Below, piece after piece: positions 1-64,000 of a stretch of 64,000 nucleotides of DNA. Source of the DNA: an uncultured Desulfospira sp. Its GTDB lineage: Bacteria; Desulfobacterota; Desulfobacteria; Desulfobacterales; Desulfobacteraceae. The stretch covers positions 2,272,001-2,336,000 of the forward strand of contig OY760175.1 of assembly GCA_963663165.1 (NCBI GenBank), written 5' to 3'. Numbering within the stretch: position 1 is the stretch's first letter; each line of letters opens with the position of its first letter. A program made the position numbers and the translations under genes. The notes under the pieces were generated by a model that was not told the DNA's origin, ran no database searches, and saw only the letters and a program-made list of their open reading frames with translations.

Positions 1-981
1 TCTCGGGTTGTTGCCGGGCCCGGCACCTTTTTCGAACAGGTTCAGGATATGAAAAATCTTATCGGTGGCAAGGGACTGCAATATCCGGGGTGCCCCCAAA
101 AAGGATGCCATGGCCGAGGACAGGGTGGCGGCAATGACACCGGCATCAATTAACACCCCCAAGACGGCGGTTTTTTTCATGACACCGTAATCGGACACCA
201 GGCTGTCTGAAGGACTTGACCCGGCAAACACCAGGGCTGCGGAAACATAGACCAGGATGGACAGGCCCACCGCGGCAAAGGTGCCTGAAGGGATACTTTT
301 TCCCGGATTTTCAAGGTCCCCGGACATGCTGACTCCCTGTGTAAACCCGGTGACCGCAGGGAAAAAAATGGCAAACAACGGCCAGAACCCCAAAGCCGGT
401 TGGCTAACGGACCAGTTGGCCATCATTACCCCAGCGTCCCATCCCCCAATGCCGCCGGCATAAAAAGAAACCAGAGCCAGGATCAGAAAGGCCATGACAC
501 CGTATTGAAATTTGGTGGCCAGATCCGCCCCGACCCAGGCCAGGACAAAGAGAAACAAAAGCGCCACAAAGGCAATGACCTGGGTGGATAAATTCAAGCC
601 CGATGAGGCGGCAATCCCCTCAACGGCTTCACCGAACCCGATACAATAAAACCCGATGGACACGGACTGGGCCAGGAACAGAACAAGGCCGATGGCCCCG
701 CCAAACTCTTTGCCCAGGGTCCGGGAAATCAGGTAATAATCCCCGCCCCCTTTGACCTTCATGTTGGTGGAAATGGCGGCCAGGGAGAAACTGGTGAGAA
801 TGGAGATCAGATTGGCAATACAGATGATGACCAGGGCCGTGCCAAGCCCGGAGCTGCCCACCACAAATCCCATGCGCCTGAACAGGATAATGCCCAGGAT
901 GGTTAAAACACTCGGGGTAAACACCCCGGAAAAGGTCCCCAGCTTACCGGGCCGGCTGTTTTTTAAATTATCCTTGCTCAA
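1..981 (-). CDS. Amino acid permease / SLC12-like cation-chloride cotransporter (5' part; runs off window start)
   Basis: Not in the ORF track; translated by hand from TTG at 981: SKDNLKNSRPGKLGTFSGVFTPSVLTILGIILFRRMGFVVG...LAAISTNMKVKGGGDYYLISRTLGKEFGGAIG, which are characteristic CCC/APC motifs. The start overlaps the YhhN stop. Confidence 0.85.
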   Translation of the reverse strand, partial: MSKDNLKNSRPGKLGTFSGVFTPSVLTILGIILFRRMGFVVGSSGLGTALVIICIANLISILTSFSLAAISTNMKVKGGGDYYLISRTLGKEFGGAIGLVLFLAQSVSIGFYCIGFGEAVEGIAASSGLNLSTQVIAFVALLFLFVLAWVGADLATKFQYGVMAFLILALVSFYAGGIGGWDAGVMMANWSVSQPALGFWPLFAIFFPAVTGFTQGVSMSGDLENPGKSIPSGTFAAVGLSILVYVSAALVFAGSSPSDSLVSDYGVMKKTAVLGVLIDAGVIAATLSSAMASFLGAPRILQSLATDKIFHILNLFEKGAGPGNNPR

Positions 982-1640
982 TTTAAAAACCCCGGGGAAA
1001 AGGCCAGGGCAAACTGGGCCGTGTTGTACAGGGGCAGGCCAACATACCGGTTGATGACGGATTTTCTCACGAACCGGTGCCGGGCCACAAACAAATCGGA
1101 AATATAAAATACCACGGCGCCGAACAGCACCAGGGCCCGCCCGGTTATCCTGAAATCCGGGCACCCGGCAAGGGTTCCGGCACCGGTAACCATCAGGGAA
1201 ATAACGATCATATAGGCAATCACCGGCCCTTTCATCTCCCCCAGGTAAGGTTTGAGCTTCAGGTAAATTACCCCGGAGACCGGCACCACGGCCAAAAGAG
1301 AAATCCAGGTACCACAGGTGATACCCCCGGCCATAAAAAAGGCGGCCGTGTAGAACAGATGGCCTGCCAGAAAAATGACAAGCCCCAGGGTAAACACCCG
1401 CCGGTTAAAGAAAAAGATAAGGCAGATATCCCCCATAAAACAGCAGATCAGGCCCCACAAAACCGGGACATAATAGAATGGCACCGGATGGGGCGATATG
1501 GCAGCCGCCAGAATGAACAGCCCGGAAAGAAACGGCTTGGTTGCCAAAATACCTTTAAGGCTCTCCTTTTTTTCCGCAGCCAGCAGTCCGGCCAGCAAAA
1601 TGACGGCACCTGCAATAATCCCAAATTTGGTCATGGCCAT
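978..1640 (-). CDS. YhhN family membrane protein (lysoplasmalogenase-like)
   Basis: Hydrophobic 220 aa with K-P, GDICL, FLAGHLFY, VIAYMIVI, FYISDLFVA and LPLY motifs. Confidence 0.85.
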   Translation of the reverse strand: MAMTKFGIIAGAVILLAGLLAAEKKESLKGILATKPFLSGLFILAAAISPHPVPFYYVPVLWGLICCFMGDICLIFFFNRRVFTLGLVIFLAGHLFYTAAFFMAGGITCGTWISLLAVVPVSGVIYLKLKPYLGEMKGPVIAYMIVISLMVTGAGTLAGCPDFRITGRALVLFGAVVFYISDLFVARHRFVRKSVINRYVGLPLYNTAQFALAFSPGFLN

Positions 1641-1711
1641 AGGTCTCCAAAGGGGGGTTGTATCCTCTGCCTGGTTGGATACCAGATTTTTAAATCAAAG
1701 AAAATCAAATT

Positions 1712-1820
1712 GTAACTGTTCAGCAGTGCCCCATCTTCGCTCATTTAAGGTCTTCTCACATAGCAAAAGTATGCACCCAAGACCTGACCAAACAAATATG
1801 AAGCACTGATGAACAGTTAC
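1712..1820. repeat. 109-bp unit bounded by 18-bp inverted repeats (MITE/REP-like)
   Basis: gtaactgttcagcagtgc (1712-1729) and gcactgatgaacagttac (1803-1820), 17/18 complementary. Confidence 0.6.
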
Positions 1821-1894
1821 GGGCCAAGGTTTTACTTATTTTTCAGCATTAGCTGAATAGTTGCATTAAATTTACGGCATTTTGCATGAACGGG

Positions 1895-4800
1895 TTATTT
1901 TTCCGGACGGATATGAAGGGCCTGGCTCAGATCACCCAAAGAATTTTTGGCGCTTTCAAAATCATACCCTTTGATTTCCCGGGCCAGGCGCATGAGCAGA
2001 TCCTTGCCGGGGCTGTTGCCTATCATCCCGGACAGCTGCCGGACCTGTGCGGTGGCAGCGGTATCATTATCTTCAATCAGCGTCTCTAACTCGGCAAGCA
2101 GAGACCGGACGGTTTCAGGATCAGCCGGATGGCCCTGGATCATTTTCTCATCCGTTTTTTCAGCTTCAAGCCCCTCTATGGACTGGATAACCGTTTTCAG
2201 GTGTCCTGCAAACACCGGCAGCAACTTTAAGGATTCCTTGATATTTTCCTGTTTTAAAGCCGTCTCCAGATCGGATGCGGCCTCAAAAAGCGGCTCCGCC
2301 CCCATATTGCCGGCCACCCCTTTAACCGTATGGGCAACCATCCGGGCCGTTTCCGGATCATTGTGGTCCAGGGCCTTTTGAATATCGGCATCGGCGCTGC
2401 CCTGGCTGCCGGCAAATTTGTTGAGCAGGTCCCGGTAAAGGGTGATGTCGCCGGACAGCCGGGCCAATCCGCTTTCGGTGTCGATTCCCGGCAGGGGCCC
2501 TAAGGCATCTGCCGGACTTAAACCGGCCTTTTCGGGGTCATCTCCCGGTTCCGGGAGAACCGGCCCCTTTCCTGTGGGCTTTACCCACCGGCACAAGACG
2601 TTGAGCAAATCATTAACATCAATGGGCTTGGCCACATGATCGTTCATCCCCGCATCCAGTGCCTTTTCCCGGTCACCGGCCATGGCATTGGCGGTCATGG
2701 CGATGATGGGCAGGTCTTTATATTCATCTTTTTTCCGGATTTCCCTGGCAGCGGTATAGCCGTCCATTTCCGGCATGTGGATATCCATGAGAACCGCATC
2801 AACGGGGACCGCCTCAAGCGCCGCTATTCCTAGAAGGCCATTATCTGCCACCGTCACCAGAAAGCCATTGTTCTCCAGAATTCCCCGGGCCACCTGCTGA
2901 TTGATCTCATTGTCCTCTACCACTAGAAGCCTTGCCCCCCGGATCAATTCAACACCGGGAAGGGGAGCGTCTTTGGCCCTAGGGCCTGAAGACGCCCGCC
3001 GGCGGATGCCAAAAGCCGCCATGATGGCGTTAAACAGCAGGGAGGGGGAAACCGGTTTGATCAAATATCCGTCCAGCCCCACATCGTTAGCCGCCTGCAC
3101 CAGGTCCTCCCTGGCATAGGCAGACACCATGATAATGGCAGGGACCTTTATGGCCGGTGAATTCCGGATGATCCGGGAAGCGGCAAGCCCGTCCATCCCG
3201 GGCATTTTCCAATCCATGAGAACCAGGTCATAGGGCTCTTTTTGAGCGGCCGTTTCAAGTTCGGCCAAAGCGGCATCGGCGCTGCCGGCCTGGGTCACCC
3301 TAAAGGACATGGATTCCAGCAGTTCCTGCAGTACGGTCCGGCAAAGGGGGTTGTCGTCAACTACCAGGACTTTTTTATCCTTTAACCCGGTATGGGGCAG
3401 CAGGGGGTTGGCAGGCCGGGACCCGGACTTTTTCAAGCGGACGGTAAAAAAGAACGTGGTCCCCTGCCCCATTTCACTTTCTGCCCATATACGGCCGGCC
3501 ATCATTTCCACCAAGCTTCTGCTGATGGCAAGCCCTAAGCCCGTTCCCCCGTATTTCCGGGTGGTGGAGGCATCGGCCTGGGTAAAGGCATGAAAAAGGC
3601 CGTCCAGCTGTTTTTGGTTCATCCCGATGCCGCTGTCCTGAACAAAAAACTCCAGTTCCACTTCATTTTTGCCGTCTTCCAACAGGCGGCAGCCCAGAAC
3701 GATCTGTCCCTTTTCAGTAAATTTAACCGCATTGCCCGTCAGGTTGGCCAGTATCTGTCCTAACCGCAACGGGTCTCCTTCAAGGACATCGGGCAGGGCC
3801 GGATCAATGTTGAAAATCACCTCCAGTCCCTTTTCCTGGGCCTTGATGCCGACAAGGGCGGTGATGTTGTCCAATACCTCTTCAAGGGAAAATTCAATGA
3901 TTTCCATGGTCAGCTTGCCGGCTTCGATCTTGCTGAAATCCAGAATATCATTGATCACCCCGAGCAGGGCCTTTGAACTGCCCTGGATTTTATGGATATA
4001 ATCGGACTGAAGGTCATCAAGCTCTGTCTGAAGGGCCAGATGGGAAAACCCGATCACCGCATTTAAAGGGGTCCTTATTTCGTGGCTCATGTTGGCCAGA
4101 AATTCGCTTTTGGCCCGGGTGGCATGTTCCGCGATCTGCATGGCCTTTTGAAGGTCGGCGGTCCGTTCTTTGACCAGGGATTCCAGATGGTCTTTGTAGG
4201 CGTTCAGTTCCTGCTGGGTTTTTTTCAGTTCACTGATATCCTTGGTGATGGAGGCAATGCCCATGGGCTTTCCTTCGTCGTTTTTCAACAAAGAAAGGGT
4301 CAGCAAAATGGGAATGCTGGTCCCGTCTTTTTTCTTTCGCGACCATTCCATGGCCCGGATGGATTCCCCGCTTCTGCACCGCTGGTAAAGCTGCCGGGTC
4401 TCTTCTATCATTTCATCCGGGACAATCCCCCAGATCCGGTTGCCCAGAAGCTCTTCTCTGGAATACCCGTAGGCAGCCACAGTGGCTTCATTGACATCTT
4501 TGATATTTCCGGAAAGATCGCATACCAGGATGGAATCGGCCGCTGATTCAAAAACCCTGGACATCAGGCTTAATCCCCGCTCGGCCTGCTTTTTGGCCTG
4601 CTCCACCTGTTCAAGCAGTTTCTGTCTTTCAGTGATATCCATTATAAGACCGGCTGTCCGGGTGACGTTTCCCTGATCGTCTTTTTCAAGGGGCTGGGAA
4701 AGGGCATTGATCCAGCGCCAGTCTTTTTTATTATAAGAGATGCGGTAATCTATGCTGATTAAGAAGACTTCTCCGGAAAACAATGGAGAAAGGCCCTGGC

Positions 4801-6805
4801 TGACCTTAAGGATATCGTCGGGATGAATATAAGAGGCCAGGGCTTTGGCCGTCTGCGGAATTTCCTGGTCAGGAAACCCCATGCCGGAAAAAAACTGGGA
4901 AGAATCAAAACTGAATTGATCGGTTTTTAAATCGTGCTGAAAATAGAACGCGCCTACAGATTCCAGTGTGAACCGAAAGCTTTCCCGGGATTCTTTTATC
5001 CTTTCAAGCAGTTTCTGCCGTTCGGTAATATCCATGGTCAGACCGGCGATATGAGGGGCCCCACCGAACGGTTCATCATTTTCAGCGCCCCAGTATACGG
5101 TATGAAGCCACATCCATCCTAAATCTTTGCGCCGGAGGCGGTAATCATGCCTGACCGTGGATGTATCGCCCCGGGCGTATTGATCTAATGATGCCTGAAC
5201 CCGGGGCTGGTCATCGGGGTGGATAAAAGAAACGAACGCCTCTGAAGTCCGGGGGACTTCTTCTTCGGTATATCCGGCTTTTTCAAACAGATGCAGGGAA
5301 CTGTAGGAAAGCAAATCGGTTTTTATGTCCAGCTGCCAGTAATGGGTACCGGCAGCTTCCAAAGAGATTTTAAGGCGTTCTTCACTTTCTTTAAGGGCTT
5401 CCCCGGCCTGATGGCGTTCCGTATAGTCCTGGCTGCTGACCCTGAATCCGAAAAATGATCCATTATCCTTGAATACCGGATTCCAGGAAACCAACATCCA
5501 TCGAACACTGCCTTCCTTTCTCCGGATTCTGAGCAGGACGCCGGAACCGGCCTTTTGAGACAGGGCCGCCGTAATGACAGCCTCATACGTTGGCCAGTCT
5601 TCAGGGACAGCCAGAGGCTTGGGGAAATCCGGCATGGCCATGCACTCTTCGCAGGTATAACCGAGTATCCGCTCTACAGACTGGTTGATCCAGCGCAGTT
5701 TCCCCTTTTCATCATGCCAGCATTCCAGGCCATAGGTGTAGTCGGCAATGATCCTGAATTCCTCCTGGGACCGCATGGCCTTGTCTTCGGCCAGCTGCCG
5801 CATGACGACTTCTCTTTTCAGGCGCCGGTTGGCCATGAAAATCAGCACAAACACCACCAGGCATACAAGAACCACCGGAAGGCCGATCTTAAGCAGCGGG
5901 GCCCAGTCAACCCCCGGCTTAAATTCAACGGAAACCCACCGGTTGCGAATGGCGGTACGCTCTGACGGCGTCAGGGAGGCCAGGGCCTTGTCCAGCATCT
6001 GTGCCAGCATTGGCCAGTCCTTGCGGACCCCCATACAGAGCCGGGAGTCAAAGCCCTCCAGCAGACAGGTGATCTCCAGTTGTTTGAGGTTGTGCTGCTT
6101 AATATGGTAAGCCGCATAGACCGCATTCATGACCATGGCGTCTGTCCGGCCGCCGGCCACTGCCATCAGGCCCTCCAGGGGGGTTTCTACAGGGACGATC
6201 TGCAGCTTTGGGTGTGTCTCTGGCAGCTTTTTCCGGATGGGGTAAGATGACACCACAGCCACTTTCCGGCCGTAAAAATCCTTTACGTTCCCGGAAGGTT
6301 CAAAGTTGGAACGGGCCACCATCACCCAGGGAAAATCCAGATAGGGCCGGGTAAAGCAAAGATAATCCTCCCGGCTTTGGGTCCGCACCAGGCTGGGAAG
6401 AAAATCCAGTTGTTTCCGGCGGCCGGCCTCCTGTATTCCCCCCCATGACAGGGGGGTGCCGTCTTCTTTAACCATTCGCTTAAACGAGACATGAAGCCTG
6501 TGGCTGATCAGGCCCAGATAATCGGCGATCAACCCATGGGCATGTCCGTTGGCATCCAGAAACTCAAAGGGAGGGCGTTCGCTCACAAAGCCGGTCCGGA
6601 TCACCGGGTGGGCTTCAAGCCATTGGCGCTCTTCATGGGACAGGGCATTATAAAAGGTTACGGCCGCATCTTTATCAACCTGGACCGGTTCTGTTGCCCG
6701 GATTTCAAAAGGAAACGGCACATAGCCGTCTGCAAGGCCAAGCCCTGCTGCCTGACAGAAAACCAGACAGGTCATTAGAAACAATAATGGCGAAGAAACG
6801 CGCAT
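1895..6805 (-). CDS. Hybrid sensor histidine kinase (periplasmic binding domain, multiple PAS, HisKA, HATPase, two receivers, Hpt)
   Basis: [15 protein letters not shown]-box, [15 protein letters not shown], two receiver domains (DWKMP, DIHMP), Hpt [10 protein letters not shown]-terminal BvgS-like PBP domain. Confidence 0.95.
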
Positions 6806-7144
6806 CGCAAACTCCTGTGAAGCAAGGCAATGATGTTAGCAGTTAGCTATAAGCTTCTAGCCGTTACTAGGCCGGCAATGTCATTAACTTAAGGAAAGCT
6901 TTTTATATGAAAGTCTCACTAACATCTTGAGAAGAATTTCATTATTTGTTGCGGGCGGTTCTTGGTTGGATAACCAAGGCTGCCCGTGGCCGTTATTAAC
7001 ACCAAGGACATGAAGATTGATTCCCCGGCATATATTCTTCATGGACTTCATGGTGTTTTTTAATTAGATTCTTGCAGTGCCGATGGATATCAATCATAAC
7101 CACCAGAATTCATGTTATATTCTTTAAAGAATGAATTCGCCCTG

Positions 7145-7164
7145 GGGGCACTGCTGAACAGTTA
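7145..7164 (-). repeat. Third copy of the TAACTGTTCAGCAGTGCCCC motif, inverted relative to 1713-1732
   Basis: Exact 20-bp reverse complement of 1713-1732. Confidence 0.7.
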
Positions 7165-7455
7165 TACAAATATACAAATTTTATAGAATGCGGTAAAAAT
7201 TCGTCTTAAAGTCAATCAATTCAAGGTATGTTTACTTTTTAACAGCCAAAGAAACCGAATACAAGCTCAAATTGCAGATCCATCTTTCTTTGACGATTTA
7301 GTTCTTGCTAACCGGTCATATTTCAACTATTTTAACCCTTGCACAATCGGAACAAGGCCCCAATAATTTTCAAACCAGTTGCCAATAACCCGACAACTTA
7401 TGACACCCGGATTTTCTCACACCATTTTTTCACCCCACCATTTTAGGAGACCCCT

Positions 7456-8205
7456 ATGGCTATAATCGGCATTATCGGAGGATCCGGACTGGATGATCCT
7501 GATATTTTAAAAAATCCCCGGGAAATTGAAGCGGACACCCCTTACGGCAGACCTTCCTCTTCCATTAAATCAGGACAGATCGCCGGCAAAGACACCCTGA
7601 TCATTGCCCGGCACGGCAGAAACCATGAACTGAGCCCTGCCCAGGTTAACAACCAGGCCAACATCCATGCCCTTAAAGAGGCCGGGGCCACCCATATTCT
7701 GGCCACCACGGCCTGCGGCAGTTTAAGGGAACAGATTGACCGGGGACATTTTATCATCCTGGACCAGTTCATTGATTTGACGCGGTTGCGTAAAAACACC
7801 TTTTTTGAATCCTTTGAAGGCGGGATCAACCATACGGTCATGGCCCATCCCTTTGATGAGACCCTTGGCGCCCTTTTGTTTGAATCGGCAAAGACCCTTG
7901 GTTTTCCGGCTCACCCCAAAGGCACGGTCATCACCATTGAGGGGCCCAGATTCTCTACGGTGGCAGAGTCCAAGATGTTCCGGGCCTGGGGGGCCGATGT
8001 GATCAATATGTCCACGGCCCCTGAGACCGCCCTGGCCAACGAAGCCGGTATCCCCTATGCGGCAGTGGCCATGTCAACGGATTTTGACTGCTGGAAAGAA
8101 GATGAAGAAGTGGTCTCCTGGCAGGAAATCCTGGCCGTATTTGAACGAAATGCCGAAAATGTCAAACAGCTGCTGATTAAAACCATTGAAAATTTGAAGG
8201 AATGA
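7456..8205 (+). CDS. mtnP: S-methyl-5'-thioadenosine phosphorylase
   Basis: IGIIGGSG, TPYG, ARHG, EGPRFSTVAES, GADVINM, TDFDCW motifs. Confidence 0.92.
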   Translation: MAIIGIIGGSGLDDPDILKNPREIEADTPYGRPSSSIKSGQIAGKDTLIIARHGRNHELSPAQVNNQANIHALKEAGATHILATTACGSLREQIDRGHFIILDQFIDLTRLRKNTFFESFEGGINHTVMAHPFDETLGALLFESAKTLGFPAHPKGTVITIEGPRFSTVAESKMFRAWGADVINMSTAPETALANEAGIPYAAVAMSTDFDCWKEDEEVVSWQEILAVFERNAENVKQLLIKTIENLKE

Positions 8206-8209
8206 AATC

Positions 8210-8731
8210 ATGGACATCAAATCCACCATCAGAAGCATTCCGGACTGGCCCATCAAAGGGGTCATTTTCAGGGACTTAACCACACTGATGCAGTCCCCTG
8301 AAGCACTCAAAGCATCCTGTGACCAGCTTTATGAGCGGTACAAGGAGATGAACATTGACAAGATCGTGGGCATTGATGCCAGGGGCTTTGTATTTGGGGC
8401 CATCCTTGCCTATAAGCTCGGGGTCGGGTTTATCCCGGTCCGGAAAAAAGGCAAACTGCCCTGCAAGACCATTGAGGCCAGCTACAGCCTGGAATACGGG
8501 GAAGGGACCCTGGAAATCCATGAAGACGGGATTAACAAAGGGGAAAAGGTGGTGATTGTGGATGACCTCATTGCCACCGGCGGAACCGTGGGGGCCACAG
8601 TCAAGCTGGTTAAAGAACTTGGCGGCGATCTTGTGGAATGCGCCTTTGTTGTGGAGCTTCCCGATCTTAAAGGCCGGGACCAGATCCCGGGAGTCAAGGT
8701 GTTTGCCCTTTGTGAGTTTGAAGGAGAGTAG
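8210..8731 (+). CDS. apt: Adenine phosphoribosyltransferase
   Basis: IPDWPIKGVIFRD, DARGF, RKKGKLP, YSLEYG, VDDLIATGGT. Confidence 0.97.
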   Translation: MDIKSTIRSIPDWPIKGVIFRDLTTLMQSPEALKASCDQLYERYKEMNIDKIVGIDARGFVFGAILAYKLGVGFIPVRKKGKLPCKTIEASYSLEYGEGTLEIHEDGINKGEKVVIVDDLIATGGTVGATVKLVKELGGDLVECAFVVELPDLKGRDQIPGVKVFALCEFEGE

Positions 8732-8740
8732 TCTTATTAA

Positions 8741-9412
8741 ATGGCCCCCAAATACCGAATCAACATTAAGGAAGTAGAAAAATCCCTGCGGTATGTCCAG
8801 GCAAATTTTGAAAAAATCAACGATACCCTGGACATGCGTCGGGAGCCCATGCGCGACGAGATTCTTGAAAACATTATGGCCGGCTACCGGTATGTGAACA
8901 ACCTTTTGGAAAACGACTTCAGCATTGTCGAACAAAAGGGGCTTCACCACTTTCTTGAGCTGAACCATATTGTGCTTTGCGGCCAGGACCCCCAAAAAAG
9001 GGCGGATTTCAGCCGGCATATCAAGGCCACGGCAGACCGGTTCTACGGCCAGAAGGAATTTTCCATCCGGGATATCCGGGAATGGGCTGAACACAACAGA
9101 AAAGTTCCCACATGGAAACGGGCCGCCGGGATTTATATCCTTCATGTGAGCCAGCCCCAGCTCTTTTTTGAAGGCAACCACCGGACCGGGGCGCTCATGA
9201 TGAGCCATATCCTTGTCCGGGGAGGAAAACCGCCTTTTGTGCTTTCCGTGGAAAATGCCAAAGCCTATTTTGACCCATCGACCCTGGCCAAAACCACCAA
9301 AAAGGACTTTATGGGCAAATATGTCAAGCTGCCAAAGATCAAGAAAAAATTTGCCAAATTTCTGGAAGAGCAGGCCAATCCGGACCTGTTGATTCACAAA
9401 TCCAAACTTTAG
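8741..9412 (+). CDS. Fic/Doc-like protein with non-canonical motif
   Basis: QPQLFFEGNHRTGALM resembles the Fic motif HPFxxGNGR; helical protein. Confidence 0.65.
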   Translation: MAPKYRINIKEVEKSLRYVQANFEKINDTLDMRREPMRDEILENIMAGYRYVNNLLENDFSIVEQKGLHHFLELNHIVLCGQDPQKRADFSRHIKATADRFYGQKEFSIRDIREWAEHNRKVPTWKRAAGIYILHVSQPQLFFEGNHRTGALMMSHILVRGGKPPFVLSVENAKAYFDPSTLAKTTKKDFMGKYVKLPKIKKKFAKFLEEQANPDLLIHKSKL

Positions 9413-9545
9413 CGGTTGGCGGCTGGGTGATGCCGGTGTATATTACAAAAAGAACGCGTATGATAACATGTTCATTTAATTGGTGTCTGAACGAGAACCC
9501 GTGTTTGGACGAAAAGCTGCCCATAACCTTTGATTGAGGCCTGTC

Positions 9546-10451
9546 ATGAACCAACCCATTCCCACTGCCCAAGCCTTTGTCTTTGATTCCAGCAAGCTCA
9601 AACAGTTTCTTTACCAGGTGGCCTGCACCCGCATCCTGGCCAAAACCACGCGTGCGTGCTGGTCAAGCCATGATTCCAGTGTCATTTTGAATACGGTCTA
9701 CAATGTCTTTAATAGGGTACGCCCCGGTTTTGTTGAAGTCGAAACCCTTTCACCGTACCGGCTGCGCAGGGAAATCGATGAATATTATCCGCGTCTCTGG
9801 AAAGAATTCACCCTGCGTGCCACCCAGGGTCCGGCGCCCATGAAGGATTGGCTCGATCGCCAGCAGACGCTGTATACGGCCGACCGGCGCGATCTTCAAA
9901 AGCTTTTCCTCCAGGCCCGGCAGGTCAACCAACAGGTGGATGAACAGCTCCGGGTAGCCATCTTTCGCCTCGCCGAGGTCAAGATGGTCAGTGAAATTGC
10001 CCTGAACATTCTGTCGCTGTTCCCCGGCGGCGGGGCGGTCGGTTTGGCGGTCCGGCTGGCTATTGGTGTCGGTTACCCGATTTTTGTCAATGCCGTAGAC
10101 AACTGGGGCCAGGCCGGCGCAGCCCAGATGACATTGTCCGTGGCAGCCGGCAGCAGTGCCCAGTATTTGCCACCATTGGGGACAGAAGATGCGGTGGTGA
10201 AAAAAGCCCAGGTCTATCTTGTGGACAAACCCGCCATGGAAGCCGCCCGTGCCCGTGCGCTGGGCAAATTACCCCGCGGATGGAAAGGGGCTGCGGTGAA
10301 ACGGGCCACCATGGCAAAAGAATGCGATGCGGCCATGGCCCGGGTGGGAATCAAAGCCGGCACCACCGTACTCCAGGGGGTGGCCTGCTGGTACTGCTAC
10401 CAGGGCTGCCAGGACAGCGCCAACCGGTTCTGGGAAACTGTCAATCAGTGA
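9546..10451 (+). CDS. Hypothetical protein
   Basis: Long ORF with ATG at 9546 preceded by GAGG; no recognisable family. Confidence 0.6.
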   Translation: MNQPIPTAQAFVFDSSKLKQFLYQVACTRILAKTTRACWSSHDSSVILNTVYNVFNRVRPGFVEVETLSPYRLRREIDEYYPRLWKEFTLRATQGPAPMKDWLDRQQTLYTADRRDLQKLFLQARQVNQQVDEQLRVAIFRLAEVKMVSEIALNILSLFPGGGAVGLAVRLAIGVGYPIFVNAVDNWGQAGAAQMTLSVAAGSSAQYLPPLGTEDAVVKKAQVYLVDKPAMEAARARALGKLPRGWKGAAVKRATMAKECDAAMARVGIKAGTTVLQGVACWYCYQGCQDSANRFWETVNQ

Positions 10452-10655
10452 TCCGGCCCAAGGATTTTCAGGAGTTGGCCGGCGGGGGAAATCCAAAAGC
10501 CAACGGCTGTTTATTTGAAACAAAACCTTTTCTAAAAACAGCGTGTCTGAAAATTAATTCAAAAAAAATAAATATATTATAAAACATTCACACCCGACTC
10601 CCTCCCCCGGCCATCTCCCGCCCCAATCATTCTCTTATACTATACTCATGGTTTT

Positions 10656-10677
10656 CTAACAAAATCATAACATTTCA
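10656..10677 (+). promoter_or_regulatory. Candidate Pho box upstream of pstS
   Basis: TAACA half-sites at 10657 and 10668 (11-bp period, A-rich spacer), ~80 bp upstream of the pstS start. Confidence 0.45.
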
Positions 10678-10748
10678 ATGGTAAATATCCGGATCGTGTT
10701 AGAAATTAACCGAGCTTATGTAACTTACAAACAAAACAGGAGAAAAAA

Positions 10749-11786
10749 ATGAAACTTAAATCCTTCTTTAACTTTGCATTGTGTGCGGTTGCCGCAGCGG
10801 CTTTCACGATGGGTCAGCCCGGATCCGCATCTGCTGACGTTACCATTACCGGTGCCGGCGCAAGCTTTCCGGCCCCCATCTATACCGAATGGTTCAAAGA
10901 CTTTGCCAAAGTGACCAACGGTGAAATTAAAGTCAACTACCAGTCCATCGGTTCCGGTTCCGGCATCAAAAACTTCATCGGCCATACCGTTGATTTCGGT
11001 GCCAGTGACGCTGCCATGAAACAAAGTGAAATTGATCAGGTCAAAGAAGGCGTGCAGCTGCTGCCCATGACCGCCGGTGCAATTGTTATTGCCTACAACC
11101 TGCCTGACGTCAAAGCGCTCAAACTGCCCCGGGACGTTTATCCCGAAATCTTTTTAGGCAAAATCACCAAATGGAATGATCCCAAAATTGCTGCTGCCAA
11201 CCCCGGCGTTAACCTGCCGGACACCCCCATCACCGTTGTTGTCCGCTCCGACAAATCCGGCACCACCTTTGGTTTCACCGGTCACTTAAGCGCTATTTCT
11301 CCTGACTTCAAAGCCGCTGTAGGCCAGGGCAAAATGGTTCAGTGGCCCGCCGAAAACATGGTCAAGGGCAAAAAGAACGACGGCGTGTCTTCTGCCATCC
11401 GCCAGACCCCCGGCGCCATCGGATACACCGAATACGGGTTTGCCAAGCTGAACCAACTGCCCATGGCATGCCTTGAAAATGCTGCCGGCAAGTTTGTCTG
11501 CCCCGGTCCCGAGGGCGGTGCTGCTGCACTGGCCAACGCGGTTCTGCCGGATAACATGATCGTGTTCATCAATGACCCTGCAGGTGACGACTCTTACCCC
11601 ATTGCCACCTTCACCTGGATGCTGTTCTACAAGAAAAACAAAGATCCTGAAACCGCCGCAGCCTTGCGTAAAATGGTTGAGTACTGCCTGGATGAAGGAC
11701 AGAAAATTGCCGATAAGGCCGGATACATCCCCCTTCCTGCAAGTGTTGTAGAAAAGGTTCGGGCGGCTTCTGCAAACATCCAATAA
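10749..11786 (+). CDS. pstS: Phosphate ABC transporter substrate-binding protein
   Basis: Signal peptide, GAGASFPAPIY, YQSIGSGSG, VDFGASD, RSDKSGTT. Confidence 0.97.
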   Translation: MKLKSFFNFALCAVAAAAFTMGQPGSASADVTITGAGASFPAPIYTEWFKDFAKVTNGEIKVNYQSIGSGSGIKNFIGHTVDFGASDAAMKQSEIDQVKEGVQLLPMTAGAIVIAYNLPDVKALKLPRDVYPEIFLGKITKWNDPKIAAANPGVNLPDTPITVVVRSDKSGTTFGFTGHLSAISPDFKAAVGQGKMVQWPAENMVKGKKNDGVSSAIRQTPGAIGYTEYGFAKLNQLPMACLENAAGKFVCPGPEGGAAALANAVLPDNMIVFINDPAGDDSYPIATFTWMLFYKKNKDPETAAALRKMVEYCLDEGQKIADKAGYIPLPASVVEKVRAASANIQ

Positions 11787-11807
11787 GAACCACCCTCTTT
11801 TTTGATG

Positions 11808-11836
11808 CAGGGCACTCTTTTATCAAGAGTGCCCTG
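11808..11836 (+). terminator. Intercistronic hairpin between pstS and pstC
   Basis: cagggcactctt / aagagtgccctg perfect 12-bp stem followed by a T-rich tract. Confidence 0.6.
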
Positions 11837-11859
11837 TTTATTCTCTGGAGACTAAACAT

Positions 11860-12840
11860 ATGGCCGATAACACCAAATCCCTGGGTAATGCAGGCGGCAG
11901 AACCTTATCCAAGCCGCCTACCCCGGGGGATATTTTTTTTGACAAATCATTCAGGTTTCTGACCCATGCCTTTACCTGGGGAACCATTGTCCTGCTGGCA
12001 TTTATTGTATACAAAATCGGTGGGAAGGCCCTGCCCTATTTCCCGGATCTGGGAATCAAGTTCCTGTTCACCTCCACCTGGGATTCAGGGGCCGAGCAAT
12101 TCGGAATTCTTCCCCAGATCTGGGGGACCTTGTACAGTTCTTTTCTTGCCCTCATCCTGGGCGGATTCTTCGGCATCACCATTGCCATTTTTGTGACCCA
12201 GGATTTTCTTCCCCATAAATTAGAACTGATTTTAAAAAATATCATTGAACTGCTGGCCGCCATCCCCAGTGTTGTTTACGGGTTATGGGGCATCTATGTC
12301 CTGGTGCCGCTGATCCGGCCCCTGGCCAATTTCCTGCACGATCACTTAGGCTTTATCCCCTTTTTCTCCACACGGCTTTCAGGCCTTGGGCTGCTTCCGG
12401 CGGGCCTGGTCCTGGCCATCATGATTCTGCCCACAGTGGCCGCCATCTCCCAGGATGCCTTCAGGGCCATTCCCCATAAAACCAAAGAAGCCGCTTTCGG
12501 CATGGGAACCACCCGGTGGGAAGCCATCCTCAGGGTCATGCTGCCCACCGCCGGCGGCGGTATTTTCGGCGCCCTGGTCCTGGGGTTCGGACGGGCGTTA
12601 GGGGAAACCATGGCCCTGGCCATGCTGGTGGGCAGTATGAACACGGTGACCCTGTCCATCTTCTCTCCGGCGGATACCATTGCCGCCCTTCTGGCCAACA
12701 CCTTCCCGGAAGCCGACGTGGGACTTGAAACCGGCGCCCTCATGTATGCCGCCTGTGTCCTGTTGATCATCACCCTGATCGTTAATATTGCCGGCGCCCT
12801 CATTGTTGCCAAAGCCACACCGGGAGGAGAAAAAAGATGA
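11860..12840 (+). CDS. pstC: Phosphate ABC transporter permease
   Basis: ELLAAIPSVVYGLWG, GRALGETMA; operon position. Confidence 0.96.
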   Translation: MADNTKSLGNAGGRTLSKPPTPGDIFFDKSFRFLTHAFTWGTIVLLAFIVYKIGGKALPYFPDLGIKFLFTSTWDSGAEQFGILPQIWGTLYSSFLALILGGFFGITIAIFVTQDFLPHKLELILKNIIELLAAIPSVVYGLWGIYVLVPLIRPLANFLHDHLGFIPFFSTRLSGLGLLPAGLVLAIMILPTVAAISQDAFRAIPHKTKEAAFGMGTTRWEAILRVMLPTAGGGIFGALVLGFGRALGETMALAMLVGSMNTVTLSIFSPADTIAALLANTFPEADVGLETGALMYAACVLLIITLIVNIAGALIVAKATPGGEKR

Positions 12841-13709
12841 GCCAGTATCAACTGCCGAACCTGGAGCGCCAGCCTATGGAGCCCAGGGCTTTAAAATCCA
12901 TTGTTTTAAGCGCCATTACCATTGCCTGTGCCATCACCGCATGTATTCCCTTGTTTTCGGTTCTCATCATGCTGCTGTACCGGGGGGGCAGACGGTTAAC
13001 CCTTGAACTTTTCTACACCCTGCCGCCCGGCGCCTTTGATGCCCCCGGGGTCGGGGGATTCGGCAATGCCATTCTCGGCACGGCATTTATGGTCGGCATT
13101 GCCGGCCTGATCAGTATTCCTTTCGGGATTCTGGCCGCCATTTTCCTGGCAGAACTCGGGCCTTACAGCAAGGTGGCCAATGTCGCCAGATTCTGCGCCA
13201 AGACCATGACCGGTCTGCCCTCCATCATTGCCGGGGTTTTTGCCTATGCCATTGTTGTGCTTGCCATGGGCCACTACTCCGCCTGGGCAGGGGGCATTGC
13301 CTTGTCATTGCTCATGATCCCCGTGGTCATGCTCACCGCTGAGGAAGCCATAAAAATGGTCCCCAACCCCATGCGGGAAGCGGCCTACGGCATGGGATGC
13401 ACCCCCACCCAGAGCCTGCTCAAAGTCATTTTGCCCGTGGCCATGCCCGGCATCATTACCGGTGTGGTCCTTGCCGTGGCCAGGGCTGCCGGGGAGACAG
13501 CGCCCCTGTTGTTTACAGCGCTGTTTTCAGAAAGCTGGCTGGCCCCCAATGAGCCCACAGCGTCCCTTGCCGTGTTAATCTACAACTGGTCGTCCAGCCC
13601 CTATGAAAACCTCATAGAGCTGGCCTGGGCCGCATCGCTCATTCTGGTTATCCTGGTATTTGTCCTCAACATTGTCAGCCGTATCCTGGGGGGCAAAACC
13701 AAAATATAG
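12837..13709 (+). CDS. pstA: Phosphate ABC transporter permease
   Basis: GLPSIIAG, ARAAGETAPLLFT; ATGA overlap with pstC. Confidence 0.96.
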   Translation: MSQYQLPNLERQPMEPRALKSIVLSAITIACAITACIPLFSVLIMLLYRGGRRLTLELFYTLPPGAFDAPGVGGFGNAILGTAFMVGIAGLISIPFGILAAIFLAELGPYSKVANVARFCAKTMTGLPSIIAGVFAYAIVVLAMGHYSAWAGGIALSLLMIPVVMLTAEEAIKMVPNPMREAAYGMGCTPTQSLLKVILPVAMPGIITGVVLAVARAAGETAPLLFTALFSESWLAPNEPTASLAVLIYNWSSSPYENLIELAWAASLILVILVFVLNIVSRILGGKTKI

Positions 13710-13836
13710 GCCATCCCCTAAAGGGTGGAAACCGGGCCGCCCTGACGGTTAAGGGCATGCCCGCAACGGATATTGAAAGCAAATGGCTGCCGGCCAAGGG
13801 CTGACAGCTTATACGAATAAGGGAGTATAAACGCTC

Positions 13837-14664
13837 ATGGAAGAATTAAAAGAAGTGGATGCCAACGAAGCCTATGACAATGACCTGCCGGCAGACGTGG
13901 CATTGGACTGTAAAGCAGAACAGATTTATTACACCGACTTTCTGGCGGTCCGGGACAGCCATGTGCCCATCAAACGAAACCAGATCACCGGGTTTATCGG
14001 GCCTTCGGGCTGCGGTAAAAGTACGGTGCTCAAAAGCATCAACCGGATGAACGACCTGATCCGCGGGTTCCGCTTTGTGGGGGATGTTCATTTTCACGGG
14101 ATCAACATTTATGATAAAAATATTGACCCGGTATCGGTCCGCCGGAACATCGGCATGGTGTTCCAGCAGCCCAACCCCTTTTCCATGTCTATTTTTGACA
14201 ACGTGGCCTTTGGCCTGCGGCTGAACCGTTACAAAGGCAACATGCACGAAAAAGTGGAAAAGGCCCTTAAGGGTGCGGCCCTGTGGAAAGAGGTGAAAGA
14301 CAAACTTAAAAACAACGGGCTGTCCCTGTCCGGCGGCCAGCAGCAGCGGCTTTGCATTGCCAGGGCCATTGCCACGGAACCCCGGGTCCTTCTCATGGAC
14401 GAGCCCTGTTCCGCCCTTGACCCCATTGCCACCCGGCAGATCGAAGAACTCATGGTGGCACTCAAAGAACGGTTTACCGTTGCCATCGTGACCCATAACA
14501 TGCAGCAGGCGGTCCGGGTGGCCGACCAGACCGCGTTCTTTGCTGTGGACATTTCAAAAGGCGGCCGGACCGGCTACCTGGTTGAAATGGGCCCCACCAA
14601 AGAACTGTTTGAAAACCCCCAGGAAGAACTGACCAAAGAGTACCTCCAGGGCGAGTTCTCCTGA
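13837..14664 (+). CDS. pstB: Phosphate ABC transporter ATPase
   Basis: [40 protein letters not shown]. Confidence 0.97.
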
Positions 14665-14693
14665 TTTTTGTTTCATTGCCATCTCTCCTGTCC

Positions 14694-14745
14694 AACGGGC
14701 CTGGATGGTTACCGGTTTTGGTAACCATCCGGGCCTGTTTATTTT
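14694..14745 (+). terminator. Intrinsic terminator after pstB
   Basis: aacgggcctggatggttacc / ggtaaccatccgggcctgtt stem with T-rich tail. Confidence 0.7.
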
Positions 14746-14773
14746 GTTCTAAAAGAATAAAGTTTAAAAAAAA

Positions 14774-14850
14774 TGGACTTTGGATATGGGACTTGGGGAT
14801 TGCCGTATCCATGGCCTCCCCAAGTCCCAAGTCCCATATCCCAAGTCCCA
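14774..14850. repeat. Inverted heptamer repeat (TGGGACT / AGTCCCA units)
   Basis: tggactttggatatgggacttgggga ... tccccaagtcccaagtcccatatcccaagtccca. Confidence 0.75.
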
Positions 14851-15072
14851 ATTTTATACATTATATAAACTCCCCCCCCCCCTGCAAGTCACACGGCATT
14901 GCCCTGAAAAAATTTCCCCCTGAAATTGACCTGAACAAAGGCCTTTGGTATATAGATTGATCCGGGCCGGAAACCTGTGAATGCACAAAATTTATCCGGC
15001 GGTTAAACGGAACAAAATGCCCCGCAACGGCTGGGAGCAAAATTTTTACCCAAGCGGATTTTCCCTGACAAC

Positions 15073-16746
15073 ATGTCATATCAAGTACTTGCCAGAAAAT
15101 ACCGGCCCCAGACATTTGAGGATGTCCTCGGGCAGGCCCATGTGACCCAGACCCTGGCCAACGCCATTTCAGCGGACCGGGTGGCCCATGCCATTTTGTT
15201 TACCGGGCCCAGGGGAACGGGAAAAACCACCATTGCAAGGATTATGGCCAAGGCCATGAACTGTGTTGAAGGGCCCACCCCGACCCCCTGCAACCAGTGT
15301 AGCATCTGTAAAGACATCATCCAGGGCCATTGTTCCGACGTATTTGAAATTGACGGGGCCTCCAACAACAGCGTGGACCAGATCCGGGAACTTAGAGAAA
15401 ACGTGGCCTACATGCCGTCGGCCGCACCTTATAAGATCTACATTATCGATGAGGTGCATATGCTGTCCACGGCCGCCTTTAACGCCCTGCTCAAAACCCT
15501 GGAAGAGCCGCCTTCCCATGTGATGTTCATCTTTGCCACCACGGAAGTCCACAAAATCCCGGCCACTATTCTGTCCCGGTGCCAGCGCCATGATCTGGGC
15601 CGGATTCCCCTGGCCGACATCTCAGATCATTTAAACAAGCTCTGCACCATGGAAGGATTTTCCGTGGACCGGGAGGGGCTTGACATTATTGCCATGGAGG
15701 CGGATGGGTCTGTGCGGGATTCCTTAAGCCTGCTGGACCGGATCCTGTCCTCCTCCGACGCAACCACCATTACCCGGGAACACCTGGTGGACCGGTTGGG
15801 GGTCCCGGACAGAAAACTGTTGTTTAACACGGCATCGGCCATTTTTAACAGGGACGGGGCTGCCCTTCTTGACATTGTGGAAAAAGTGGACGATTCCGGC
15901 CTTGATTTAAAAAAATTCTATGCCGACATTATCCTTCATTTCCGTAATCTAAACGTTATCCGGCTGTGCGGCCCCGAACATGCGCCGGTCAACCTGGCCG
16001 ATACGGAAAAAAAGCAGATTTCAGACCTGGTGTCGGGATTTTCTGAAAATTATCTGGGCACGCTGCTGGCCACCCTGTTAAAGGAAGAATCCATTATTAA
16101 ATTTTCTTCCCACACCCGGACCGCCATGGAGATGATCCTGCTCAAAACACTCAGGATCCGGCCCAATGCAGATCTTGACCAGGTGATCCTTCGCCTGGAC
16201 ACCCTGGCCAGATCCATTGAAAATATGCCGGTGCCGGCGGCCGCCACGCCTGAACCAGGCTATCAGGCCGTCCAAAGCCCGCCGCCCGTTCCCCAGGAAG
16301 GCCGGTGCCAGGCAGCACCCCCTTTTTCCCCGGCTCCCCCGCCGCCTGTACCGGAGCCCCCCAATGTAACCGCCCCCCCGGCACCTGCCCCGGTTCCCCC
16401 CCAACGGACCTGGCAGGGCTTTTTAAAAGAAATCGAACAGCACCTGCCCTTTATCCACGCCCTGATGGTAAAGGCGAAGGTCAAGGAGCCCGATGACAGC
16501 CACATTCTGGTGGAACTTGAAAACTGCTCAGCCTTTGATAAATCCAGGCTGGAAAACAAAAGAAAAGAACTCATTGACCTTTGCCGGAACTTTTTGGGAA
16601 AAACCCTGAACTTTAACATTGTTTCTGAAAACAGCCCGGTCATTGAACACCAGAAAAACCACGAGGATATTAAAGTGAAACAGGCTGCCTTTGGGCATCC
16701 TTTGGTACAGGAGGCCATAAGGATCTTTGACGGAGAGATAATATAA
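15073..16746 (+). CDS. dnaX: DNA polymerase III subunit gamma/tau
   Basis: LARKYRPQTF, GPRGTGKTT, Zn module, IIDEVHMLS, AFNALLKTLEEPP, SRC; Pro-rich linker. Confidence 0.97.
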   Translation: MSYQVLARKYRPQTFEDVLGQAHVTQTLANAISADRVAHAILFTGPRGTGKTTIARIMAKAMNCVEGPTPTPCNQCSICKDIIQGHCSDVFEIDGASNNSVDQIRELRENVAYMPSAAPYKIYIIDEVHMLSTAAFNALLKTLEEPPSHVMFIFATTEVHKIPATILSRCQRHDLGRIPLADISDHLNKLCTMEGFSVDREGLDIIAMEADGSVRDSLSLLDRILSSSDATTITREHLVDRLGVPDRKLLFNTASAIFNRDGAALLDIVEKVDDSGLDLKKFYADIILHFRNLNVIRLCGPEHAPVNLADTEKKQISDLVSGFSENYLGTLLATLLKEESIIKFSSHTRTAMEMILLKTLRIRPNADLDQVILRLDTLARSIENMPVPAAATPEPGYQAVQSPPPVPQEGRCQAAPPFSPAPPPPVPEPPNVTAPPAPAPVPPQRTWQGFLKEIEQHLPFIHALMVKAKVKEPDDSHILVELENCSAFDKSRLENKRKELIDLCRNFLGKTLNFNIVSENSPVIEHQKNHEDIKVKQAAFGHPLVQEAIRIFDGEII

Positions 16747-16830
16747 GCTGTTAGCTGTTAGCTTTCAGCCTTTAGCTTAAAGGAAAGTTACACCCAGCTA
16801 AAAGCTAATGGCTAACAGCGAAAAGCTAAT
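16744..16830. repeat. Degenerate inverted heptamer repeats (TTAGCTG / CAGCTAA type)
   Basis: taagctgttagctgttagctttcagcctttagc ... cagctaaaagctaatggctaacagcgaaaagctaa. Confidence 0.7.
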
Positions 16831-16848
16831 AAATAAGGAGATAATAAA

Positions 16849-17157
16849 ATGAGAAATATGAACAATATGATGAAACAGGCCCAGAAGCTTCAAAAGAAAA
16901 TGCTCAAGACCCAGGAGGAACTGGTTTTGAAAACTGTTGAAGCCTCGGCCGGCGGCGGCATGGTCAAAGTGGTGGCCAATGGCGGGCAGAAAATTGAATC
17001 CATTGTCCTTGAAAAAGAGGTGGTGGACCCCGAAGATGTGGAAATGCTCCAGGATTTGATTCAGGCCGCCGTTAACGATGCCCTGAACAAGGCCCAGGAA
17101 ATGGTTTCCGCTGAAATGAACAAACTGACCGGCGGCCTGAATATTCCGGGCCTCTGA
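16849..17157 (+). CDS. ybaB: YbaB/EbfC nucleoid-associated protein
   Basis: [26 protein letters not shown]; lies between dnaX and recR. Confidence 0.95.
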
Positions 17158-17167
17158 TTTTTATACT

Positions 17168-17767
17168 GTGAACCACTACCCTGAAGCCATTATAAAGCTG
17201 ATCAACAGCCTTTGCACCCTTCCCGGGATCGGGCAGAAAACAGCAGAACGCCTGGCCCTTCACCTGCTTTATGCCCCGGACCGCGAGTCGGCTGATATGG
17301 CAAAGGCCATTACAGAGCTGAAACAAAAGGTAAAGACCTGTTCCACCTGTTTTAATCTAAGCGACCATGATACCTGCGCCATCTGCAACGACCCGTCAAG
17401 GGATCCTTCCATCATCTGCGTGGTGGAAAATCCCGCAGACATGGCCGTAATTGAAAAATCAAACGCTTTTTTGGGCACCTACCATATCCTGGGAGGGGTC
17501 CTGTCCCCCATTGACGGGATCGGGCCTGATGACATCAGGCTGTCGGAACTCTTTGACCGGGCAGACCCAAACAAAATCAAAGAAATTATTCTAGCCCTGC
17601 GGACCAACGTTGAAGGGGAGGCCACGGCCACCTATATTTGCGACCGCCTGAAAAAAAGAAAGATCAGGATCACCCGGATTGCTTCGGGGGTCCCTTTGGG
17701 TGAAGACTTAAAATATGTGGACCCCTTGACCATGCAAAAGGCCATGGAAAAAAGATATGGATTCTAA
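17168..17767 (+). CDS. recR: Recombination mediator RecR
   Basis: LPGIGQKTAERLA HhH, C4 zinc finger, LGGVLSPIDGIGP, EGEATA. Confidence 0.97.
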   Translation: MNHYPEAIIKLINSLCTLPGIGQKTAERLALHLLYAPDRESADMAKAITELKQKVKTCSTCFNLSDHDTCAICNDPSRDPSIICVVENPADMAVIEKSNAFLGTYHILGGVLSPIDGIGPDDIRLSELFDRADPNKIKEIILALRTNVEGEATATYICDRLKKRKIRITRIASGVPLGEDLKYVDPLTMQKAMEKRYGF

Positions 17768-18164
17768 GTGTCAGACCGCTGAAGATATTTTTCAATGCAA
17801 ACTTTGCGGGGAATGCTGCCGGGGATTTGGCGGCACCTATGTTACGGATGAGGATATCCGTAACATTGCCTGTTTCATCGGGACCGATCCCGCTATGTTT
17901 GTGAATGAGTACTGCGACATGGCCGGGTCAAAGCCCGTGTTAACCCAAGGCGAAAACGAAAAGTGCATTTTCTTTAATGACAGCCGCCAATGCACCATCC
18001 ACCCGGTCAAACCCTATATGTGCCGGGCCTGGCCCTTTATCAAGACCATTATTAAAAACCCGGAAAACTGGGATGCCATGGCCGGGGCCTGCCCGGGCAT
18101 GAAAAAAGGGGTTCCCCATAAAGATCTGATTCGGATCACCACCCTTGAACTGGAAAAATTATAG
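17757..18164 (+). CDS. YkgJ family cysteine-cluster protein
   Basis: FQCKLCGECC ... CIF ... CTIHPVKPYMCRAWPF ... CPG. Confidence 0.85.
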   Translation: MDSKCQTAEDIFQCKLCGECCRGFGGTYVTDEDIRNIACFIGTDPAMFVNEYCDMAGSKPVLTQGENEKCIFFNDSRQCTIHPVKPYMCRAWPFIKTIIKNPENWDAMAGACPGMKKGVPHKDLIRITTLELEKL

Positions 18165-18172
18165 GCGTTTAG

Positions 18173-18242
18173 GATGAAGGATGAAGGCTAAAGGCTAAAG
18201 GCTAAAGGCTAAAGGCTAAAGGCTAAAGGCTAAAGGCTAAAG
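18173..18242. repeat. Tandem heptamer array (GATGAAG)2(GCTAAAG)8
   Basis: Eight perfect GCTAAAG copies at 18187-18242, between convergent genes. Confidence 0.95.
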
Positions 18243-18323
18243 GAATTTAGACCAAAGACAGACAGGCTGCAAGACCATAACGGCACTTTATTTACAACCC
18301 CTCTTGTTTCTTGTTTCCAGTCT

Positions 18324-19145
18324 CTAGTTTCTTGCTTTCATATCATTAAACTGCCGGGCAATACTGTCCCGTTCATAGACGATTTCAACCCGCCGGTTCC
18401 GGGCACGGCCCATGGCCGTGTCATTGGTGGCCACCGGGTGGTAATGGGCATACCCTTCAGCAGAAATATACTGGGGCGGCACCCCGTTGGCCACTAAAAG
18501 ACGGACTACGGTAGACGCCCGGGCCGCTGATAATTCCCAGTTTGACGGATAAATGGAAGAGGAAATAGGAGAACTGTCGGTATGGCCCTTTACCTTGACA
18601 TGATAGGCCAGGCGCGACAGTACAGCCGCTACTTTTTTTAAGATATCCAGCCCTTTTTCAGACAGCCGCGTGCCCCCCCTGTCAAACAGCAGAAGATCCG
18701 ACATGGTGATCACCACCCCTTCCTCGGTTTTCACCACGCTCACCTCTCCGCCAAGTTTGTTGAACAGGACCAGTTCGCGCACCTCGGAAACGATGTCTTC
18801 CATCTCTTTTTCAATCATCCCCCCCATCTCATCAATCTGCTGTTCCTGTGAGGGTTCTTCAGAAGGAACCGGGTGCATGGTCAAGCCTTCCCGGGTGCCG
18901 GACTCGGGAACAGACTGGGCCCCTAAGGCACTGCGTAATGAGGTGACCAGTTCCTTATAGGTTTCCTGCTGGGTGGTACTCATGGCAAACAAAAGCACAA
19001 AAAAGCACATTAGAAGGGTAACCAGATCCGCAAAGGTGGCCATCCATTCAGGCGCACCCCCGCCTTCGTCCTTTTTCCCCTCATCTTCCGGGGGCGGTGC
19101 TAACCCGCCGCTCTCCTGTTCGTCTGCTGCGTTGTCTTCAGCCAT
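18324..19145 (-). CDS. motB: Flagellar stator protein MotB/PomB
   Basis: WMATFADLVTLLMCFFVLLFAMS TM; OmpA-like domain GHTD...NWELSAARA...RNRRVEI. Confidence 0.95.
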   Translation of the reverse strand: MAEDNAADEQESGGLAPPPEDEGKKDEGGGAPEWMATFADLVTLLMCFFVLLFAMSTTQQETYKELVTSLRSALGAQSVPESGTREGLTMHPVPSEEPSQEQQIDEMGGMIEKEMEDIVSEVRELVLFNKLGGEVSVVKTEEGVVITMSDLLLFDRGGTRLSEKGLDILKKVAAVLSRLAYHVKVKGHTDSSPISSSIYPSNWELSAARASTVVRLLVANGVPPQYISAEGYAHYHPVATNDTAMGRARNRRVEIVYERDSIARQFNDMKARN

Positions 19146-19152
19146 AGGTTAT

Positions 19153-19920
19153 CTACTCTTTACCTTTGTCGCCACCCTTGCCGCCGGCCAGGTATACATT
19201 GAGCTTATCTTCCATGAGTTTGGGATGTTCCCCCTCTCTGATGGAAATAATGCCCTCAAAAATAATATTCATATTGGTCACTTCTTCCTCAGCCCGGCCG
19301 TTGAGCTTGTCGGCCATGGGAATAAAAAACAAATTGGCCATAACCGCCCCGTAAAACGTGGTAATCATGGCCACGGCCATTTTAGGGCCGATGGAAGACG
19401 GGTCATCCAGGTTGGCCAGCATCTGAACCAGGCCGATCAGGGTCCCGATCATGCCGAATGCCGGGGCATAGGAACCCATGGATGAAAACAGGGCTGATCC
19501 GGTCTCCAGCCGTTTTTTGGTCAGGGACATCTTTTTTTGCATGATGGCGGCAATGTCCCCTGTTTTTACCCCGTCCACGGTCATCTGAAGGGCCTGGGCC
19601 AGGTAAGGGTCCGACGTGGACTGAATATCACCTTCTATGGACAGCAGCCCCCCTTTCCGGGCTTTGTTGGATATTTCCACCAGGTTGGCAATGATGTCTT
19701 CGGCCTTTTCAATTTTAAACATAAAGACCCGCATCCCGTTTTTAAACAGTCCCATGATGTCCGATAGCGGAAAGCCGATCATTGTGGCCGCAATGGTCCC
19801 GCCCACAACTATGAGGATGGAAGGAATGTTGACAAACATCATAATACTGCCGCCGAGCAGGATGGTTCCCAGTACAAACCCCATTCCGGAAACAACACCG
19901 ATAACCGAGGAAATATCCAT
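19153..19920 (-). CDS. motA: Flagellar stator protein MotA/PomA
   Basis: APAFGMIGTLIGLVQML, MAVAMITTFYG; adjacent to motB. Confidence 0.95.
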   Translation of the reverse strand: MDISSVIGVVSGMGFVLGTILLGGSIMMFVNIPSILIVVGGTIAATMIGFPLSDIMGLFKNGMRVFMFKIEKAEDIIANLVEISNKARKGGLLSIEGDIQSTSDPYLAQALQMTVDGVKTGDIAAIMQKKMSLTKKRLETGSALFSSMGSYAPAFGMIGTLIGLVQMLANLDDPSSIGPKMAVAMITTFYGAVMANLFFIPMADKLNGRAEEEVTNMNIIFEGIISIREGEHPKLMEDKLNVYLAGGKGGDKGKE

Positions 19921-19923
19921 GTT

Positions 19924-21303
19924 CTAAACCTTTATGTAAATCGTTTCATCAACAGGGTATTCCCTGTTGTACTTTATAATTTTATCAATGGCCTCCTGGG
20001 TCAGAAGGGTGTCGGCGGAAAAAAGCTTGGTTCCCGTGGCCGTAAACAAGGCCGTCCCCAGCCGCATCCCGGGTTCAAGCTGGGCAATGCCGATGCTTCT
20101 GATTTTCCAGGATTCAGCTCCCATATGAAGGACCGCATACTTTTCGAGCCATCCGGCGATCACGGGATCAAGCCTTGCGCCGGCCTCCTGTTCCAGGGCT
20201 TCTAACAGTGCCTCCAAATTGTTGTTGTCTGGATCATCTTTTAATCGTTCAAACACGTCGGCTCCGGCAAGGATTCTGGACAGTAAGGGAATATATCTTT
20301 TTTTTAACCCTTTGGGATAACCTGTCCCGTCTGAATTTTCATTCATGAACCGGATAATCCGGGCGACCCTGGTAAAACAGGTACACTGTTCAATAAGATC
20401 GGCTCCTTTGACCGGATATTGAATTAAAATATCGGCTTGGAGAGCAGATGCCTTGGCCTCCCTCACGGGTTCCGGCATGAACAATAGTCCGATTTCATGA
20501 AGCATACCAGCTTTTCTCAAATCCTCCAACTGATTTTCATCAATCCCCATACCACGGCCGATGTGACAGGCAATATGGGCCACACGTTCACAATGGTTCC
20601 GGTTGGTTTCCACCCTTGTTTTAATCAAGGTGGCCAGGATGTCGACAAAGCCCTTCACATTCTGGTCTAAATCCTGTTTGACCTGGGCCATCTGATTTTT
20701 CATCCGGTCCCGTTCCAGGTTCAGGGCCTGGATCTGTTTTAAGGCATTGTTCAGGCTGGTCTTTTCGCTGATCAGCTCCTGTTTTAAGACGGCCAGCTGC
20801 CCTTTGAACCGGTCCAGGTATGCCAGGGACTTTTCCTGGGTTTGCTGCATGGTGTCCAGCCGCTGAGAAAGATTCTTTTTGTCAAGAAAAGGCGCCAGGG
20901 TCAGCCGGATCTCTTCAGCAGTAAAGGGGCGGATTAAAAATCCATTGTACCCGCTTTCCAGAAGTTCCTGCCGGTGCCTGGCCTCCAAAGCCCTGTCCAG
21001 CACCAGAAAAATTGCCGGAGAAAACATGGCGTTAAGCTGTTTAAGCTGCCCCATACGCTGCTTTGCCCCGGGCATCACCGTGTTTTCAACAAAACTGCCG
21101 CCATCTTCAGGGCTGTTCTCCGTCCGGCCTGCGGCAAAAACAAGAACAATATCCGGCATACCGCCTGAAGCGATTTCGCCAAAGGACGACTCAGGGGCCG
21201 GATAATGGCGAAGGTTAAACCCGTTTTCCTTTGACAGCGGTGTTAAGTCTTCGTTGTCCGGGTTTCCCCCTAAACAGATTAAGGATATCAGATCATTTGA
21301 CAT
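19924..21303 (-). CDS. Degenerate receiver + coiled coil + HD-GYP-like domain protein
   Basis: NHCERVA, AGMLHEIG, NENSDGTGYPKGL, RILAGADVFE. Confidence 0.8.
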   Translation of the reverse strand: MSNDLISLICLGGNPDNEDLTPLSKENGFNLRHYPAPESSFGEIASGGMPDIVLVFAAGRTENSPEDGGSFVENTVMPGAKQRMGQLKQLNAMFSPAIFLVLDRALEARHRQELLESGYNGFLIRPFTAEEIRLTLAPFLDKKNLSQRLDTMQQTQEKSLAYLDRFKGQLAVLKQELISEKTSLNNALKQIQALNLERDRMKNQMAQVKQDLDQNVKGFVDILATLIKTRVETNRNHCERVAHIACHIGRGMGIDENQLEDLRKAGMLHEIGLLFMPEPVREAKASALQADILIQYPVKGADLIEQCTCFTRVARIIRFMNENSDGTGYPKGLKKRYIPLLSRILAGADVFERLKDDPDNNNLEALLEALEQEAGARLDPVIAGWLEKYAVLHMGAESWKIRSIGIAQLEPGMRLGTALFTATGTKLFSADTLLTQEAIDKIIKYNREYPVDETIYIKV

Positions 21304-21339
21304 GGTTTATGTTGACACAGGTTGATATATTTATGATGG

Positions 21340-21891
21340 CTACTCAGAATAATCGGCCATCCACCATTCATCCCACCGGGTTTCAAGGATCCCCTCTTTG
21401 ATTTGCTTTCCCAAGGTCGTTTTTAAGCGGTCACACACAATGGGCAGCCATTCTTCAGGCGGTTTTGACCCCAGGTCTTTGAGCTTTTTCAATTCAAGAA
21501 TAAACGACAGCTGGTCCGCATCGTTGGCCAGCCGGGCCTCCCTGGTTTCTCCGGCATTGAACTCTTCTATGAGCATTTTGATATCTTCGCCAAAAGCGAT
21601 TTTGCCGGTTAAATGGGAAATGGCCTTGGCCTCATCGGTTTCAGAATAATTTTTCTGGACATAGTTAAAATCCCCTGTCCTGGCCTCTGCCAGGTCATGG
21701 ACCAGGGCCATGGCCAGCAGTTTTTCCCCATCCACTTCAGGGTCCAGCCGTGACATGGCAAAACAGATAAGCGCCGTGGAAAAACAATGCTCGGCAATGC
21801 TTTCCCGGCCAACGCCCAAAAAGGCGTATCCGGACCGGTTAAGGTCTTTTAATATCCTGATTTCAAACAACAGATTGGCAATCCGCTTCAT
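21340..21891 (-). CDS. HD-domain hydrolase (HDDC2/YfbR-like)
   Basis: RSGY...ESIAEH, ALVHDLAEARTGD, DADQL; ATG at 21891 with GAAGGA upstream. Confidence 0.88.
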   Translation of the reverse strand: MKRIANLLFEIRILKDLNRSGYAFLGVGRESIAEHCFSTALICFAMSRLDPEVDGEKLLAMALVHDLAEARTGDFNYVQKNYSETDEAKAISHLTGKIAFGEDIKMLIEEFNAGETREARLANDADQLSFILELKKLKDLGSKPPEEWLPIVCDRLKTTLGKQIKEGILETRWDEWWMADYSE

Positions 21892-22060
21892 TTCCTTCAA
21901 TTCTCTTTCCCAAATTTTTCTTAAGCGCAAGCTGTGTCAGCAATATGGTCAGGATATGGACCGTCCCGGCAATAATGGCAACAATTCTTGACATTTTATA
22001 AAACACTAGCTTAAATAAAGTCAAGATATACAACAGCCACGAACCGTTACGGGAGGCTTC

Positions 22061-23074
22061 ATGTTTCAATTTAAGACCGGGCTTTTTATCTTCTGCCTCA
22101 TTTTTCTGACCACTTTCCAGGCCGCAGCTTTTGAAACCGGCACACACCAGAACACCCCATCCGTTGAGTTTGACCCTGACAGCGACTCTGGGTTTTATTA
22201 TACCATTCAAAAGGGGGACACCCTCTGGGACCTGTCCCAGAAATTTTACCATTCACAATGGGACTGGCCCGGACTGTGGGAGATGAACCAAGATATCAAA
22301 AATCCCCACTGGATTTATCCGGGTAATAAAATCAGGCTGTTTTTGAAAAAAGAGACGGCCGGTTATCAAAAGGCTCCCGAGGTCCGGCCCGTCACGGATG
22401 TTGATCCGTCTTTTGTGTTTTCAGGAATGGATTATACCGGGTTTATCCGCAAAACAGCGGTACCGGCCTTAGGCACCATTACCAGAGAAAAAACCGGAAA
22501 AGAACTGATCACGGTCAAGGATACCATCTACATCAAACCATCGGGGGAAGGAAGCCTGATCCCTGGAGAAACTTACCTGGTTTTTTCCACCCGGAAAATC
22601 AACGAGACCATTAACCAGACCCGGATCAAAGGGATCAAACACCAGCTCAAGGCCAAGGTAAAAATCCTTGAACACCAGGCCAATTTTGCCACGGCTGTTG
22701 TTGTTGACGCAGACAGAGAGATCAATACCGGGGATAAGATCATGGCCCTTTACCCCCGGGAAAACCGGTTAACGGTTGAGGAATCCCCGCCCCCCATTGA
22801 TGCCAGCATGATCTGCTCTGAAGACGACACCGTGCTGCTCAACGACCAGCGGATCGCCTTTATTGACCGGGGCCGCGCCCACAATGTCAAACCGGGGCAG
22901 ATTTATGCCGTGTTCCAGGCACTAGAGCCATCCTACCGGCAAACCCGGTCCGCTTCTGAACTCGCCCCTGTCAACATCGGCAAGCTCATTGTGCTGCATA
23001 CCGAGGAAACCACCTCAACGGTGCTGATCCTGTCTTCAACAAAAGAAATCCATCCCGGGGATAAGGTGAGGTAG
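22061..23074 (+). CDS. LysM peptidoglycan-binding protein
   Basis: Signal peptide; YTIQKGDTLWDLS...WPGLWEMN..IKNPHWIYPG. Confidence 0.9.
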   Translation: MFQFKTGLFIFCLIFLTTFQAAAFETGTHQNTPSVEFDPDSDSGFYYTIQKGDTLWDLSQKFYHSQWDWPGLWEMNQDIKNPHWIYPGNKIRLFLKKETAGYQKAPEVRPVTDVDPSFVFSGMDYTGFIRKTAVPALGTITREKTGKELITVKDTIYIKPSGEGSLIPGETYLVFSTRKINETINQTRIKGIKHQLKAKVKILEHQANFATAVVVDADREINTGDKIMALYPRENRLTVEESPPPIDASMICSEDDTVLLNDQRIAFIDRGRAHNVKPGQIYAVFQALEPSYRQTRSASELAPVNIGKLIVLHTEETTSTVLILSSTKEIHPGDKVR

Positions 23075-23168
23075 GGGTTTAGACTGAAGGCTGAAGGGGT
23101 TTAGGATTGCGCATCCCTTTAGCCTAACCAGCCTCAGCCTTCAGCCTAAAAACCTTCAGCCTAATCCC
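23075..23168. terminator. Heptamer-based inverted repeat between convergent genes (likely bidirectional terminator)
   Basis: ggggtttagactgaaggctgaagg ... ccttcagcctaaaaaccttcagcctaatcccc. Confidence 0.55.
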
Positions 23169-24974
23169 CTATAATAAATCCCAGGTTACCCTTAGGATCT
23201 CCTGATACGTCGTCTGCCCTCCCAGCATTTTGCTGATGCCGTTCTGCCGAAGCAGGGTAAGTCCCTGTTCAAGGGCCTTTCTGCGCATGGCTTCCAGATC
23301 TGCTTCGCCAGAGGTCAGATGCTTTAAACTTTCCGTATAAGGCAGGATCTCATAAATTCCGGTCCGGCCTGAATACCCGGTCTGCCGGCACTTGATACAC
23401 CCTTTGCCGTGCTTGAGGGTGATTGGCCCTGTCCGGTCGATTTTCAGGCCAAGCCCTTCGAGTTCTGCGGCATCCATTTCAAAGGACTGGGCACAGTGGG
23501 GGCAGATTTTCCTGACCAGGCGCTGGGCCACCACCCCGTTCAGGGAGGAGTGGATCAAATAAGGGGGAATGCCCAGGTCCAGGAGCCTGAAAACCGTGGA
23601 AACCGAATCGTTGGTATGAAGGGTGGACAACACCAGATGGCCGGTCAAGGCGGCCTGGACAGCTGCCCGGGCCGTTTCAAGATCCCGGATCTCACCCACC
23701 ATGATAATGTCCGGGTCCTGGCGCAGAATGTTCCTGAGCACCGACCCGAATGTTACTTCAATGGCGGGCTGGACAGCGATCTGGTTAAACTCTTCATGGA
23801 TCATCTCAATGGGGTCTTCAATGGTGGTGATGTTGACCTCAGGAGATGAGAGCATCCGCAGGCTCGAGTAAAGGGTGGTGGATTTGCCGGATCCCGTAGG
23901 CCCGGTAACCAGAACAATGCCGAAGGGCAGGGAAATCAGCTGCCGGTACTTTTGAAAATCATCCCCTGAAAAGCCCAGCATTTCAAGGTCCTGGAACAGG
24001 ATATCCGGGTCCATGATCCTTAAGACCAGTTTTTCCCCAAAGGCCACGGGAATGGTGGAAACCCGGATTTCAACTTCGGTACTGTCCTTTTCCATCTTGA
24101 TGCGCCCGTCCTGGGGACGCCGTTTTTCAGCCATATCCAGGCCGGACAGGGTTTTAATCCGGCTGACCACGGCGTTGTGAAGCTTTCTGGGAAGCTTGTA
24201 TACCGTGTGCAAAACCCCGTCGATGCGCATGCGGACCAGGCAGATCTCCCGCTTGGGTTCCACATGAATATCACTGGCTTTCTGGTCAAAGGCATATGAA
24301 AACAGGTGGTTGACCGCATTGACAATATGCTGGTCCGTGGACGGCAGCTCATCGGTGGCCGTCAGGCTGACAAATTTCTCCAGGTTGCCCAGGTCCGGCC
24401 CCTTGGCGGCAAACAGGTCCTCTGCGGCGGAAATGGAATAGTGGAATCCGAAAAACTCTTTGATCAGTTTTTCCACATCTGATTTTGAACTGACAATGGG
24501 TTTAACCTTGAGCTTGGAAACCATTTCCACGTCGTGGACGGCATCCGTGTTAAAGGGATTGGGCGTGGCCACCAGCAGCTTTCCCTCCTCCACCTGAAGG
24601 GGAAGCAGCAAATGTTTTAAGGCAAAGGATTTTGAAATGGTCCCGGTGACGGTTTTCAACTCCAGCTTCAAGGGGTCAATTTTTTTGTATTCCATTTTCC
24701 AGGATGCCGCCAGGGCCCGGTATACCAGATCTTCATCAATGGTTTTTCCAGGCTGGTCCATGCGCGAAAGCTCCAGGTGGACCACCACATCAATAAAAGA
24801 AATCTCTTTCTCCGGCCGGCCGGGTTTTCCCGCCTGCTTTTTTAATATGATCTGCCGGATCTGATCTTCCCGGCGCAGAAGGTCCAGGGCCTGGCCTTTG
24901 GAGATCAGCCGGGCCCCGATCAGGGCTTTACAGATATTCTGGGGTGTTAACTGGGATTGGGATTGGGATTGCAT
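23169..24974 (-). CDS. GspE/PilB family secretion/pilus assembly ATPase
   Basis: ASDIHVEP, RPQDGR, GPTGSGKSTTLY, LRQDPDIIMVGEIRD, TGHLVLSTLHTND, Cys tetrad. Confidence 0.93.
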   Translation of the reverse strand: MQSQSQSQLTPQNICKALIGARLISKGQALDLLRREDQIRQIILKKQAGKPGRPEKEISFIDVVVHLELSRMDQPGKTIDEDLVYRALAASWKMEYKKIDPLKLELKTVTGTISKSFALKHLLLPLQVEEGKLLVATPNPFNTDAVHDVEMVSKLKVKPIVSSKSDVEKLIKEFFGFHYSISAAEDLFAAKGPDLGNLEKFVSLTATDELPSTDQHIVNAVNHLFSYAFDQKASDIHVEPKREICLVRMRIDGVLHTVYKLPRKLHNAVVSRIKTLSGLDMAEKRRPQDGRIKMEKDSTEVEIRVSTIPVAFGEKLVLRIMDPDILFQDLEMLGFSGDDFQKYRQLISLPFGIVLVTGPTGSGKSTTLYSSLRMLSSPEVNITTIEDPIEMIHEEFNQIAVQPAIEVTFGSVLRNILRQDPDIIMVGEIRDLETARAAVQAALTGHLVLSTLHTNDSVSTVFRLLDLGIPPYLIHSSLNGVVAQRLVRKICPHCAQSFEMDAAELEGLGLKIDRTGPITLKHGKGCIKCRQTGYSGRTGIYEILPYTESLKHLTSGEADLEAMRRKALEQGLTLLRQNGISKMLGGQTTYQEILRVTWDLL

Positions 24975-25195
24975 ATATTATTAACCTTTGCCTTTGCTGC
25001 ATGGGGTGGGACCGGAACTTCTCATCCAAACACGGGGTTTCGTTCAGGCACTATCTTAAAGGTAAGGACCATGGGAAAATGTACCTTCTCGGGCAAATCA
25101 TGTCAACGGCAATTCCCCCTTGACTTTCCGGTACCGGTCTGCGCAAATACAAAAATTAAAAATCGACTTTAACCCGCTGAACTTAAAGGAGACCC

Positions 25196-26071
25196 TTGAC
25201 CTATTTTAAACTGTTAATGACCGCCGTTTTCTGGGGCGGCACCTTTATTGCCGGCAAAACCATTGCCGGCCACATTGATCCCTGGTCCGCAGCCTTTATC
25301 CGGTTTGCTATTGCCTCTGTTTTCCTGGTCTTCCTGACCATCCGGATCGACGGACGACTGCCCGCTGTCCGGCCAAAACAGATCATTCATATCTGTTTGC
25401 TGGGGCTGACCGGGATCTTTGCGTACAATGTCCTGTTTTTTACGGGCCTGTCTTTTATCAACGCCAACCGGGCCTCCCTGATCATTGCCACCAATCCCAT
25501 ATTTATCAGCCTGTTTTCAGCCCTGATCTTCAAAGAATCCTTAACCCCTTTAAAAATTGCCGGCCTGTGCCTGTCCGTAACCGGGGCCATGGTGGTAATT
25601 TCCAACGGCCATCCCGGATTGCTTTTTCAAAGCGGCATCGGCAAAGGAGAACTTGCCATTTTCGGCTGTGTGGCGTCCTGGGTGACCTATTCCCTTCTGG
25701 GCAAACCCTTGATGAAAGATTTGTCGGCTGCGGCATCGGTATGCTATGCATCCATTGCCGGGACCATCTTTCTTTTTTTCCCGGCCATAGGGCATCACCT
25801 GCTTTCAAACGCACCCCATTATACCTTTTATCAATGGGGAAGTCTGTTTTACCTGGGATTTTTCGGAACGGTTCTGGGATTTTTCTGGTATTATCAGGGG
25901 ATCCGGGAGATCGGCCCCATGAAGGCCGGGGTCTTTATCAACTTTGTCCCTTTATCAGCCATTCTCCTGGCCCGGGTCATTTTAGGGGAACCGGTTACCC
26001 CGGCCATCCTTGCCGGGGGGGCACTGGTTATTTCCGGAGTTTTCCTGACCAACTTCCAGCCAAGCCACTAA
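25196..26071 (+). CDS. DMT/EamA family transporter
   Basis: Ten-TM duplicated pattern, FWGGTFIA, LIFKE, ILGE. Confidence 0.9.
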   Translation: MTYFKLLMTAVFWGGTFIAGKTIAGHIDPWSAAFIRFAIASVFLVFLTIRIDGRLPAVRPKQIIHICLLGLTGIFAYNVLFFTGLSFINANRASLIIATNPIFISLFSALIFKESLTPLKIAGLCLSVTGAMVVISNGHPGLLFQSGIGKGELAIFGCVASWVTYSLLGKPLMKDLSAAASVCYASIAGTIFLFFPAIGHHLLSNAPHYTFYQWGSLFYLGFFGTVLGFFWYYQGIREIGPMKAGVFINFVPLSAILLARVILGEPVTPAILAGGALVISGVFLTNFQPSH

Positions 26072-26168
26072 CGGATACATCTTCTTGCTCTAGCTCTTAA
26101 TCCTGCTCTTGTTCAAATTGTTTAGAGCAGGAGCAAGACAGGCATTCCTCTGCCCCGAGCTGCAATAC

Positions 26169-26217
26169 AAAAAAAATGCCGGATATGTTTAAGCTGATGC
26201 TTAAATACCCGGCACTG
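26169..26217 (-). terminator. Intrinsic terminator of the ferredoxin gene
   Basis: On the minus strand: tgccgggtatttaagc...gcttaaacatatccggca followed by a T run. Confidence 0.6.
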
Positions 26218-26251
26218 ATTTTGAAACTGTATAGAATGGTGTAAAGTTGAT

Positions 26252-26440
26252 CTAGTCTTCTTCGACGGTGATTGCACCTTCTTCACAGACTTCAACGCAG
26301 CTTTCACAGCCCATGCATTCTTCAGCATTGACGGGAACGGATTTATCGTCTTCCATCTCAAATACTTCTACAGGGCAAACGTCTACACATTCTTCACAGC
26401 CTACACATTTGGATTGATCAACAACTGGGGTAAATGCCAT
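26252..26440 (-). CDS. 2[4Fe-4S] ferredoxin
   Basis: CVGCEECVDVCP and CMGCESCVEVC; strong GGAGG RBS. Confidence 0.95.
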   Translation of the reverse strand: MAFTPVVDQSKCVGCEECVDVCPVEVFEMEDDKSVPVNAEECMGCESCVEVCEEGAITVEED

Positions 26441-26543
26441 TTTAATAACCTCCTTAAGATTAATGTTACTTGAATTGCTTTCATGCCTAAGCGGAATTCA
26501 AAGACCGCTTTTATAACACGTTATTTTTTTAAATCAAGCCTTT

Positions 26544-27533
26544 TTATGCGGTTAACTGAACCAGGCAGATGCCAAAATTTTCCTGGCCCCAGATAAACTC
26601 AGATTGACTTAAAAAATCAGTTCTTTCAGAAAAGATACCCAATTTGATGTTTATGCAGGCGCTACAGCCGTCAGCTGCGTCTTCCGGGATCTCTTCCTGA
26701 GTCCTTTTTTTATCCGCTATGGCCTTTTCCAGCACCCTGCAAAACGCATCCTGCCATTTTTGCTTAAGCGGACATTCATCTTCATGCACTTTTATGGATT
26801 CAATGTCAAGGCCATTTATTACATCCTTGGACTGCTCCAAAATATAATCAAAAACCGCCGGGCTTGTGGTTACCAAAAGCTTGGGGGCGGGGCTATTTTC
26901 AAGCAATGCCGTTTCACCGGCCGCCTTAAGCCAGGACAAAACCCGGCCCCCGGTCATATTGGCCCCGGGATCTGAAAAACCGGTGTTGCCCGGGGGCAGA
27001 GGATCGGTAACATCATCCTCCCCTCTTAATTCTGAAAAGAGGGTGTCCCGGCTCTTTTCCAGGGCCTGGAGCCCGGTATCGATACGCTCGTTTTCCCGGT
27101 CCAGGTTCCGGGCAAAGGTTAAAAAGACCAGGGGATCGGCCATGATATGGTTCTGGCTGTCCGGAGCCGGCCTGTTTTGAGCCCCCTGTCCCCGGGAAAT
27201 CCTGGCCTTGAGCTGGGACTGAATCCGGGTGGGGTCCGCATCATCACTGAAGTAAGGGCTGTCTTTAATCAACGCCTTAAGGTTTTTTTCATTTCCCCGG
27301 TGCATTCTGGCCCATTCCATAAAGGATTCAACCTGTCGGTGAACCCGGGTGACGGTTTCCTCGGAATGGTATTCAGGCAGAACCTTGCCCTGGCGGATCA
27401 AAGAATCCAGGGGCGACCCTTCAACCGGCCCCGATGAAACCGGCAGATACCGGAATACAGGAAAAACCGTTAACAGCGTTTTGAGCTGCACACTGTCAAT
27501 ATGGGAAAACGGGAAAAAAACGACATCCAACAT
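26544..27533 (-). CDS. Hypothetical protein
   Basis: 329-aa ORF filling the gap, host-like composition. Confidence 0.7.
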   Translation of the reverse strand: MLDVVFFPFSHIDSVQLKTLLTVFPVFRYLPVSSGPVEGSPLDSLIRQGKVLPEYHSEETVTRVHRQVESFMEWARMHRGNEKNLKALIKDSPYFSDDADPTRIQSQLKARISRGQGAQNRPAPDSQNHIMADPLVFLTFARNLDRENERIDTGLQALEKSRDTLFSELRGEDDVTDPLPPGNTGFSDPGANMTGGRVLSWLKAAGETALLENSPAPKLLVTTSPAVFDYILEQSKDVINGLDIESIKVHEDECPLKQKWQDAFCRVLEKAIADKKRTQEEIPEDAADGCSACINIKLGIFSERTDFLSQSEFIWGQENFGICLVQLTA

Positions 27534-27552
27534 GGTAACCCTTTGTTCTATC

Positions 27553-27601
27553 TCTTGTCTCTTGTCTCTTGTTTCTTGTTTCTTGTTTCTTGTTTCTTGC
27601 T
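27553..27601. repeat. Tandem heptamer array (TCTTGTY)x7
   Basis: tcttgtc x2, tcttgtt x4, tcttgct. Confidence 0.9.
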
Positions 27602-27767
27602 TGTTGACTTTTACAATTTAAAATGGCTTTATACAGTAATTTTAAATGACGTGCAATTTATAACGGTCACGGACCGTCTTTGGTTATCCAACCGAGCATT
27701 GGTCCACAGCAAAGTATGAAAGTCTTTTCAGGACGTTAGTGAGACTTTCATATAAAATGGAAAAAGC

Positions 27768-30023
27768 ATGCCCTGTTTATCCAGCAGTGCGAAAGGAATA
27801 TGGGCCGGTGTTCTGGCCGGTGTTTTTTTCTGGTTATTCTCACCCTGTGTCCAGGCAGGTCCTTTTATCCAGGACCCTAAAAAGGTTCCCTGGCATATTT
27901 TTGCCAAGGAGGTCAGCTATGACCGGGACCGCGAGTTATATATTGCCAAGGATGACGTCATCATTACCGGCGGCAAGACACGGCTGGAAGCCGACTATGT
28001 TGAATTTTCCAATAAAACAAAAGATGCTTTTGCCCAGGGCAACGTGGTCCTGATCTCGGGCCAGGATTCCATTTCCTGCAACGCCATGCAGATCAACCTT
28101 GTTACCGAGCAGGGACTTATCGACAAAGGCACCATTTTCATCCAGAAGAACCACCTGTACCTGAACGGGGAAAACATCAAAAAAACCGGGGAGTTTTCAT
28201 ACAGTGCCGAAAAAGGCGCCATTACCTCCTGTGACGGGAAATCACCGGACTGGAAAATTTCAGGCCGGAACATCCGGGTAACCATAGAAGGATATGGATA
28301 CGCGTCCCATGCGACGTTATGGGCCAAAAAAGTCCCGGCCCTGTATGCCCCCTTTCTGGCCTTCCCGGCCAAAACCAAACGGCAGACCGGGCTTCTGGTC
28401 CCCAATTTTTCCTACTCCGACCGGTTGGGGTTTGAATATGAACAGCCTTTGTTTATAGCCCTCTCCAGAAGTACGGATGCCACTTTGTATCTGGATTATC
28501 TCTCGGACAGGGGAATTAAAACCGCCGGGGAATTTCGATATGTCCTGGATGAAAACTCCAAAGGGACGATGATTTTAGATTATCTGAACGATGACAAGAT
28601 TGATGACGGGACAAGTGAAACTGAGGAGTATGCTTTCAGTTCAACCAGCAAGCGAACCAACAGGGACCGGTACTGGTTCAGGATGAAAAGCGACCAGGAT
28701 CTGCCGGCCGGATTCAAGGCCAAGCTGGACCTGGATATTGTCAGTGATGCGGATTACCTTCTGGAATTTAAGGACGGTTACACCGGATACCATACCATTC
28801 ATGACTATTTTGACGAAGAATTCGGACGGGATTTAGACGAGTATGATGACACCACCCGGGAAAACAGCCTGACCATATCCAAATCCTGGGACCAGTACAG
28901 CCTTACCTTCAAAACCCTCTGGTATGATAATGTGGTGGCCAGGCAGAACGATACCGATGATTATACCCTCCAAACCCTGCCCAGCGTGGAATTTGACATT
29001 TCCAAACATGCCCTGGGAGACAGCCGGTTCTACTATAGCCTGGATTCGGAGTTCAGGTCGTTTTACCGGCAGGACACCATCAGTGAAAACCGCAAACGGG
29101 TTAACGGCCAGCGGCTGGATATTTACCCCAAACTCTATTATCCCTTGACCATCTGGAAAAGTTTTTTCTTTGAACCTTATGTCGGCGCCCGGGAAACCAT
29201 TTATTATACGGATAATTATACAGATAAATCTGATGATGACGACAGCATCAGGAGTCGGGAATATTATGAACTCGGCGCACAGTTGTCCACCAAAATATCG
29301 AGAGTATTTAATCTGAACAATGGGTTTGCTGAAAAAATCCGCCATGAAATTGCCCCTTCCCTGGAATACCAGTATATCCCTTACAAGAAGCAGGATAAAC
29401 TGCCCTATTTTGATTCCCTGGACAGCATTGATGAGGAAAATGTCATCACCTGGACCATTGCCAACACCTTTACCTCCAGAAAAACGGTTCCGGGAAAAAA
29501 CGGCCAGGCCGGCCACAGTTACAAGGAACTGGCCTGGATCGAATTTTACCAAGATTATGATATCAATATTGAACAGGACCATGAAAAAGGCAACGGCAGG
29601 CCCTGGTCGGACATCCATATGGAGAGCGAGATCAACCCGATACCCTACCTGTCCCTGGATACGGATATTGACTGGTCCCCCTATACCGGCCATTTCACCA
29701 AAATATACTCCGGGGCAACCTTGAAGGACAACCGGGGGGATACCTTTACCAGCCGGTACCGGCTCAAGAAAACAGATGATGCCACGGTAACCCTGAGAAC
29801 ATGGTACACCAGATTCTACGCGCGGCTGACCCGGTCCATAGGGGCCTATCTTTCTTTTGAGCAGGACCTTAAAGAAAGAAACACCATTGAAACCATTGCC
29901 GGATTTGAACTGGATAAATCCTGCTGGGGCCTGAACCTTGAATACCAGGAATCAGACGGGGGTTCCCAAAAGGTCCTGTTTTTGATTATTCTTAAAGGCA
30001 TCGGAGAATTCGGCCAGAAATGA
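27768..30023 (+). CDS. lptD: LPS-assembly protein LptD
   Basis: N-terminal beta-jellyroll (AQGNVVL, TSCD..PDW), RQTGLLVP, aromatic-rich barrel, CWG near the C-terminus. Confidence 0.88.
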   Translation: MPCLSSSAKGIWAGVLAGVFFWLFSPCVQAGPFIQDPKKVPWHIFAKEVSYDRDRELYIAKDDVIITGGKTRLEADYVEFSNKTKDAFAQGNVVLISGQDSISCNAMQINLVTEQGLIDKGTIFIQKNHLYLNGENIKKTGEFSYSAEKGAITSCDGKSPDWKISGRNIRVTIEGYGYASHATLWAKKVPALYAPFLAFPAKTKRQTGLLVPNFSYSDRLGFEYEQPLFIALSRSTDATLYLDYLSDRGIKTAGEFRYVLDENSKGTMILDYLNDDKIDDGTSETEEYAFSSTSKRTNRDRYWFRMKSDQDLPAGFKAKLDLDIVSDADYLLEFKDGYTGYHTIHDYFDEEFGRDLDEYDDTTRENSLTISKSWDQYSLTFKTLWYDNVVARQNDTDDYTLQTLPSVEFDISKHALGDSRFYYSLDSEFRSFYRQDTISENRKRVNGQRLDIYPKLYYPLTIWKSFFFEPYVGARETIYYTDNYTDKSDDDDSIRSREYYELGAQLSTKISRVFNLNNGFAEKIRHEIAPSLEYQYIPYKKQDKLPYFDSLDSIDEENVITWTIANTFTSRKTVPGKNGQAGHSYKELAWIEFYQDYDINIEQDHEKGNGRPWSDIHMESEINPIPYLSLDTDIDWSPYTGHFTKIYSGATLKDNRGDTFTSRYRLKKTDDATVTLRTWYTRFYARLTRSIGAYLSFEQDLKERNTIETIAGFELDKSCWGLNLEYQESDGGSQKVLFLIILKGIGEFGQK

Positions 30024-30544
30024 ACGACGAGTTAAAATGGCTTGCCCTGTTGACCCGGAGCAATTTCGAGCAGACCGTCTGCGATCAGATCACCAAAAAG
30101 CGGATTGAAGTCTTCCTTCCCAAAAAAAGAAAGCCAAGCCGGCGCAAAGACAGAAAATTAATGATTGAAGTTCCGTTGTTTCCAGGGTATCTTTTTGTCA
30201 GGTCGACCATGGCACCGGCATACCAGCTCAACGTTCTGAAAACGACCGGTGCGGTCCGGTTTTTAGGGAATACCCAAGGGCCCATTCCCGTGCCTGATTT
30301 TCAGGTGGACGCCCTTAAAATCATGACCAGCACCCGCCAGGACCTGGTCACCGGCAGCATTGTTCAGCTGAAAAAAGGCGACCCGGTAATAATCCTGGAA
30401 GGCCCAATGGCCGGGCTTAAAGGAGAGTTTTCCCAATACAAGGGAAAGGGCCGGGTCATCATCAAGGTAGACCTTTTAGGCCAGTTTGCAGGCGTTGAGG
30501 TCGAATCGGACAATATTGAAAAAGTGCCAGACTTTTTATCATAA
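30020..30544 (+). CDS. Specialised NusG paralog (RfaH/UpxY/LoaP-like antiterminator)
   Basis: WLALLTRSNFE, EVPLFPGYLFV, KOW motif GDPVIILEGPMAGLKG. Confidence 0.88.
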   Translation: MNDELKWLALLTRSNFEQTVCDQITKKRIEVFLPKKRKPSRRKDRKLMIEVPLFPGYLFVRSTMAPAYQLNVLKTTGAVRFLGNTQGPIPVPDFQVDALKIMTSTRQDLVTGSIVQLKKGDPVIILEGPMAGLKGEFSQYKGKGRVIIKVDLLGQFAGVEVESDNIEKVPDFLS

Positions 30545-30622
30545 CTCCTTGACTTTTTATGATTTTTTAATTACAACCCCTTTACATTAATATTTATGGT
30601 TTTGTAAAACTACAGAGGAACT

Positions 30623-30898
30623 ATGAACAAACTTGAGCTAATTTCCACCTTAAAAGAACGGTCAAATTTAACCAAATCAGAGGCAGCAGAGGTTATCAGA
30701 ATCTTTTTTGACTCGCTTTCCGATGCATTTGTAAACGGAGAACGGGTTGAAATCAGAGGGTTTTGCAGTTTTCACATCAAAGAATACAAAAGCTATACCG
30801 GCAGAAACCCCAAAACCGGCCAGAAAGTATTGATCCCCCCGAAACGGCTCCCGTTCTTCAAATGCGGAAAAGAACTTAAAGAAAGGGTAGATTACTAA
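30623..30898 (+). CDS. Integration host factor beta / HU family protein
   Basis: MNKLELI, RVEIRGFCSF, GRNPKTG, PFFKCGKELKERV. Confidence 0.93.
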   Translation: MNKLELISTLKERSNLTKSEAAEVIRIFFDSLSDAFVNGERVEIRGFCSFHIKEYKSYTGRNPKTGQKVLIPPKRLPFFKCGKELKERVDY

Positions 30899-30924
30899 TT
30901 TTTTGGGTCTGCCTTTGCTGATGA

Positions 30925-31959
30925 ATGATGCGGGTTCCTGATCAACATACGCTCTTGCCTCCGGAATTAGACCGTATCGTTCAGACCCGGAAAATCCCCA
31001 ATGCCTTTTTGTTTACCGGCAACCCGGGAACCGGAAAAGCCCATTGTGCGTTTGAATTTGCAAAGGCAGTCAACTGCCTTGGGGGGGACGGCAAAAAGGC
31101 TTGCCTTAACTGCATCTCCTGTAAAAAGATAGAATCCGGAATGCACCCGGACATGGTCCATGTCCATCTTCTTGATAAAAAAAGAGACATCTCCATTTCG
31201 CAAATCCGGGAAATGGAGCAGCTAACCGTGGTCAGGCCCAATGAGGCCAGGTTTCGGATGGTGTTGATATCCGATGCCCCAAAAATGACGGTTCAGGCCC
31301 AGAACGCCCTGCTCAAACTGCTGGAAGAGCCTCCGGACCATACCTTTTTTATCCTTACATCACCCGGGCTTTCCGGCCTGGTGGCCACCATTATCTCCAG
31401 ATGCCGGCAGATCCGGTTTAAGTCGGCGGGAAGCCGTGAAATGGCCCGGCAGTTAGCCGATACCTATCCGGTGGCGCCTCAAAAAGCCCTCATTGCCGCC
31501 CGGACAGCCGGGGCCGACATGCAAAGGGCCTTAAGTCTCTTAAACCTAAGCACTTTTCCTGAAACCAAAGAAAAACCGGACTGGCAAAAAAGAAGAACCT
31601 GGATACTGGAACAGCTGACAAACCTGTTTTTATCGGGATTTGGTAATGGCAGATATTTGTTTTTATCTGAAAAATTAAGCCGGGAGCCTGAGCTTATCCA
31701 GGAGTGGCTGTGCATCATCCGGTCTTTCTTCAGGGATCTGTGCGTATTCTCCCTTGACCCTGAAAAAATAGCAAACCTTGATTTTTCAGAGCGGTTAACC
31801 GATATTGGTCAAACCATGGAAAAAGAAACAGGCATGAAAATGATGGATGTTTTTTTTGAAACCGAGCAGCGCTTGGGTTCCAACAGTTCCATCAGGCTGA
31901 CCCTGGACCGTTTTTTCATTAAACTATCCGTTATCTATAACGGTCAAGGTCCATCTTAA
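30925..31959 (+). CDS. holB: DNA polymerase III delta' subunit
   Basis: AFLFTGNPGTGK, CLNCISC, HPD, AQNALLKLLEEPP, TIISRC. Confidence 0.92.
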   Translation: MMRVPDQHTLLPPELDRIVQTRKIPNAFLFTGNPGTGKAHCAFEFAKAVNCLGGDGKKACLNCISCKKIESGMHPDMVHVHLLDKKRDISISQIREMEQLTVVRPNEARFRMVLISDAPKMTVQAQNALLKLLEEPPDHTFFILTSPGLSGLVATIISRCRQIRFKSAGSREMARQLADTYPVAPQKALIAARTAGADMQRALSLLNLSTFPETKEKPDWQKRRTWILEQLTNLFLSGFGNGRYLFLSEKLSREPELIQEWLCIIRSFFRDLCVFSLDPEKIANLDFSERLTDIGQTMEKETGMKMMDVFFETEQRLGSNSSIRLTLDRFFIKLSVIYNGQGPS

Positions 31960-32000
31960 TGATACCCCCATTTTAAGATGGCCCCAGAACAAAAAAACAA

Positions 32001-32054
32001 AAGCTGAAGGCTAACAGCAGCTAACGGCTAACGGCTAAAAGCTAACCGCTAAAA
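32001..32054. repeat. Degenerate GCTAANR heptamer array
   Basis: gctgaag gctaaca ... gctaacg gctaacg gctaaaa gctaacc gctaaaa. Confidence 0.75.
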
Positions 32055-32067
32055 CAAGGAACACAGC

Positions 32068-32856
32068 ATGACCAGAATAGCCGGTGTAAAATTTAAACGG
32101 GCAGGCAAAATTTATGATTTTAAAAGTGACGCCTTTGTTCTGAACCCGGGCGACCATGTCATTGTGGAAACTGAACAGGGCTTAGGGTTTGGTATGGTGG
32201 CCATCCCCCCCCATGAAGCTGATGCCGGAGAAAAAAAGCTGAAACAAGTGGTTCGGGTGGCCACCCCGGCGGATCTCTCCCGGCGCAAAGACATTGAGCT
32301 GCTGGAAACCCGGGCCCAGGAGTTCTGCAAAGACTGCATTAACCGGTTAGGGCTTCTCATGAACCTGTTCTGCGTAGAAGGCACCTTTGACAGGAACAAG
32401 CTCACGTTTTTTTATACCGCTGACGGCAGAATCGATTTCAGGGAGCTGATCAAGCTCTTGGTCAAAGAGTTCAGCATCCGCATTGAAATGCGCCAGGTGG
32501 GCATCAGAAATCTGTCCAAACATTACGGCGGCATTGGAAAATGCGGCCGGGAGCTTTGCTGCTCATCCTTTTTATCCAACTTTGAGCCGGTTTCCATTAA
32601 GATGGCCAAGGAGCAGCACCTTTCTTTGAACCCCACCAAAATTTCCGGAGTATGCGGCCGCCTCATGTGCTGCCTGACCTACGAAAACGACACCTACAAA
32701 GCCTTGAAAAAGGATATGCCGAAATTGGGCAGAACCATCACCATTAAAGAAGGAAAAGGCAAAGTCATCCGGCAGAACATTTTAAAAGGGACCGTGACCC
32801 TTAAAATGGAAGATGACACTGAAATCGAAACAGAAACATCGAACCTGCAATCATAG
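32068..32856 (+). CDS. PSP1 domain protein (RicT/YaaT family)
   Basis: FFYTADGRIDFRELIK, RIEMRQVG, CGRELCC, KISGVCGRLMCCL; the usual holB-PSP1-metG order. Confidence 0.92.
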   Translation: MTRIAGVKFKRAGKIYDFKSDAFVLNPGDHVIVETEQGLGFGMVAIPPHEADAGEKKLKQVVRVATPADLSRRKDIELLETRAQEFCKDCINRLGLLMNLFCVEGTFDRNKLTFFYTADGRIDFRELIKLLVKEFSIRIEMRQVGIRNLSKHYGGIGKCGRELCCSSFLSNFEPVSIKMAKEQHLSLNPTKISGVCGRLMCCLTYENDTYKALKKDMPKLGRTITIKEGKGKVIRQNILKGTVTLKMEDDTEIETETSNLQS

Positions 32857-32866
32857 GGGACCCCAC

Positions 32867-34792
32867 ATGACCCGACCCGCACAATTTTTTACAACGCCCA
32901 TATATTATGTCAATGCAAAGCCCCATCTAGGGCATGCCTATACCACCATTGCCGCCGATGTGGCCACTCGGTTTAAACAGATGGACGGCTATGACACCTA
33001 TTTTCTGACCGGAACCGACGAGCATGGGGACAAAATTGTCCAGGCCGCTGAAAAAGAAAATTGCAGCCCCAAAGAATATGTGGACCAAATCAGCCGGTTA
33101 TTCCAGGACCTGTGGCCGGTGCTCAATATCAGCAACAACCAGTTTATCCGGACCACCAACCCCGGCCATATAAAGGTTGTTGAACAGATCTTAACCCGGA
33201 TCCACGACAGCGGCGACATCTATTTTTCAAGCTATGAAGGCCTGTACTGCTTTGGCTGTGAGCGGTTTTACCAGGAAAGGGAACTGACGGACGGCAAATG
33301 CCCGGACCACGGGACCGCGCCTGAGGTGATCAAGGAATCCAACTACTTTTTTAAAATGAGCCAATACCAGGACTGGCTTATTGACCACATCAAGGCCAAT
33401 CCTGATTTTATCCGGCCCGAACAGTATAAAAAAGAAATCCTTTCCTTTTTAAAGGAGCCTTTGGAAGACCTGTGCATTTCAAGGCCTAAAACCCGGCTGA
33501 CCTGGGGAATCACCCTGCCCTTTGACAAGGATTATGTCACCTATGTCTGGTTTGACGCCCTGGTCAACTATATTTCAGCTTTAGGGTTTCCCGACGGGGA
33601 CCTGCTCAAACAATTCTGGCCCACCACCCGCCATTTTGTGGCCAAGGACATTATCAAGCCCCACGGCATCTACTGGCCCATTATGCTCAAAGCGGCCGGG
33701 CTCGATATCTACAAGGGCCTGAATGTCCATGGATTCTGGAATGTCCGGGGCAGCAAAATGTCCAAGAGCATCGGCAATGTCACGGATCCCGTGGAGGTCA
33801 CCGCAGAATACGGGGTAGACCCGTTCCGGTATTTTCTGATGAGAGAAATGGTCTTTGGCCGGGACGCCAACTTTACCGAAGACCAGATTGTCACCCGGAT
33901 CAATTCCGACCTGGCCAATGACCTTGGCAACCTGTTCTCACGGGTGCTGACCATGACCAACCGGTCCTGCCCTGAAGGGTTTTCAAATCAGATCCCGGAG
34001 CTTGCGGCCCGGGAAACTGAATACTCTCTCAAGGACAGTGCCCAGCAGGCGTTGGATGAATTCAAGCTGGCCATGGACCAGTGCGAATTTCATAACGGCA
34101 CCGCGGCTGTCTGGTCATTTATCAGCCTTATGAACAAGTACATCGACACCCGGGAGCCCTGGGCCCTGGCAAAAGACGAAACAAAGCGCCAAGACCTTGA
34201 ACTGGTCCTCTACAATCTTGTGGAAGGCCTTCGGGTGGTGGCCTGTCTGATCTATCCGGTCATGCCGGACACCGCTAAAAAAATGCAGGCGGCCCTGGGA
34301 CTGAATACAGACAATAACGGCCTGGTCCCCCTCCACACCATTATGCCCTGGGGGCAGACCGCCTTTGGAACCGGTTTTGAAAAACCAGCCATCCTGTTTC
34401 CCAGGATTGAGGAAAAGCCCAAAGAAACTGAACCGGTCCAGGCCAAACCCTTTAAACCGGCATTGAAAGATCAGATTTCCATTGAGGATTTTTCAAAAGT
34501 CGATTTGAGGACCGGCACCATTTTAAGTGCCCAAAAAGTTGAAAACTCCAGCAAGCTTCTCAAACTGATCGTTGACCTCGGGGTTGAAAAGCGGCAGATT
34601 ATTGCGGGCATCGGGAAAACCTATTCGCCTGAAAGCCTGACCGGAAAACAGGTGATTGTGGTGGCCAACCTTAAGGAAGCCAAAATCATGGGAGAGGTTT
34701 CCCAGGGCATGGTCCTGGCCGTGAAAGACAAAAAAAATCTGGTCCTTTCGGGGGTGGAAAGTCAGACAGCCAACGGCAAACCAGTACAATAA
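32867..34792 (+). CDS. metG: Methionine--tRNA ligase with C-terminal tRNA-binding domain
   Basis: TTPIYYVNAKPHLGH, GTDEHG, YVWFDAL, KMSKS; likely ATG at 32867. Confidence 0.97.
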   Translation: MTRPAQFFTTPIYYVNAKPHLGHAYTTIAADVATRFKQMDGYDTYFLTGTDEHGDKIVQAAEKENCSPKEYVDQISRLFQDLWPVLNISNNQFIRTTNPGHIKVVEQILTRIHDSGDIYFSSYEGLYCFGCERFYQERELTDGKCPDHGTAPEVIKESNYFFKMSQYQDWLIDHIKANPDFIRPEQYKKEILSFLKEPLEDLCISRPKTRLTWGITLPFDKDYVTYVWFDALVNYISALGFPDGDLLKQFWPTTRHFVAKDIIKPHGIYWPIMLKAAGLDIYKGLNVHGFWNVRGSKMSKSIGNVTDPVEVTAEYGVDPFRYFLMREMVFGRDANFTEDQIVTRINSDLANDLGNLFSRVLTMTNRSCPEGFSNQIPELAARETEYSLKDSAQQALDEFKLAMDQCEFHNGTAAVWSFISLMNKYIDTREPWALAKDETKRQDLELVLYNLVEGLRVVACLIYPVMPDTAKKMQAALGLNTDNNGLVPLHTIMPWGQTAFGTGFEKPAILFPRIEEKPKETEPVQAKPFKPALKDQISIEDFSKVDLRTGTILSAQKVENSSKLLKLIVDLGVEKRQIIAGIGKTYSPESLTGKQVIVVANLKEAKIMGEVSQGMVLAVKDKKNLVLSGVESQTANGKPVQ

Positions 34793-34842
34793 TAATGGAT
34801 AATGATAAGCCGCCCGCGCCGGTTTAACTTCAAGAGTTCCTT

Positions 34843-36210
34843 TTGTATACAGATAACAAAGAAAAATCCTGGCAACGGTATCAGGCAGATTTTTTACTCC
34901 AGAAAAAAAAGAAGTCTGTTTTTTCAAAATTCCGGGGGCTTATCCTGGTCTTTCTGATTGGATGTACGGCCATTGGCACAACAGGCCTTTTTTTGTTTTC
35001 AGGGAAAACAAAAAAAATGCCCCGGCCTGTTGAGCCGCCTCCCCTGACAGCAGCCTTGTCCAAAAAACAGTTAAAACCGCTCATCAAAGACCTTGGTTTT
35101 TTAAATTCCACAAAGACCACGTTTACTGCAGGTAACGGGACGGAAAATTTTAAAATTTTTACCAGTTTAAAGCCTGAACTTCAGGCCTTTCTGGTCTCCA
35201 CCCTTGAGCATTCGAAAACATTAACCCGGGGCAAACCCCAGCGCATCGGCATAGTGGTCATGGAAGGCAGTTCCGGCCATATTCTGGCCATGGCCGGATT
35301 TGACCTCGAAGACCCAAAGGCAAACCCGTGTACCGTATCCGACTATCCGGCCGCCAGTGTTTTTAAAATTGTAACGGCCACAGCCGCCATTGACGCCATG
35401 GGGTATACCCCCCATACCCCCCTTTATTTTAACGGCAACAAATACACCCTTTACAAACGCCAGCTCAAGGACCTGCAAAACCAATATACAGTGGAAACCA
35501 GCCTGGCCAAGGCCTTTGCCCAGTCCATCAACCCGGTGTTCGGCAAATTGGGAAAAAACGTTCTGGGACCCGAAAAACTGCAATCCTATGCCCGGGCCTT
35601 CGGGTTTAACCTGCCCCCCCTGTCAGAGCTTGAGTTTGAGCCGGGCCGGTTTAATATCGGCCAGGGCGGCTACCATCTGGCCGAACTTGGCTGCGGCTTT
35701 AACACCGATACCCGGATTTCCCCCATATTTGCCGCCGTGATGGCCGGCACGGTTCTCAATCAGGGAAAATCCCCGGTACCGGTCATTGTTTCCAAAGTGG
35801 CCAACGCAAACGGAGAAGTTGTTTACAAAGCTAGAAAAGAATTTTATAACCCCTGTATGACCCCCCAAAGTGCCAAAAAAATGATGACGCTCATGAAAAC
35901 CACCATTTCGCACGGGACAGCCAGGAAAAGCTTCCGGGGCGTTTCATCTGATGCCGTGTTGTCAAATCTGGTCATCGGGGGAAAAACAGGGTCCCTGTTT
36001 AACAAAGAACATACGATAAAATATGACTGGTTTACCGGTTTCGGAAAAGAAAAAACCTCAGGGAAATCCATTGCCCTTGCCGTCGTTGTGGGACACCGGG
36101 AATACATTGGGACCCGGGCCTGCAGTTACGGCAAAATGATTTTAAAACAATATTTCACCCAGACAGGCACCGCCTTGACCTCAACCACCCAGGATAACGG
36201 GAATAGCTGA
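34843..36210 (+). CDS. Penicillin-binding protein, transpeptidase domain with N-terminal TM
   Basis: SxxK (ASVFK), SxN (QSIN), KTG (GGKTGS). Confidence 0.88.
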   Translation: MYTDNKEKSWQRYQADFLLQKKKKSVFSKFRGLILVFLIGCTAIGTTGLFLFSGKTKKMPRPVEPPPLTAALSKKQLKPLIKDLGFLNSTKTTFTAGNGTENFKIFTSLKPELQAFLVSTLEHSKTLTRGKPQRIGIVVMEGSSGHILAMAGFDLEDPKANPCTVSDYPAASVFKIVTATAAIDAMGYTPHTPLYFNGNKYTLYKRQLKDLQNQYTVETSLAKAFAQSINPVFGKLGKNVLGPEKLQSYARAFGFNLPPLSELEFEPGRFNIGQGGYHLAELGCGFNTDTRISPIFAAVMAGTVLNQGKSPVPVIVSKVANANGEVVYKARKEFYNPCMTPQSAKKMMTLMKTTISHGTARKSFRGVSSDAVLSNLVIGGKTGSLFNKEHTIKYDWFTGFGKEKTSGKSIALAVVVGHREYIGTRACSYGKMILKQYFTQTGTALTSTTQDNGNS

Positions 36211-36266
36211 TTGTAACCTAAAAACTGATTATAACGTAAAAGCCGATTCTAGTTTGGAGGACAACC

Positions 36267-39200
36267 ATGGGGAAAACAAATTTTATCCAGAAAATCAAAA
36301 ACCTGGCCAGACTGAACATTGCTGTAGGGCAATCCCTAAACCAGGCCCGGAAAAACACCTTGATCCTGCTTCCGTTTCAGGAGAATGTCCTGTCCTGCGG
36401 GATCTGCGCCTTTGTGGCATTTAAAGGGGCGGATTCCGGCACTTCATTTGATATGGCTCCGTTTATCCGGGAAATACAAGACATCTGCCTTGGCATCCTG
36501 CCCGAATCTTTAGACGATTTCTGCCTTGAGGACCAATTTTTAGGGGGAGACGATGCCCGGCTTGATCAATTATTCGACGCAGCCCAGGAATTTAAAAAAG
36601 AACATATTTTCCAAGCCCTTTATTTAAGTGGTGAAAACACCCGACAGCTTTCCGAGATGGTAGACGCTTTGGCCAAAGTGCTTGAACAGCAGAAGACCAC
36701 CTTTCGGCAGGTGGAATCCAAGCTCGAAGCGGCCAACGTCAAAACCGGCGCCGGCCGCCTGGAAAAACTTTCAGACATTCACTGGTGCCTGAAAAAAGAG
36801 GTGTTGGACAATATTGATGCCATAAAAAATTTATATGTGGTCAAGGACCAGGCCATCCATCCCGAAGGCTTGATGATTTTTAAACGAATCAACGCCGTGC
36901 TGAACAGCCTTGACCGCCTTGAGGTCCGGGGGAGGGATTCCGCCGGTATTTCTGCCGTTTTTACTTTGAGCAAAAACGAGTTTGAAGCCTTCCGGTCCGA
37001 ACTGGTCAAAGAAGGCCTTTCCGACCGCCTTAAGGCCCGGACCAACCACCTGGTCCTGTCCAACAACACCATAACCATCAGCGACTCCTTTTCCCCTTCC
37101 GGGGACCACCTGGTCAGTATCGCCTTTGTTTATAAATTTGCCGCTGAAATCGGTGCATTAGGGGATAACATCGCCTTTATCCGCAGCCAGATTAAAAACG
37201 ATCTGCTTCTCCAGCTGTTAAGCCGGTTTACCTTTGAATCCACCTCCATTTCCGCCCATACCCGGTGGGCTTCAGTGGGCGACATCACCGAGGCCAACTG
37301 TCATCCCGTGGACAATACCCCCACAGACCGGGAAATCGATAAATCCGGGATTATCCATGTCTGCCTTAACGGGGACATTGACAACTACCTGGAGCTTAAA
37401 ACCGAATACGAAGCCAATTACGATAAAATCCATGAAAGCATTAACACGGACACCAAGCTGATCCCCCTCCAGATTGAAACCTATCTCAAACAGGGGCGGG
37501 AGATTGAAGAGGCGTTCCGCCTGGCCGTAAATGACTTTGAAGGCTCCCATGCCATCAGCATGCACTCCAACCTTTCACCGGGCAAGTTGTTCCTGGCCCA
37601 GAAAGGCAGCGGCCAGGCCATTTTCGTGGGCATTGCCCCGGACCATTACATTGCGGCTTCCGAACTCTACGGTGTGATTGAAGAAACCCGGGAATATATC
37701 AAGCTAAACGGGGAAGACAAAGGCCAGATCATGATCCTGGACCAGCATTCTCCCGGCGGCATAGAGGGAATCCGTTCCTTTTACTATAACGGGGACCCCA
37801 TTGACATTAACGCCAATGACCTGCTGCGCAGCCAGATCACCTCAAGGGACATTGACCGCCAGAATTTCCCCCATTATTTCTTAAAGGAAATCTCTGAATC
37901 TCCCGGCTCCGTTGAAAAAACCCTGGAAAACAAATTCAGGCAGATCCCGGGCTCCGGCCTTTTTGAAACCCGCCTGGATGAAACCGTGGTGCCCTTATCC
38001 ATTCAGGCGGATTTAACGAGCGGAAAAATCAAGAAGATTTACTTTATCGGCCAGGGAACCGCCGGGATTGCCGCCCAGGGGTGTGCGGACCTGCTCGGCC
38101 ATTACCTGGAGGGCCAGGACATTGAAATCCGGGCCCAGAAATCTTCCGAGCTGTCCGGCTTTTGCATCCTGAACTCAGAAGACTCGACCTGCTCCATGGA
38201 CAATACTTTGGTGGTAGCCATCAGCCAGTCCGGCACCACCACGGACACCAACCGGACCATTGACATGATCAAAGGATGCGGGGCCAGAACCATGGCCATT
38301 GTCAACCGGCGGGACTCGGATCTGACCTTCAAGGTGGAAGGGGTGCTTTACACCAGCTCGGGCCGAGACATTGAGATGTCCGTGGCCTCCACCAAGGCGT
38401 TTTATTCCCAGATCACGGCCGGGGCCATCCTAGGGCTTCATTTTGCTGCCATTACCGGGTCAAGGCCAAAAGAGTTTATTACCGAAGAAATCCGGGAACT
38501 TCTGGGCATTTCCGATAAAATGCGGGCCATCCTTGACATGAAAGAGCAGATCCGGACCTCGGCCGGCCGGCTGGCGGTGACCAAAAATTACTGGGCAACC
38601 GTGGGGTCCGGGGCCAACAAAACCTCGGCTGACGAAATCCGGATCAAATTATCCGAGCTTTGCTACAAGACCATTTCTTCAGACTATGTGGAAGACAAAA
38701 AGCACATTGACCTGTCCAGCGAACCGTTGATCATTGTCTGCGCTGCCGGAACTAGGGAAAGTGTTCTCGGGGACATCATCAAGGATACGGCCATTTTCCA
38801 TGCCCACAAGGCCACCCCGGTGGTCATCACCACCGAAGGGGAGGACCGGTTTGATCTTTATGCCGAGGATGTCTTTAAAATCCCCCGGATCAAAGAGCAT
38901 TTTGCCCCGGTCCTCAATACCCTGGTAGGCCATATCTGGGGCTACTATGCGGCCCTTGCCATCAACGAAGGCTCCCGGTTCATGTACCGGGGACGGGCCG
39001 AGGTTAAAGATTGTTTAGAGGAGTTCATCGACAAGGGGCATGATGAATATGAAGTGCTGCTGGAAAAGGCCTTCAGGGAAAAGATTGCCCAATTTTACAA
39101 CCAGTACTCCAAAAAACGGCGGGAAAACGGATTTCCGGCCGCCATGGGCCTGGACAATGCCACCAATATCACGTTGCTGCTCAAATACCTGTCCGGCAGA

Positions 39201-39968
39201 CTCCCGGTGTCAGACTTTGAGATCGATTTTCAGACCAAAGGGACCCCGGCCAACATGCTGAATGCCTTCTTTGAATCTATGGGCAAGGCCATCAATACCA
39301 TGGCAAGACCGGTGGACGCCATAAAGCACCAGGCCAAGACCGTCACCGTCGGCACCAGCCGGATCAGTGAAAAATTTGAAGGGCCCATATTTGATGAGCT
39401 TACGGCCAACGACATTCAGATCTCCCAGATCACCCATAAAAATGTCCTGGTCATGAAAAACCTCCAGGAAGTAATTTCAGAGGTCAAGGGGGCGCTGCTT
39501 TACCGGATCACAGGCTTAAGCCTTTTAGGTGACGTCACCCCGGAAACCCAAATCAGGGTGATCAAAAAATCCGGGGTACTTGAAAACGAAACCTCCCGGA
39601 CCGAAACCGACCATAAATTGATGGGGACCAAAAACATCATTGTCCGGGAAGGCAATGTTTACATCGGCAAGGGACGGAAAGACCAGCGAAGCATCCTGGT
39701 AATCCCGGTTATATCCGCCTCTCCGGACACGCCCAATATCATTGAATTTATCCTGTCCTTGAATGTGGGCTTTAAATCGTCAAAGGAAATCTCCCTGTTA
39801 AAGAAAATCAAGGCCTTGGGGGGAAAATACACGCGGCTCAAGGACTGGGTACTGGAAAGCAAGGCCACCCAGTGGGACGATAAATTCCTGAACCTGGTGG
39901 AGGTTGAAACCCTTTTCGGGGACACCGCTGAAAAGGTGGTGGACGCCATTATCAGCAAGCTGCAATAG
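36267..39968 (+). CDS. Large GlmS-like protein (Ntn glutamine amidotransferase plus two SIS domains, with extensions)
   Basis: CGI, LEVRGRDSAG, AHTRWAS, NCHP, NGDIDNY, TDT, AISQSGTTTDT, VASTKAF, AKTVTV. Confidence 0.85.
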   Translation: MGKTNFIQKIKNLARLNIAVGQSLNQARKNTLILLPFQENVLSCGICAFVAFKGADSGTSFDMAPFIREIQDICLGILPESLDDFCLEDQFLGGDDARLDQLFDAAQEFKKEHIFQALYLSGENTRQLSEMVDALAKVLEQQKTTFRQVESKLEAANVKTGAGRLEKLSDIHWCLKKEVLDNIDAIKNLYVVKDQAIHPEGLMIFKRINAVLNSLDRLEVRGRDSAGISAVFTLSKNEFEAFRSELVKEGLSDRLKARTNHLVLSNNTITISDSFSPSGDHLVSIAFVYKFAAEIGALGDNIAFIRSQIKNDLLLQLLSRFTFESTSISAHTRWASVGDITEANCHPVDNTPTDREIDKSGIIHVCLNGDIDNYLELKTEYEANYDKIHESINTDTKLIPLQIETYLKQGREIEEAFRLAVNDFEGSHAISMHSNLSPGKLFLAQKGSGQAIFVGIAPDHYIAASELYGVIEETREYIKLNGEDKGQIMILDQHSPGGIEGIRSFYYNGDPIDINANDLLRSQITSRDIDRQNFPHYFLKEISESPGSVEKTLENKFRQIPGSGLFETRLDETVVPLSIQADLTSGKIKKIYFIGQGTAGIAAQGCADLLGHYLEGQDIEIRAQKSSELSGFCILNSEDSTCSMDNTLVVAISQSGTTTDTNRTIDMIKGCGARTMAIVNRRDSDLTFKVEGVLYTSSGRDIEMSVASTKAFYSQITAGAILGLHFAAITGSRPKEFITEEIRELLGISDKMRAILDMKEQIRTSAGRLAVTKNYWATVGSGANKTSADEIRIKLSELCYKTISSDYVEDKKHIDLSSEPLIIVCAAGTRESVLGDIIKDTAIFHAHKATPVVITTEGEDRFDLYAEDVFKIPRIKEHFAPVLNTLVGHIWGYYAALAINEGSRFMYRGRAEVKDCLEEFIDKGHDEYEVLLEKAFREKIAQFYNQYSKKRRENGFPAAMGLDNATNITLLLKYLSGRLPVSDFEIDFQTKGTPANMLNAFFESMGKAINTMARPVDAIKHQAKTVTVGTSRISEKFEGPIFDELTANDIQISQITHKNVLVMKNLQEVISEVKGALLYRITGLSLLGDVTPETQIRVIKKSGVLENETSRTETDHKLMGTKNIIVREGNVYIGKGRKDQRSILVIPVISASPDTPNIIEFILSLNVGFKSSKEISLLKKIKALGGKYTRLKDWVLESKATQWDDKFLNLVEVETLFGDTAEKVVDAIISKLQ

Positions 39969-39970
39969 CC

Positions 39971-41197
39971 ATGACCAAAGCGACGTCGCCGGGTAGAAAT
40001 CCGGAACCATCCTGCCCGGTTCTCCCGGCCAAAGCCGTCGGAGACGCATATAAAAAAGAGCTGATGTTCCGGTTCCTGATTGTCCTCACCCTCTGTTCCA
40101 CGGCCGGGCTTCAGTGCTGGCGGACCCTGTTTGACAACTTTGCCGTTCACGAGGGCGGGATCACCGGCCAGCACATGGGCATTCTCCAGTCCATCAGGGA
40201 AATTCCGGGGCTGCTGGCCCTGCTGGTGGCCTACGTGATTATTTTTATCCGGGAGTACCGGCTGTCGGCCCTTTCCATTATTTTTCTGGGGGCCGGCATT
40301 TTTTTAACCGGCCTGATGCCCCGTTTTCCCGGCCTGGTGTTTACCACCCTGGTCATGAGTTTCGGGTTTCACTATTATGAAACCACCAACCAGTCCTTAA
40401 CCCTACAGTACTTTGATAAACAAACCTCTCCTCTGGTGCTGGCCAGCATTCAAAAGGCCTCGGCCACGGCCAATATTCTGGCCGGGGTTTCGATTTTTAT
40501 TATTGCACCCTTTTTAAGCTACCAGGCCATGTTCATCCTGGCCGGCAGCCTGGTCTGCGCCTGCGGCATCTGGGCCATGACCCAGAACCCGGTCCAAAAA
40601 GAGCTGCCTGTCCAGAAAAAAGAACTGGTAATCAAAAAAGAATACTGGCTTTTCTATTTTTTAACCTTCATGGCCGGGGCCAGGCGGCAGATTTTCACGG
40701 CCTTTGCCGTTTTCCTGCTGGTGAAGCGATTTGATTTCACCGTCCAGGAAATAACCCTGCTGTTTCTGCTTAACAATATCGTTAAATTTGCCATCAGCCC
40801 GCTGATCGGCAAATTTATTGTCCGGTTCGGGGAGCGAAAGCTGTTGTCGGCGGAGTATTTTTTCCTGATCCTGATATTCACGGCCTATGCCTATACCGAG
40901 TCCAGAATGGTGGTGGGGTTTCTCTATGTGATGGACCATATCTTCTTTGGGTTCAGCATGGGCATCAAGACCTATTTCCATAAAATCGCCAACCCCGAGG
41001 ACATTGCCCCGAGCGCAGCCGTGGGCTTTACCATCAACCATATTGCCGCCGTTGTCCTTCCCGTAATCGGCGGTTTTCTCTGGATGGTGGATTATAAGAT
41101 ACCGTTTATCGCAGGGGCCGGAATCAGCTTTATCTCCCTTTGCCTGGTCCAGCTGATCCGGGTTCCGGATCAGGCAGACGGACAAGCCGAAGTCTGA
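39971..41197 (+). CDS. MFS transporter
   Basis: About 12 hydrophobic segments, REIPGLLA, INHIAAV; the true start may be downstream. Confidence 0.85.
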   Translation: MTKATSPGRNPEPSCPVLPAKAVGDAYKKELMFRFLIVLTLCSTAGLQCWRTLFDNFAVHEGGITGQHMGILQSIREIPGLLALLVAYVIIFIREYRLSALSIIFLGAGIFLTGLMPRFPGLVFTTLVMSFGFHYYETTNQSLTLQYFDKQTSPLVLASIQKASATANILAGVSIFIIAPFLSYQAMFILAGSLVCACGIWAMTQNPVQKELPVQKKELVIKKEYWLFYFLTFMAGARRQIFTAFAVFLLVKRFDFTVQEITLLFLLNNIVKFAISPLIGKFIVRFGERKLLSAEYFFLILIFTAYAYTESRMVVGFLYVMDHIFFGFSMGIKTYFHKIANPEDIAPSAAVGFTINHIAAVVLPVIGGFLWMVDYKIPFIAGAGISFISLCLVQLIRVPDQADGQAEV

Positions 41198-41578
41198 GTA
41201 TTTTTTTCACCGGCATCAGGGTCTGGTTATGGGCGGTAAAAAAATCATGTCATACTGAAACCCCGGCCCATGACTTTTAATAATAGTCTGCTCATTGGTT
41301 GCAATATCAAGGGGGATTTTATTTTTGACATAGTCTTCAGTGAAAAATTTCAACTGCCCCCACACAATGCTTCTATTATTTAATTTTACTTTCAGGTAGG
41401 CTCAAGTGAGCCTGTGTAAATAAAGTAACACTCAAAAATCACAAAAGGCCAGTTCCTGCGGTTCATTAGAACTCTTTAAAATTCAGGGGGGGGGCTATAA
41501 CTGGGCCTAATGATACTTAAATATTTTCACTAACGGATGGTTGTAGAAATTTTGCCTGGTCTAACGGCATCTTTATCC

Positions 41579-43936
41579 CTATTGTCGATTTTTATATTTT
41601 CCAATCAAATCGTTTAAAGTTTTCAAGAATGAATTGAGGTATTCTTCATCAACAGTGTGATTGTCTGTGTTCTTTAATAAGTTCTGTACCGTTCTCAAAT
41701 CAGTTTTGACCTCATCATATGAAAACTTTAGCGCATGATTATTTCTGATACTTCCCAACAAAAGAAAAAGCATATAAAAATCCACTAATGACCTTTTTCT
41801 AAAGCCTTTTTGTCCTTTCCGCTCTAAACCAAATAAGCTATTGAGTTTATCTTTTTGATCACTATTCTTTAAAAGAAGATTTAAATTTTCTATAAAGGTT
41901 TCAACTTTCCGAATACTCGTAATGAATTTTCGTTTTTCAAGTTCTTTTACTGATAGGCTTTCTAATGTTACTGAGATACTTTTCTTTTCTTTAATACGAC
42001 AATTTAATTTTTCTTCTCTTTTATAAACGCCTAAACTGTTTAAATAGTCTTTTTTATAAGCGATATAAGATAGCATAGTTATCATTTCTTCATTGAGCAT
42101 TCGATCTTTTGTTCCGTCTTTCCGACGCACTTTTATGTAAAACCAATCAATATGTTTGTCAGTTATTGTTCTAATCGTTTCAATTACATCTTTATCGAGG
42201 AAGGAATTCCACATTTCAAAAGAATTTTCTTTTATCGGATAGGGTTTGTTATTCAACCTGATAAATAGATCCACAGGGTCAAAGTCTGGATTCAGTTTAG
42301 AATCAATTTCAATAGTTTGTATCTTAAAGTCCAGAATTTTATCTTGAATGTCTGTGTCTAAATCGTCAAATTTTTTGTTGTTAAACTCTTTAAGAATCTT
42401 TAGTTTACCCAAAGAATAGTTAGAATTGCTTGTGTAAAACAGATTCCCTTTTTCATCTCTATATTGTTTCCCTAAAAAACCAAGAATGGAAAGTAGTCTT
42501 TGTTGACCATCTACCAATTCTTTCGTTTTATCCTCATTTTTAAATATAAAAATAGGGGGTAAATTTATACCTAAAAGAATACTTTCTATGATCGCAGAAG
42601 ATTTATAAATAGAGATTTTTTCTTGCCTTTGATAAGAGGGTCTTAAAAGATATTTTTGTGTCCTCAAATCACTCATTAATTCATCAACTGGAACAACTGA
42701 AGGGTCAGGTTTGTTAGCTCGGAGGCTTTCAAGTTCTTGAATTTTTAATTTCGCATCTGTTTCACTTTGTCTTAGTTTTTTAATCTTCTTTTTAAATTTT
42801 GCATCTTTTATGTAAATTGAAAAATTTACATCATATCTTTTTTCGAAAAAATTGGCTGTATCTTGGAATCGACTTATAATAGGCTTGTACTGGAAACTAT
42901 TGTCAGCAAGGTAGAGCCTGGAATTGTTTGAATAATGACTTTCTATAGAGCGGCAATCCTCTTTTTGAAAAGAAATGATTTCGCCACCATCTTTTTTTTC
43001 TTTCGATAGAATATCTATGGCCCACAAAATACATTCATAAATTAATTTGTTATTTTTAATCTCGTCATCAGACATGTTATTTCGGACTTCAATTACAAGT
43101 TCTAATTTTTCCAAAAAACTATTGCAAAAAGCATCTATCTCATCTGTGTTTTCTCTCAAAAAATCATAATATAGTTGAAGAATTTCTGTACGGTTATTCC
43201 CAGCAGCATAAGATGTTATTGGAAATTTTGTTAACACCATAAATTTACGCAGAAACTGCAATACTAATGCCATCTCACTGGAACTTTTTTGTCCTCGCGG
43301 CCCCAAAAAACAATCAACAATATTTTTTAGCAGGACTTTGTTTTTTAGCAACTTGCCTCTTAGGTAATTTGTGATATCATCTTCGTCATATTTTGCGTTG
43401 TCAATCTCGGACGTGTTTAAAGGAGTTATACCTGAATTATATCTCCTGAAGATTTCTTTTTTAATTTTATCTTCAACAATCGGATCTAATTGTGGTTCAT
43501 TTATAACTTCAAATTCGAAAATTCGAATTTTGGCTGAGTCTAAAATATCCACTATGTCAGAATCTAGTTTATTAAATGTTGATTTTTGAAGTTGTGGTAA
43601 TTTTAGCAAACCTTGAAGAGAAAGTGCTATCTCGTTTCGTTTAAACCTTTTAATAGTTTCAAATCGTTGTCTTCCATCTATCACCTCAATTTTACCATTG
43701 GAGTTAAAAAAAATTAAAGGGGGGATATCGGTCCCTAAAATTATACTTTCAATAAAAAAAGTTGCTTTATTTTTATCCCACACATAATTTCGCTGATAAT
43801 ATGGATCATATTTGATTTTTCGAGACAGTCTTTCTCCAAACAGTGTTTTAATAGACATCGAGTATGAGGTGATTTTTAAATGGCTTTTAAAAATTTTCTC
43901 AAATTCCTTCTGGTTTAGATAAAGTTCTTTTTCCAT
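41579..43936 (-). CDS. Tandem DUF262 (ParB/Srx-like) protein, candidate anti-phage
   Basis: Two complete motif sets: PYYQRNYVW...FIESIILG..IPPL...IDGRQR...IFRRYNSG and PSYQRQ...IIESILLG.NLPPI...VDGQQR...LFIRLN; very AT-rich. Confidence 0.85.
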   Translation of the reverse strand: MEKELYLNQKEFEKIFKSHLKITSYSMSIKTLFGERLSRKIKYDPYYQRNYVWDKNKATFFIESIILGTDIPPLIFFNSNGKIEVIDGRQRFETIKRFKRNEIALSLQGLLKLPQLQKSTFNKLDSDIVDILDSAKIRIFEFEVINEPQLDPIVEDKIKKEIFRRYNSGITPLNTSEIDNAKYDEDDITNYLRGKLLKNKVLLKNIVDCFLGPRGQKSSSEMALVLQFLRKFMVLTKFPITSYAAGNNRTEILQLYYDFLRENTDEIDAFCNSFLEKLELVIEVRNNMSDDEIKNNKLIYECILWAIDILSKEKKDGGEIISFQKEDCRSIESHYSNNSRLYLADNSFQYKPIISRFQDTANFFEKRYDVNFSIYIKDAKFKKKIKKLRQSETDAKLKIQELESLRANKPDPSVVPVDELMSDLRTQKYLLRPSYQRQEKISIYKSSAIIESILLGINLPPIFIFKNEDKTKELVDGQQRLLSILGFLGKQYRDEKGNLFYTSNSNYSLGKLKILKEFNNKKFDDLDTDIQDKILDFKIQTIEIDSKLNPDFDPVDLFIRLNNKPYPIKENSFEMWNSFLDKDVIETIRTITDKHIDWFYIKVRRKDGTKDRMLNEEMITMLSYIAYKKDYLNSLGVYKREEKLNCRIKEKKSISVTLESLSVKELEKRKFITSIRKVETFIENLNLLLKNSDQKDKLNSLFGLERKGQKGFRKRSLVDFYMLFLLLGSIRNNHALKFSYDEVKTDLRTVQNLLKNTDNHTVDEEYLNSFLKTLNDLIGKYKNRQ

Positions 43937-43948
43937 AAAAAACCTATA

Positions 43949-45250
43949 TTAATTTTGATCCATTGTTATGTTTATTGAGTTATCAGAAATGATTAAATAG
44001 CTTAATTCATAGTCATTAATTTTCACCTCTGTATTGAATTTTGCATCCTCGAACCTTGAAATTGCCATAATATCATAGATGAGAAAGTTAAGAAAAAGAG
44101 AGAACGTTTGAATCGAATAGTTAAAATAGTCATGGAAACGAAAATCGTAATCATCGGACAAATGGACCTTTAGGGATATCTGATTTAAATCAATCATTGT
44201 TAGCTCAAAAATTGAATTGAGGGCCGGATGATTTTGGGAAATGTTGATCACTTCTCCTTCAAACAACTTATATTTTTCTTTCTTTCCTTGGTTAATACAT
44301 ACAGCCAACATTTGCACAAACCAATTATGAAATAAAAGAATATTTTTGTGATCGGGTGTTAAATATTTTTTATACATAACTTTTAAGGTCGGAGGCAAAT
44401 GTTTGAGAAGATTGTATTTTAAAATGAAAGGTTGGAAGTTCCTGCCATATACAGTATGAGCGTTATAGAACAACATAAGCAACTCTTGCTCTCTAAGTTG
44501 AGAACGAACAATTTTTGCATAAAAAAATTGCTCTTTATCTGTTAGACTTGAGGAGTCTTCAATAAATCTAACAATTCTATACAACGATCTAAAATAATGC
44601 GCAAAACTATTTTTATCTTGAAAATAAATATCTTCATATACTTCGATAGATGCAGTATGTAATGTCTGAGGATCGTTTTCATTATCTTCATTAACCTGAA
44701 ATCTTTGGCATAGACTATCTACATTGTTTTCAAAAAATTTTTGAGTGCTGTACAGATCGCGGGTTATATCGGTATAGACATTCAACAAAGCGAAGAATGT
44801 TGATTCAAATTGTTGTTTTTTAAGTATTTTTGACTGGGTGGTATATATTTTCCGGGAAGCTTCTAATTCTTTTGTTTGAAAGCTAAATTCTTTTGATTGA
44901 AGCTGAAGTGCTTCAATTTGTTTTTCAAGAGCATCTCGATTAATTTGAATATCTTTTCTTTGCTCCTTTAACGCTATATAGAAGAGGATTACCCCTGCTA
45001 AAGCCCAAATTGAACCAACAACACCTGTAATAAAATCGCCAAATTGACCAAATGCTTCTTTATTGATAGGTACACTAGCATCCAAGATCGGCTCTTTCCA
45101 TATATAAAAAAAAGGAGCGGCCAAAAATATACATACGCCAATGCCAATTAGAATGTATGTGCATTTTTCATTTAGCAAAATACGCCTCTTTCCGAATTTT
45201 AATTTTGCTTTAAGCTTGTTTCTTGTAACAAAAGATATTACGGCTAACAA
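43949..45250 (-). CDS. Putative phage abortive-infection family protein with two N-terminal TM helices
   Basis: GQFGDFITG TM region, coiled coil, QQFESTFFALL, HYFRSLYRIVRFI, YAKIVRSQL..ELLMLFYN, KYNLLKHL. Start uncertain; TTG at 45178 has a better RBS. Confidence 0.75.
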   Translation of the reverse strand: MLAVISFVTRNKLKAKLKFGKRRILLNEKCTYILIGIGVCIFLAAPFFYIWKEPILDASVPINKEAFGQFGDFITGVVGSIWALAGVILFYIALKEQRKDIQINRDALEKQIEALQLQSKEFSFQTKELEASRKIYTTQSKILKKQQFESTFFALLNVYTDITRDLYSTQKFFENNVDSLCQRFQVNEDNENDPQTLHTASIEVYEDIYFQDKNSFAHYFRSLYRIVRFIEDSSSLTDKEQFFYAKIVRSQLREQELLMLFYNAHTVYGRNFQPFILKYNLLKHLPPTLKVMYKKYLTPDHKNILLFHNWFVQMLAVCINQGKKEKYKLFEGEVINISQNHPALNSIFELTMIDLNQISLKVHLSDDYDFRFHDYFNYSIQTFSLFLNFLIYDIMAISRFEDAKFNTEVKINDYELSYLIISDNSINITMDQN

Positions 45251-45497
45251 TTCATCGAGTAAAGAAATATATTAAATTTTGCGTTAAAAAGAAATAGGGC
45301 CAAAGTGAACAATAATATTTAAGGACTCCCAAGCCAATTTTAAAACGGCGTTGGCTACTTTCGTTATTGCATGGATTGAAAATCTGCGAGATCGAATAAA
45401 GACTTCGAACAGACTCAGATTTTCGGTCAGACAACGCCACCAGACTTTCCATGTCATCCTGCTTAATTACTTCAGTTCATCTGCCGATACAAGACCT

Positions 45498-45716
45498 ATG
45501 GAAAGTTACGTAATCAAAAATTGCAAAGGATGTAATCTGCCTCTTCGTATCCCTGCAGATATTGGGGGAATGCTCATGCGTTGCCCGAACTGTGGGTATG
45601 AATTCCATACCGATTTCAAACTCGGTGCAAAAGTCCGAAGAGTTATAGCTGGCAAAGATCCCGGCCAGGTAACGCCCGCCCAAAGGCCCCCATCTACTTT
45701 TAAAATCATCGTGTAA
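45498..45716 (+). CDS. Small zinc-ribbon protein
   Basis: CKGC..LRIP...RCPNCGYEF. Confidence 0.55.
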   Translation: MESYVIKNCKGCNLPLRIPADIGGMLMRCPNCGYEFHTDFKLGAKVRRVIAGKDPGQVTPAQRPPSTFKIIV

Positions 45717-45843
45717 TCTCCGCAGCACCGCCAAAGGTTCCACCTGATATAGTCTGTCAGTTGAAGAAAACGATCTAACTTTGTAATATATTTGATCAAA
45801 GGCTGTTCCAAGGCAAAAAGGTAAAATTTTAAAGGAGAACATC

Positions 45844-46679
45844 ATGAAAGTATCAAATGCAATCGACACTTTTCTGAATTATCAAAAAATGAATTCAAAA
45901 AAAACACCATAAGAAATTATCGTTTCTTTCTGACACGGTTCAGAAAAGAATATGGTTTTTTTGAAATATCAGAAATCACATCCGAGCAGGTTATGATTTT
46001 TTTGACCAAGGTTACTGAGGGTCAAAAGCAATCAACGAAGAAACTTAAATTTTCCATGCTCACGTCATTCTTCAATTTTATCAAAGATTCATTTGATTCA
46101 ACGCTCTCAAATCCCTGTGACACCCCTATATTGAGAAAAACATTCAAAACAGCCAAGGGTAGGTCGTGGACAATTCTTGACAGGGACATTGTGGACGAAA
46201 TTATATTTAAGACAAATAATTCCAGAAACCGGTTGATGCTCGAACTGATGGCAAGAGGTGGGATGAGAGTTGGAGAGGTCCTGAAATTAAAAGCCAAGAA
46301 TGTGCACGGCAGAAAATTGGTTTTATCTGATCCGAAAAGCGGAAATCAGACTGAGATTGTTTTTATCCCTAAAAAAGTAGCGGACCGTTTACGAGAATAT
46401 ATCATCAACGTCAAGATAGGAGATGACCATAACGTGTTTCCATTTGGATACACCAGAGCCCGTGAAATAGTTCAAAATGCTGGGAAAATGATAAATTTGA
46501 ATTTGAATCCTCACGATCTTAGACGCCATGCCGCTACTTATGCAAGCAGATCAGGCGTTCCCATTGAAATCGTTTCAAAAATAATCCTCCGCCATGCGAA
46601 TCTTTCAACAACACAGCGGTATCTTGGGAAAGTCAGTGATACAGAGGCAATCCACTGGATTGATAATCTTTACAAATAA
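45844..46679 (+). CDS. Tyrosine recombinase/integrase requiring a -1 shift at an A8 run (45897-45904)
   Basis: AAGGAG RBS plus ATG 45844 gives MKVSNAIDTFLNYQKMNSKK, then TP-stop. The -1 frame continues NTIRNYRFFLTRF into the 45993 ORF with GMRVGEV, HDLRRH, LRH and TTQRY. Confidence 0.8.
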
Positions 46680-46812
46680 AATTTGGGGGACAGGTAAACG
46701 CCGGTCCCCGAGTTACTTTATAACACCATATCTTGTGCCAAGCCTTTGCTAAGATTCAAAAAATGTAACGCGGATACGCCAAATCAGCTACAAAATAATA
46801 TAACGGGAAGAT

Positions 46813-46880
46813 ATCCCGCCGCTTTACCCCGCCAATAAAATATATAAACCTTACCTCGCTTACCCCGCAGTTATCCCGCC
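46813..46880 (+). repeat. Five A(C/T)CCCGC-type direct repeats inside the transposon left end
   Basis: atcccgc 46813, accccgc 46826, acctcgc 46853, accccgc 46862, atcccgc 46873. Confidence 0.75.
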
Positions 46881-47057
46881 GCGAATTTTTTCGAAAAAAG
46901 CTTTGCCAATCTATTTGGAAGAAGTCAATACTTCCTTGATAAAAAAGGCTCGAAGCTGCAACTTCGAGCCTTCAATGTAGACATCCGAGTAGGTTACGGA
47001 AGCCACACCACCGTTTTTATCTAACCACGGCTTCCGTAATTTAGCAAGAGCGGAAGC

Positions 47058-47447
47058 ATGGAAATCGTTTTATTAAAACGTATCGAGTGTAAGCGATGTT
47101 TCCAAATTTTCTATGTGTGCCGCAGTTGCTGGCGGGGGCAGGCATATTGCTGTCAAGAATGCCGCCAGGAGGCCCGCAAAGAAGCGCACTGCAAAGCTCA
47201 AAAAAAATATCGACAAACGCCAAAAGGTAAAGAGGCCCACCGTCGTCAAGAAAAAAACAAAAGATTACGTCAAGCTGAAAAAACCATGGATGATACATCT
47301 ACTATACCCGGTGTAACCCATGATAGTGTCTCTCCCAAGCCATTATGTTCCGGCCCCTGTTGCCATTTTTGTGGGAAAATTGGTTGGGTTGTAGAGCATT
47401 TTCCCTGGCGCGGATATGCAAAACGACCTGTAAGGGCCAATCAATGA
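47058..47447 (+). CDS. Cys-rich basic protein (transposon accessory gene 1)
   Basis: CKRC...CRSCWRGQAYCCQEC, basic helix, C-terminal CHFC. Confidence 0.75.
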   Translation: MEIVLLKRIECKRCFQIFYVCRSCWRGQAYCCQECRQEARKEAHCKAQKKYRQTPKGKEAHRRQEKNKRLRQAEKTMDDTSTIPGVTHDSVSPKPLCSGPCCHFCGKIGWVVEHFPWRGYAKRPVRANQ

Positions 47448-47456
47448 AACATCTTA

Positions 47457-47861
47457 ATGGAGGATAAGACAATGAAAAAAGAAATATTGACAGGCCATTG
47501 CAACAAAATGAAAAACAGATTTTCATCCCGGGAGCTATTTAAACTGAGAAACGATATCCCTGTGGATATGCTGATCCGTGACCATTTACAGATTCCATCC
47601 AAAATCAGGGATGGTGTTTTCCGGTTTTTATGTCCTTTGTGCAATGAGTTTCAAACCGCTGTAAATCCAGCCACCAATCTGGCCAGGTGTTTTCGGTGTG
47701 AGAAGAATTTCAACACCATTGATCTGGTCATGGAAGTCAAGGGATATGGATTCAGGGACAGTGTATTTTTTTTGAAAGAACTGGATGCGGTCTCCTATGT
47801 CCCGGCAAATGTGTTGACGTCTCTTGCCACCGGTATCGGTCAACCCTGGCCTGGGAAGTAA
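47457..47861 (+). CDS. Stand-alone CHC2-type (primase-like) zinc-finger protein
   Basis: FLCPLCNE...ARCFRCEKNFNTIDLVMEVKGYGFRDSV resembles the DnaG zinc-binding domain; exact start uncertain. Confidence 0.8.
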   Translation: MEDKTMKKEILTGHCNKMKNRFSSRELFKLRNDIPVDMLIRDHLQIPSKIRDGVFRFLCPLCNEFQTAVNPATNLARCFRCEKNFNTIDLVMEVKGYGFRDSVFFLKELDAVSYVPANVLTSLATGIGQPWPGK

Positions 47862-47863
47862 AG

Positions 47864-48418
47864 ATGAAACGGCTGCTTCAACTGGAGACCCTTATTGCCC
47901 GTAATCAGGAGAGTTTCTATAAGATCGGTCAGGCGTTAAAAGAAATCCGTGACAGCCGCCTGTACAAACTGGCCCTGTTTGAGACATTTGAAGCATATAC
48001 CAGGGAACGGTGGGATATGGGCAAGTCCCATGCATACCGCCTGATCAAATCTTATGAAGTGATCTATAATTTGTCCCCAATTGGGGACAAAACACCTGCC
48101 AATGAATCCCAGGTCCGGCCTCTTGCTCAATTGGACCCCCTGGACCAGCGCAACACCTGGAAGGCAATCATAGACAACGGTATTGAGTTAACCGCACGGA
48201 ACATCAAAAAATTTGTAGAGGCCCAAAAAATACCCCCGGAGAACAAACCGGATTTGGCGGAACGGATTTCGGCTGAATACATGGCAGCCGTACATGCAAT
48301 GATTGAACAGGTGCGGGTGGCCCAGCATGATCATTGGCAGCAAACGTCCCGGCAGGCTGCATTGTTGTGGCACAGGGTGATCCGCGAAAAAATTTTATCA
48401 AAAGGGGCAAGACAATGA
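47864..48418 (+). CDS. Helical putative DNA-binding protein (DUF3102/ParB-HTH-like)
   Basis: FYKIGQALKEIRDSRLY...TFEAYTRERWDMGKSHAYRLI...NESQVRPL. Confidence 0.65.
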   Translation: MKRLLQLETLIARNQESFYKIGQALKEIRDSRLYKLALFETFEAYTRERWDMGKSHAYRLIKSYEVIYNLSPIGDKTPANESQVRPLAQLDPLDQRNTWKAIIDNGIELTARNIKKFVEAQKIPPENKPDLAERISAEYMAAVHAMIEQVRVAQHDHWQQTSRQAALLWHRVIREKILSKGARQ

Positions 48419-50082
48419 AGAACCTGAGCCTTGATGACCGTTTTTATTTGCTGCTCCATAAAAAAATCATGAATAAAACCGGATCAGCCAAAAGAAGGTC
48501 CAAAAAATATTACAAAGACCAGTACAGGAAAACCGGCATTATCCCGACGCCCCTTCTACTGGTTGAAAAAGGGATTATGGACGGCCGCAAATGCAGCGGC
48601 CGGCCCCGGTCCATAGATGAACAAACCAAAAGGCGGTTTATCGAAATGGTCAAGGCCTCCTGTGACCCGTCATCCCAGGGGTTTATTTTTATTACCCGAA
48701 AAGCCAGAACCATTAAAAATTACCACTATTGGCTTGAAAGAGAATTGGGAAAAACCATCAGCCTTCCGGCACTCAGGCGATGTGCCCAAAGGGAAGGCCT
48801 TAAATTTTACCTGGAAAAAGAAGATTTTGAAGAAAATGCCCCGGTGAAAAACGCATTCAAGCCTGTTCCGGTGTTTGGCCTGATACAGGTAGACGGTTGC
48901 AACTTTCGATATTTAAAAATCAAAAATGAGGCTGGCCACTGGCAAAAACCCCAAGTCATTGAAACGTTTGATACCGGTTCCCGGTACATGTTTGAACTTG
49001 ATGCCTATTTCGATGAAAGCAGCTTAAGCTCAGTGGATTTGTTTAACCGGTTTTTGCTTTCCACCCCATTTCCCCAGAAGAAAGTCCGGTTCAGGCCGGA
49101 TAACGCCACAGGATTTGTAAATCTCAAAAGAGTCATCAACGCCTTGAATATAAAACATTCCGTTCCCGGAGGATTTTATCTGGCGCCGGATTTTTCAAGG
49201 GTAAGTGCCCCCAGGGACAAGGCCCATCTTGAGTCCTCCCATCGCAGTCTTCATAATTTTGAAATCCGAATCATCAAGGCGTTTGAAGACAGGATTGTAA
49301 AGACCGTTCCAGGGGTTATCTTCAATAATAAGAAAAAAGAAAAAATCACTGTGACACTCCTTGATATTACACTCCGGGATTTAAGACACAGCCCCCTGAT
49401 AAAAGAATACCGCCACGAACATAACCACACCAAACATTATTTTAGCGAAAATGGAAAGATCAGTGCATGGGTTCCGGCACAAAAGCTGGAAGAATTTTTA
49501 TCAAGGCAAGCCGATATCCTTACCTTTTCACCGGATGAGGTGCAGGAATATATGAAGTATGGCTACAGGAAAATAAAAGCCACTGTATCTAACAAAAGAA
49601 CCATTCGCCATGACAACCGGATCTATTGTGTAACCAGTGGTACAGACCGGTTCAGCAGGCATAAAAGTACACCGGTGCAAATATCAGTATATAAGGGCAA
49701 GCTGTTTATTTTTGAACGGGGGGAAGACGGCATACTATTGGGCGAAGCCCTTGCCACAAAGCCGTTTGACAAACCACCTGACCCAAAATCTGTACCAGTG
49801 GCCCCGGATGAACTCGACATGATGATCATTTTTCTGGAAAAGCACAACATGGCCGTCGACCGGCGAGTCTTAATTGAAGCTTATCATAGCGGCCTCACTC
49901 TGGCCCGGGCTCAACAAGTGCTTCATCATAATCAATCCAGGTACAAGAATTATATGAAAAAGATGCGGCAACCTGAAACACAGAAAAAGCAGGCGGTATT
50001 CAATGCCTTTATGCTTGACTGCCGGAAATTGATCAATACAAACCATGTGGCCACGTATGCATCCTGCGGAGATTTAACATGA
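48415..50082 (+). CDS. DDE transposase/integrase (rve; Mu/TnsB/IS21-like)
   Basis: SGRPRS HTH region, LIQVDG, ETFDTGSR, RPDNATGF, KAHLESSHRSL; ATG 48415 overlaps the upstream stop. Confidence 0.8.
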   Translation: MKNLSLDDRFYLLLHKKIMNKTGSAKRRSKKYYKDQYRKTGIIPTPLLLVEKGIMDGRKCSGRPRSIDEQTKRRFIEMVKASCDPSSQGFIFITRKARTIKNYHYWLERELGKTISLPALRRCAQREGLKFYLEKEDFEENAPVKNAFKPVPVFGLIQVDGCNFRYLKIKNEAGHWQKPQVIETFDTGSRYMFELDAYFDESSLSSVDLFNRFLLSTPFPQKKVRFRPDNATGFVNLKRVINALNIKHSVPGGFYLAPDFSRVSAPRDKAHLESSHRSLHNFEIRIIKAFEDRIVKTVPGVIFNNKKKEKITVTLLDITLRDLRHSPLIKEYRHEHNHTKHYFSENGKISAWVPAQKLEEFLSRQADILTFSPDEVQEYMKYGYRKIKATVSNKRTIRHDNRIYCVTSGTDRFSRHKSTPVQISVYKGKLFIFERGEDGILLGEALATKPFDKPPDPKSVPVAPDELDMMIIFLEKHNMAVDRRVLIEAYHSGLTLARAQQVLHHNQSRYKNYMKKMRQPETQKKQAVFNAFMLDCRKLINTNHVATYASCGDLT

Positions 50083-50741
50083 AGGCAGATTTTATCAGTG
50101 ACAAACGAAGGGTATCATACCTGAGCGCCACTTATAGCCGGATCTACCGGGGCCGGAGCGTACTCATTGAGGGAGATTTTGGAGCGGGAAAAACCAGGTT
50201 TTTAAAACTGCTTCGTCCCAAAAAACTTCATGCCGTATGGGTAGAGTCCCTGTTCAACATACACGAAACCCTGGCATCCATACTCAAAGAATTGAACTAT
50301 GACACCACAGCCACATATCGCAGAACTCCCCAGTACCTGAAAATGATCTGCAACCTGTCCAACTGCTTTATTATTATTGATGAGGCCAATGATCTGGATA
50401 CCAGGGTCTGGCCATATCTTAAGCGGATCATTGATGCCGGTGTTCCTATTGTTTTTGCAGGGCTTCCAAAGGTCAGGACCTATTTGATTCGCAATCACCC
50501 TGATATCCTCAGCCGGTTGAAAACCCTGATTTTATATCCCATAGAGGTTGAGGGCTTTATCGAACAATATAAAGATATCCAGCAGGAAGCCGTTGAGCAA
50601 ATTTATATGGCGGTCAAAGGCGACATGCGTAAATTTAAAGAAATCTGTACTGACTGCCGGGACAAGGCAAAGGAATTGAACCACCAATTTGTTGACATTA
50701 ATCTTGCCCTGGAGTTTATATCTGACCTTCCTCCCCAGTAA
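50079..50741 (+). CDS. AAA+ ATPase (MuB/TnsC/ExeA-like transposition helper)
   Basis: Walker A GDFGAGKT, Walker B IIIDEA, VFAGLP, LSRL, GDMR; ATGA-coupled to the transposase. Confidence 0.88.
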   Translation: MKADFISDKRRVSYLSATYSRIYRGRSVLIEGDFGAGKTRFLKLLRPKKLHAVWVESLFNIHETLASILKELNYDTTATYRRTPQYLKMICNLSNCFIIIDEANDLDTRVWPYLKRIIDAGVPIVFAGLPKVRTYLIRNHPDILSRLKTLILYPIEVEGFIEQYKDIQQEAVEQIYMAVKGDMRKFKEICTDCRDKAKELNHQFVDINLALEFISDLPPQ

Positions 50742-50763
50742 TCCCTGAAAAGTAGATCCGTAA

Positions 50764-50803
50764 AAACAGGCCACTTCTGATTTAACCGGAAGATGGCCTG
50801 TTT
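50764..50803 (+). terminator. Hairpin after the ATPase gene
   Basis: aaacaggcca cttc ... gaag a tggcctgttt. Confidence 0.55.
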
Positions 50804-51335
50804 ATATTTTGACCTTAATTGATTAACGCAATTTTTCGCCTGGATATACCTGTGAAAATCAGGGAACCACAGATTGTTTTTGAATCTTTTTTGAACCGTT
50901 ACATTAATTTGCAACTTTCAATATTTTTGACTGCCAACCTAACCTACTAAATTTATATGAAAAACCATTTCTTTTTTGAAATAATGAACGAAAAAAAATC
51001 CGTTACATTATTTGAATGTGAGCAAGCCTTTATGATAAGGCGATGGAGACTACAAACGCTAAGGCTCACCCTCGAATTGTGGGAGGCCGAAGGACTGAAA
51101 AAAGAATTGAACGGCGTTATTGACAAGGGTTCAGGTCCACAATGATACCATTATGTTGCGAGTGGGTCTAACCTGTTAAATTTAAAGGCGATTTTAGCTA
51201 TTCACATTGCAAATCAATATTGTATTAAAATTCAACACGTTAAAAGTTATTTTAGAAATTTTAAAGATCAGTGGCAACATAATTTTTTGTTTTACTACAT
51301 ACCCCTCCAAAGCTAGCAAAAGCTGCTTCAGTGGT

Positions 51336-52355
51336 TCATAAACTGTCAAGCCAGGCAAGGATTTCAGCACTATTTCCCCAGTCGATTAACTCATCAATTT
51401 TTTTGTCATGAGTTATTTTCGATTGCATGTATTCCATGAGCGTATTTTGGACTTCCCGTTTTTTTGACAGATCCAGCTGCAGATAGGTCATTGTTGATTC
51501 AATACTTTGATGACCAAGACGATTTTTGATATCCGATACCGGAGCACCTGAACTGACCATGTTGACCGCGCACGAATGCCTGAAGCAGTGAGCCGGGCTC
51601 AGTCCTTTCAGCCGTTTTTCCGGCAAGGCCAAGGTCAAATACTTCCTGCAAATTTTATTAATTCCATGTCTGGTCATTTCCCGCTTCCGTTGATTGATAA
51701 ACAGCCTATGGGCAAATAAAGGGATGGGATCTACCCTGTGATTGCTGATATAGTCCGAGATCAAGGAGGCGGTTCTGGAGCATAGATTAATCAACCGGTA
51801 TCGGTTTCCCTTTCCCAGGACCGCAATGGTTTCGTTTTCGGGGTCAAAATAATCAAATTCCAATGTGGCAATTTCACTGGCCCGGGCACCGGAGTCATAA
51901 AGCAGATGGAGAATGGTAAAATCCCTCATGCCTTCTTTCTTTTTCAGATCAACGGCACTGAAGACTTTCATGATTTCTTCAGGATATAAAAATCCCATCA
52001 CCTTTTTTTGAGCTCTTTTCTGAGGGATGTTCAGGAGCCTATCGGCAATTCGTTTTTTATCCGGATGCATGAAGCGGATCATCTTGGCCAAAGACTTAAT
52101 CACGGCCAGGCGTTGGTTTCGAGTCTGCACGCTATTTTTTCGGTTTTTTTCCAGATGCTGGAGAAAGGCAAGCACTGCATCCACCGTTAAGTGTTCGATT
52201 TTCAATGACTTGATTTTTATTGAGTGATGATTCGCCAGAAAATGCAGAAATAACGACAGGCTCTGCTGGTAAGCTTGAACACTTTGTTTGCTCGTCCCTT
52301 TTATCGAGGGCAAGTATTCATAAAAATACTGGTGCAGGCAACTTGTCAATCTCAT
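51336..52355 (-). CDS. Tyrosine recombinase (RitC-like)
   Basis: TRNQRLAVIKS, GARASE, GKG, HCFRHS, LGHQSIESTMTY. Confidence 0.92.
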   Translation of the reverse strand: MRLTSCLHQYFYEYLPSIKGTSKQSVQAYQQSLSLFLHFLANHHSIKIKSLKIEHLTVDAVLAFLQHLEKNRKNSVQTRNQRLAVIKSLAKMIRFMHPDKKRIADRLLNIPQKRAQKKVMGFLYPEEIMKVFSAVDLKKKEGMRDFTILHLLYDSGARASEIATLEFDYFDPENETIAVLGKGNRYRLINLCSRTASLISDYISNHRVDPIPLFAHRLFINQRKREMTRHGINKICRKYLTLALPEKRLKGLSPAHCFRHSCAVNMVSSGAPVSDIKNRLGHQSIESTMTYLQLDLSKKREVQNTLMEYMQSKITHDKKIDELIDWGNSAEILAWLDSL

Positions 52356-53329
52356 GCACCCTCGCTTTTTGATTTCGAAAAATCAAACAGTTGCCAACGG
52401 TGCTCAGCATCCAGTACCTTCAAATAATAGGTTGTGTATTTGTATTTGCTGTGCCCCATATAAGCCGCCAGTACAGGCAGGGCATTTTGGCAGGATTTTC
52501 CTTGCTGTTTTATCCTTTTCAGCGTGTTCACAGCAAACGAATGCCGCAGGGAATGATGTGAAGGCTGGCTGAAGTTTGTAGTACCGATTATTTTCCGGGA
52601 GTGATCAAAATTAATATCTGTGAGAGCCTGTTTAAATCTGCGATTTATAAACATACGTACCAGTTTTTTCCCTTTCACCTTTACCAGCAAAAAAGGGCTG
52701 TCATCCTCATCAGGGAATAACCGGCGAACTTTTAGCAGGTTGTTGATTTCATAGGCTACGGCTTTGGGTATAGGGATCAATCGATCTTTTCTAAATTTTG
52801 TCTTTTCAATATAGATTGTTCTTTCTTCGGGCCTGTAATGGGTTTTCAATAAATTAAGTGTCTCCGAGGTTCTAAGTCCGCACCGGGCCATCAACAAAAA
52901 GGCTATATAAGCACTGAAATCTGACACATAGAATCTCTGGCTTGTCCGCATCGACTTGATTACAGCTTTGAGAAAACGGTCTGTTTCTTCCGGAGAAAAT
53001 ATAAAAGGAATAACGTGATTTTCCTGTAGCTCAGTGATTTCCTGCAACGGATTTTCCAGAATCACATCTTTGCGTATAAGATAATTGAAAAAGATCTTGA
53101 GCATTCTAAAAATCGTATTTATGGACCGGGGTTCAAGATCAAGTTCTGCTCTGAACCGGATAAAAAACAGCGGATCAAAGGATGTCCAAGTCACTTGTTT
53201 TTCAGACACATATCGATCAAGTACCCTAAGACCGTACATCATTGAGGTGTTTGAGTACCCCAGTTGAAAACGATATGTGATAAAATCCTCCATTTGTTCA
53301 GCCAAGAAACTTTTAAAACGTTTCATCAA
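52352..53329 (-). CDS. Tyrosine recombinase (RitB-like)
   Basis: CGLRTSE, TKFRKDRLIP, HSLRHSFAVN, LPVLAAYMGH...TYY. Confidence 0.92.
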   Translation of the reverse strand: MMKRFKSFLAEQMEDFITYRFQLGYSNTSMMYGLRVLDRYVSEKQVTWTSFDPLFFIRFRAELDLEPRSINTIFRMLKIFFNYLIRKDVILENPLQEITELQENHVIPFIFSPEETDRFLKAVIKSMRTSQRFYVSDFSAYIAFLLMARCGLRTSETLNLLKTHYRPEERTIYIEKTKFRKDRLIPIPKAVAYEINNLLKVRRLFPDEDDSPFLLVKVKGKKLVRMFINRRFKQALTDINFDHSRKIIGTTNFSQPSHHSLRHSFAVNTLKRIKQQGKSCQNALPVLAAYMGHSKYKYTTYYLKVLDAEHRWQLFDFSKSKSEGA

Positions 53330-54200
53330 GGATAACCTCCCGCATCAGGCCGATATGAATGCTCAGATACTTTTTTGTCGAATCGAGGCTTTTATGTCCC
53401 ATCATTTCTTTGATTTCATAGATGGACATACCGGACTCCAACATATTCTGGGCAAATGAATGCCGCAGCCAGTATGTGCTTGATCCAAGATTGTTTTTCG
53501 TCATGCATTCTTTTATATCTCGGGGGATATCGCTCCTGTTGGCCGGTTTATAAGGTGGTGTCAACTGTAAAAATAGAACTCGGGATTGAGTTTCAGGTCT
53601 CCCGCCCACAATATAGGCAGTGATCGCTTTGATTATGTTATCGGGAAGGGGAAGATGAGCAGGATTGCAATTTTTTCTTGAACGGATAAAAATCTCTTTC
53701 TGTCTAAATGAGATGTCATCCAGAGTTAGCAACCTGATTTCTTTCGGCCTTAACCCCAGATAACATGCCAGATGCAGGGTGGCATTGGTGCGAAGGTCTT
53801 TTGCTGTTGACAGGTCCAGACTGTCAAACAACTTTTGAATTTCATGAGTGCGCAAAAATTTGGGCGGCTTTGGTGGTCCGAACTCCGGAGGGCTTACCAC
53901 TAAAGCGCCAAGGTCCTTTTTAAGATCTCCGTGTTGATAAAGGTACTTTAAAAATCTTCGTACATGTGACCGGTGCGTCCTGCATGTCCCGGGAGCACGC
54001 CCCTTGTTGCAGACTGCTAAAAATTGATCGACCTGGTCAATGGATATGTTGCCCAAAGAGGTGTTTTCCCCCTGAAGATAGGCCGCAAAATTTGTTAATG
54101 TCCTTTTTGTATAGGACACCGCATCCCCGGAAGCTTGATCTCGACAGTAGTCCAGGTATTTCTCCACTGCTTTGGTGACCTTATTGTCAACTTCCATCAT
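53313..54200 (-). CDS. Tyrosine recombinase (RitA-like)
   Basis: LGLRPKEI, YWLRHSFA, MGHKSLDSTKKY; ATG at 54200 with GGAGG RBS. Confidence 0.9.
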   Translation of the reverse strand: MMEVDNKVTKAVEKYLDYCRDQASGDAVSYTKRTLTNFAAYLQGENTSLGNISIDQVDQFLAVCNKGRAPGTCRTHRSHVRRFLKYLYQHGDLKKDLGALVVSPPEFGPPKPPKFLRTHEIQKLFDSLDLSTAKDLRTNATLHLACYLGLRPKEIRLLTLDDISFRQKEIFIRSRKNCNPAHLPLPDNIIKAITAYIVGGRPETQSRVLFLQLTPPYKPANRSDIPRDIKECMTKNNLGSSTYWLRHSFAQNMLESGMSIYEIKEMMGHKSLDSTKKYLSIHIGLMREVILDETF

Positions 54201-54672
54201 GGCTGCCTCCAAAAGATTGCAGGACAAGGCTGCGGATGGTTGCCGGATCGTGCAGTTCCATGTCTTTTTGGCTTTGAAGGGGGGCTGCTGAGGGCAGAGC
54301 CACTCTTTCCGGAAGGGACAATACTTGGAAAAGGTTGCCGTCAAATGCGACCAGGTTCTTGTCAATCAAGGCATTCCTGGCAAGGATGTAGTCATCAACA
54401 CAAATCCTGAGCAGGGTGCAGATTTTATCATAGCCGTAATAGGACAGCCCATGACGATCCGCCACGATAATCAAAAACAGGTACAGCAGGAGCTGATGAT
54501 GATCCAGGCTTGCCCAGAATCCGTCCCGCAGGAACCGGTGCTCGATAAAAGCAAAGCTTCCTGCAATTTTTCTGATGCGGCAGGGATCTATGGGATTTTT
54601 TGCAATGGACGCACGAAAACGGCGTTGGGGCTTTTGATTCCGATTTTTGGCTTTATTTTGTCCGGTCTCCAT
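54187..54672 (-). CDS. Winged-helix/HTH-like accessory protein
   Basis: FAFIEHRF...LLLYLFLIIVADRHGLSYY..DKICTLL; overlaps the ritA start. Confidence 0.7.
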   Translation of the reverse strand: METGQNKAKNRNQKPQRRFRASIAKNPIDPCRIRKIAGSFAFIEHRFLRDGFWASLDHHQLLLYLFLIIVADRHGLSYYGYDKICTLLRICVDDYILARNALIDKNLVAFDGNLFQVLSLPERVALPSAAPLQSQKDMELHDPATIRSLVLQSFGGSHDGS

Positions 54673-54719
54673 GGCATTGCCTCCTTGAAATGATCGTTAA
54701 AGGCAATTTACCCTTTTTC

Positions 54720-55328
54720 TCAGGGGGGATCAGGCCCCGTTTGTTGTTGGAACCGGCTTTTTCCATGATGTTTTTTTTGAGGGCGAGGGCCAAACCCTAA
54801 CGGCGGTGGCAGGATATCCAAATGTGAAGCGGCAAGTTCCCGGAGATGGGGTAAAACAAACTCAACCCCAAGTGCAGATCTCAATGATGATAAGGTTGCC
54901 TGACCATCATTGGATAAGGACGGAATCAGGTCGATTAATAAAATCAAACTTACATGAATCAAAAACAGTCTGTGCCTCATCCATCGCAAGACACCAGGCA
55001 GGCCGATATCTGGACGCATATTGTCTGCTGCGGCCTCCTGGCTTGGTGCTGCTTCGATCTGATTGATGACCGTTTCCGCCTCCATCAGTGTCCCTGGCAG
55101 ACGTGAGGACAGGCAATCGGGCAACAGCCCGAAGGTGGTCCTGCCATCCGGACAATACCACCGGGCGATTTTTGCACCGTCGGGATACTTTCTGCAATAG
55201 GTCCCATGCCTGGCAAATTTGCAGCCACCTTCCGGATGTAACGGGCACCGATCCAGTTTTGCATCTTTCCATGCCTCCTCCTCTATATATTGTTCAACAG
55301 GAATGTCGGTGGCGAATCGGAGCTGCAC
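54720..55328 (-). CDS. Cys/His-containing accessory protein (DUF6431-like)
   Basis: CPLH...HGTYCR...RWYCP...TFGLLPDCL. Confidence 0.6.
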   Translation of the reverse strand: MQLRFATDIPVEQYIEEEAWKDAKLDRCPLHPEGGCKFARHGTYCRKYPDGAKIARWYCPDGRTTFGLLPDCLSSRLPGTLMEAETVINQIEAAPSQEAAADNMRPDIGLPGVLRWMRHRLFLIHVSLILLIDLIPSLSNDGQATLSSLRSALGVEFVLPHLRELAASHLDILPPPLGFGPRPQKKHHGKSRFQQQTGPDPP

Positions 55329-55357
55329 GACTTTAACCTTGCGTTAAAATTCAAAAT

Positions 55358-55783
55358 ATGAAACATTTTCCCATGGCAAAGATCGGTCGCAATACACCAT
55401 GCCCTTGCGGCAGCGGTAAGAAATATAAGAAGTGTTGTTTGTCGTTGCAGTCAGCGGGAACTCAACCCAAGCCCTATCCTGCCGGGTTTACACCAGTTTA
55501 CACGGAATTGGATCTGCTTTCAAACAGTGTGATTGATCTGATCGATGAAAACAAATTCGACGAGGCAGAAGCTGTATCAAAGAGATTATTGCATGAATAT
55601 CCAAATCAGATTGACGGCTTTCACAGGTTGGGACAGGTCTATGAAGCTCAGGGAAAAAAGCATGAAGCGGGAGAATACTATCAAAAAGCCGCAGATTTTG
55701 CCCGGACAATGCCGGGTTTTGATCCGGAAACTGTTGAACGCTTCCTTTTAAAAGCAAAGAAATATAGGGAAGAAGCAAAGTAG
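55358..55783 (+). CDS. SEC-C motif plus TPR protein
   Basis: [23 protein letters not shown]-like [18 protein letters not shown]. Confidence 0.85.
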
Positions 55784-56416
55784 AAAAACTATATCCAAAG
55801 AAAATAACTCATTTAGAACTTTTTATAGAAGAAAATCTCGCTACAAAAAAAGTCGCAACATAAATACCATTAAAGCCCACCTTGATATTCCTTGTTTGCA
55901 TCATGGATACCGCCCAATTATTTGAATGGATAGAGAATATAGGCTGATAAAAAACGGTTAACTTCTGGCAAATCAATTTTCAAAGTATTTTGCCCTGAAT
56001 AGTCTTTACACGACCCAACCAAGCTGATATGCAATCCACGTATATACTAATGATGATAACCGATCCGGTTATCCGTTAATTCCTCTTGATATGCTGATAG
56101 ATATCAGATTGCTCAAGATAATCGGACAACTACTTGTACACCTGAACCTCATGAGGCTGAACGCAGATACAGGTTATTTGAATTTGGAGGACTAATGGTC
56201 GCTGATCCAACAGGATGGATATCTGATTTTTACTGGCACCTATGGCTTTTTTTTTCTGAAAACAATGATCAATTTTTCTACGGATTTGCTGCTCCTTCGC
56301 ACCATCGCCCCCCTTTATCTCCACACAGGTCACTTGTTGGGTACGATTCAATTGTCGAGTATCATACAGGCTTAGACCCCAAAAAATTCGAATCCTTTCA
56401 GGAAGATCTATCCTGA

Positions 56417-57676
56417 TTATATCGGATTTTGGGGAGGGCTTCGGTACCCACCCAAAGAAGCCGAAATGTAAAGGTTATGCAACCAGTTGTCGTGATATCT
56501 AAATTGATTCAGCCTTTCAGCTGGGCTTTTGAATCCGTTATGCCTTTTGACGGTTTCCGGGTTGTAAGGAGCAAAATTATGAATGAGTGTCCATCCTCGA
56601 ATGCTCAGTTGCGCTGCATCCATTACTCCATGAAAATATTGAGTGCTGAACAGATGGCGATCCATTCTTTGCATCAATCTGTCAACCATGTTGCTCGTTC
56701 TGTGTGCCTTGGGATGATCATAGGCGTTTCTGTATGAAACAATATTTTTCCGTAATTTGTTTATGGGGTCTGATATAACATTCGGAGCATCTTGCTTTTT
56801 GCACCATTCGATCAACCTCCTGATTCGCTGTGAAAATGATATTTTGCTTTCAGCCCGATAACAATCCCATAGTTTTGATGCTGTTTCATCAAAAATGTCT
56901 CTGTATTTCTTCTTTGCCCTATCACGAATTTTTATGAATACATGCAAAAAACAACAAACGATGGCTACCGATGGAAAAAGGCTTTTCCATGCCTGCCGGG
57001 TAGCTTTCCATCCGTCTATATTGACGGTCTCCGGAGAATATTCAGGCCGAAGGCATTGGGCTTCATCCCGGTAAAATTGATAAGCTCCAGTCAAGGCTTG
57101 TTTTCCAGCATTTTGAGCAACAGACGCTCCAAGAATGCAGCCATTTCCAACAGTTGTTGCCACATAAGTTTTTTCTCCCAGAATCCGGGTATGCTTCTCA
57201 TCCGCCGCAAGATGTTGCGGGATGTCTTCCGGTTGTCGGATGGTTGTTCCAACGATACTATTGCGACCAAGTGACTGCTCAATCCGGTACCAATACATTG
57301 GATCCTTACCGAAAATGTGGCTCAGTGCCCAGAAGGGCACATTAAATTTTCGCATAAAAAGAGCTTTTTCAACCTCATCGACCAAGCCGGTGAGATAGGG
57401 TGTCACAAAGGAAGGGCGGACTGTGTAAGCAATGCCGGACATCTCGATTCGCCGAATAGGGATCAACATTTTTTTTGAGTGATAGATATCTTTCATTCGA
57501 TATCCTTCTCTGGAAATTTCAGCTGGAAATAGTTCCGGGAAAAGCTCAATCCTTTCATTGAGACAGTTCCGAAATTTGTCAGGATTTTGAATGTTGTCAT
57601 TATAATCATCTTGAGAAAAAGGCACACATATGGTTCTATGGTTTCGGATTGCGGATTCTGTATCTGTTTCCCACAT
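56417..57676 (-). CDS. Transposase (Mutator/IS256/ISH6-like)
   Basis: LAADEKH, VNIDGW, CFLH (CxxH), RTSNMVDRLM. Confidence 0.85.
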   Translation of the reverse strand: MWETDTESAIRNHRTICVPFSQDDYNDNIQNPDKFRNCLNERIELFPELFPAEISREGYRMKDIYHSKKMLIPIRRIEMSGIAYTVRPSFVTPYLTGLVDEVEKALFMRKFNVPFWALSHIFGKDPMYWYRIEQSLGRNSIVGTTIRQPEDIPQHLAADEKHTRILGEKTYVATTVGNGCILGASVAQNAGKQALTGAYQFYRDEAQCLRPEYSPETVNIDGWKATRQAWKSLFPSVAIVCCFLHVFIKIRDRAKKKYRDIFDETASKLWDCYRAESKISFSQRIRRLIEWCKKQDAPNVISDPINKLRKNIVSYRNAYDHPKAHRTSNMVDRLMQRMDRHLFSTQYFHGVMDAAQLSIRGWTLIHNFAPYNPETVKRHNGFKSPAERLNQFRYHDNWLHNLYISASLGGYRSPPQNPI

Positions 57677-57719
57677 ATAGTTAGAGACCTCCTTGGCGGG
57701 TTTGGTCTCTAACTATATG
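57674..57719 (-). promoter_or_regulatory. 16-bp perfect hairpin covering the transposase start codon and part of the RBS
   Basis: catatagttagagacc (57674-57689) / ggtctctaactatatg (57704-57719). Confidence 0.8.
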
Positions 57720-59217
57720 AAATTATTGACAAAAAGTCTAGTCGGAATTCCCTTTGATTTCAATGGGTTACGAAAAAGTTTTTTACCCCCTTCCAATGAT
57801 TAGAGCGGTTTTGGCCTCTGTTCCCCTAAATCCGTTATAATCAGGATCTATCAAATGGACATTTAAGAACTAATTTGTTGGGACAGGGCGGCCCCACCCT
57901 TAACGTAAAAATCCAATTTATACAAAGGAGCTTCCAAAATACCCTTGGGTGTACCGCAGTTCCTGTGACCACATACTATTCCATGTCGCTAGCGGAATAT
58001 AATGTTTCGCGGGAAGGAATCAAACGTATGCTGGGCCATCTTGTTACCGAGAAAACTTTTGATGAGCCAGAACGGTATATGCACCGACTGGGGGCCTTTG
58101 ATATTATTAACTTACCGAAGCACGCCGAAGATGAGCAATACATCCTTAATTTTCGTCTACCAAAGCGACGGGATGTTTCCATGACGCCCCACCATAGAAA
58201 TTCCTATGAGATTTGGCGCAGGGATGATTTTGCACAAAACCGGCACTGGGCACATGTTTGTCTTTACAGCGGAGAAACTCCGGTGAGTGACGCTCTTCAT
58301 ATTCTTGACCCAGAAGTGAGGGTGTTTGGACCTGTCGCTATAGATGAAACATTTGATAGAACTGAATTTCGACTTTTTGATGAAAAGGGACTCTTACACC
58401 ATGAGGAGTCCGTATGGATTAATCAGTTTGCTATGAATTTTTCCATAGGGCAAGGAACTATTAGGTATGACAGCCCATTGACAGATCGTGGCAAAGGAGG
58501 AGGTGCTGTTGATACTGTCGAATCTTTGACCAATATAAGTGTTCGCTCTCGGGGTCGTGAAAGTATAACGAATGTAACAACCGGACAAGAATTCCGTGAT
58601 TATTGCCGAGAAATGCGTGAACGAGGTAAAACGTTATTCAAATCGCCTTCACCGGATAGATGGTTTCCCAAAGGAATAACAGGATCGTTGAATACATTGG
58701 AACATGTCAAAACATTGATTGAGGGTCAAGGTGTCATAAAAGTGTGGATTGTTGATCCTTTTTTCGATGCGAGGGCTGTGGAAAATCTTATTCCAACTAT
58801 TGGGGTCAGCAACCTTGAATTAGTTGTTATTACAAACCTAAGAAATATTGATGCATGCCGAGAGATTGGCGAAGGGGAAAACGAAACCGATCCTGTGAGT
58901 AACTTGGAAAAGAAACTTGATGTTCTTCGACCAATTATCCACTGTAACCTGAAAGTTAAAAACCTTCACACTACCCCGGGTTCAAATGAACAGGTTTTTC
59001 ATGACCGATATTTGTGTCTTAAAATGGGAAAAGACAAAGTTTCAGTTTATCTGCTCTCAAACAGCTTTAACGCTTATGCAGAGAATTATCCCTTCTGTCT
59101 AAGTCAATTGAGCGGCTTTGCGGCTAAAAATGCCTATGATTATATTATTAATCTTGAAGGTTTGAAAAATCCAGTCACTGGTTCGAATCTGTACTGTGAT
59201 CCTGACTGGAGTAAATA

Positions 59218-61269
59218 ATGTGTAAATCCATTCCACAAGAACAATTTCCCTGGATGGCATGGTTGTTACGCAAATTGTCTTCAAAAGAGGAACCGGCTGA
59301 TGATCAGCTTTTCAACAACGCTGCAAATCAAGGATGGTTGACTTGGCAAGAGCATGGTTTCTGGCGTGTTTGTGGAGCATGGGCGAAGGGTCTTCCAACT
59401 AATAAAGCCATAGTCGAGCATATTTTGACTGTCGACGATGCTGCCCACTTCGCCATGGCCATGGGAGAACTATCATCTGGTGTAAACGGCTTCCCGCTGG
59501 ATGCATGCAGCAAGGCGTTGAATGAAAGCCCTGGATTTCAAAAAAGTGATGCGGTTTTTCAACGGATTGGTGAGCTGGCTAAAAAAAATTACCCTTCTGT
59601 TGAATGTAATTTGGATACGCTTAAAGTTGCGCAATTTATAAATTCGTGCCAGTTAGATTATGATTCTTTTCAGATGGTTTCTTCTTTCACTGATTACCCC
59701 AGGTTCCTCAAGCCATTGAGGAGATACGGTTTATCTTACGGCATGTATATAGCATACATGTTAAATTTCAAAGCTTTTGGACTGTGGCTATCTCGGCAGA
59801 GCGACCCGGCTCTGATCGTCCCAACTCTCAGCCAATTTTCTATACTTTTCTACTTAGCTGATCAAAAAACCGTTGTTGGGCTCCTTAATTCCAGGCATCC
59901 GTTCCTTCAACTAAATGGGATCATGGCCCTGCATGCTTATCGAGATAAAGGGACCACATGTGACTGGCACTACCCATTGGAACAGGCCTTTGCAATAGTC
60001 GATAAGACTGAGCTATCTATAGAGGACTTCGCCTGGACTACATTTAGTCGTTTTAATGAGTTTGAAGGGCTTTGTGGACGTGCAAAAGGGGTTTTTGAGT
60101 ATCAAGTAAAGCAAGGCCCTGAACTTTCAGAAAAAGCAAAAGAGTCCAAAGAAAGGTATGAAAAAATTGTTGCTAGTATGGAGGATGAACTGTCAGTTTT
60201 TACCAATCACTTCCCCAAAAATGGGATAAACGAGAAACAGGCCTCTTATGTTTTGGGGGTTACTCGTGGGCGGCTTGGACTTCCTCTGCGGGTGGCAGAA
60301 AAGCTCCCAGAAAAAACAAAGAAGACGCTTGTTAAAGCGATTTTCAAAAGATTTCACTCCCAGACAGGTATTTTCAAATTAGCGAGTGAAACAGAACACT
60401 ATTCGTTGCCCTATCGTTGGAAGCAGCGTGTGAACTATTCTGCGCGAGCTTTTGTGCAGTATCATGCAGGCAAGAATATAGGCAGAAAATTTGGTTCTCT
60501 CGCCAAACCAGTGGAAGATGCACTTGTGCCGAATATGCTTGAACCATACTTATACTATCGGCGACATCATAAATGGATGCATGTTTTTGGCAGATTAGGT
60601 TTACTTTATTTTTATACAATAGAAATCGCAAAGACGTCTGATTTGGAAACAGAGAAAGGGGGTAGCTTTTTAATTCAGCATATGGTTAAGCAAACCCTAA
60701 TTTTATTTTTGCATTATTCAGGAGAGTATTTCACATCATTATACGATGTGTTAAGTCTTCGAGTAGCGAATCTGTTCGAGGGGAAGGTTAAGAAAGACAC
60801 GTTAGAAGAGTTGAAGGCTTTTGTAGACCATCCTCGAGGGTATTCGATTACAAAATTGCTTTTGGTTTGGACTCTCCCAGAATTATTTGAAGGTTATAAA
60901 AATAAGGTGATGCATCTGTTTAGAATTTTTGATCTACTCCCACCTGACGAAGACGGTATACTTGAAAGATTTTCAGCCTATGCAAATATTATGGATCGTG
61001 CCCTTGTGGCTGCGCACAGGATGAAGGATTTATCTTTAAGCAACGAATTGGTGGCTGACTGGGAAAAGAGGTTCTCAGTCTGGAAACCGGTTGTAGGCTC
61101 TAAATGGTTGCTCGCGCCACATTGGCAACAAAAAGCCTTGAGCGGAGATAATGAGGGGTATACGTGGCTTTGTGGATTGCCTGAGCTTAGTAACTGCTTG
61201 TGTCGAAGGTACTGTGACGAGATGTACATAAAACATAGAGGGGCAAACAAAGATAATACGAAAATATAA
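59218..61269 (+). CDS. Hypothetical 683-aa protein, coupled to the PLD-like gene
   Basis: Long ORF; TAATG stop/start overlap at 59216-59220. Confidence 0.8.
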   Translation: MCKSIPQEQFPWMAWLLRKLSSKEEPADDQLFNNAANQGWLTWQEHGFWRVCGAWAKGLPTNKAIVEHILTVDDAAHFAMAMGELSSGVNGFPLDACSKALNESPGFQKSDAVFQRIGELAKKNYPSVECNLDTLKVAQFINSCQLDYDSFQMVSSFTDYPRFLKPLRRYGLSYGMYIAYMLNFKAFGLWLSRQSDPALIVPTLSQFSILFYLADQKTVVGLLNSRHPFLQLNGIMALHAYRDKGTTCDWHYPLEQAFAIVDKTELSIEDFAWTTFSRFNEFEGLCGRAKGVFEYQVKQGPELSEKAKESKERYEKIVASMEDELSVFTNHFPKNGINEKQASYVLGVTRGRLGLPLRVAEKLPEKTKKTLVKAIFKRFHSQTGIFKLASETEHYSLPYRWKQRVNYSARAFVQYHAGKNIGRKFGSLAKPVEDALVPNMLEPYLYYRRHHKWMHVFGRLGLLYFYTIEIAKTSDLETEKGGSFLIQHMVKQTLILFLHYSGEYFTSLYDVLSLRVANLFEGKVKKDTLEELKAFVDHPRGYSITKLLLVWTLPELFEGYKNKVMHLFRIFDLLPPDEDGILERFSAYANIMDRALVAAHRMKDLSLSNELVADWEKRFSVWKPVVGSKWLLAPHWQQKALSGDNEGYTWLCGLPELSNCLCRRYCDEMYIKHRGANKDNTKI

Positions 61270-61479
61270 GTATATTATCAAAAGCTGACAACGAAGGTGT
61301 TATCAAGGCTTTTTAATTATGAAATTAAACCGTTAAATGATTTGACTCAACAATGAACATGCTGGGGATAAAGCCGCATATGTTCAGGTTAAAAATCGAA
61401 AATGAGTCAAAACCTTTGAGGAATAGCAAAGTGAGCATTTTGTCTATTTATGTAGCGAGTTTTTTTTGTTGCGTGTTCT

Positions 61480-61542
61480 ACCCCGCCCGACCCAGCTGGA
61501 CCCCGCTATACCCCGCCATATTTTGAAAAAATACTACCCCGC
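61480..61542 (+). repeat. Five ACCCCGC-type direct repeats, four with exact 10-bp period
   Basis: accccgc 61480, acccagc 61490, accccgc 61500, accccgc 61510, accccgc 61536. Confidence 0.8.
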
Positions 61543-61583
61543 CACCATCCATCCGATCATAGATCTAAGGAGGTATCAGGTCT

Positions 61584-62123
61584 ATGAAAAAACAAATCCG
61601 ACAGCGCAGGTGTAAAAACTGCCAAAATTTATTCAAGCCAGATCCCCGTCATTTGAAACGGCAAAAATTTTGTAACGAACCCGAATGCAAAATTGCCAGT
61701 AAAAAACACAGCCAGCAAAAATGGCTGAATAAGCCAAAGAATCAGGATTATTTTTCAGGGCCTGAGAATGTGGTCCGTGTTCAGGAATGGCGCCAAAGCA
61801 ATCCTGGTTACTGGAAGCGAACAAAGCCTCCGGGAAAGCCATCCTTAACTGAAAATACGTTACAAGAGATAAAAACTGCCAAAACCATTGCTGGTAAAGG
61901 ATCTTCGATGGATTTAATTCAAATACCGTTACAAGATTTAATATCGGCCAAGACCCTTGTCTTTATTGGGTTTGACACCCTCCTTAACAAAAATGCGTTA
62001 CAAGAGATTATTGATGCCACGGACCAGGAGACGGTAAAATTGACACCAGATATTATGAAGGAACTAACCAAAAAGAAGAGGTGTCAGCATGGGCAAACGA
62101 TTTTCTTCAAAGGAACTTTATAG
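61584..62123 (+). CDS. Cys-rich basic accessory protein
   Basis: CKNC..F.PDPR....QKFCNEPEC...VQEWRQSNPGYW; AAGGAGG RBS. Confidence 0.75.
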   Translation: MKKQIRQRRCKNCQNLFKPDPRHLKRQKFCNEPECKIASKKHSQQKWLNKPKNQDYFSGPENVVRVQEWRQSNPGYWKRTKPPGKPSLTENTLQEIKTAKTIAGKGSSMDLIQIPLQDLISAKTLVFIGFDTLLNKNALQEIIDATDQETVKLTPDIMKELTKKKRCQHGQTIFFKGTL

Positions 62124-62397
62124 ATTACGAAATTCAATACCCATTCATGTGTTGATCGAAACGGAACTGGGTATTCCAGCCAAAATAAGTGAAGGGGTTT
62201 TCCGTTTTCTGTGTCCCTTGTGCAATGAATTTCAGACTGCAGTTAATCCTAAGACGAACCTGAGCAGGTGTTTTCGATGCGAAAAGAATTTTAATACCAT
62301 AGATCTGGTAATGGCCTGTCGGCACATTGGTTTTGTTGACAGTGTCAAATATCTTCAGATTATTTTGAATACAAGAGCACCTGATCATGACGTCTGA
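62089..62397 (+). CDS. Stand-alone CHC2-type zinc-finger protein
   Basis: GVFRFLCPLCNEFQTAVNP.TNL.RCFRCEKNFNTIDLVM is shared with 47457-47861. Confidence 0.82.
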   Translation: MGKRFSSKELYRLRNSIPIHVLIETELGIPAKISEGVFRFLCPLCNEFQTAVNPKTNLSRCFRCEKNFNTIDLVMACRHIGFVDSVKYLQIILNTRAPDHDV

Positions 62398-63346
62398 TTT
62401 GGGAACAGAACTCAATATACAGTCTTATCGTCGATGTCGAGTGCCGGCAGAAATAATGCCGCCACTCGGCCTTCCGTTGCCGGAAATTTTTCATGGGTAT
62501 CTGAATTATTACAAACACCAGCTTCGTAACGAAAACAATATCGGCGCAATGAGGCAAATACTGATGAGTTTTCATTTTTTTCTTCAAACGTCAGGCATTC
62601 TTTTAAATGAAATATCCATTCATCAGGTTGATCAATTTTTAGCCCGTTACAACACCAATTATTCTGCCGGGGCAGCCAGATCTAACCGGTCACATCTTCG
62701 GCAGTTTCTCAAGCACCTCTACCGAGGCGGGTATATCAAAAAAGACATCTCTGTGCTGGTGGTGAGCCCTCCTGAGTTTGCTCGGTCAAAACCACCGAAA
62801 TTCTTGCGCCCCCATGAAGTGCAAAAAATGTTTAAGCTCATGAATTTGTCAACAGCAAAAGATCTCCGTATTTATGCGGCTATGCACCTGGCATATTTTT
62901 TGGGATTGAGGCCCGGAGAAATCAGCTCACTTACCCTGGATGACATCTCTTTCAGGCAAAAAGAGATTTTTATTCGTTCGAGAAAAAATTACAGCCCTGC
63001 TCATCTTCCTGTGCCGGACAATGTGATCAAGGCCATCACCGCTTATATTATCGGCGGGAGACCAGAAACCCAATCTCGAACCTTATTTTTACAGTTAGTG
63101 CCGCCTTATAAACCGGTTGGCAGGAGCGACATCCCCCGTCATATAAGAGAATTTATGGCTGATAGCAATCTTGAGTCAAACACATATTGGCTGAGGCATT
63201 CTTACGCCCAGAATTTGCTGGAGTCCGGTGCTTCCATTTATGAGATAAAAGAAATGATGGGCCATAAAAGCATCGGAGCAACGCAAAAATATCTGAGCAT
63301 CCATATCAACCTGATGCGGGAGGTTATCCTCGGTGAAACGCTTTAA
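62387..63346 (+). CDS. Tyrosine recombinase (RitA-like)
   Basis: LGLRPGEI, YWLRHSYA, MGHKSIGATQKY; clear paralog of 53313-54200. Confidence 0.92.
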   Translation: MTSDLGTELNIQSYRRCRVPAEIMPPLGLPLPEIFHGYLNYYKHQLRNENNIGAMRQILMSFHFFLQTSGILLNEISIHQVDQFLARYNTNYSAGAARSNRSHLRQFLKHLYRGGYIKKDISVLVVSPPEFARSKPPKFLRPHEVQKMFKLMNLSTAKDLRIYAAMHLAYFLGLRPGEISSLTLDDISFRQKEIFIRSRKNYSPAHLPVPDNVIKAITAYIIGGRPETQSRTLFLQLVPPYKPVGRSDIPRHIREFMADSNLESNTYWLRHSYAQNLLESGASIYEIKEMMGHKSIGATQKYLSIHINLMREVILGETL

Positions 63347-64000
63347 AAGCTTTCTTAGCGAATATATAGAGGATTTTATCGAATACCGTCTTCAATTGGG
63401 ATATTCAGATAAAATGCTGCTGTGCAGCCTTCGGTTGCTGGATCGGTATGTTGCCCAAAGGGATGTGACCTGGACATCATTTGATCCGTTGTTTTTCATC
63501 CGACTCCGTTCAGACCTCAATTGTGAAAACCGTTCCATCAATACATTTTTTCGAACGTTTCAAATGTTTTTCAAATATCTGATCCGCAGAGACCTGATTT
63601 TGACAAATCCCATACAGGAGATTGCTGAGCTGCCGGAAAATCAGATTATCCCTTTTATTTTTTCTCCGAAAGAAACGGATCTTTTATTGAAAACTGTCAT
63701 AAAACAGATGCGAAAAACAAAAAAATATTACCTCACCGATTTTAGCGGTTATATCTCTTTTCTGCTGATGGCCCGGTGCGGCTTGAGAATATCGGAGACG
63801 TTCAATTTGCTGCAAAAGAACTACAGGTCTGAAGAAAGGACAATCTATATTGAGAAAACAAAATTTAAAAAAGACCGACTGATCCCAATACCCAAGGCCG
63901 TTTCTTGTGAAATCGACAATTTTTTGAACGTGCGACGGCTTTTACTTATTGCCGATGTGCATCCTTTATTATTGATCAAAGGAGATGGCGGAAAGTTACC
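63333..64000 (+). CDS. Tyrosine recombinase (RitB-like), partial
   Basis: Hand translation from GTG 63333: KRFKSFLSEYIEDFIEYRLQLGYS...LLMARCGLRISET...TKFKKDRLIPIP; paralog of 52352-53329. Confidence 0.88.
   Translation, partial: MKRFKSFLSEYIEDFIEYRLQLGYSDKMLLCSLRLLDRYVAQRDVTWTSFDPLFFIRLRSDLNCENRSINTFFRTFQMFFKYLIRRDLILTNPIQEIAELPENQIIPFIFSPKETDLLLKTVIKQMRKTKKYYLTDFSGYISFLLMARCGLRISETFNLLQKNYRSEERTIYIEKTKFKKDRLIPIPKAVSCEIDNFLNVRRLLLIADVHPLLLIKGDGGKL

Follow-up and report, generated by a model that had tools for sequence, protein, structure and literature searches.

A recently active, multicopy five-gene transposon with a predicted Mu-type transposase and ATPase in a sulfate-reducing Desulfospira

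Results

The element and its ends

The DNA analysed (the window) is a stretch of 64,000 nucleotides from an uncultured Desulfospira sp. It contains a TG..CA element of 4278 bp (46747-51024), flanked on both sides by an identical 6-mer, the left (46741..46746, + strand) and right (51025..51030, + strand) copies of the target duplication. The left terminal inverted repeat (46747..46770, + strand) begins with TG and contains the putative transposase site L1; the right repeat (51001..51024, - strand) terminates in CA and contains putative site R1. The two match at 21/24 positions and are the best-matched long inverted pair within 46500-51300 (88% complementary). A first-pass annotation of the sequence had described the 21/24 repeats, the perfect 6-bp duplication and internal repeats of the end motif on both sides, and all three are confirmed. 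The putative second site L2 (46785..46805, + strand; core 46799-46805) lies 35 bp past L1, and its right-end counterpart R2 (50897..50917, - strand; core 50897-50903) about 103 bp inside R1. The end motif recurs across the transposon family, with two repeated sites per end in 7/7 subfamilies examined; the L2 core is at element position 53 in six of these and 50 in the seventh, and the R2 core is 120-122 from the right end in all seven (122 in the window copy).

Five ORFs fully account for the 4278 bp, and no virion, packaging or lysis genes lie between the ends. As annotated earlier, the ORFs are intact, co-oriented and closely spaced or overlapping (the final three overlap by 4 bases each). 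All five genes are under purifying selection (dN/dS 0.015-0.29).

Copies and empty sites

The genome carries six copies that are 100% identical over exactly 1-4278, bearing out the 4.3-kb boundaries first drawn, and five copies from two sister subfamilies, giving 11 family copies. Eight of the 11 have their own 6-bp duplication. A distinct perfect 6-bp duplication flanks four of the six identical copies, so the copies with differing duplications that the first-pass annotation had proposed to look for exist; two of the identical copies (three of the 11) have none. It had also proposed a search for the empty site, with a divided outcome: the window junction without the element, with a single copy of the 6-mer, is present as an allele in contigs of three of four sequencing runs, and both window flanks together occur in neither of two other genomes of the genus. 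An in-genome paralogue of the left flank was considered as the empty site of the window copy and rejected, the right flank being absent there. Two other family copies struck elements of which 9 and 20 uninterrupted copies exist, and the overlap at these empty sites is exactly 6 bp, as it is for the single empty paralogues of two further family copies. Insertion targets are dispersed. Given the six 100% identical copies, the differing duplications in four of them and the element-free junction allele, the element is not a chance arrangement. It is a genuine, recently active transposon; a recent insertion had been argued from the intact duplication, and recent activity is upheld by the identical copies and empty sites.

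Outside this genome, 18 of 38 end pairs have a 6-bp duplication, one has a 5-bp duplication and 19 have none (six of these 19 sit at a contig edge); among metagenome end pairs a 6-bp duplication was seen in 1/13. The right flank of one family copy begins inside another multicopy element, resembling an adjacent deletion. Three derivative copies in one assembly (L082, L081 and L083) have chained flanks. This chain is also compatible with recombination between copies or with misassembly. In the Desulfospira genome one right end adjoins a left end over a 2-bp spacer; this is the only one of 401 genomes with such a junction, the 400 others and the metagenome stretches having none. No circle joint was found in contigs of the four sequencing runs.

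Transposase and ATPase

The fourth ORF (48415-50082, + strand) encodes a 555-aa protein predicted to be a DDE transposase with the TnsB/MuA/IstA fold. The structure model (pLDDT 86) has two helical N-terminal domains, a D160-D229-E273 core, a beta-barrel and a helical C-terminus. The D-D-E triad had been called from sequence; it is placed in the core by the model and is invariant in 34/34 diverse homologues, and the predicted fold upholds the IS21/Mu/Tn7 class originally assigned. The best Foldseek matches are CAST TnsB [7svw, E 5e-13], MuA [4fcy, 3e-10], Tn7 TnsB [1e-8] and IstA [2e-7]. Ranking by VIA Z places TnsB [8aa5, Z 16.9, rmsd 15.7, 374 aligned] above MuA (Z 13.9), with IstA [8b4h, Z 15.4, rmsd 10.5, 285 aligned] also matched. 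Sequence similarity to MuA itself is faint: in a weak hhalign alignment (E 0.17), D160 and D229 fall opposite positions 269 and 336 of MuA, which are catalytic residues there. The transposase lies below every Pfam and NCBIfam cut-off, and sequence searches of the PDB gave no match. A profile of the catalytic core scores 18-19 bits on an 11-copy element of the Tn552/Tn5053/Tn6049 kind in the same genome and misses the genome's own IstA.

The fifth ORF (50079-50741, + strand; 220 aa) encodes a predicted MuB/TnsC-type AAA+ ATPase (AAA_22, 31 bits) that matches phrog_296 'DNA transposition protein' with E 1.4e-11. Its profile scores 23.0 bits on MuB and 12.6 on an IstB; judged by sequence it is MuB-like, nearer MuB than IstB. 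The dN/dS of the gene is 0.015-0.025. Neither the ATPase nor the transposase was matched in 72,556 plasmids and 50,697 phages (for the transposase, no plasmid even at E<=1).

The three front genes

ORF1 (47058-47447, + strand; 129 aa; dN/dS 0.29) encodes a Cys-rich protein of zinc-binding type that reaches no family cut-off. It occupies an exchangeable slot 1, filled across the family by three zinc-protein types. Homologues also stand first in a RIT element and in an IS21-like element; the same ORF1 occurs on an IS21-like element of this genome. ORF2 (47457-47861, + strand; 134 aa; dN/dS 0.13-0.20) matches PF01807 (29.2 bits, cut-off 24.9) as a stand-alone primase-type CHC2 zinc finger; in other members this exchangeable slot 2 holds an HTH_36 (winged HTH) protein instead. 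ORF1 and ORF2 are swappable, and both also front unrelated IS21-like and RIT elements.

ORF3 (47864-48418, + strand; 184 aa; dN/dS 0.08-0.13) encodes a helical protein that is the constant member of the front genes, lying upstream of the transposase in 66/69 genome loci and 77/80 metagenome loci (143/149 in total), and has full-length homologues in two Mu-like phages. It weakly resembles Borrelia partition proteins; since the precomputed label PF01672 is on 36/120 homologue rows and our own scan found it in 0/24 homologues, this likeness is taken as a hint only. An ORF3 profile had no significant match in the PDB. The public label 'DNA methylase' was rejected, as the protein has 184 aa and no methyltransferase match. 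By Pfam and NCBIfam none of the five ORFs has a sequence match to TniQ, and none matches a resolvase. The three front proteins may be nucleic-acid binders, as first suggested from their sequences.

The leader of ORF1

An 11-bp covarying hairpin (46941..46972) with an A-run at its left reads as a minus-strand terminator. Over 27 leaders 98% of its cells are paired and 5/11 pairs are changed on both sides. A candidate antisense RNA of about 70 nt (unit 46941..47047, - strand) would start from -35-like (47042-47047) and -10-like (47019-47024) elements, run from 47012 to 46941 and stop at this hairpin. The best minus-strand promoter-like match falls at this position in 26/27 leaders, the match being weak row by row (single-row p 0.53 for the window); a consensus scan flagged neither the terminator nor the proposed antisense promoter. 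A second helix (46990-47004 with 47029-47043; 46990..47043, + strand; leader fold z -4.6) is 82% paired, with 4/8 pairs changed on both sides, and duplex energies indicate that its 3' arm can alternatively pair with bases directly upstream of the ORF1 start. Rfam gave no match in 46700-51100 at E<=1. The covarying leader is best read as an antisense-RNA unit.

Distribution and phage relatives

Among 8000 candidates scored, 683 proteins belong to the transposase family at E<=0.001. The family was found in 12/61 related genomes (this one included), and its members include cultured, closed genomes (L059, for example). The closest relatives found for the transposase, ATPase and ORF3 are uncultured Mu-like phages. 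Nine phage-type loci have a transposase homologue at 33-38%, with the ATPase downstream in 8/9 (29-45%) and ORF3 in 2/9. Mu-type terminase-region or portal genes are confirmed in L090 and L091; the phage-type call is by ORF text only for 5/9 loci, without even that for L094, and L087 has repressor-like genes only. A single phage protein used as query in viral contigs matched only itself.

In the transposase trees (supports are SH-aLRT only), which leave out L052 with its broken frame, the transposons form a single shallow clade (SH-aLRT 100) adjoining L090 and L091, both phages that bear ORF3. The core tree leaves out 17 rows (L052, 12 near-redundant element rows, two duplicates and two long branches).

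Discussion

Comparison with known systems

The element belongs to none of IS21, Tn7, Tn552 or the Mu phages. Like the element, Mu has repeated sites at its TG..CA ends, with a long inter-site spacer at one of them, and a MuA-type transposase followed by a MuB-type ATPase; the predicted fold is the same (4fcy), and the ATPase falls in the MuB-like PHROG 296. The target duplication of Mu is 5 bp, whereas that of the element is 6 bp; unlike Mu phages the element has no virion, lysis or repressor genes, and its transposase lacks the N-terminal HTH extension of Mu-like phages. In Mu the left end has the long spacer (PMC10122671). The Tn7-like/type V-K CAST core (TnsB/TnsC/TniQ) provides the best structural match, CAST TnsB, and both it and the element lack TnsA. 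However, the element has ORF3 and the exchangeable genes in place of Cas genes and of TniQ/TnsD, the latter without a match by sequence. Tn7-like target duplications are 5 bp; here 6 bp is seen in 8/11 own copies and 18/38 end pairs elsewhere, 5 bp once, and targets are dispersed. TniQ/TnsD marks the Tn7 clade, according to PMC10293859.

The Tn552/Tn5053 group and Tn6049 are likewise compact DDE + ATPase transposons. Tn552 makes a 6-bp target duplication, and the Tn552/Tn5053 group carries a serine resolvase gene (tniR was seen in Tn6048), whereas the element has no resolvase. For Tn6049 the comparison is indirect, through the 18-19 bits of the catalytic-core profile on the local 11-copy element and the absence of a plasmid match to the transposase at E<=1. 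Tn6049 of Cupriavidus metallidurans is 3.5 kb, multicopy and has a secretion-type ATPase (PMC2864759).

Nature and origin of the element

The best explanation, to which we give a probability of roughly 0.8 as a whole, is that the element is an autonomous and recently active member of an unnamed transposon family driven by a Mu-type pair. In this reading ORF3, transposase and ATPase form a core that has common ancestry with a lineage of uncultured Mu-like phages, and ORF1 and ORF2 are a plug-in cassette that DDE elements and tyrosine-recombinase elements in these bacteria exchange.

Whether the family descends from phages is a narrower matter. That it is not phage-derived, transposons and phages being sister lineages or the phages having acquired transposition genes from such an element, falls only a little short of even odds. 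In an AU test of the transposase core with four outgroups the elements-with-outgroup tree is not rejected (p-AU 0.535) and has a likelihood 1.7 higher, and outgroup branches of the ATPase tree are saturated. Against this, the midpoint root falls deep among phage-type proteins, with the elements as a shallow clade beside the ORF3-bearing L090 and L091; the free outgroup-rooted tree requires two changes of the phage label; and, unlike the transposon proteins, most phage-type transposases are extended at the N-terminus, beginning with an HTH-like stretch.

In a further, unlikely reading this is a divergent IS21-like element whose ends abut in a circular intermediate and whose three front genes are dispensable passengers. 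The size class, the gene order (the ATPase gene follows that of the transposase and overlaps it by 4 bases), the IstA-like domain order, the single end-to-end junction with its 2-bp spacer and the shared ORF1 on an IS21-like element of the same genome speak for it, as do two repeats at each end, which IS21 elements also have (PMC10122671). But according to that source IS21 elements consist of istA and istB alone, against five conserved ORFs here, and at E<=0.1 neither Pfam nor NCBIfam gives an IstA or IstB match for any ORF of the element. The IstA of the same genome escapes the catalytic-core profile, and the ATPase appears closer to MuB than to the DnaC/I-like type that PMC11208146 assigns to IstB. 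Moreover, ORF3 is kept in 143/149 loci, purifying selection acts on the small genes, and neither the 400 other genomes nor the metagenome contigs yielded a further junction.

That the element or family is already catalogued outside the libraries used is improbable: it is common and present in cultured closed genomes, but public names are only the generic 'integrase', 'transposase' or 'hypothetical', the transposase stays under every Pfam and NCBIfam cut-off, the plasmid and phage collections gave no match, and literature searches, with most subscription papers outside their scope, found no description. By these measures the family is apparently unnamed.

Proposed mechanism

We infer that the unnamed transposon works like MuA/MuB. 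By analogy with MuA, TnsB and IstA, a transposase oligomer would bind the two sites at each end and nick the 3' CA ends; the ATPase would coat target DNA and deliver the transposase complex, which would join the ends at positions staggered by 6 bp. As the element has neither a resolvase nor a TnsA-like nuclease, its transposition most likely needs replication. Clues to the pathway conflict: the genome has one IS21-type 2-bp junction with no second elsewhere, and flank patterns are indirect. A Mu-like, replicative transfer that host recombination then resolves has about an even chance; copy-out/paste-in as in IS21 is appreciably less probable, and any other route is doubtful. The cassette is most likely a control module, in which ORF1 and ORF2 would have accessory roles. 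The ORF1 zinc protein would be under antisense control, and the slot 2 protein, a primase zinc finger or an initiator-type HTH, may regulate the operon or help start the replication step.

A bolder possibility, tentative and on balance unlikely, is that sulfate reducers host a natural mini-Mu, in which a Mu-like phage has been cut down to ORF3, transposase and ATPase and spreads as an insertion sequence, having gained an antisense-RNA-gated cassette that starts or licenses the replication step and also serves IS21-like and RIT elements.

Significance

Beyond the first-pass annotation, the analysis adds the kinship with Mu-like phages, ORF3 as the only constant front gene, the exchangeability of ORF1 and ORF2, and the structured ORF1 leader. 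The element is a compact, multicopy transposon of the Mu/TnsB class that is active yet goes uncounted among the IS elements of sulfate reducers: Pfam and NCBIfam models miss it, so its genes bear the labels 'integrase' and 'DNA methylase'. The three genes shared with transposable phages tie insertion sequences to them and provide a test case for phage-to-transposon reduction. With a swappable front cassette on three recombination systems, a neglected question becomes testable: which roles small accessory transposon genes play, and whether elements themselves encode help for the replication step.

The transposon and its copies

The element spans 46747–51024 (4278 bp), has TG..CA ends and is bordered on either flank by an identical 6-mer. 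Its terminal repeats match at 21 of 24 bases, and at each end the motif recurs once further in, 35 bp inside on the left and ~103 bp inside on the right, a spacing that is near-constant in all seven subfamilies examined. The five ORFs encode, from left to right, proteins of 129, 134, 184, 555 and 220 aa (ORF1–ORF3, transposase and ATPase); purifying selection acts on the small genes (dN/dS 0.08–0.29). A XerA-like recombinase gene (45993–46679), which has several diverged paralogues in the genome, ends ~60 bp before the element. Further upstream, a defence-like block of low GC content (~30%, 41579–45250) encodes a protein of 785 aa containing two GmrSD_N stretches, along with a putAbiC-domain protein.

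The genome holding the window contains six full-length copies of the element, 100% identical, and two sister subfamilies (five copies together, ~77% DNA identity). Eight of these 11 copies are flanked by a perfect 6-bp duplication of their own and three have none. Two copies are nested in other multicopy elements, of which nine and 20 uninterrupted copies exist, and two further copies have one uninterrupted paralogue each; comparison with the uninterrupted counterparts shows, in all four cases, a flank overlap of exactly 6 bp. At the window junction, contigs from three of four sequencing runs (two studies, possibly including the window's own source) skip from 46720 to 51023 with a single 6-mer, in a slightly diverged allele. 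A true end pair is found in 38 of 54 related loci examined, with a duplication of 6 bp in 18, 5 bp in one and none in 19 (six at a contig edge). Just one of 13 end pairs in short metagenome contigs has a duplication, probably because repeats have collapsed there. Three sister-subfamily copies are enlarged by nested insertions [G000 C1:2582423–2590977 (8555 bp), 1370747–1376431 (5685 bp) and 5551902–5564964 (13063 bp), coordinates outside the window]; one such insertion is the five-gene IS21-like element described below, which lies within the CHC2 gene and is flanked by a 7-bp duplication.

Transposase and ATPase

The transposase matches no Pfam or NCBIfam model at cut-off and no sequence in the PDB, plasmids or cultured phages. 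D160, D229 and E273 are retained by all 34 diverse homologues compared. Its AlphaFold model (mean pLDDT 86) matches CAST TnsB (E = 5e-13), MuA (3e-10), Tn7 TnsB (1e-8) and IstA (2e-7), with VIA Z-scores of 16.9 for TnsB, 15.4 for IstA and 13.9 for MuA. The ATPase, the gene under strongest constraint (dN/dS 0.015–0.025), matches AAA_22 and the PHROG ‘DNA transposition protein’, retains the Walker A and B motifs, and its profile scores MuB at 23.0 bits versus 12.6 for an IstB.

By analogy, the two proteins would work as MuA and MuB do. The element lacks the virion genes that define Mu phages. It also differs from IS21, defined by two genes where the element has five. Tn552 and Tn5053 are defined by a resolvase, which the element does not have. 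TniQ, a defining feature of Tn7 (PMC10293859, sections 6 and 8), is likewise not detected by sequence in any ORF. The nearest compact layout in the publications consulted is that of Tn6049 (PMC2864759); Tn6048 is unlike the element in having a 5-bp duplication and a resolvase (PMC11952213 and PMC4914505). Literature searches, limited to the main texts of articles, found no published description of the family.

Relationship to Mu-like phages

Scoring of 8000 candidates identified 683 homologues. Family matches occur in 12 of 61 related genomes (this one counted), species-level genomes contribute 69 loci, mostly titled Desulfobacterales and kin, and 80 of 364 metagenome matches were kept. Seven short contigs bearing the element (L021, L039, L050, L072, L073, L076 and L080) are titled Bacteroidota, Marinimicrobia, Methanosarcinaceae or Christensenellaceae; a mis-binned repeat is the likelier explanation of these titles.

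Searching 1.84 billion representatives with a profile yielded 183 proteins, of which the long ones are divergent, many with an N-terminal extension. Nine loci have a phage-type context and 33–38% identity to the window's transposase; the ATPase lies downstream in eight and ORF3 upstream in two. Terminase-region or portal genes of Mu type are present in these two loci (L090 and L091), whose ORF3 homologues can be aligned from end to end. In L090 a DnaC-like loader gene sits between ORF3 and the transposase within the early operon; the ATPase frame of this locus ends at 155 aa. The phage-type loci L087–L099 represent an uncultured Mu-like phage lineage; Pfam hardly recognises their transposases, and PHROGs do so only weakly.

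A quick midpoint-rooted tree (64 rows) groups the elements in a single clade (SH-aLRT 100), with L090 and L091 next to it. With four outgroups, the free tree places the root among the phage-type proteins; an AU test does not reject the alternative that has its root on the branch of the elements (p-AU 0.535). Elements and phage-type proteins share a common ancestor; the elements may descend from a phage or be a sister lineage.

Proposed transposition pathway

By analogy with MuA, TnsB and IstA (PMC10122671 and PMC11208146), the transposase would synapse the end sites, four in all, and choosing and presenting the target would fall to the ATPase. The element encodes neither TnsA nor a resolvase, which makes replication a likely step. 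Two flank patterns speak for Mu-like replicative transfer: the right flank of one copy starts within another element, and three derivative copies in one assembly (L081, L082 and L083) have chained flanks and a common internal transposase deletion. Recombination or misassembly would account for these flanks too. Given the deletion and the chained flanks, a defective copy apparently transposed with the help of enzyme provided in trans. A single junction in the window's genome (L120, G000 C1:6328325–6328374) speaks for IS21-like copy-out: there, only a 2-bp spacer separates one subfamily's right end from another's left end. Neither abutting copy is flanked by a duplication, and there are no further end-to-end junctions among 400 other genomes or metagenome contigs.

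The front cassette and its leader

ORF3 lies upstream of the transposase in 66 of 69 genome loci and 77 of 80 metagenome loci; loci without it are truncated or, in one case, phage-type. The two places before it are exchangeable: slot 1 holds ORF1, another Cys-rich protein or a DUF6431 protein, and slot 2 a CHC2 finger or an HTH_36 protein. In a deeper subclade (L123, L124, L130, L137 and L146) slot 1 is occupied by the DUF6431 gene, which Pfam confirms for L123 and L124 and which is not seen in L137; by eye, some of its members have 24-bp ends starting with TA, not TG.

Homologues of the front genes also head other elements of the same genome. ORF1 homologues come first in a five-copy IS21-like element (ORF1, HTH, ParB-like, IstA and IstB, identified by reading the sequences) and in an eight-copy tyrosine-recombinase element, and a CHC2 homologue heads a four-copy element with three tyrosine recombinases (RIT). 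Close to the right edge of the window lies one of these four (G000 C1:2334089), with a Cys-rich gene at its head together with a CHC2 zinc finger that shares 70% identity with ORF2. Adjoining the element, on the minus strand (51336–55328), is a RIT-type trio preceded by an HTH-like gene (54187–54672) and a Cys-rich 202-aa gene without Pfam match (54720–55328); these front genes look like a further combination of the two-slot cassette.

The 128 bases ahead of ORF1 fold far better than shuffled versions (z = -4.6) and match no Rfam family. Across 27 distinct leaders, pairing reaches 98% in an 11-bp hairpin, where five of the 11 pairs show changes on both sides, and 82% in a second helix, against at most 56% in slid controls; these counts are inflated by related rows. 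An A-run lies to the left of the hairpin, which therefore reads as a minus-strand terminator. In 26 of the 27 leaders the best minus-strand promoter-like match falls immediately ahead of the ORF1 start, most rows not being significant singly; for the 24 that a motif search could place, the distance to the hairpin is 38–57 nt. We infer that the leader encodes a candidate antisense RNA of ~70 nt. The full leader occurs 19 times in the window's genome, each time ahead of an ORF1 homologue and across all three element types (all in the training set).

The domains of both slot-2 alternatives, CHC2 and HTH_36, are known in replication initiation. The predicted role of the front cassette is most likely regulation or help with replication.

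Follow-up and report, generated by a model that had tools for sequence, protein, structure and literature searches.

The zinc-binding domain (ZBD) of the DnaG primase (PF01807; PDB 1d0q, 2au3) has, over its entire length, the same fold as a small zinc-finger (ZF) protein encoded by mobile elements of the genome studied here. Unlike DnaG, this ZF stands alone within mobile elements, carries four cysteines without a histidine, lacks the catalytic and helicase-binding domains, and is paired with an array of short DNA repeats. Likewise, the helicase loader DciA (PF05258) joins a nucleic-acid-binding domain to one short helix of the pattern seen in many ZF tails, but the ZF has no KH domain, its helix is C-terminal, optional and absent from one ZF described below (that of RIT element 2), and it would act at a sequence-specific site. 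RSF1010 RepB' and plasmid iteron origins also pair a replication factor encoded by the element with a cis signal, in which direct repeats flank an AT-rich spacer; here, in contrast, there is no replicon, the module lies at a transposon end, and the ZF is devoid of a catalytic domain. RIT elements, in the part of the source considered (Van Houdt 2012, PMC3414803), share with ours three overlapping tyrosine recombinase genes, short terminal inverted repeats and multiple identical copies; that part presents them as trios of about 3.5 kb and describes no accessory genes, whereas our RIT elements measure 4.1-4.7 kb and carry a Cys-rich gene with either a ZF or a winged-helix gene. Engines related to the IS21 family and to Tn6049-like transposase plus ExeA/GspA elements bear the same ZF and array here, and the portion of the source considered mentions neither for those elements (PMC2864759). 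The IEE PrimPol-helicase, which promotes excision, differs in being a large catalytic protein whose gene lies outside the IS and which has no cognate array (bioRxiv 10.1101/2023.06.07.543989). The literature searched gave no published description of a ZF and array module.

The window, a 64-kb stretch of a 6.7-Mb genome, contains a DDE/AAA transposon (TnA), RIT element 1, which served as a control, and RIT element 2 (RIT2), with the following features:

46741 to 46746 (left) and 51025 to 51030 (right), + strand: 6-bp target duplication of TnA, AGCCTT
46747 to 51024, + strand: TnA, DDE/AAA transposon, 4278 bp, TG...CA ends
46764 to 46805, + strand: TGTAACG/TATAACG repeat pair at the left end of TnA, probable transposase sites
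46813 to 46879, + strand: subterminal array of TnA, four exact A(C/T)CCCGC copies (46813, 46826, 46862, 46873) and one variant (ACCTCGC, 46853), with an AT-rich spacer separating pairs
47058 to 47447, + strand: Cys-rich basic gene of TnA, type A
47508 to 47861, + strand: ZF gene of TnA, stand-alone, DnaG-ZBD-like, C4 (PF01807), with a variant amphipathic tail
47864 to 48418, + strand: ORF3 of TnA, conserved across the TnA family
48415 to 50082, + strand: DDE transposase of TnA, putative triad D160/D229/E273 assigned from motifs
50079 to 50741, + strand: AAA_22 ATPase of TnA (PF13401, above cut-off)
50897 to 51007, - strand: two TGTAACG repeats at the right end of TnA, where the array is absent
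51151 to 55863, - strand: RIT element 1, with a reverse SEC-C/TPR gene, a type D Cys-rich gene, a winged-helix gene and ritABC; four copies
54187 to 54672, - strand: winged-helix gene of RIT element 1, HTH_36-like (PF13730, below cut-off), the alternative to the ZF
61448 to 61466, + strand: left terminal repeat of RIT2, TTATGTAGCGAG..., the element starting with TTATG at 61448
61480 to 61542, + strand: subterminal array of RIT2, four exact copies (61480, 61500, 61510, 61536) and one variant (ACCCAGC, 61490)
61584 to 62123, + strand: Cys-rich basic gene of RIT2, type B
62089 to 62397, + strand: ZF gene of RIT2, stand-alone, DnaG-ZBD-like, C4, tailless (PF01807; model pLDDT 92.7; best structural match 1d0q)
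62387 to 63346, + strand: RitA tyrosine recombinase of RIT2 (PF00589)
63333 to 64000, + strand: RitB of RIT2, continuing past the window; RitC is next in the genome

TnA is present in six identical copies and was assembled in a public run as one 4278-bp unitig at about 5x the local depth. Its TG...CA ends, repeated subterminal sites, target duplication and combination of an AAA ATPase with a DDE enzyme (triad by motif only) are as in IS21/Mu/Tn7-like elements. No Pfam family was matched above cut-off by the transposase, and IS21 models matched neither the transposase nor the ATPase, whose families are separate from the IstA/IstB groups. The ORF3 family (F3) was present in 37 loci and showed a weak match, below cut-off, to the Borrelia partition family NF033725 (E 6e-6). 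RIT2 is bounded by the terminal inverted repeats TTATGTAGCGAG / TTATGTTGCGAG, has four copies in the genome, and possesses the three adjacent overlapping tyrosine recombinases that define RIT elements. Its right end falls outside the window, and its empty-site joint is present in a public run. A preliminary description of this DNA had proposed that one front-end module serves two unrelated engines and is missing from RIT element 1. The difference in engines (PF13401 beside the DDE transposase of TnA, PF00589 in RIT2) and the absence of both ZF and array from RIT element 1 were confirmed, while its suggestion of a role in target selection found no support, as the insertion-site flanks of the six TnA copies shared no common motif.

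The two ZFs share 70% identity over 90 aa, and both match PF01807 above cut-off. The ligands, however, are four invariant cysteines (CxxC...CxxC) without the histidine of the Cys-His-Cys-Cys set of DnaG. The fold is that of the whole DnaG zinc-binding domain (profile E 8e-6; Foldseek E 1e-4, TM 0.72). The TOPRIM catalytic and helicase-binding domains of DnaG are absent from the ZF proteins (92-300 aa), and the score against TIGR01391 was 24 bits for a cut-off of 283.6. The 150 representatives listed span 66-245 aa, longer fusions lying outside this search, and a tail-bearing example from a cultured strain is HRM2_RS27280 on plasmid pHRM2a of Desulforapulum autotrophicum HRM2. Further ATGs occur upstream of the TnA ZF, at 47457 and 47475. 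The Cys-rich genes, which had been counted as part of the common module, are present in both elements but unalignable by BLASTP (E 0.53) and freely swapped; profile comparison suggests that they are remote relatives at best (probability 46%, E 2e-4).

An array occurs in both elements, although as four exact copies and one variant in each and not as the five repeats originally reported. Across the genome, clusters of the motif (at least three within 120 bp) numbered 15, every one of them at a terminus of the 15 elements that carry a ZF, while five rearranged control motifs gave 0-4 clusters each. Since the clusters are confined to these ends and clusters of control motifs are few, the association is not due to chance. 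Likewise, the triple pattern was found in 78/161 family genomes as opposed to 2/161 for a reversed control. Comparison of ZF homologs with their recombinases showed that the array accompanies the ZF in four engine classes (i.e., RIT, DDE/AAA, IS21 and IS481/ExeA), where the IstA/IstB and ExeA labels come partly from Pfam rve/AAA_22 matches and partly from known family features. Its end and strand were those expected in 28/28 RIT, 25/25 DDE/AAA and 7/7 IS21 distinct loci. This main-sample total of 60/60 refers to ZF loci with the relevant end in view, which are closest matches and not independent of each other, with a few exceptions in later samples; among random windows, the array was found in 34/5000. 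When loci were selected by engine, it was present in 10/10 ZF-type RIT loci and in 0/40 winged-helix-type loci, Cys-B plus winged-helix combinations included. Two IS21 loci had arrays just as decayed remnants, and no array was detected with a distantly related ZF (38%) from an island that is not a transposon or at a two-ended locus beside an AAA gene (L243). Pairing of the array with the Cys-rich gene was considered and excluded, as types A and B each occur without it; type A, for instance, is also the first gene of array-less RIT3 and IS21 elements of the same genome. The ZF and the array thus travel as a pair, whatever the catalytic engine.

On the other hand, the proposed exchangeable cassette is not one contiguous front-end unit, because the Cys-rich gene is interchangeable and ZF and array can be apart. 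The array begins 32-92 bp inside a terminus and is oriented inward. In IS481/ExeA elements it lies at the left end with the ZF gene 3.3 kb distant, and IS21 elements carry the ZF gene last, with the array on the other strand at their right end. This persistence of co-occurrence with gene and array at different places argues against mere hitch-hiking without interaction, for which the common ancestry of related elements speaks. Action of the array as a DNA structure (a G-quadruplex on the G-rich strand) would agree with most arrays having at least four C-runs, but the canonical pattern fits just 32/80, and the A, G and C that flank the run are better conserved than its final C, a comparison biased by motif selection. 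We regard both possibilities, taken together, as very improbable.

Geneless miniatures of 230 bp retain the array, with motif identity of 0.92 versus 0.39 for the adjoining spacer; in miniatures collected blind to the array, one intact motif was left in 4/10. Among 251 genomes there were no miniatures below 230 bp, the single match resembling coding sequence. Two other candidates proved to be miniatures as well: an array within an ICE replication gene (L192) was an inserted one, and the 'left array' of an HRM2 element a decayed one. None of the 44 pattern matches in viral contigs was confirmed. The array was also considered as a transposase site and rejected: the TGTAACG-type repeats, separate from it, are mirrored at both ends of TnA (0.99 pairwise identity in miniatures), while the array is at one end and is also present in RIT elements.

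The ZF might instead be a transcription regulator with the array as operator, for an element promoter or a circle-junction promoter. The array is upstream of the first gene in RIT and TnA, a 9/12 sigma-70-like site follows the TnA array by 24 bp (one found, 0.8 expected), and the gene that replaces the ZF encodes a generic winged helix. Yet the IS21 array follows the last gene and lies on the other strand, RIT2 has no forward promoter match, and promoter scans at TnA and RIT2 were at chance level. Because some arrays lie at right ends and the array is conserved in miniatures without genes, pure transcriptional control, the first of the roles initially offered, fits poorly, and we consider this explanation unlikely. 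That ZF and array act at the element end and not on a promoter is, in turn, probable.

Many ZF and winged-helix tails resemble a motif at the N-terminus of DciA, the helicase loader of the host. The pattern common to the DciA N-terminal helix, (F/P)xHIG(D/S/N)I(I/L), was found in 43/114 tails (shuffled mean 1.9) and at the DciA N-terminus of 30/31 order members, and it also matches the beginning of the linker helix in DnaB itself. Scored with a DciA profile, the motif was present in 5/6 IS21-type tails and 36/127 representatives. It was absent from the TnA and RIT2 ZFs, which counts against a role in replication. RIT-type tails had background scores (1/21 above threshold), TnA-family tails were slightly above shuffles (2.2 vs -0.2) with 0/37 above threshold and a weak TnA ZF tail, and seven IS481/ExeA-type ZFs were tailless or truncated. 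The DciA KH-like domain (DUF721, PF05258) matched neither ZF, its sole match in the genome being the host gene. In M. tuberculosis, DciA is implied to bind the DH-LH cleft of DnaB through one N-terminal helix (PMC13501899). A model of an IS21-type tail from another genome with DnaB gave weak support (0.41 vs 0.01 for the best control; at least 82% of contacts common to the runs, and a partner pLDDT of 49 or more), and may pass through likeness to solved DciA/DnaC complexes. The mark applied was reached by 116/157 solved and 2/215 mismatched pairs, although at 0.60 or below by just 18 solved pairs and both mismatched ones.

The ZF slot has other occupants. Winged-helix gene and ZF are mutually exclusive, and in a sister IS481/ExeA element an RSF1010-type RepB' primase takes this place. 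The winged-helix model was generic (pLDDT 57.9, no structural match at E<=0.001). No common k-mer cluster was shared by 24 winged-helix front ends (best 3/24); TTAATTC-like repeats occur in a few of them.

An architectural or regulatory factor of recombination, comparable to IHF, Xis or Fis, would bind the array for end bending, synapsis, directionality or left-right discrimination without any link to replication. This would account for the subterminal position, the fixed polarity, array spacings of 9-13 bp (near one helical turn) followed by 24-27 bp, the retention in miniatures and the tailless ZFs. It leaves unexplained the DciA-like tails on ZF and winged helix and the RepB' primase in the ZF slot, nor is it obvious how a single bending site would aid three unrelated chemistries; we see it as a minor but real contender. 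DnaG zinc-binding domains act on single-stranded template and select trinucleotides. The array could be a priming signal on displaced single strands, which the stand-alone domain would recognise and to which it would guide the catalytic part of host DnaG in trans, much as a primase works with its ssi site. The fold with its conserved ribbon residues, the strict strand polarity of the array, the RepB' primase and the tailless ZFs all suit such priming, but a multi-copy motif of 7-9 bp exceeds a trinucleotide, and the idea overlaps with the preferred explanation as its tailless branch; on its own it is improbable.

In the explanation that we prefer, the ZF would be an element-encoded DNA-binding adaptor derived from the DnaG zinc-binding domain, and the subterminal TA(C/T)CCCGC array its site. 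That the ZF binds the array is quite probable; a point against this explanation is that DnaG ZBDs act on single-stranded template, so that duplex binding would be new. ZF and array would mark one element end, whichever recombinase cuts, and replication functions brought there would make a copy (i.e., a copy-out circle or replicative transposition). A ZF with a DciA-like tail would be an element-specific helicase loader, several array-bound ZFs docking host DnaB, next to the AT-rich spacer, via its linker/docking-helix groove. ZFs without a tail, that of RIT2 among them, may rely on another element protein or contact primase. The fold, co-occurrence, position and polarity, miniature retention, tail likeness and the slot in common with RepB' primase are in hand, and a role in replication fits best of those initially offered, although by inference; that the ZF binds the array and helps recruit host replication to the element end is evenly poised. 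No end-to-end joint was listed among contigs of four public runs, in which assembly loses rare forms, and among public runs no RNA data set was listed as containing the elements; neither outcome counts as evidence. More tentatively, Desulfobacterota elements may share a plug-in replication-recruiting module (ZF, winged helix or RepB' primase with a terminal array) in which an element-specific DciA mimic loads host DnaB at the end, and DDE transposases and tyrosine-recombinase trios would both move by replicative copy-out.

The module, found in several unrelated kinds of mobile element of sulfate-reducing bacteria, bears on two open questions: how the replication step starts in copy-out and replicative transposons, and how RIT elements move, a mechanism 'yet to be deduced' (PMC5737581). 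It offers a named protein, a named site, natural 230-bp miniatures as minimal substrates and an example from a cultured strain. In the literature searched, we found no precedent either for a cis site and reader portable between unrelated recombinases or for the zinc domain of a primase recast as a site-specific adaptor that bears a helicase-loader tail. If the plug-in copy-out reading is true, it would provide a mechanism for RIT elements and show how transposons summon the replisome. Should the role in replication prove mistaken, the pairing of cis site and trans factor still adds a new layer of transposon control that can be tested.

Two mobile elements of the window share a front end in which a subterminal array of A(C/T)CCCGC repeats is followed by a Cys-rich basic gene (Cys gene) and a stand-alone zinc finger (ZF):

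46747-51024, TnA, a DDE transposon with an AAA gene, TG...CA ends and a 6-bp duplication, present in 6 identical genomic copies
from 61448, RIT2, an element with the tyrosine-recombinase trio ritABC, present in 4 genomic copies

The DDE element limits and the RIT2 start reported in the preliminary description proved real, and its related ZFs were confirmed (70% identity over 90 residues). The five repeats claimed per element are four exact motifs plus one variant in both arrays, and the supposedly common Cys-rich gene turned out to be two (type A in TnA, type B in RIT2; BLASTP E 0.53, profile-profile probability 46%). The CHC2-type label stands insofar as the ZF matches PF01807 above the cut-off, but its ligands are four Cys with no His. 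The ZF profile matches 1d0q, the zinc-binding domain of Bacillus DnaG (E 8e-6), which is also the best structural match (TM 0.72) of the ZF model (pLDDT 92.7). Unlike DnaG, however, the ZF has no catalytic domain and its zinc ligands are changed, and unlike DciA it has no KH domain, so that it is neither of these proteins. All 998 candidate clusters passed as ZFs (547 representatives at 50% identity), and ZFs were found in 48 of 161 family genomes. Named records are mostly from Desulfobacterales; the few labelled as other phyla lie mostly on short MAG contigs and are possibly misbinned. None was confirmed in the viral contigs searched.

Several further features were observed in and around these elements:

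45993-46679, a short tyrosine recombinase immediately ahead of the TnA insertion, with partial paralogues at other genomic sites, of which one shows an empty-site-like joint in public runs
46940-47057, two hairpin-like segments in the type-A Cys gene leader, common to TnA and an IS21 element (L334) and resembled by segments in RIT3-type elements; possibly RNA-level control travelling with the Cys gene
55358-55783, an opposite-strand SEC-C and TPR gene within the left end of RIT1, kept in the inspected RIT1 relatives
56405-57852, an IS256-like element whose inverted repeats are 31 bp long; one public run contains a diverged relative at very high depth
57875-61269, a pair of large ORFs (447 and 683 aa) without Pfam match that lie between the IS256-like element and RIT2
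61845-62028, three repeats at 69-bp spacing in the C-terminal half of the RIT2 Cys gene, encoding an LQE/DI-type peptide and containing CGTTACA

In the genome of the window, all 15 motif clusters are located at ends of the 15 ZF-bearing elements, while five rearranged control motifs gave 0-4 clusters each. For the pairing, 190 loci with 104 distinct ZFs were compared, these being best-scoring and mutually related matches. Their engines are RIT trios, TnA-type DDE transposases with AAA, IS21-type IstA/IstB and an IS481-like transposase with ExeA; the names IS21-type and IS481/ExeA-type are based in part on features typical of those families. Loci with the relevant end in view all had the array, namely 28/28 RIT, 25/25 TnA-type and 7/7 IS21 loci (two of the seven assigned by likeness, with istB out of view). 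That end was partly out of view in 39 further loci, 17 of which still showed an array, and unclassified loci had one in 3/5, both misses having less than 570 bp upstream. Among random 2.2-kb windows, 34 of 5000 contained an array. Exceptions came with 19 weaker matches: IS21-type loci had a right-end array in 4/6 and decayed motifs only in two, and IS481/ExeA-type loci had an array 3.28 kb upstream in 4/7, the others comprising two without upstream sequence and one nested, with its array 6.3 kb off. One remotely related ZF (38%), located in an island that is not a transposon, had no array. Co-occurrence is well above that in random windows and spans several engines, in line with the proposed independence of array and ZF from the catalytic engine. 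On a quick, weakly resolved ZF tree the engine label changed 8 times (minimum 4), with one TnA-type ZF nested in a RIT clade at 99% support. In one locus (L133) an array, a type-A Cys gene and a ZF precede a 749-aa transposase-like protein, a possible fifth engine.

A RitA-based sample of 50 RIT loci contained 10 with Cys gene and ZF, all with an array, and 40 with a Cys gene in which an HTH_36-like winged-helix gene takes the place of the ZF. None of these 40, several being one element fetched twice, had even two motifs (left repeat in view in 15), and the genome of the window has 17 copies of winged-helix elements and 12 of IS481/ExeA elements lacking the ZF, none with an array of its own. 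Each of the two Cys types is found with the array in some elements and without it in others, so that the partner of the array is the ZF. Transcriptional control by the ZF is unlikely; the winged-helix fold is generic and would suit a regulator no less than an initiator. The left ends of some winged-helix RIT elements (L298, L300, L310) bear TTAATTC-like repeats, possibly a counterpart site for the winged-helix protein.

The array (consensus TA(C/T)CCCGCC) starts 32-92 bp from the terminus with 5'-ACCCCGC-3' oriented inward, and in IS21 elements it lies on the opposite strand at the right end, beyond the last gene. Motif spacings group around 9-13 and 24-27 bp, the longer spacing spanning an AT-rich spacer. 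An architectural role in recombination is conceivable, though unlikely. Genomes with arrays (78/161) outnumber those with ZF matches. Among 20 arrays examined for having no listed ZF alongside, four are geneless miniatures, three with a clear duplication, one has a ZF 3.2 kb off, another is an unrelated tandem, and the remainder resemble relics or contig ends. The miniatures form one family:

L191, L192, L194, L195, L211, L213, L229 and L246, ~230 bp, TnA-type (TG...CA) ends plus array, spanning several Desulfobacterales families; the L192 copy is inserted in an ICE, within an ORF resembling a replication gene

Across five miniature lineages, found partly via the array itself, identity was 0.92 for motifs, 0.99 for transposase-type sites and 0.39 for the adjoining spacer. 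When 401 genomes were searched without reference to the array, 16 places emerged. Ten of them, in 7 genomes, are miniatures that all have an array, intact or decayed (one intact motif only in four). The others are one autonomous left end, four apparent chance matches and a two-ended locus that adjoins an AAA gene and had no array. A search for shorter miniatures in 251 genomes returned one coding-sequence-like match. That the repeats merely form a G4 or hitch-hike is scarcely credible.

The tail of many ZFs is a disordered linker leading to a short helix, P-x-x-I-G-(D/E)-I-L, present in 43/114 tails (shuffled mean 1.9). The host encodes DciA and DnaB, and its DciA N-terminus has the same pattern, as do 30/31 DciA proteins of the order. 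A profile of this N-terminus scored IS21-type ZF tails at 14.1 versus 2.0 shuffled and was passed by 36/127 diverse ZF tails and 12/22 winged-helix tails, but by no C-terminus among six other proteins of the elements. The pattern recurs at the beginning of the DnaB linker helix (residues ~166-177 of the L365 DnaB), which suggests that these loaders may mimic this helix. For M. tuberculosis, a single N-terminal DciA helix is implied to enter the DnaB DH-LH cleft (PMC13501899, PMC12547741). A model pairing an IS21-type tail-bearing ZF peptide with the DnaB encoded in its own genome (G136) reached 0.41 versus 0.01 for the best control (contact agreement at least 82%, partner pLDDT at least 49), a range (<=0.60) that holds passes of 18/157 solved complexes and both passing mismatches (2/215 passed). 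This model lends weak support, and likeness to solved loader complexes may account for its score. The RIT2 ZF has no tail, the TnA helix is a variant barely above shuffles, and IS481/ExeA-type ZFs are tailless; the helicase-loader reading therefore directly covers only part of the family. In TnA, the N-terminal helix of ORF3 (47864-48418) scored 12.1 on the profile, the top of ten window proteins, which may be chance or a stand-in for the absent tail.

In one IS481/ExeA element of the window's genome (L370), with ~11 copies there, the slot occupied by the ZF in relatives holds the last gene:

L370:3998-4783 (G000:C1:1422997-1423782), an RSF1010-type RepB' primase gene (PF16793 and PF22448)

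Single-strand priming alone is highly improbable as the role of the ZF. The DciA-like tails, the peptide-DnaB model and RepB' in the ZF slot hint at a link between the module and replication. The ZF very probably binds the array and probably acts at the element end, where, with roughly even chances, it would help to initiate replication in a copy-out or replicative mode of transposition, either with DnaB docked via the tail or by directing a primase. IS21 is counted among circular-intermediate families (bioRxiv 10.1101/2023.06.07.543989), and RIT elements have exonuclease-protected free forms of unknown structure (PMC5737581).

The host elements are, or resemble, known kinds, namely RIT elements (PMC3414803, PMC8138268) and Tn6049 (PMC2864759). 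No description of the module was found in a literature search that covered main texts, mostly outside subscription papers such as Ricker 2013. A replication-recruiting mechanism is plausible but unproven; the cis-trans module, portable between unrelated recombinases, is real and undescribed, and part of the ZF family may function much as an element-specific DciA would.
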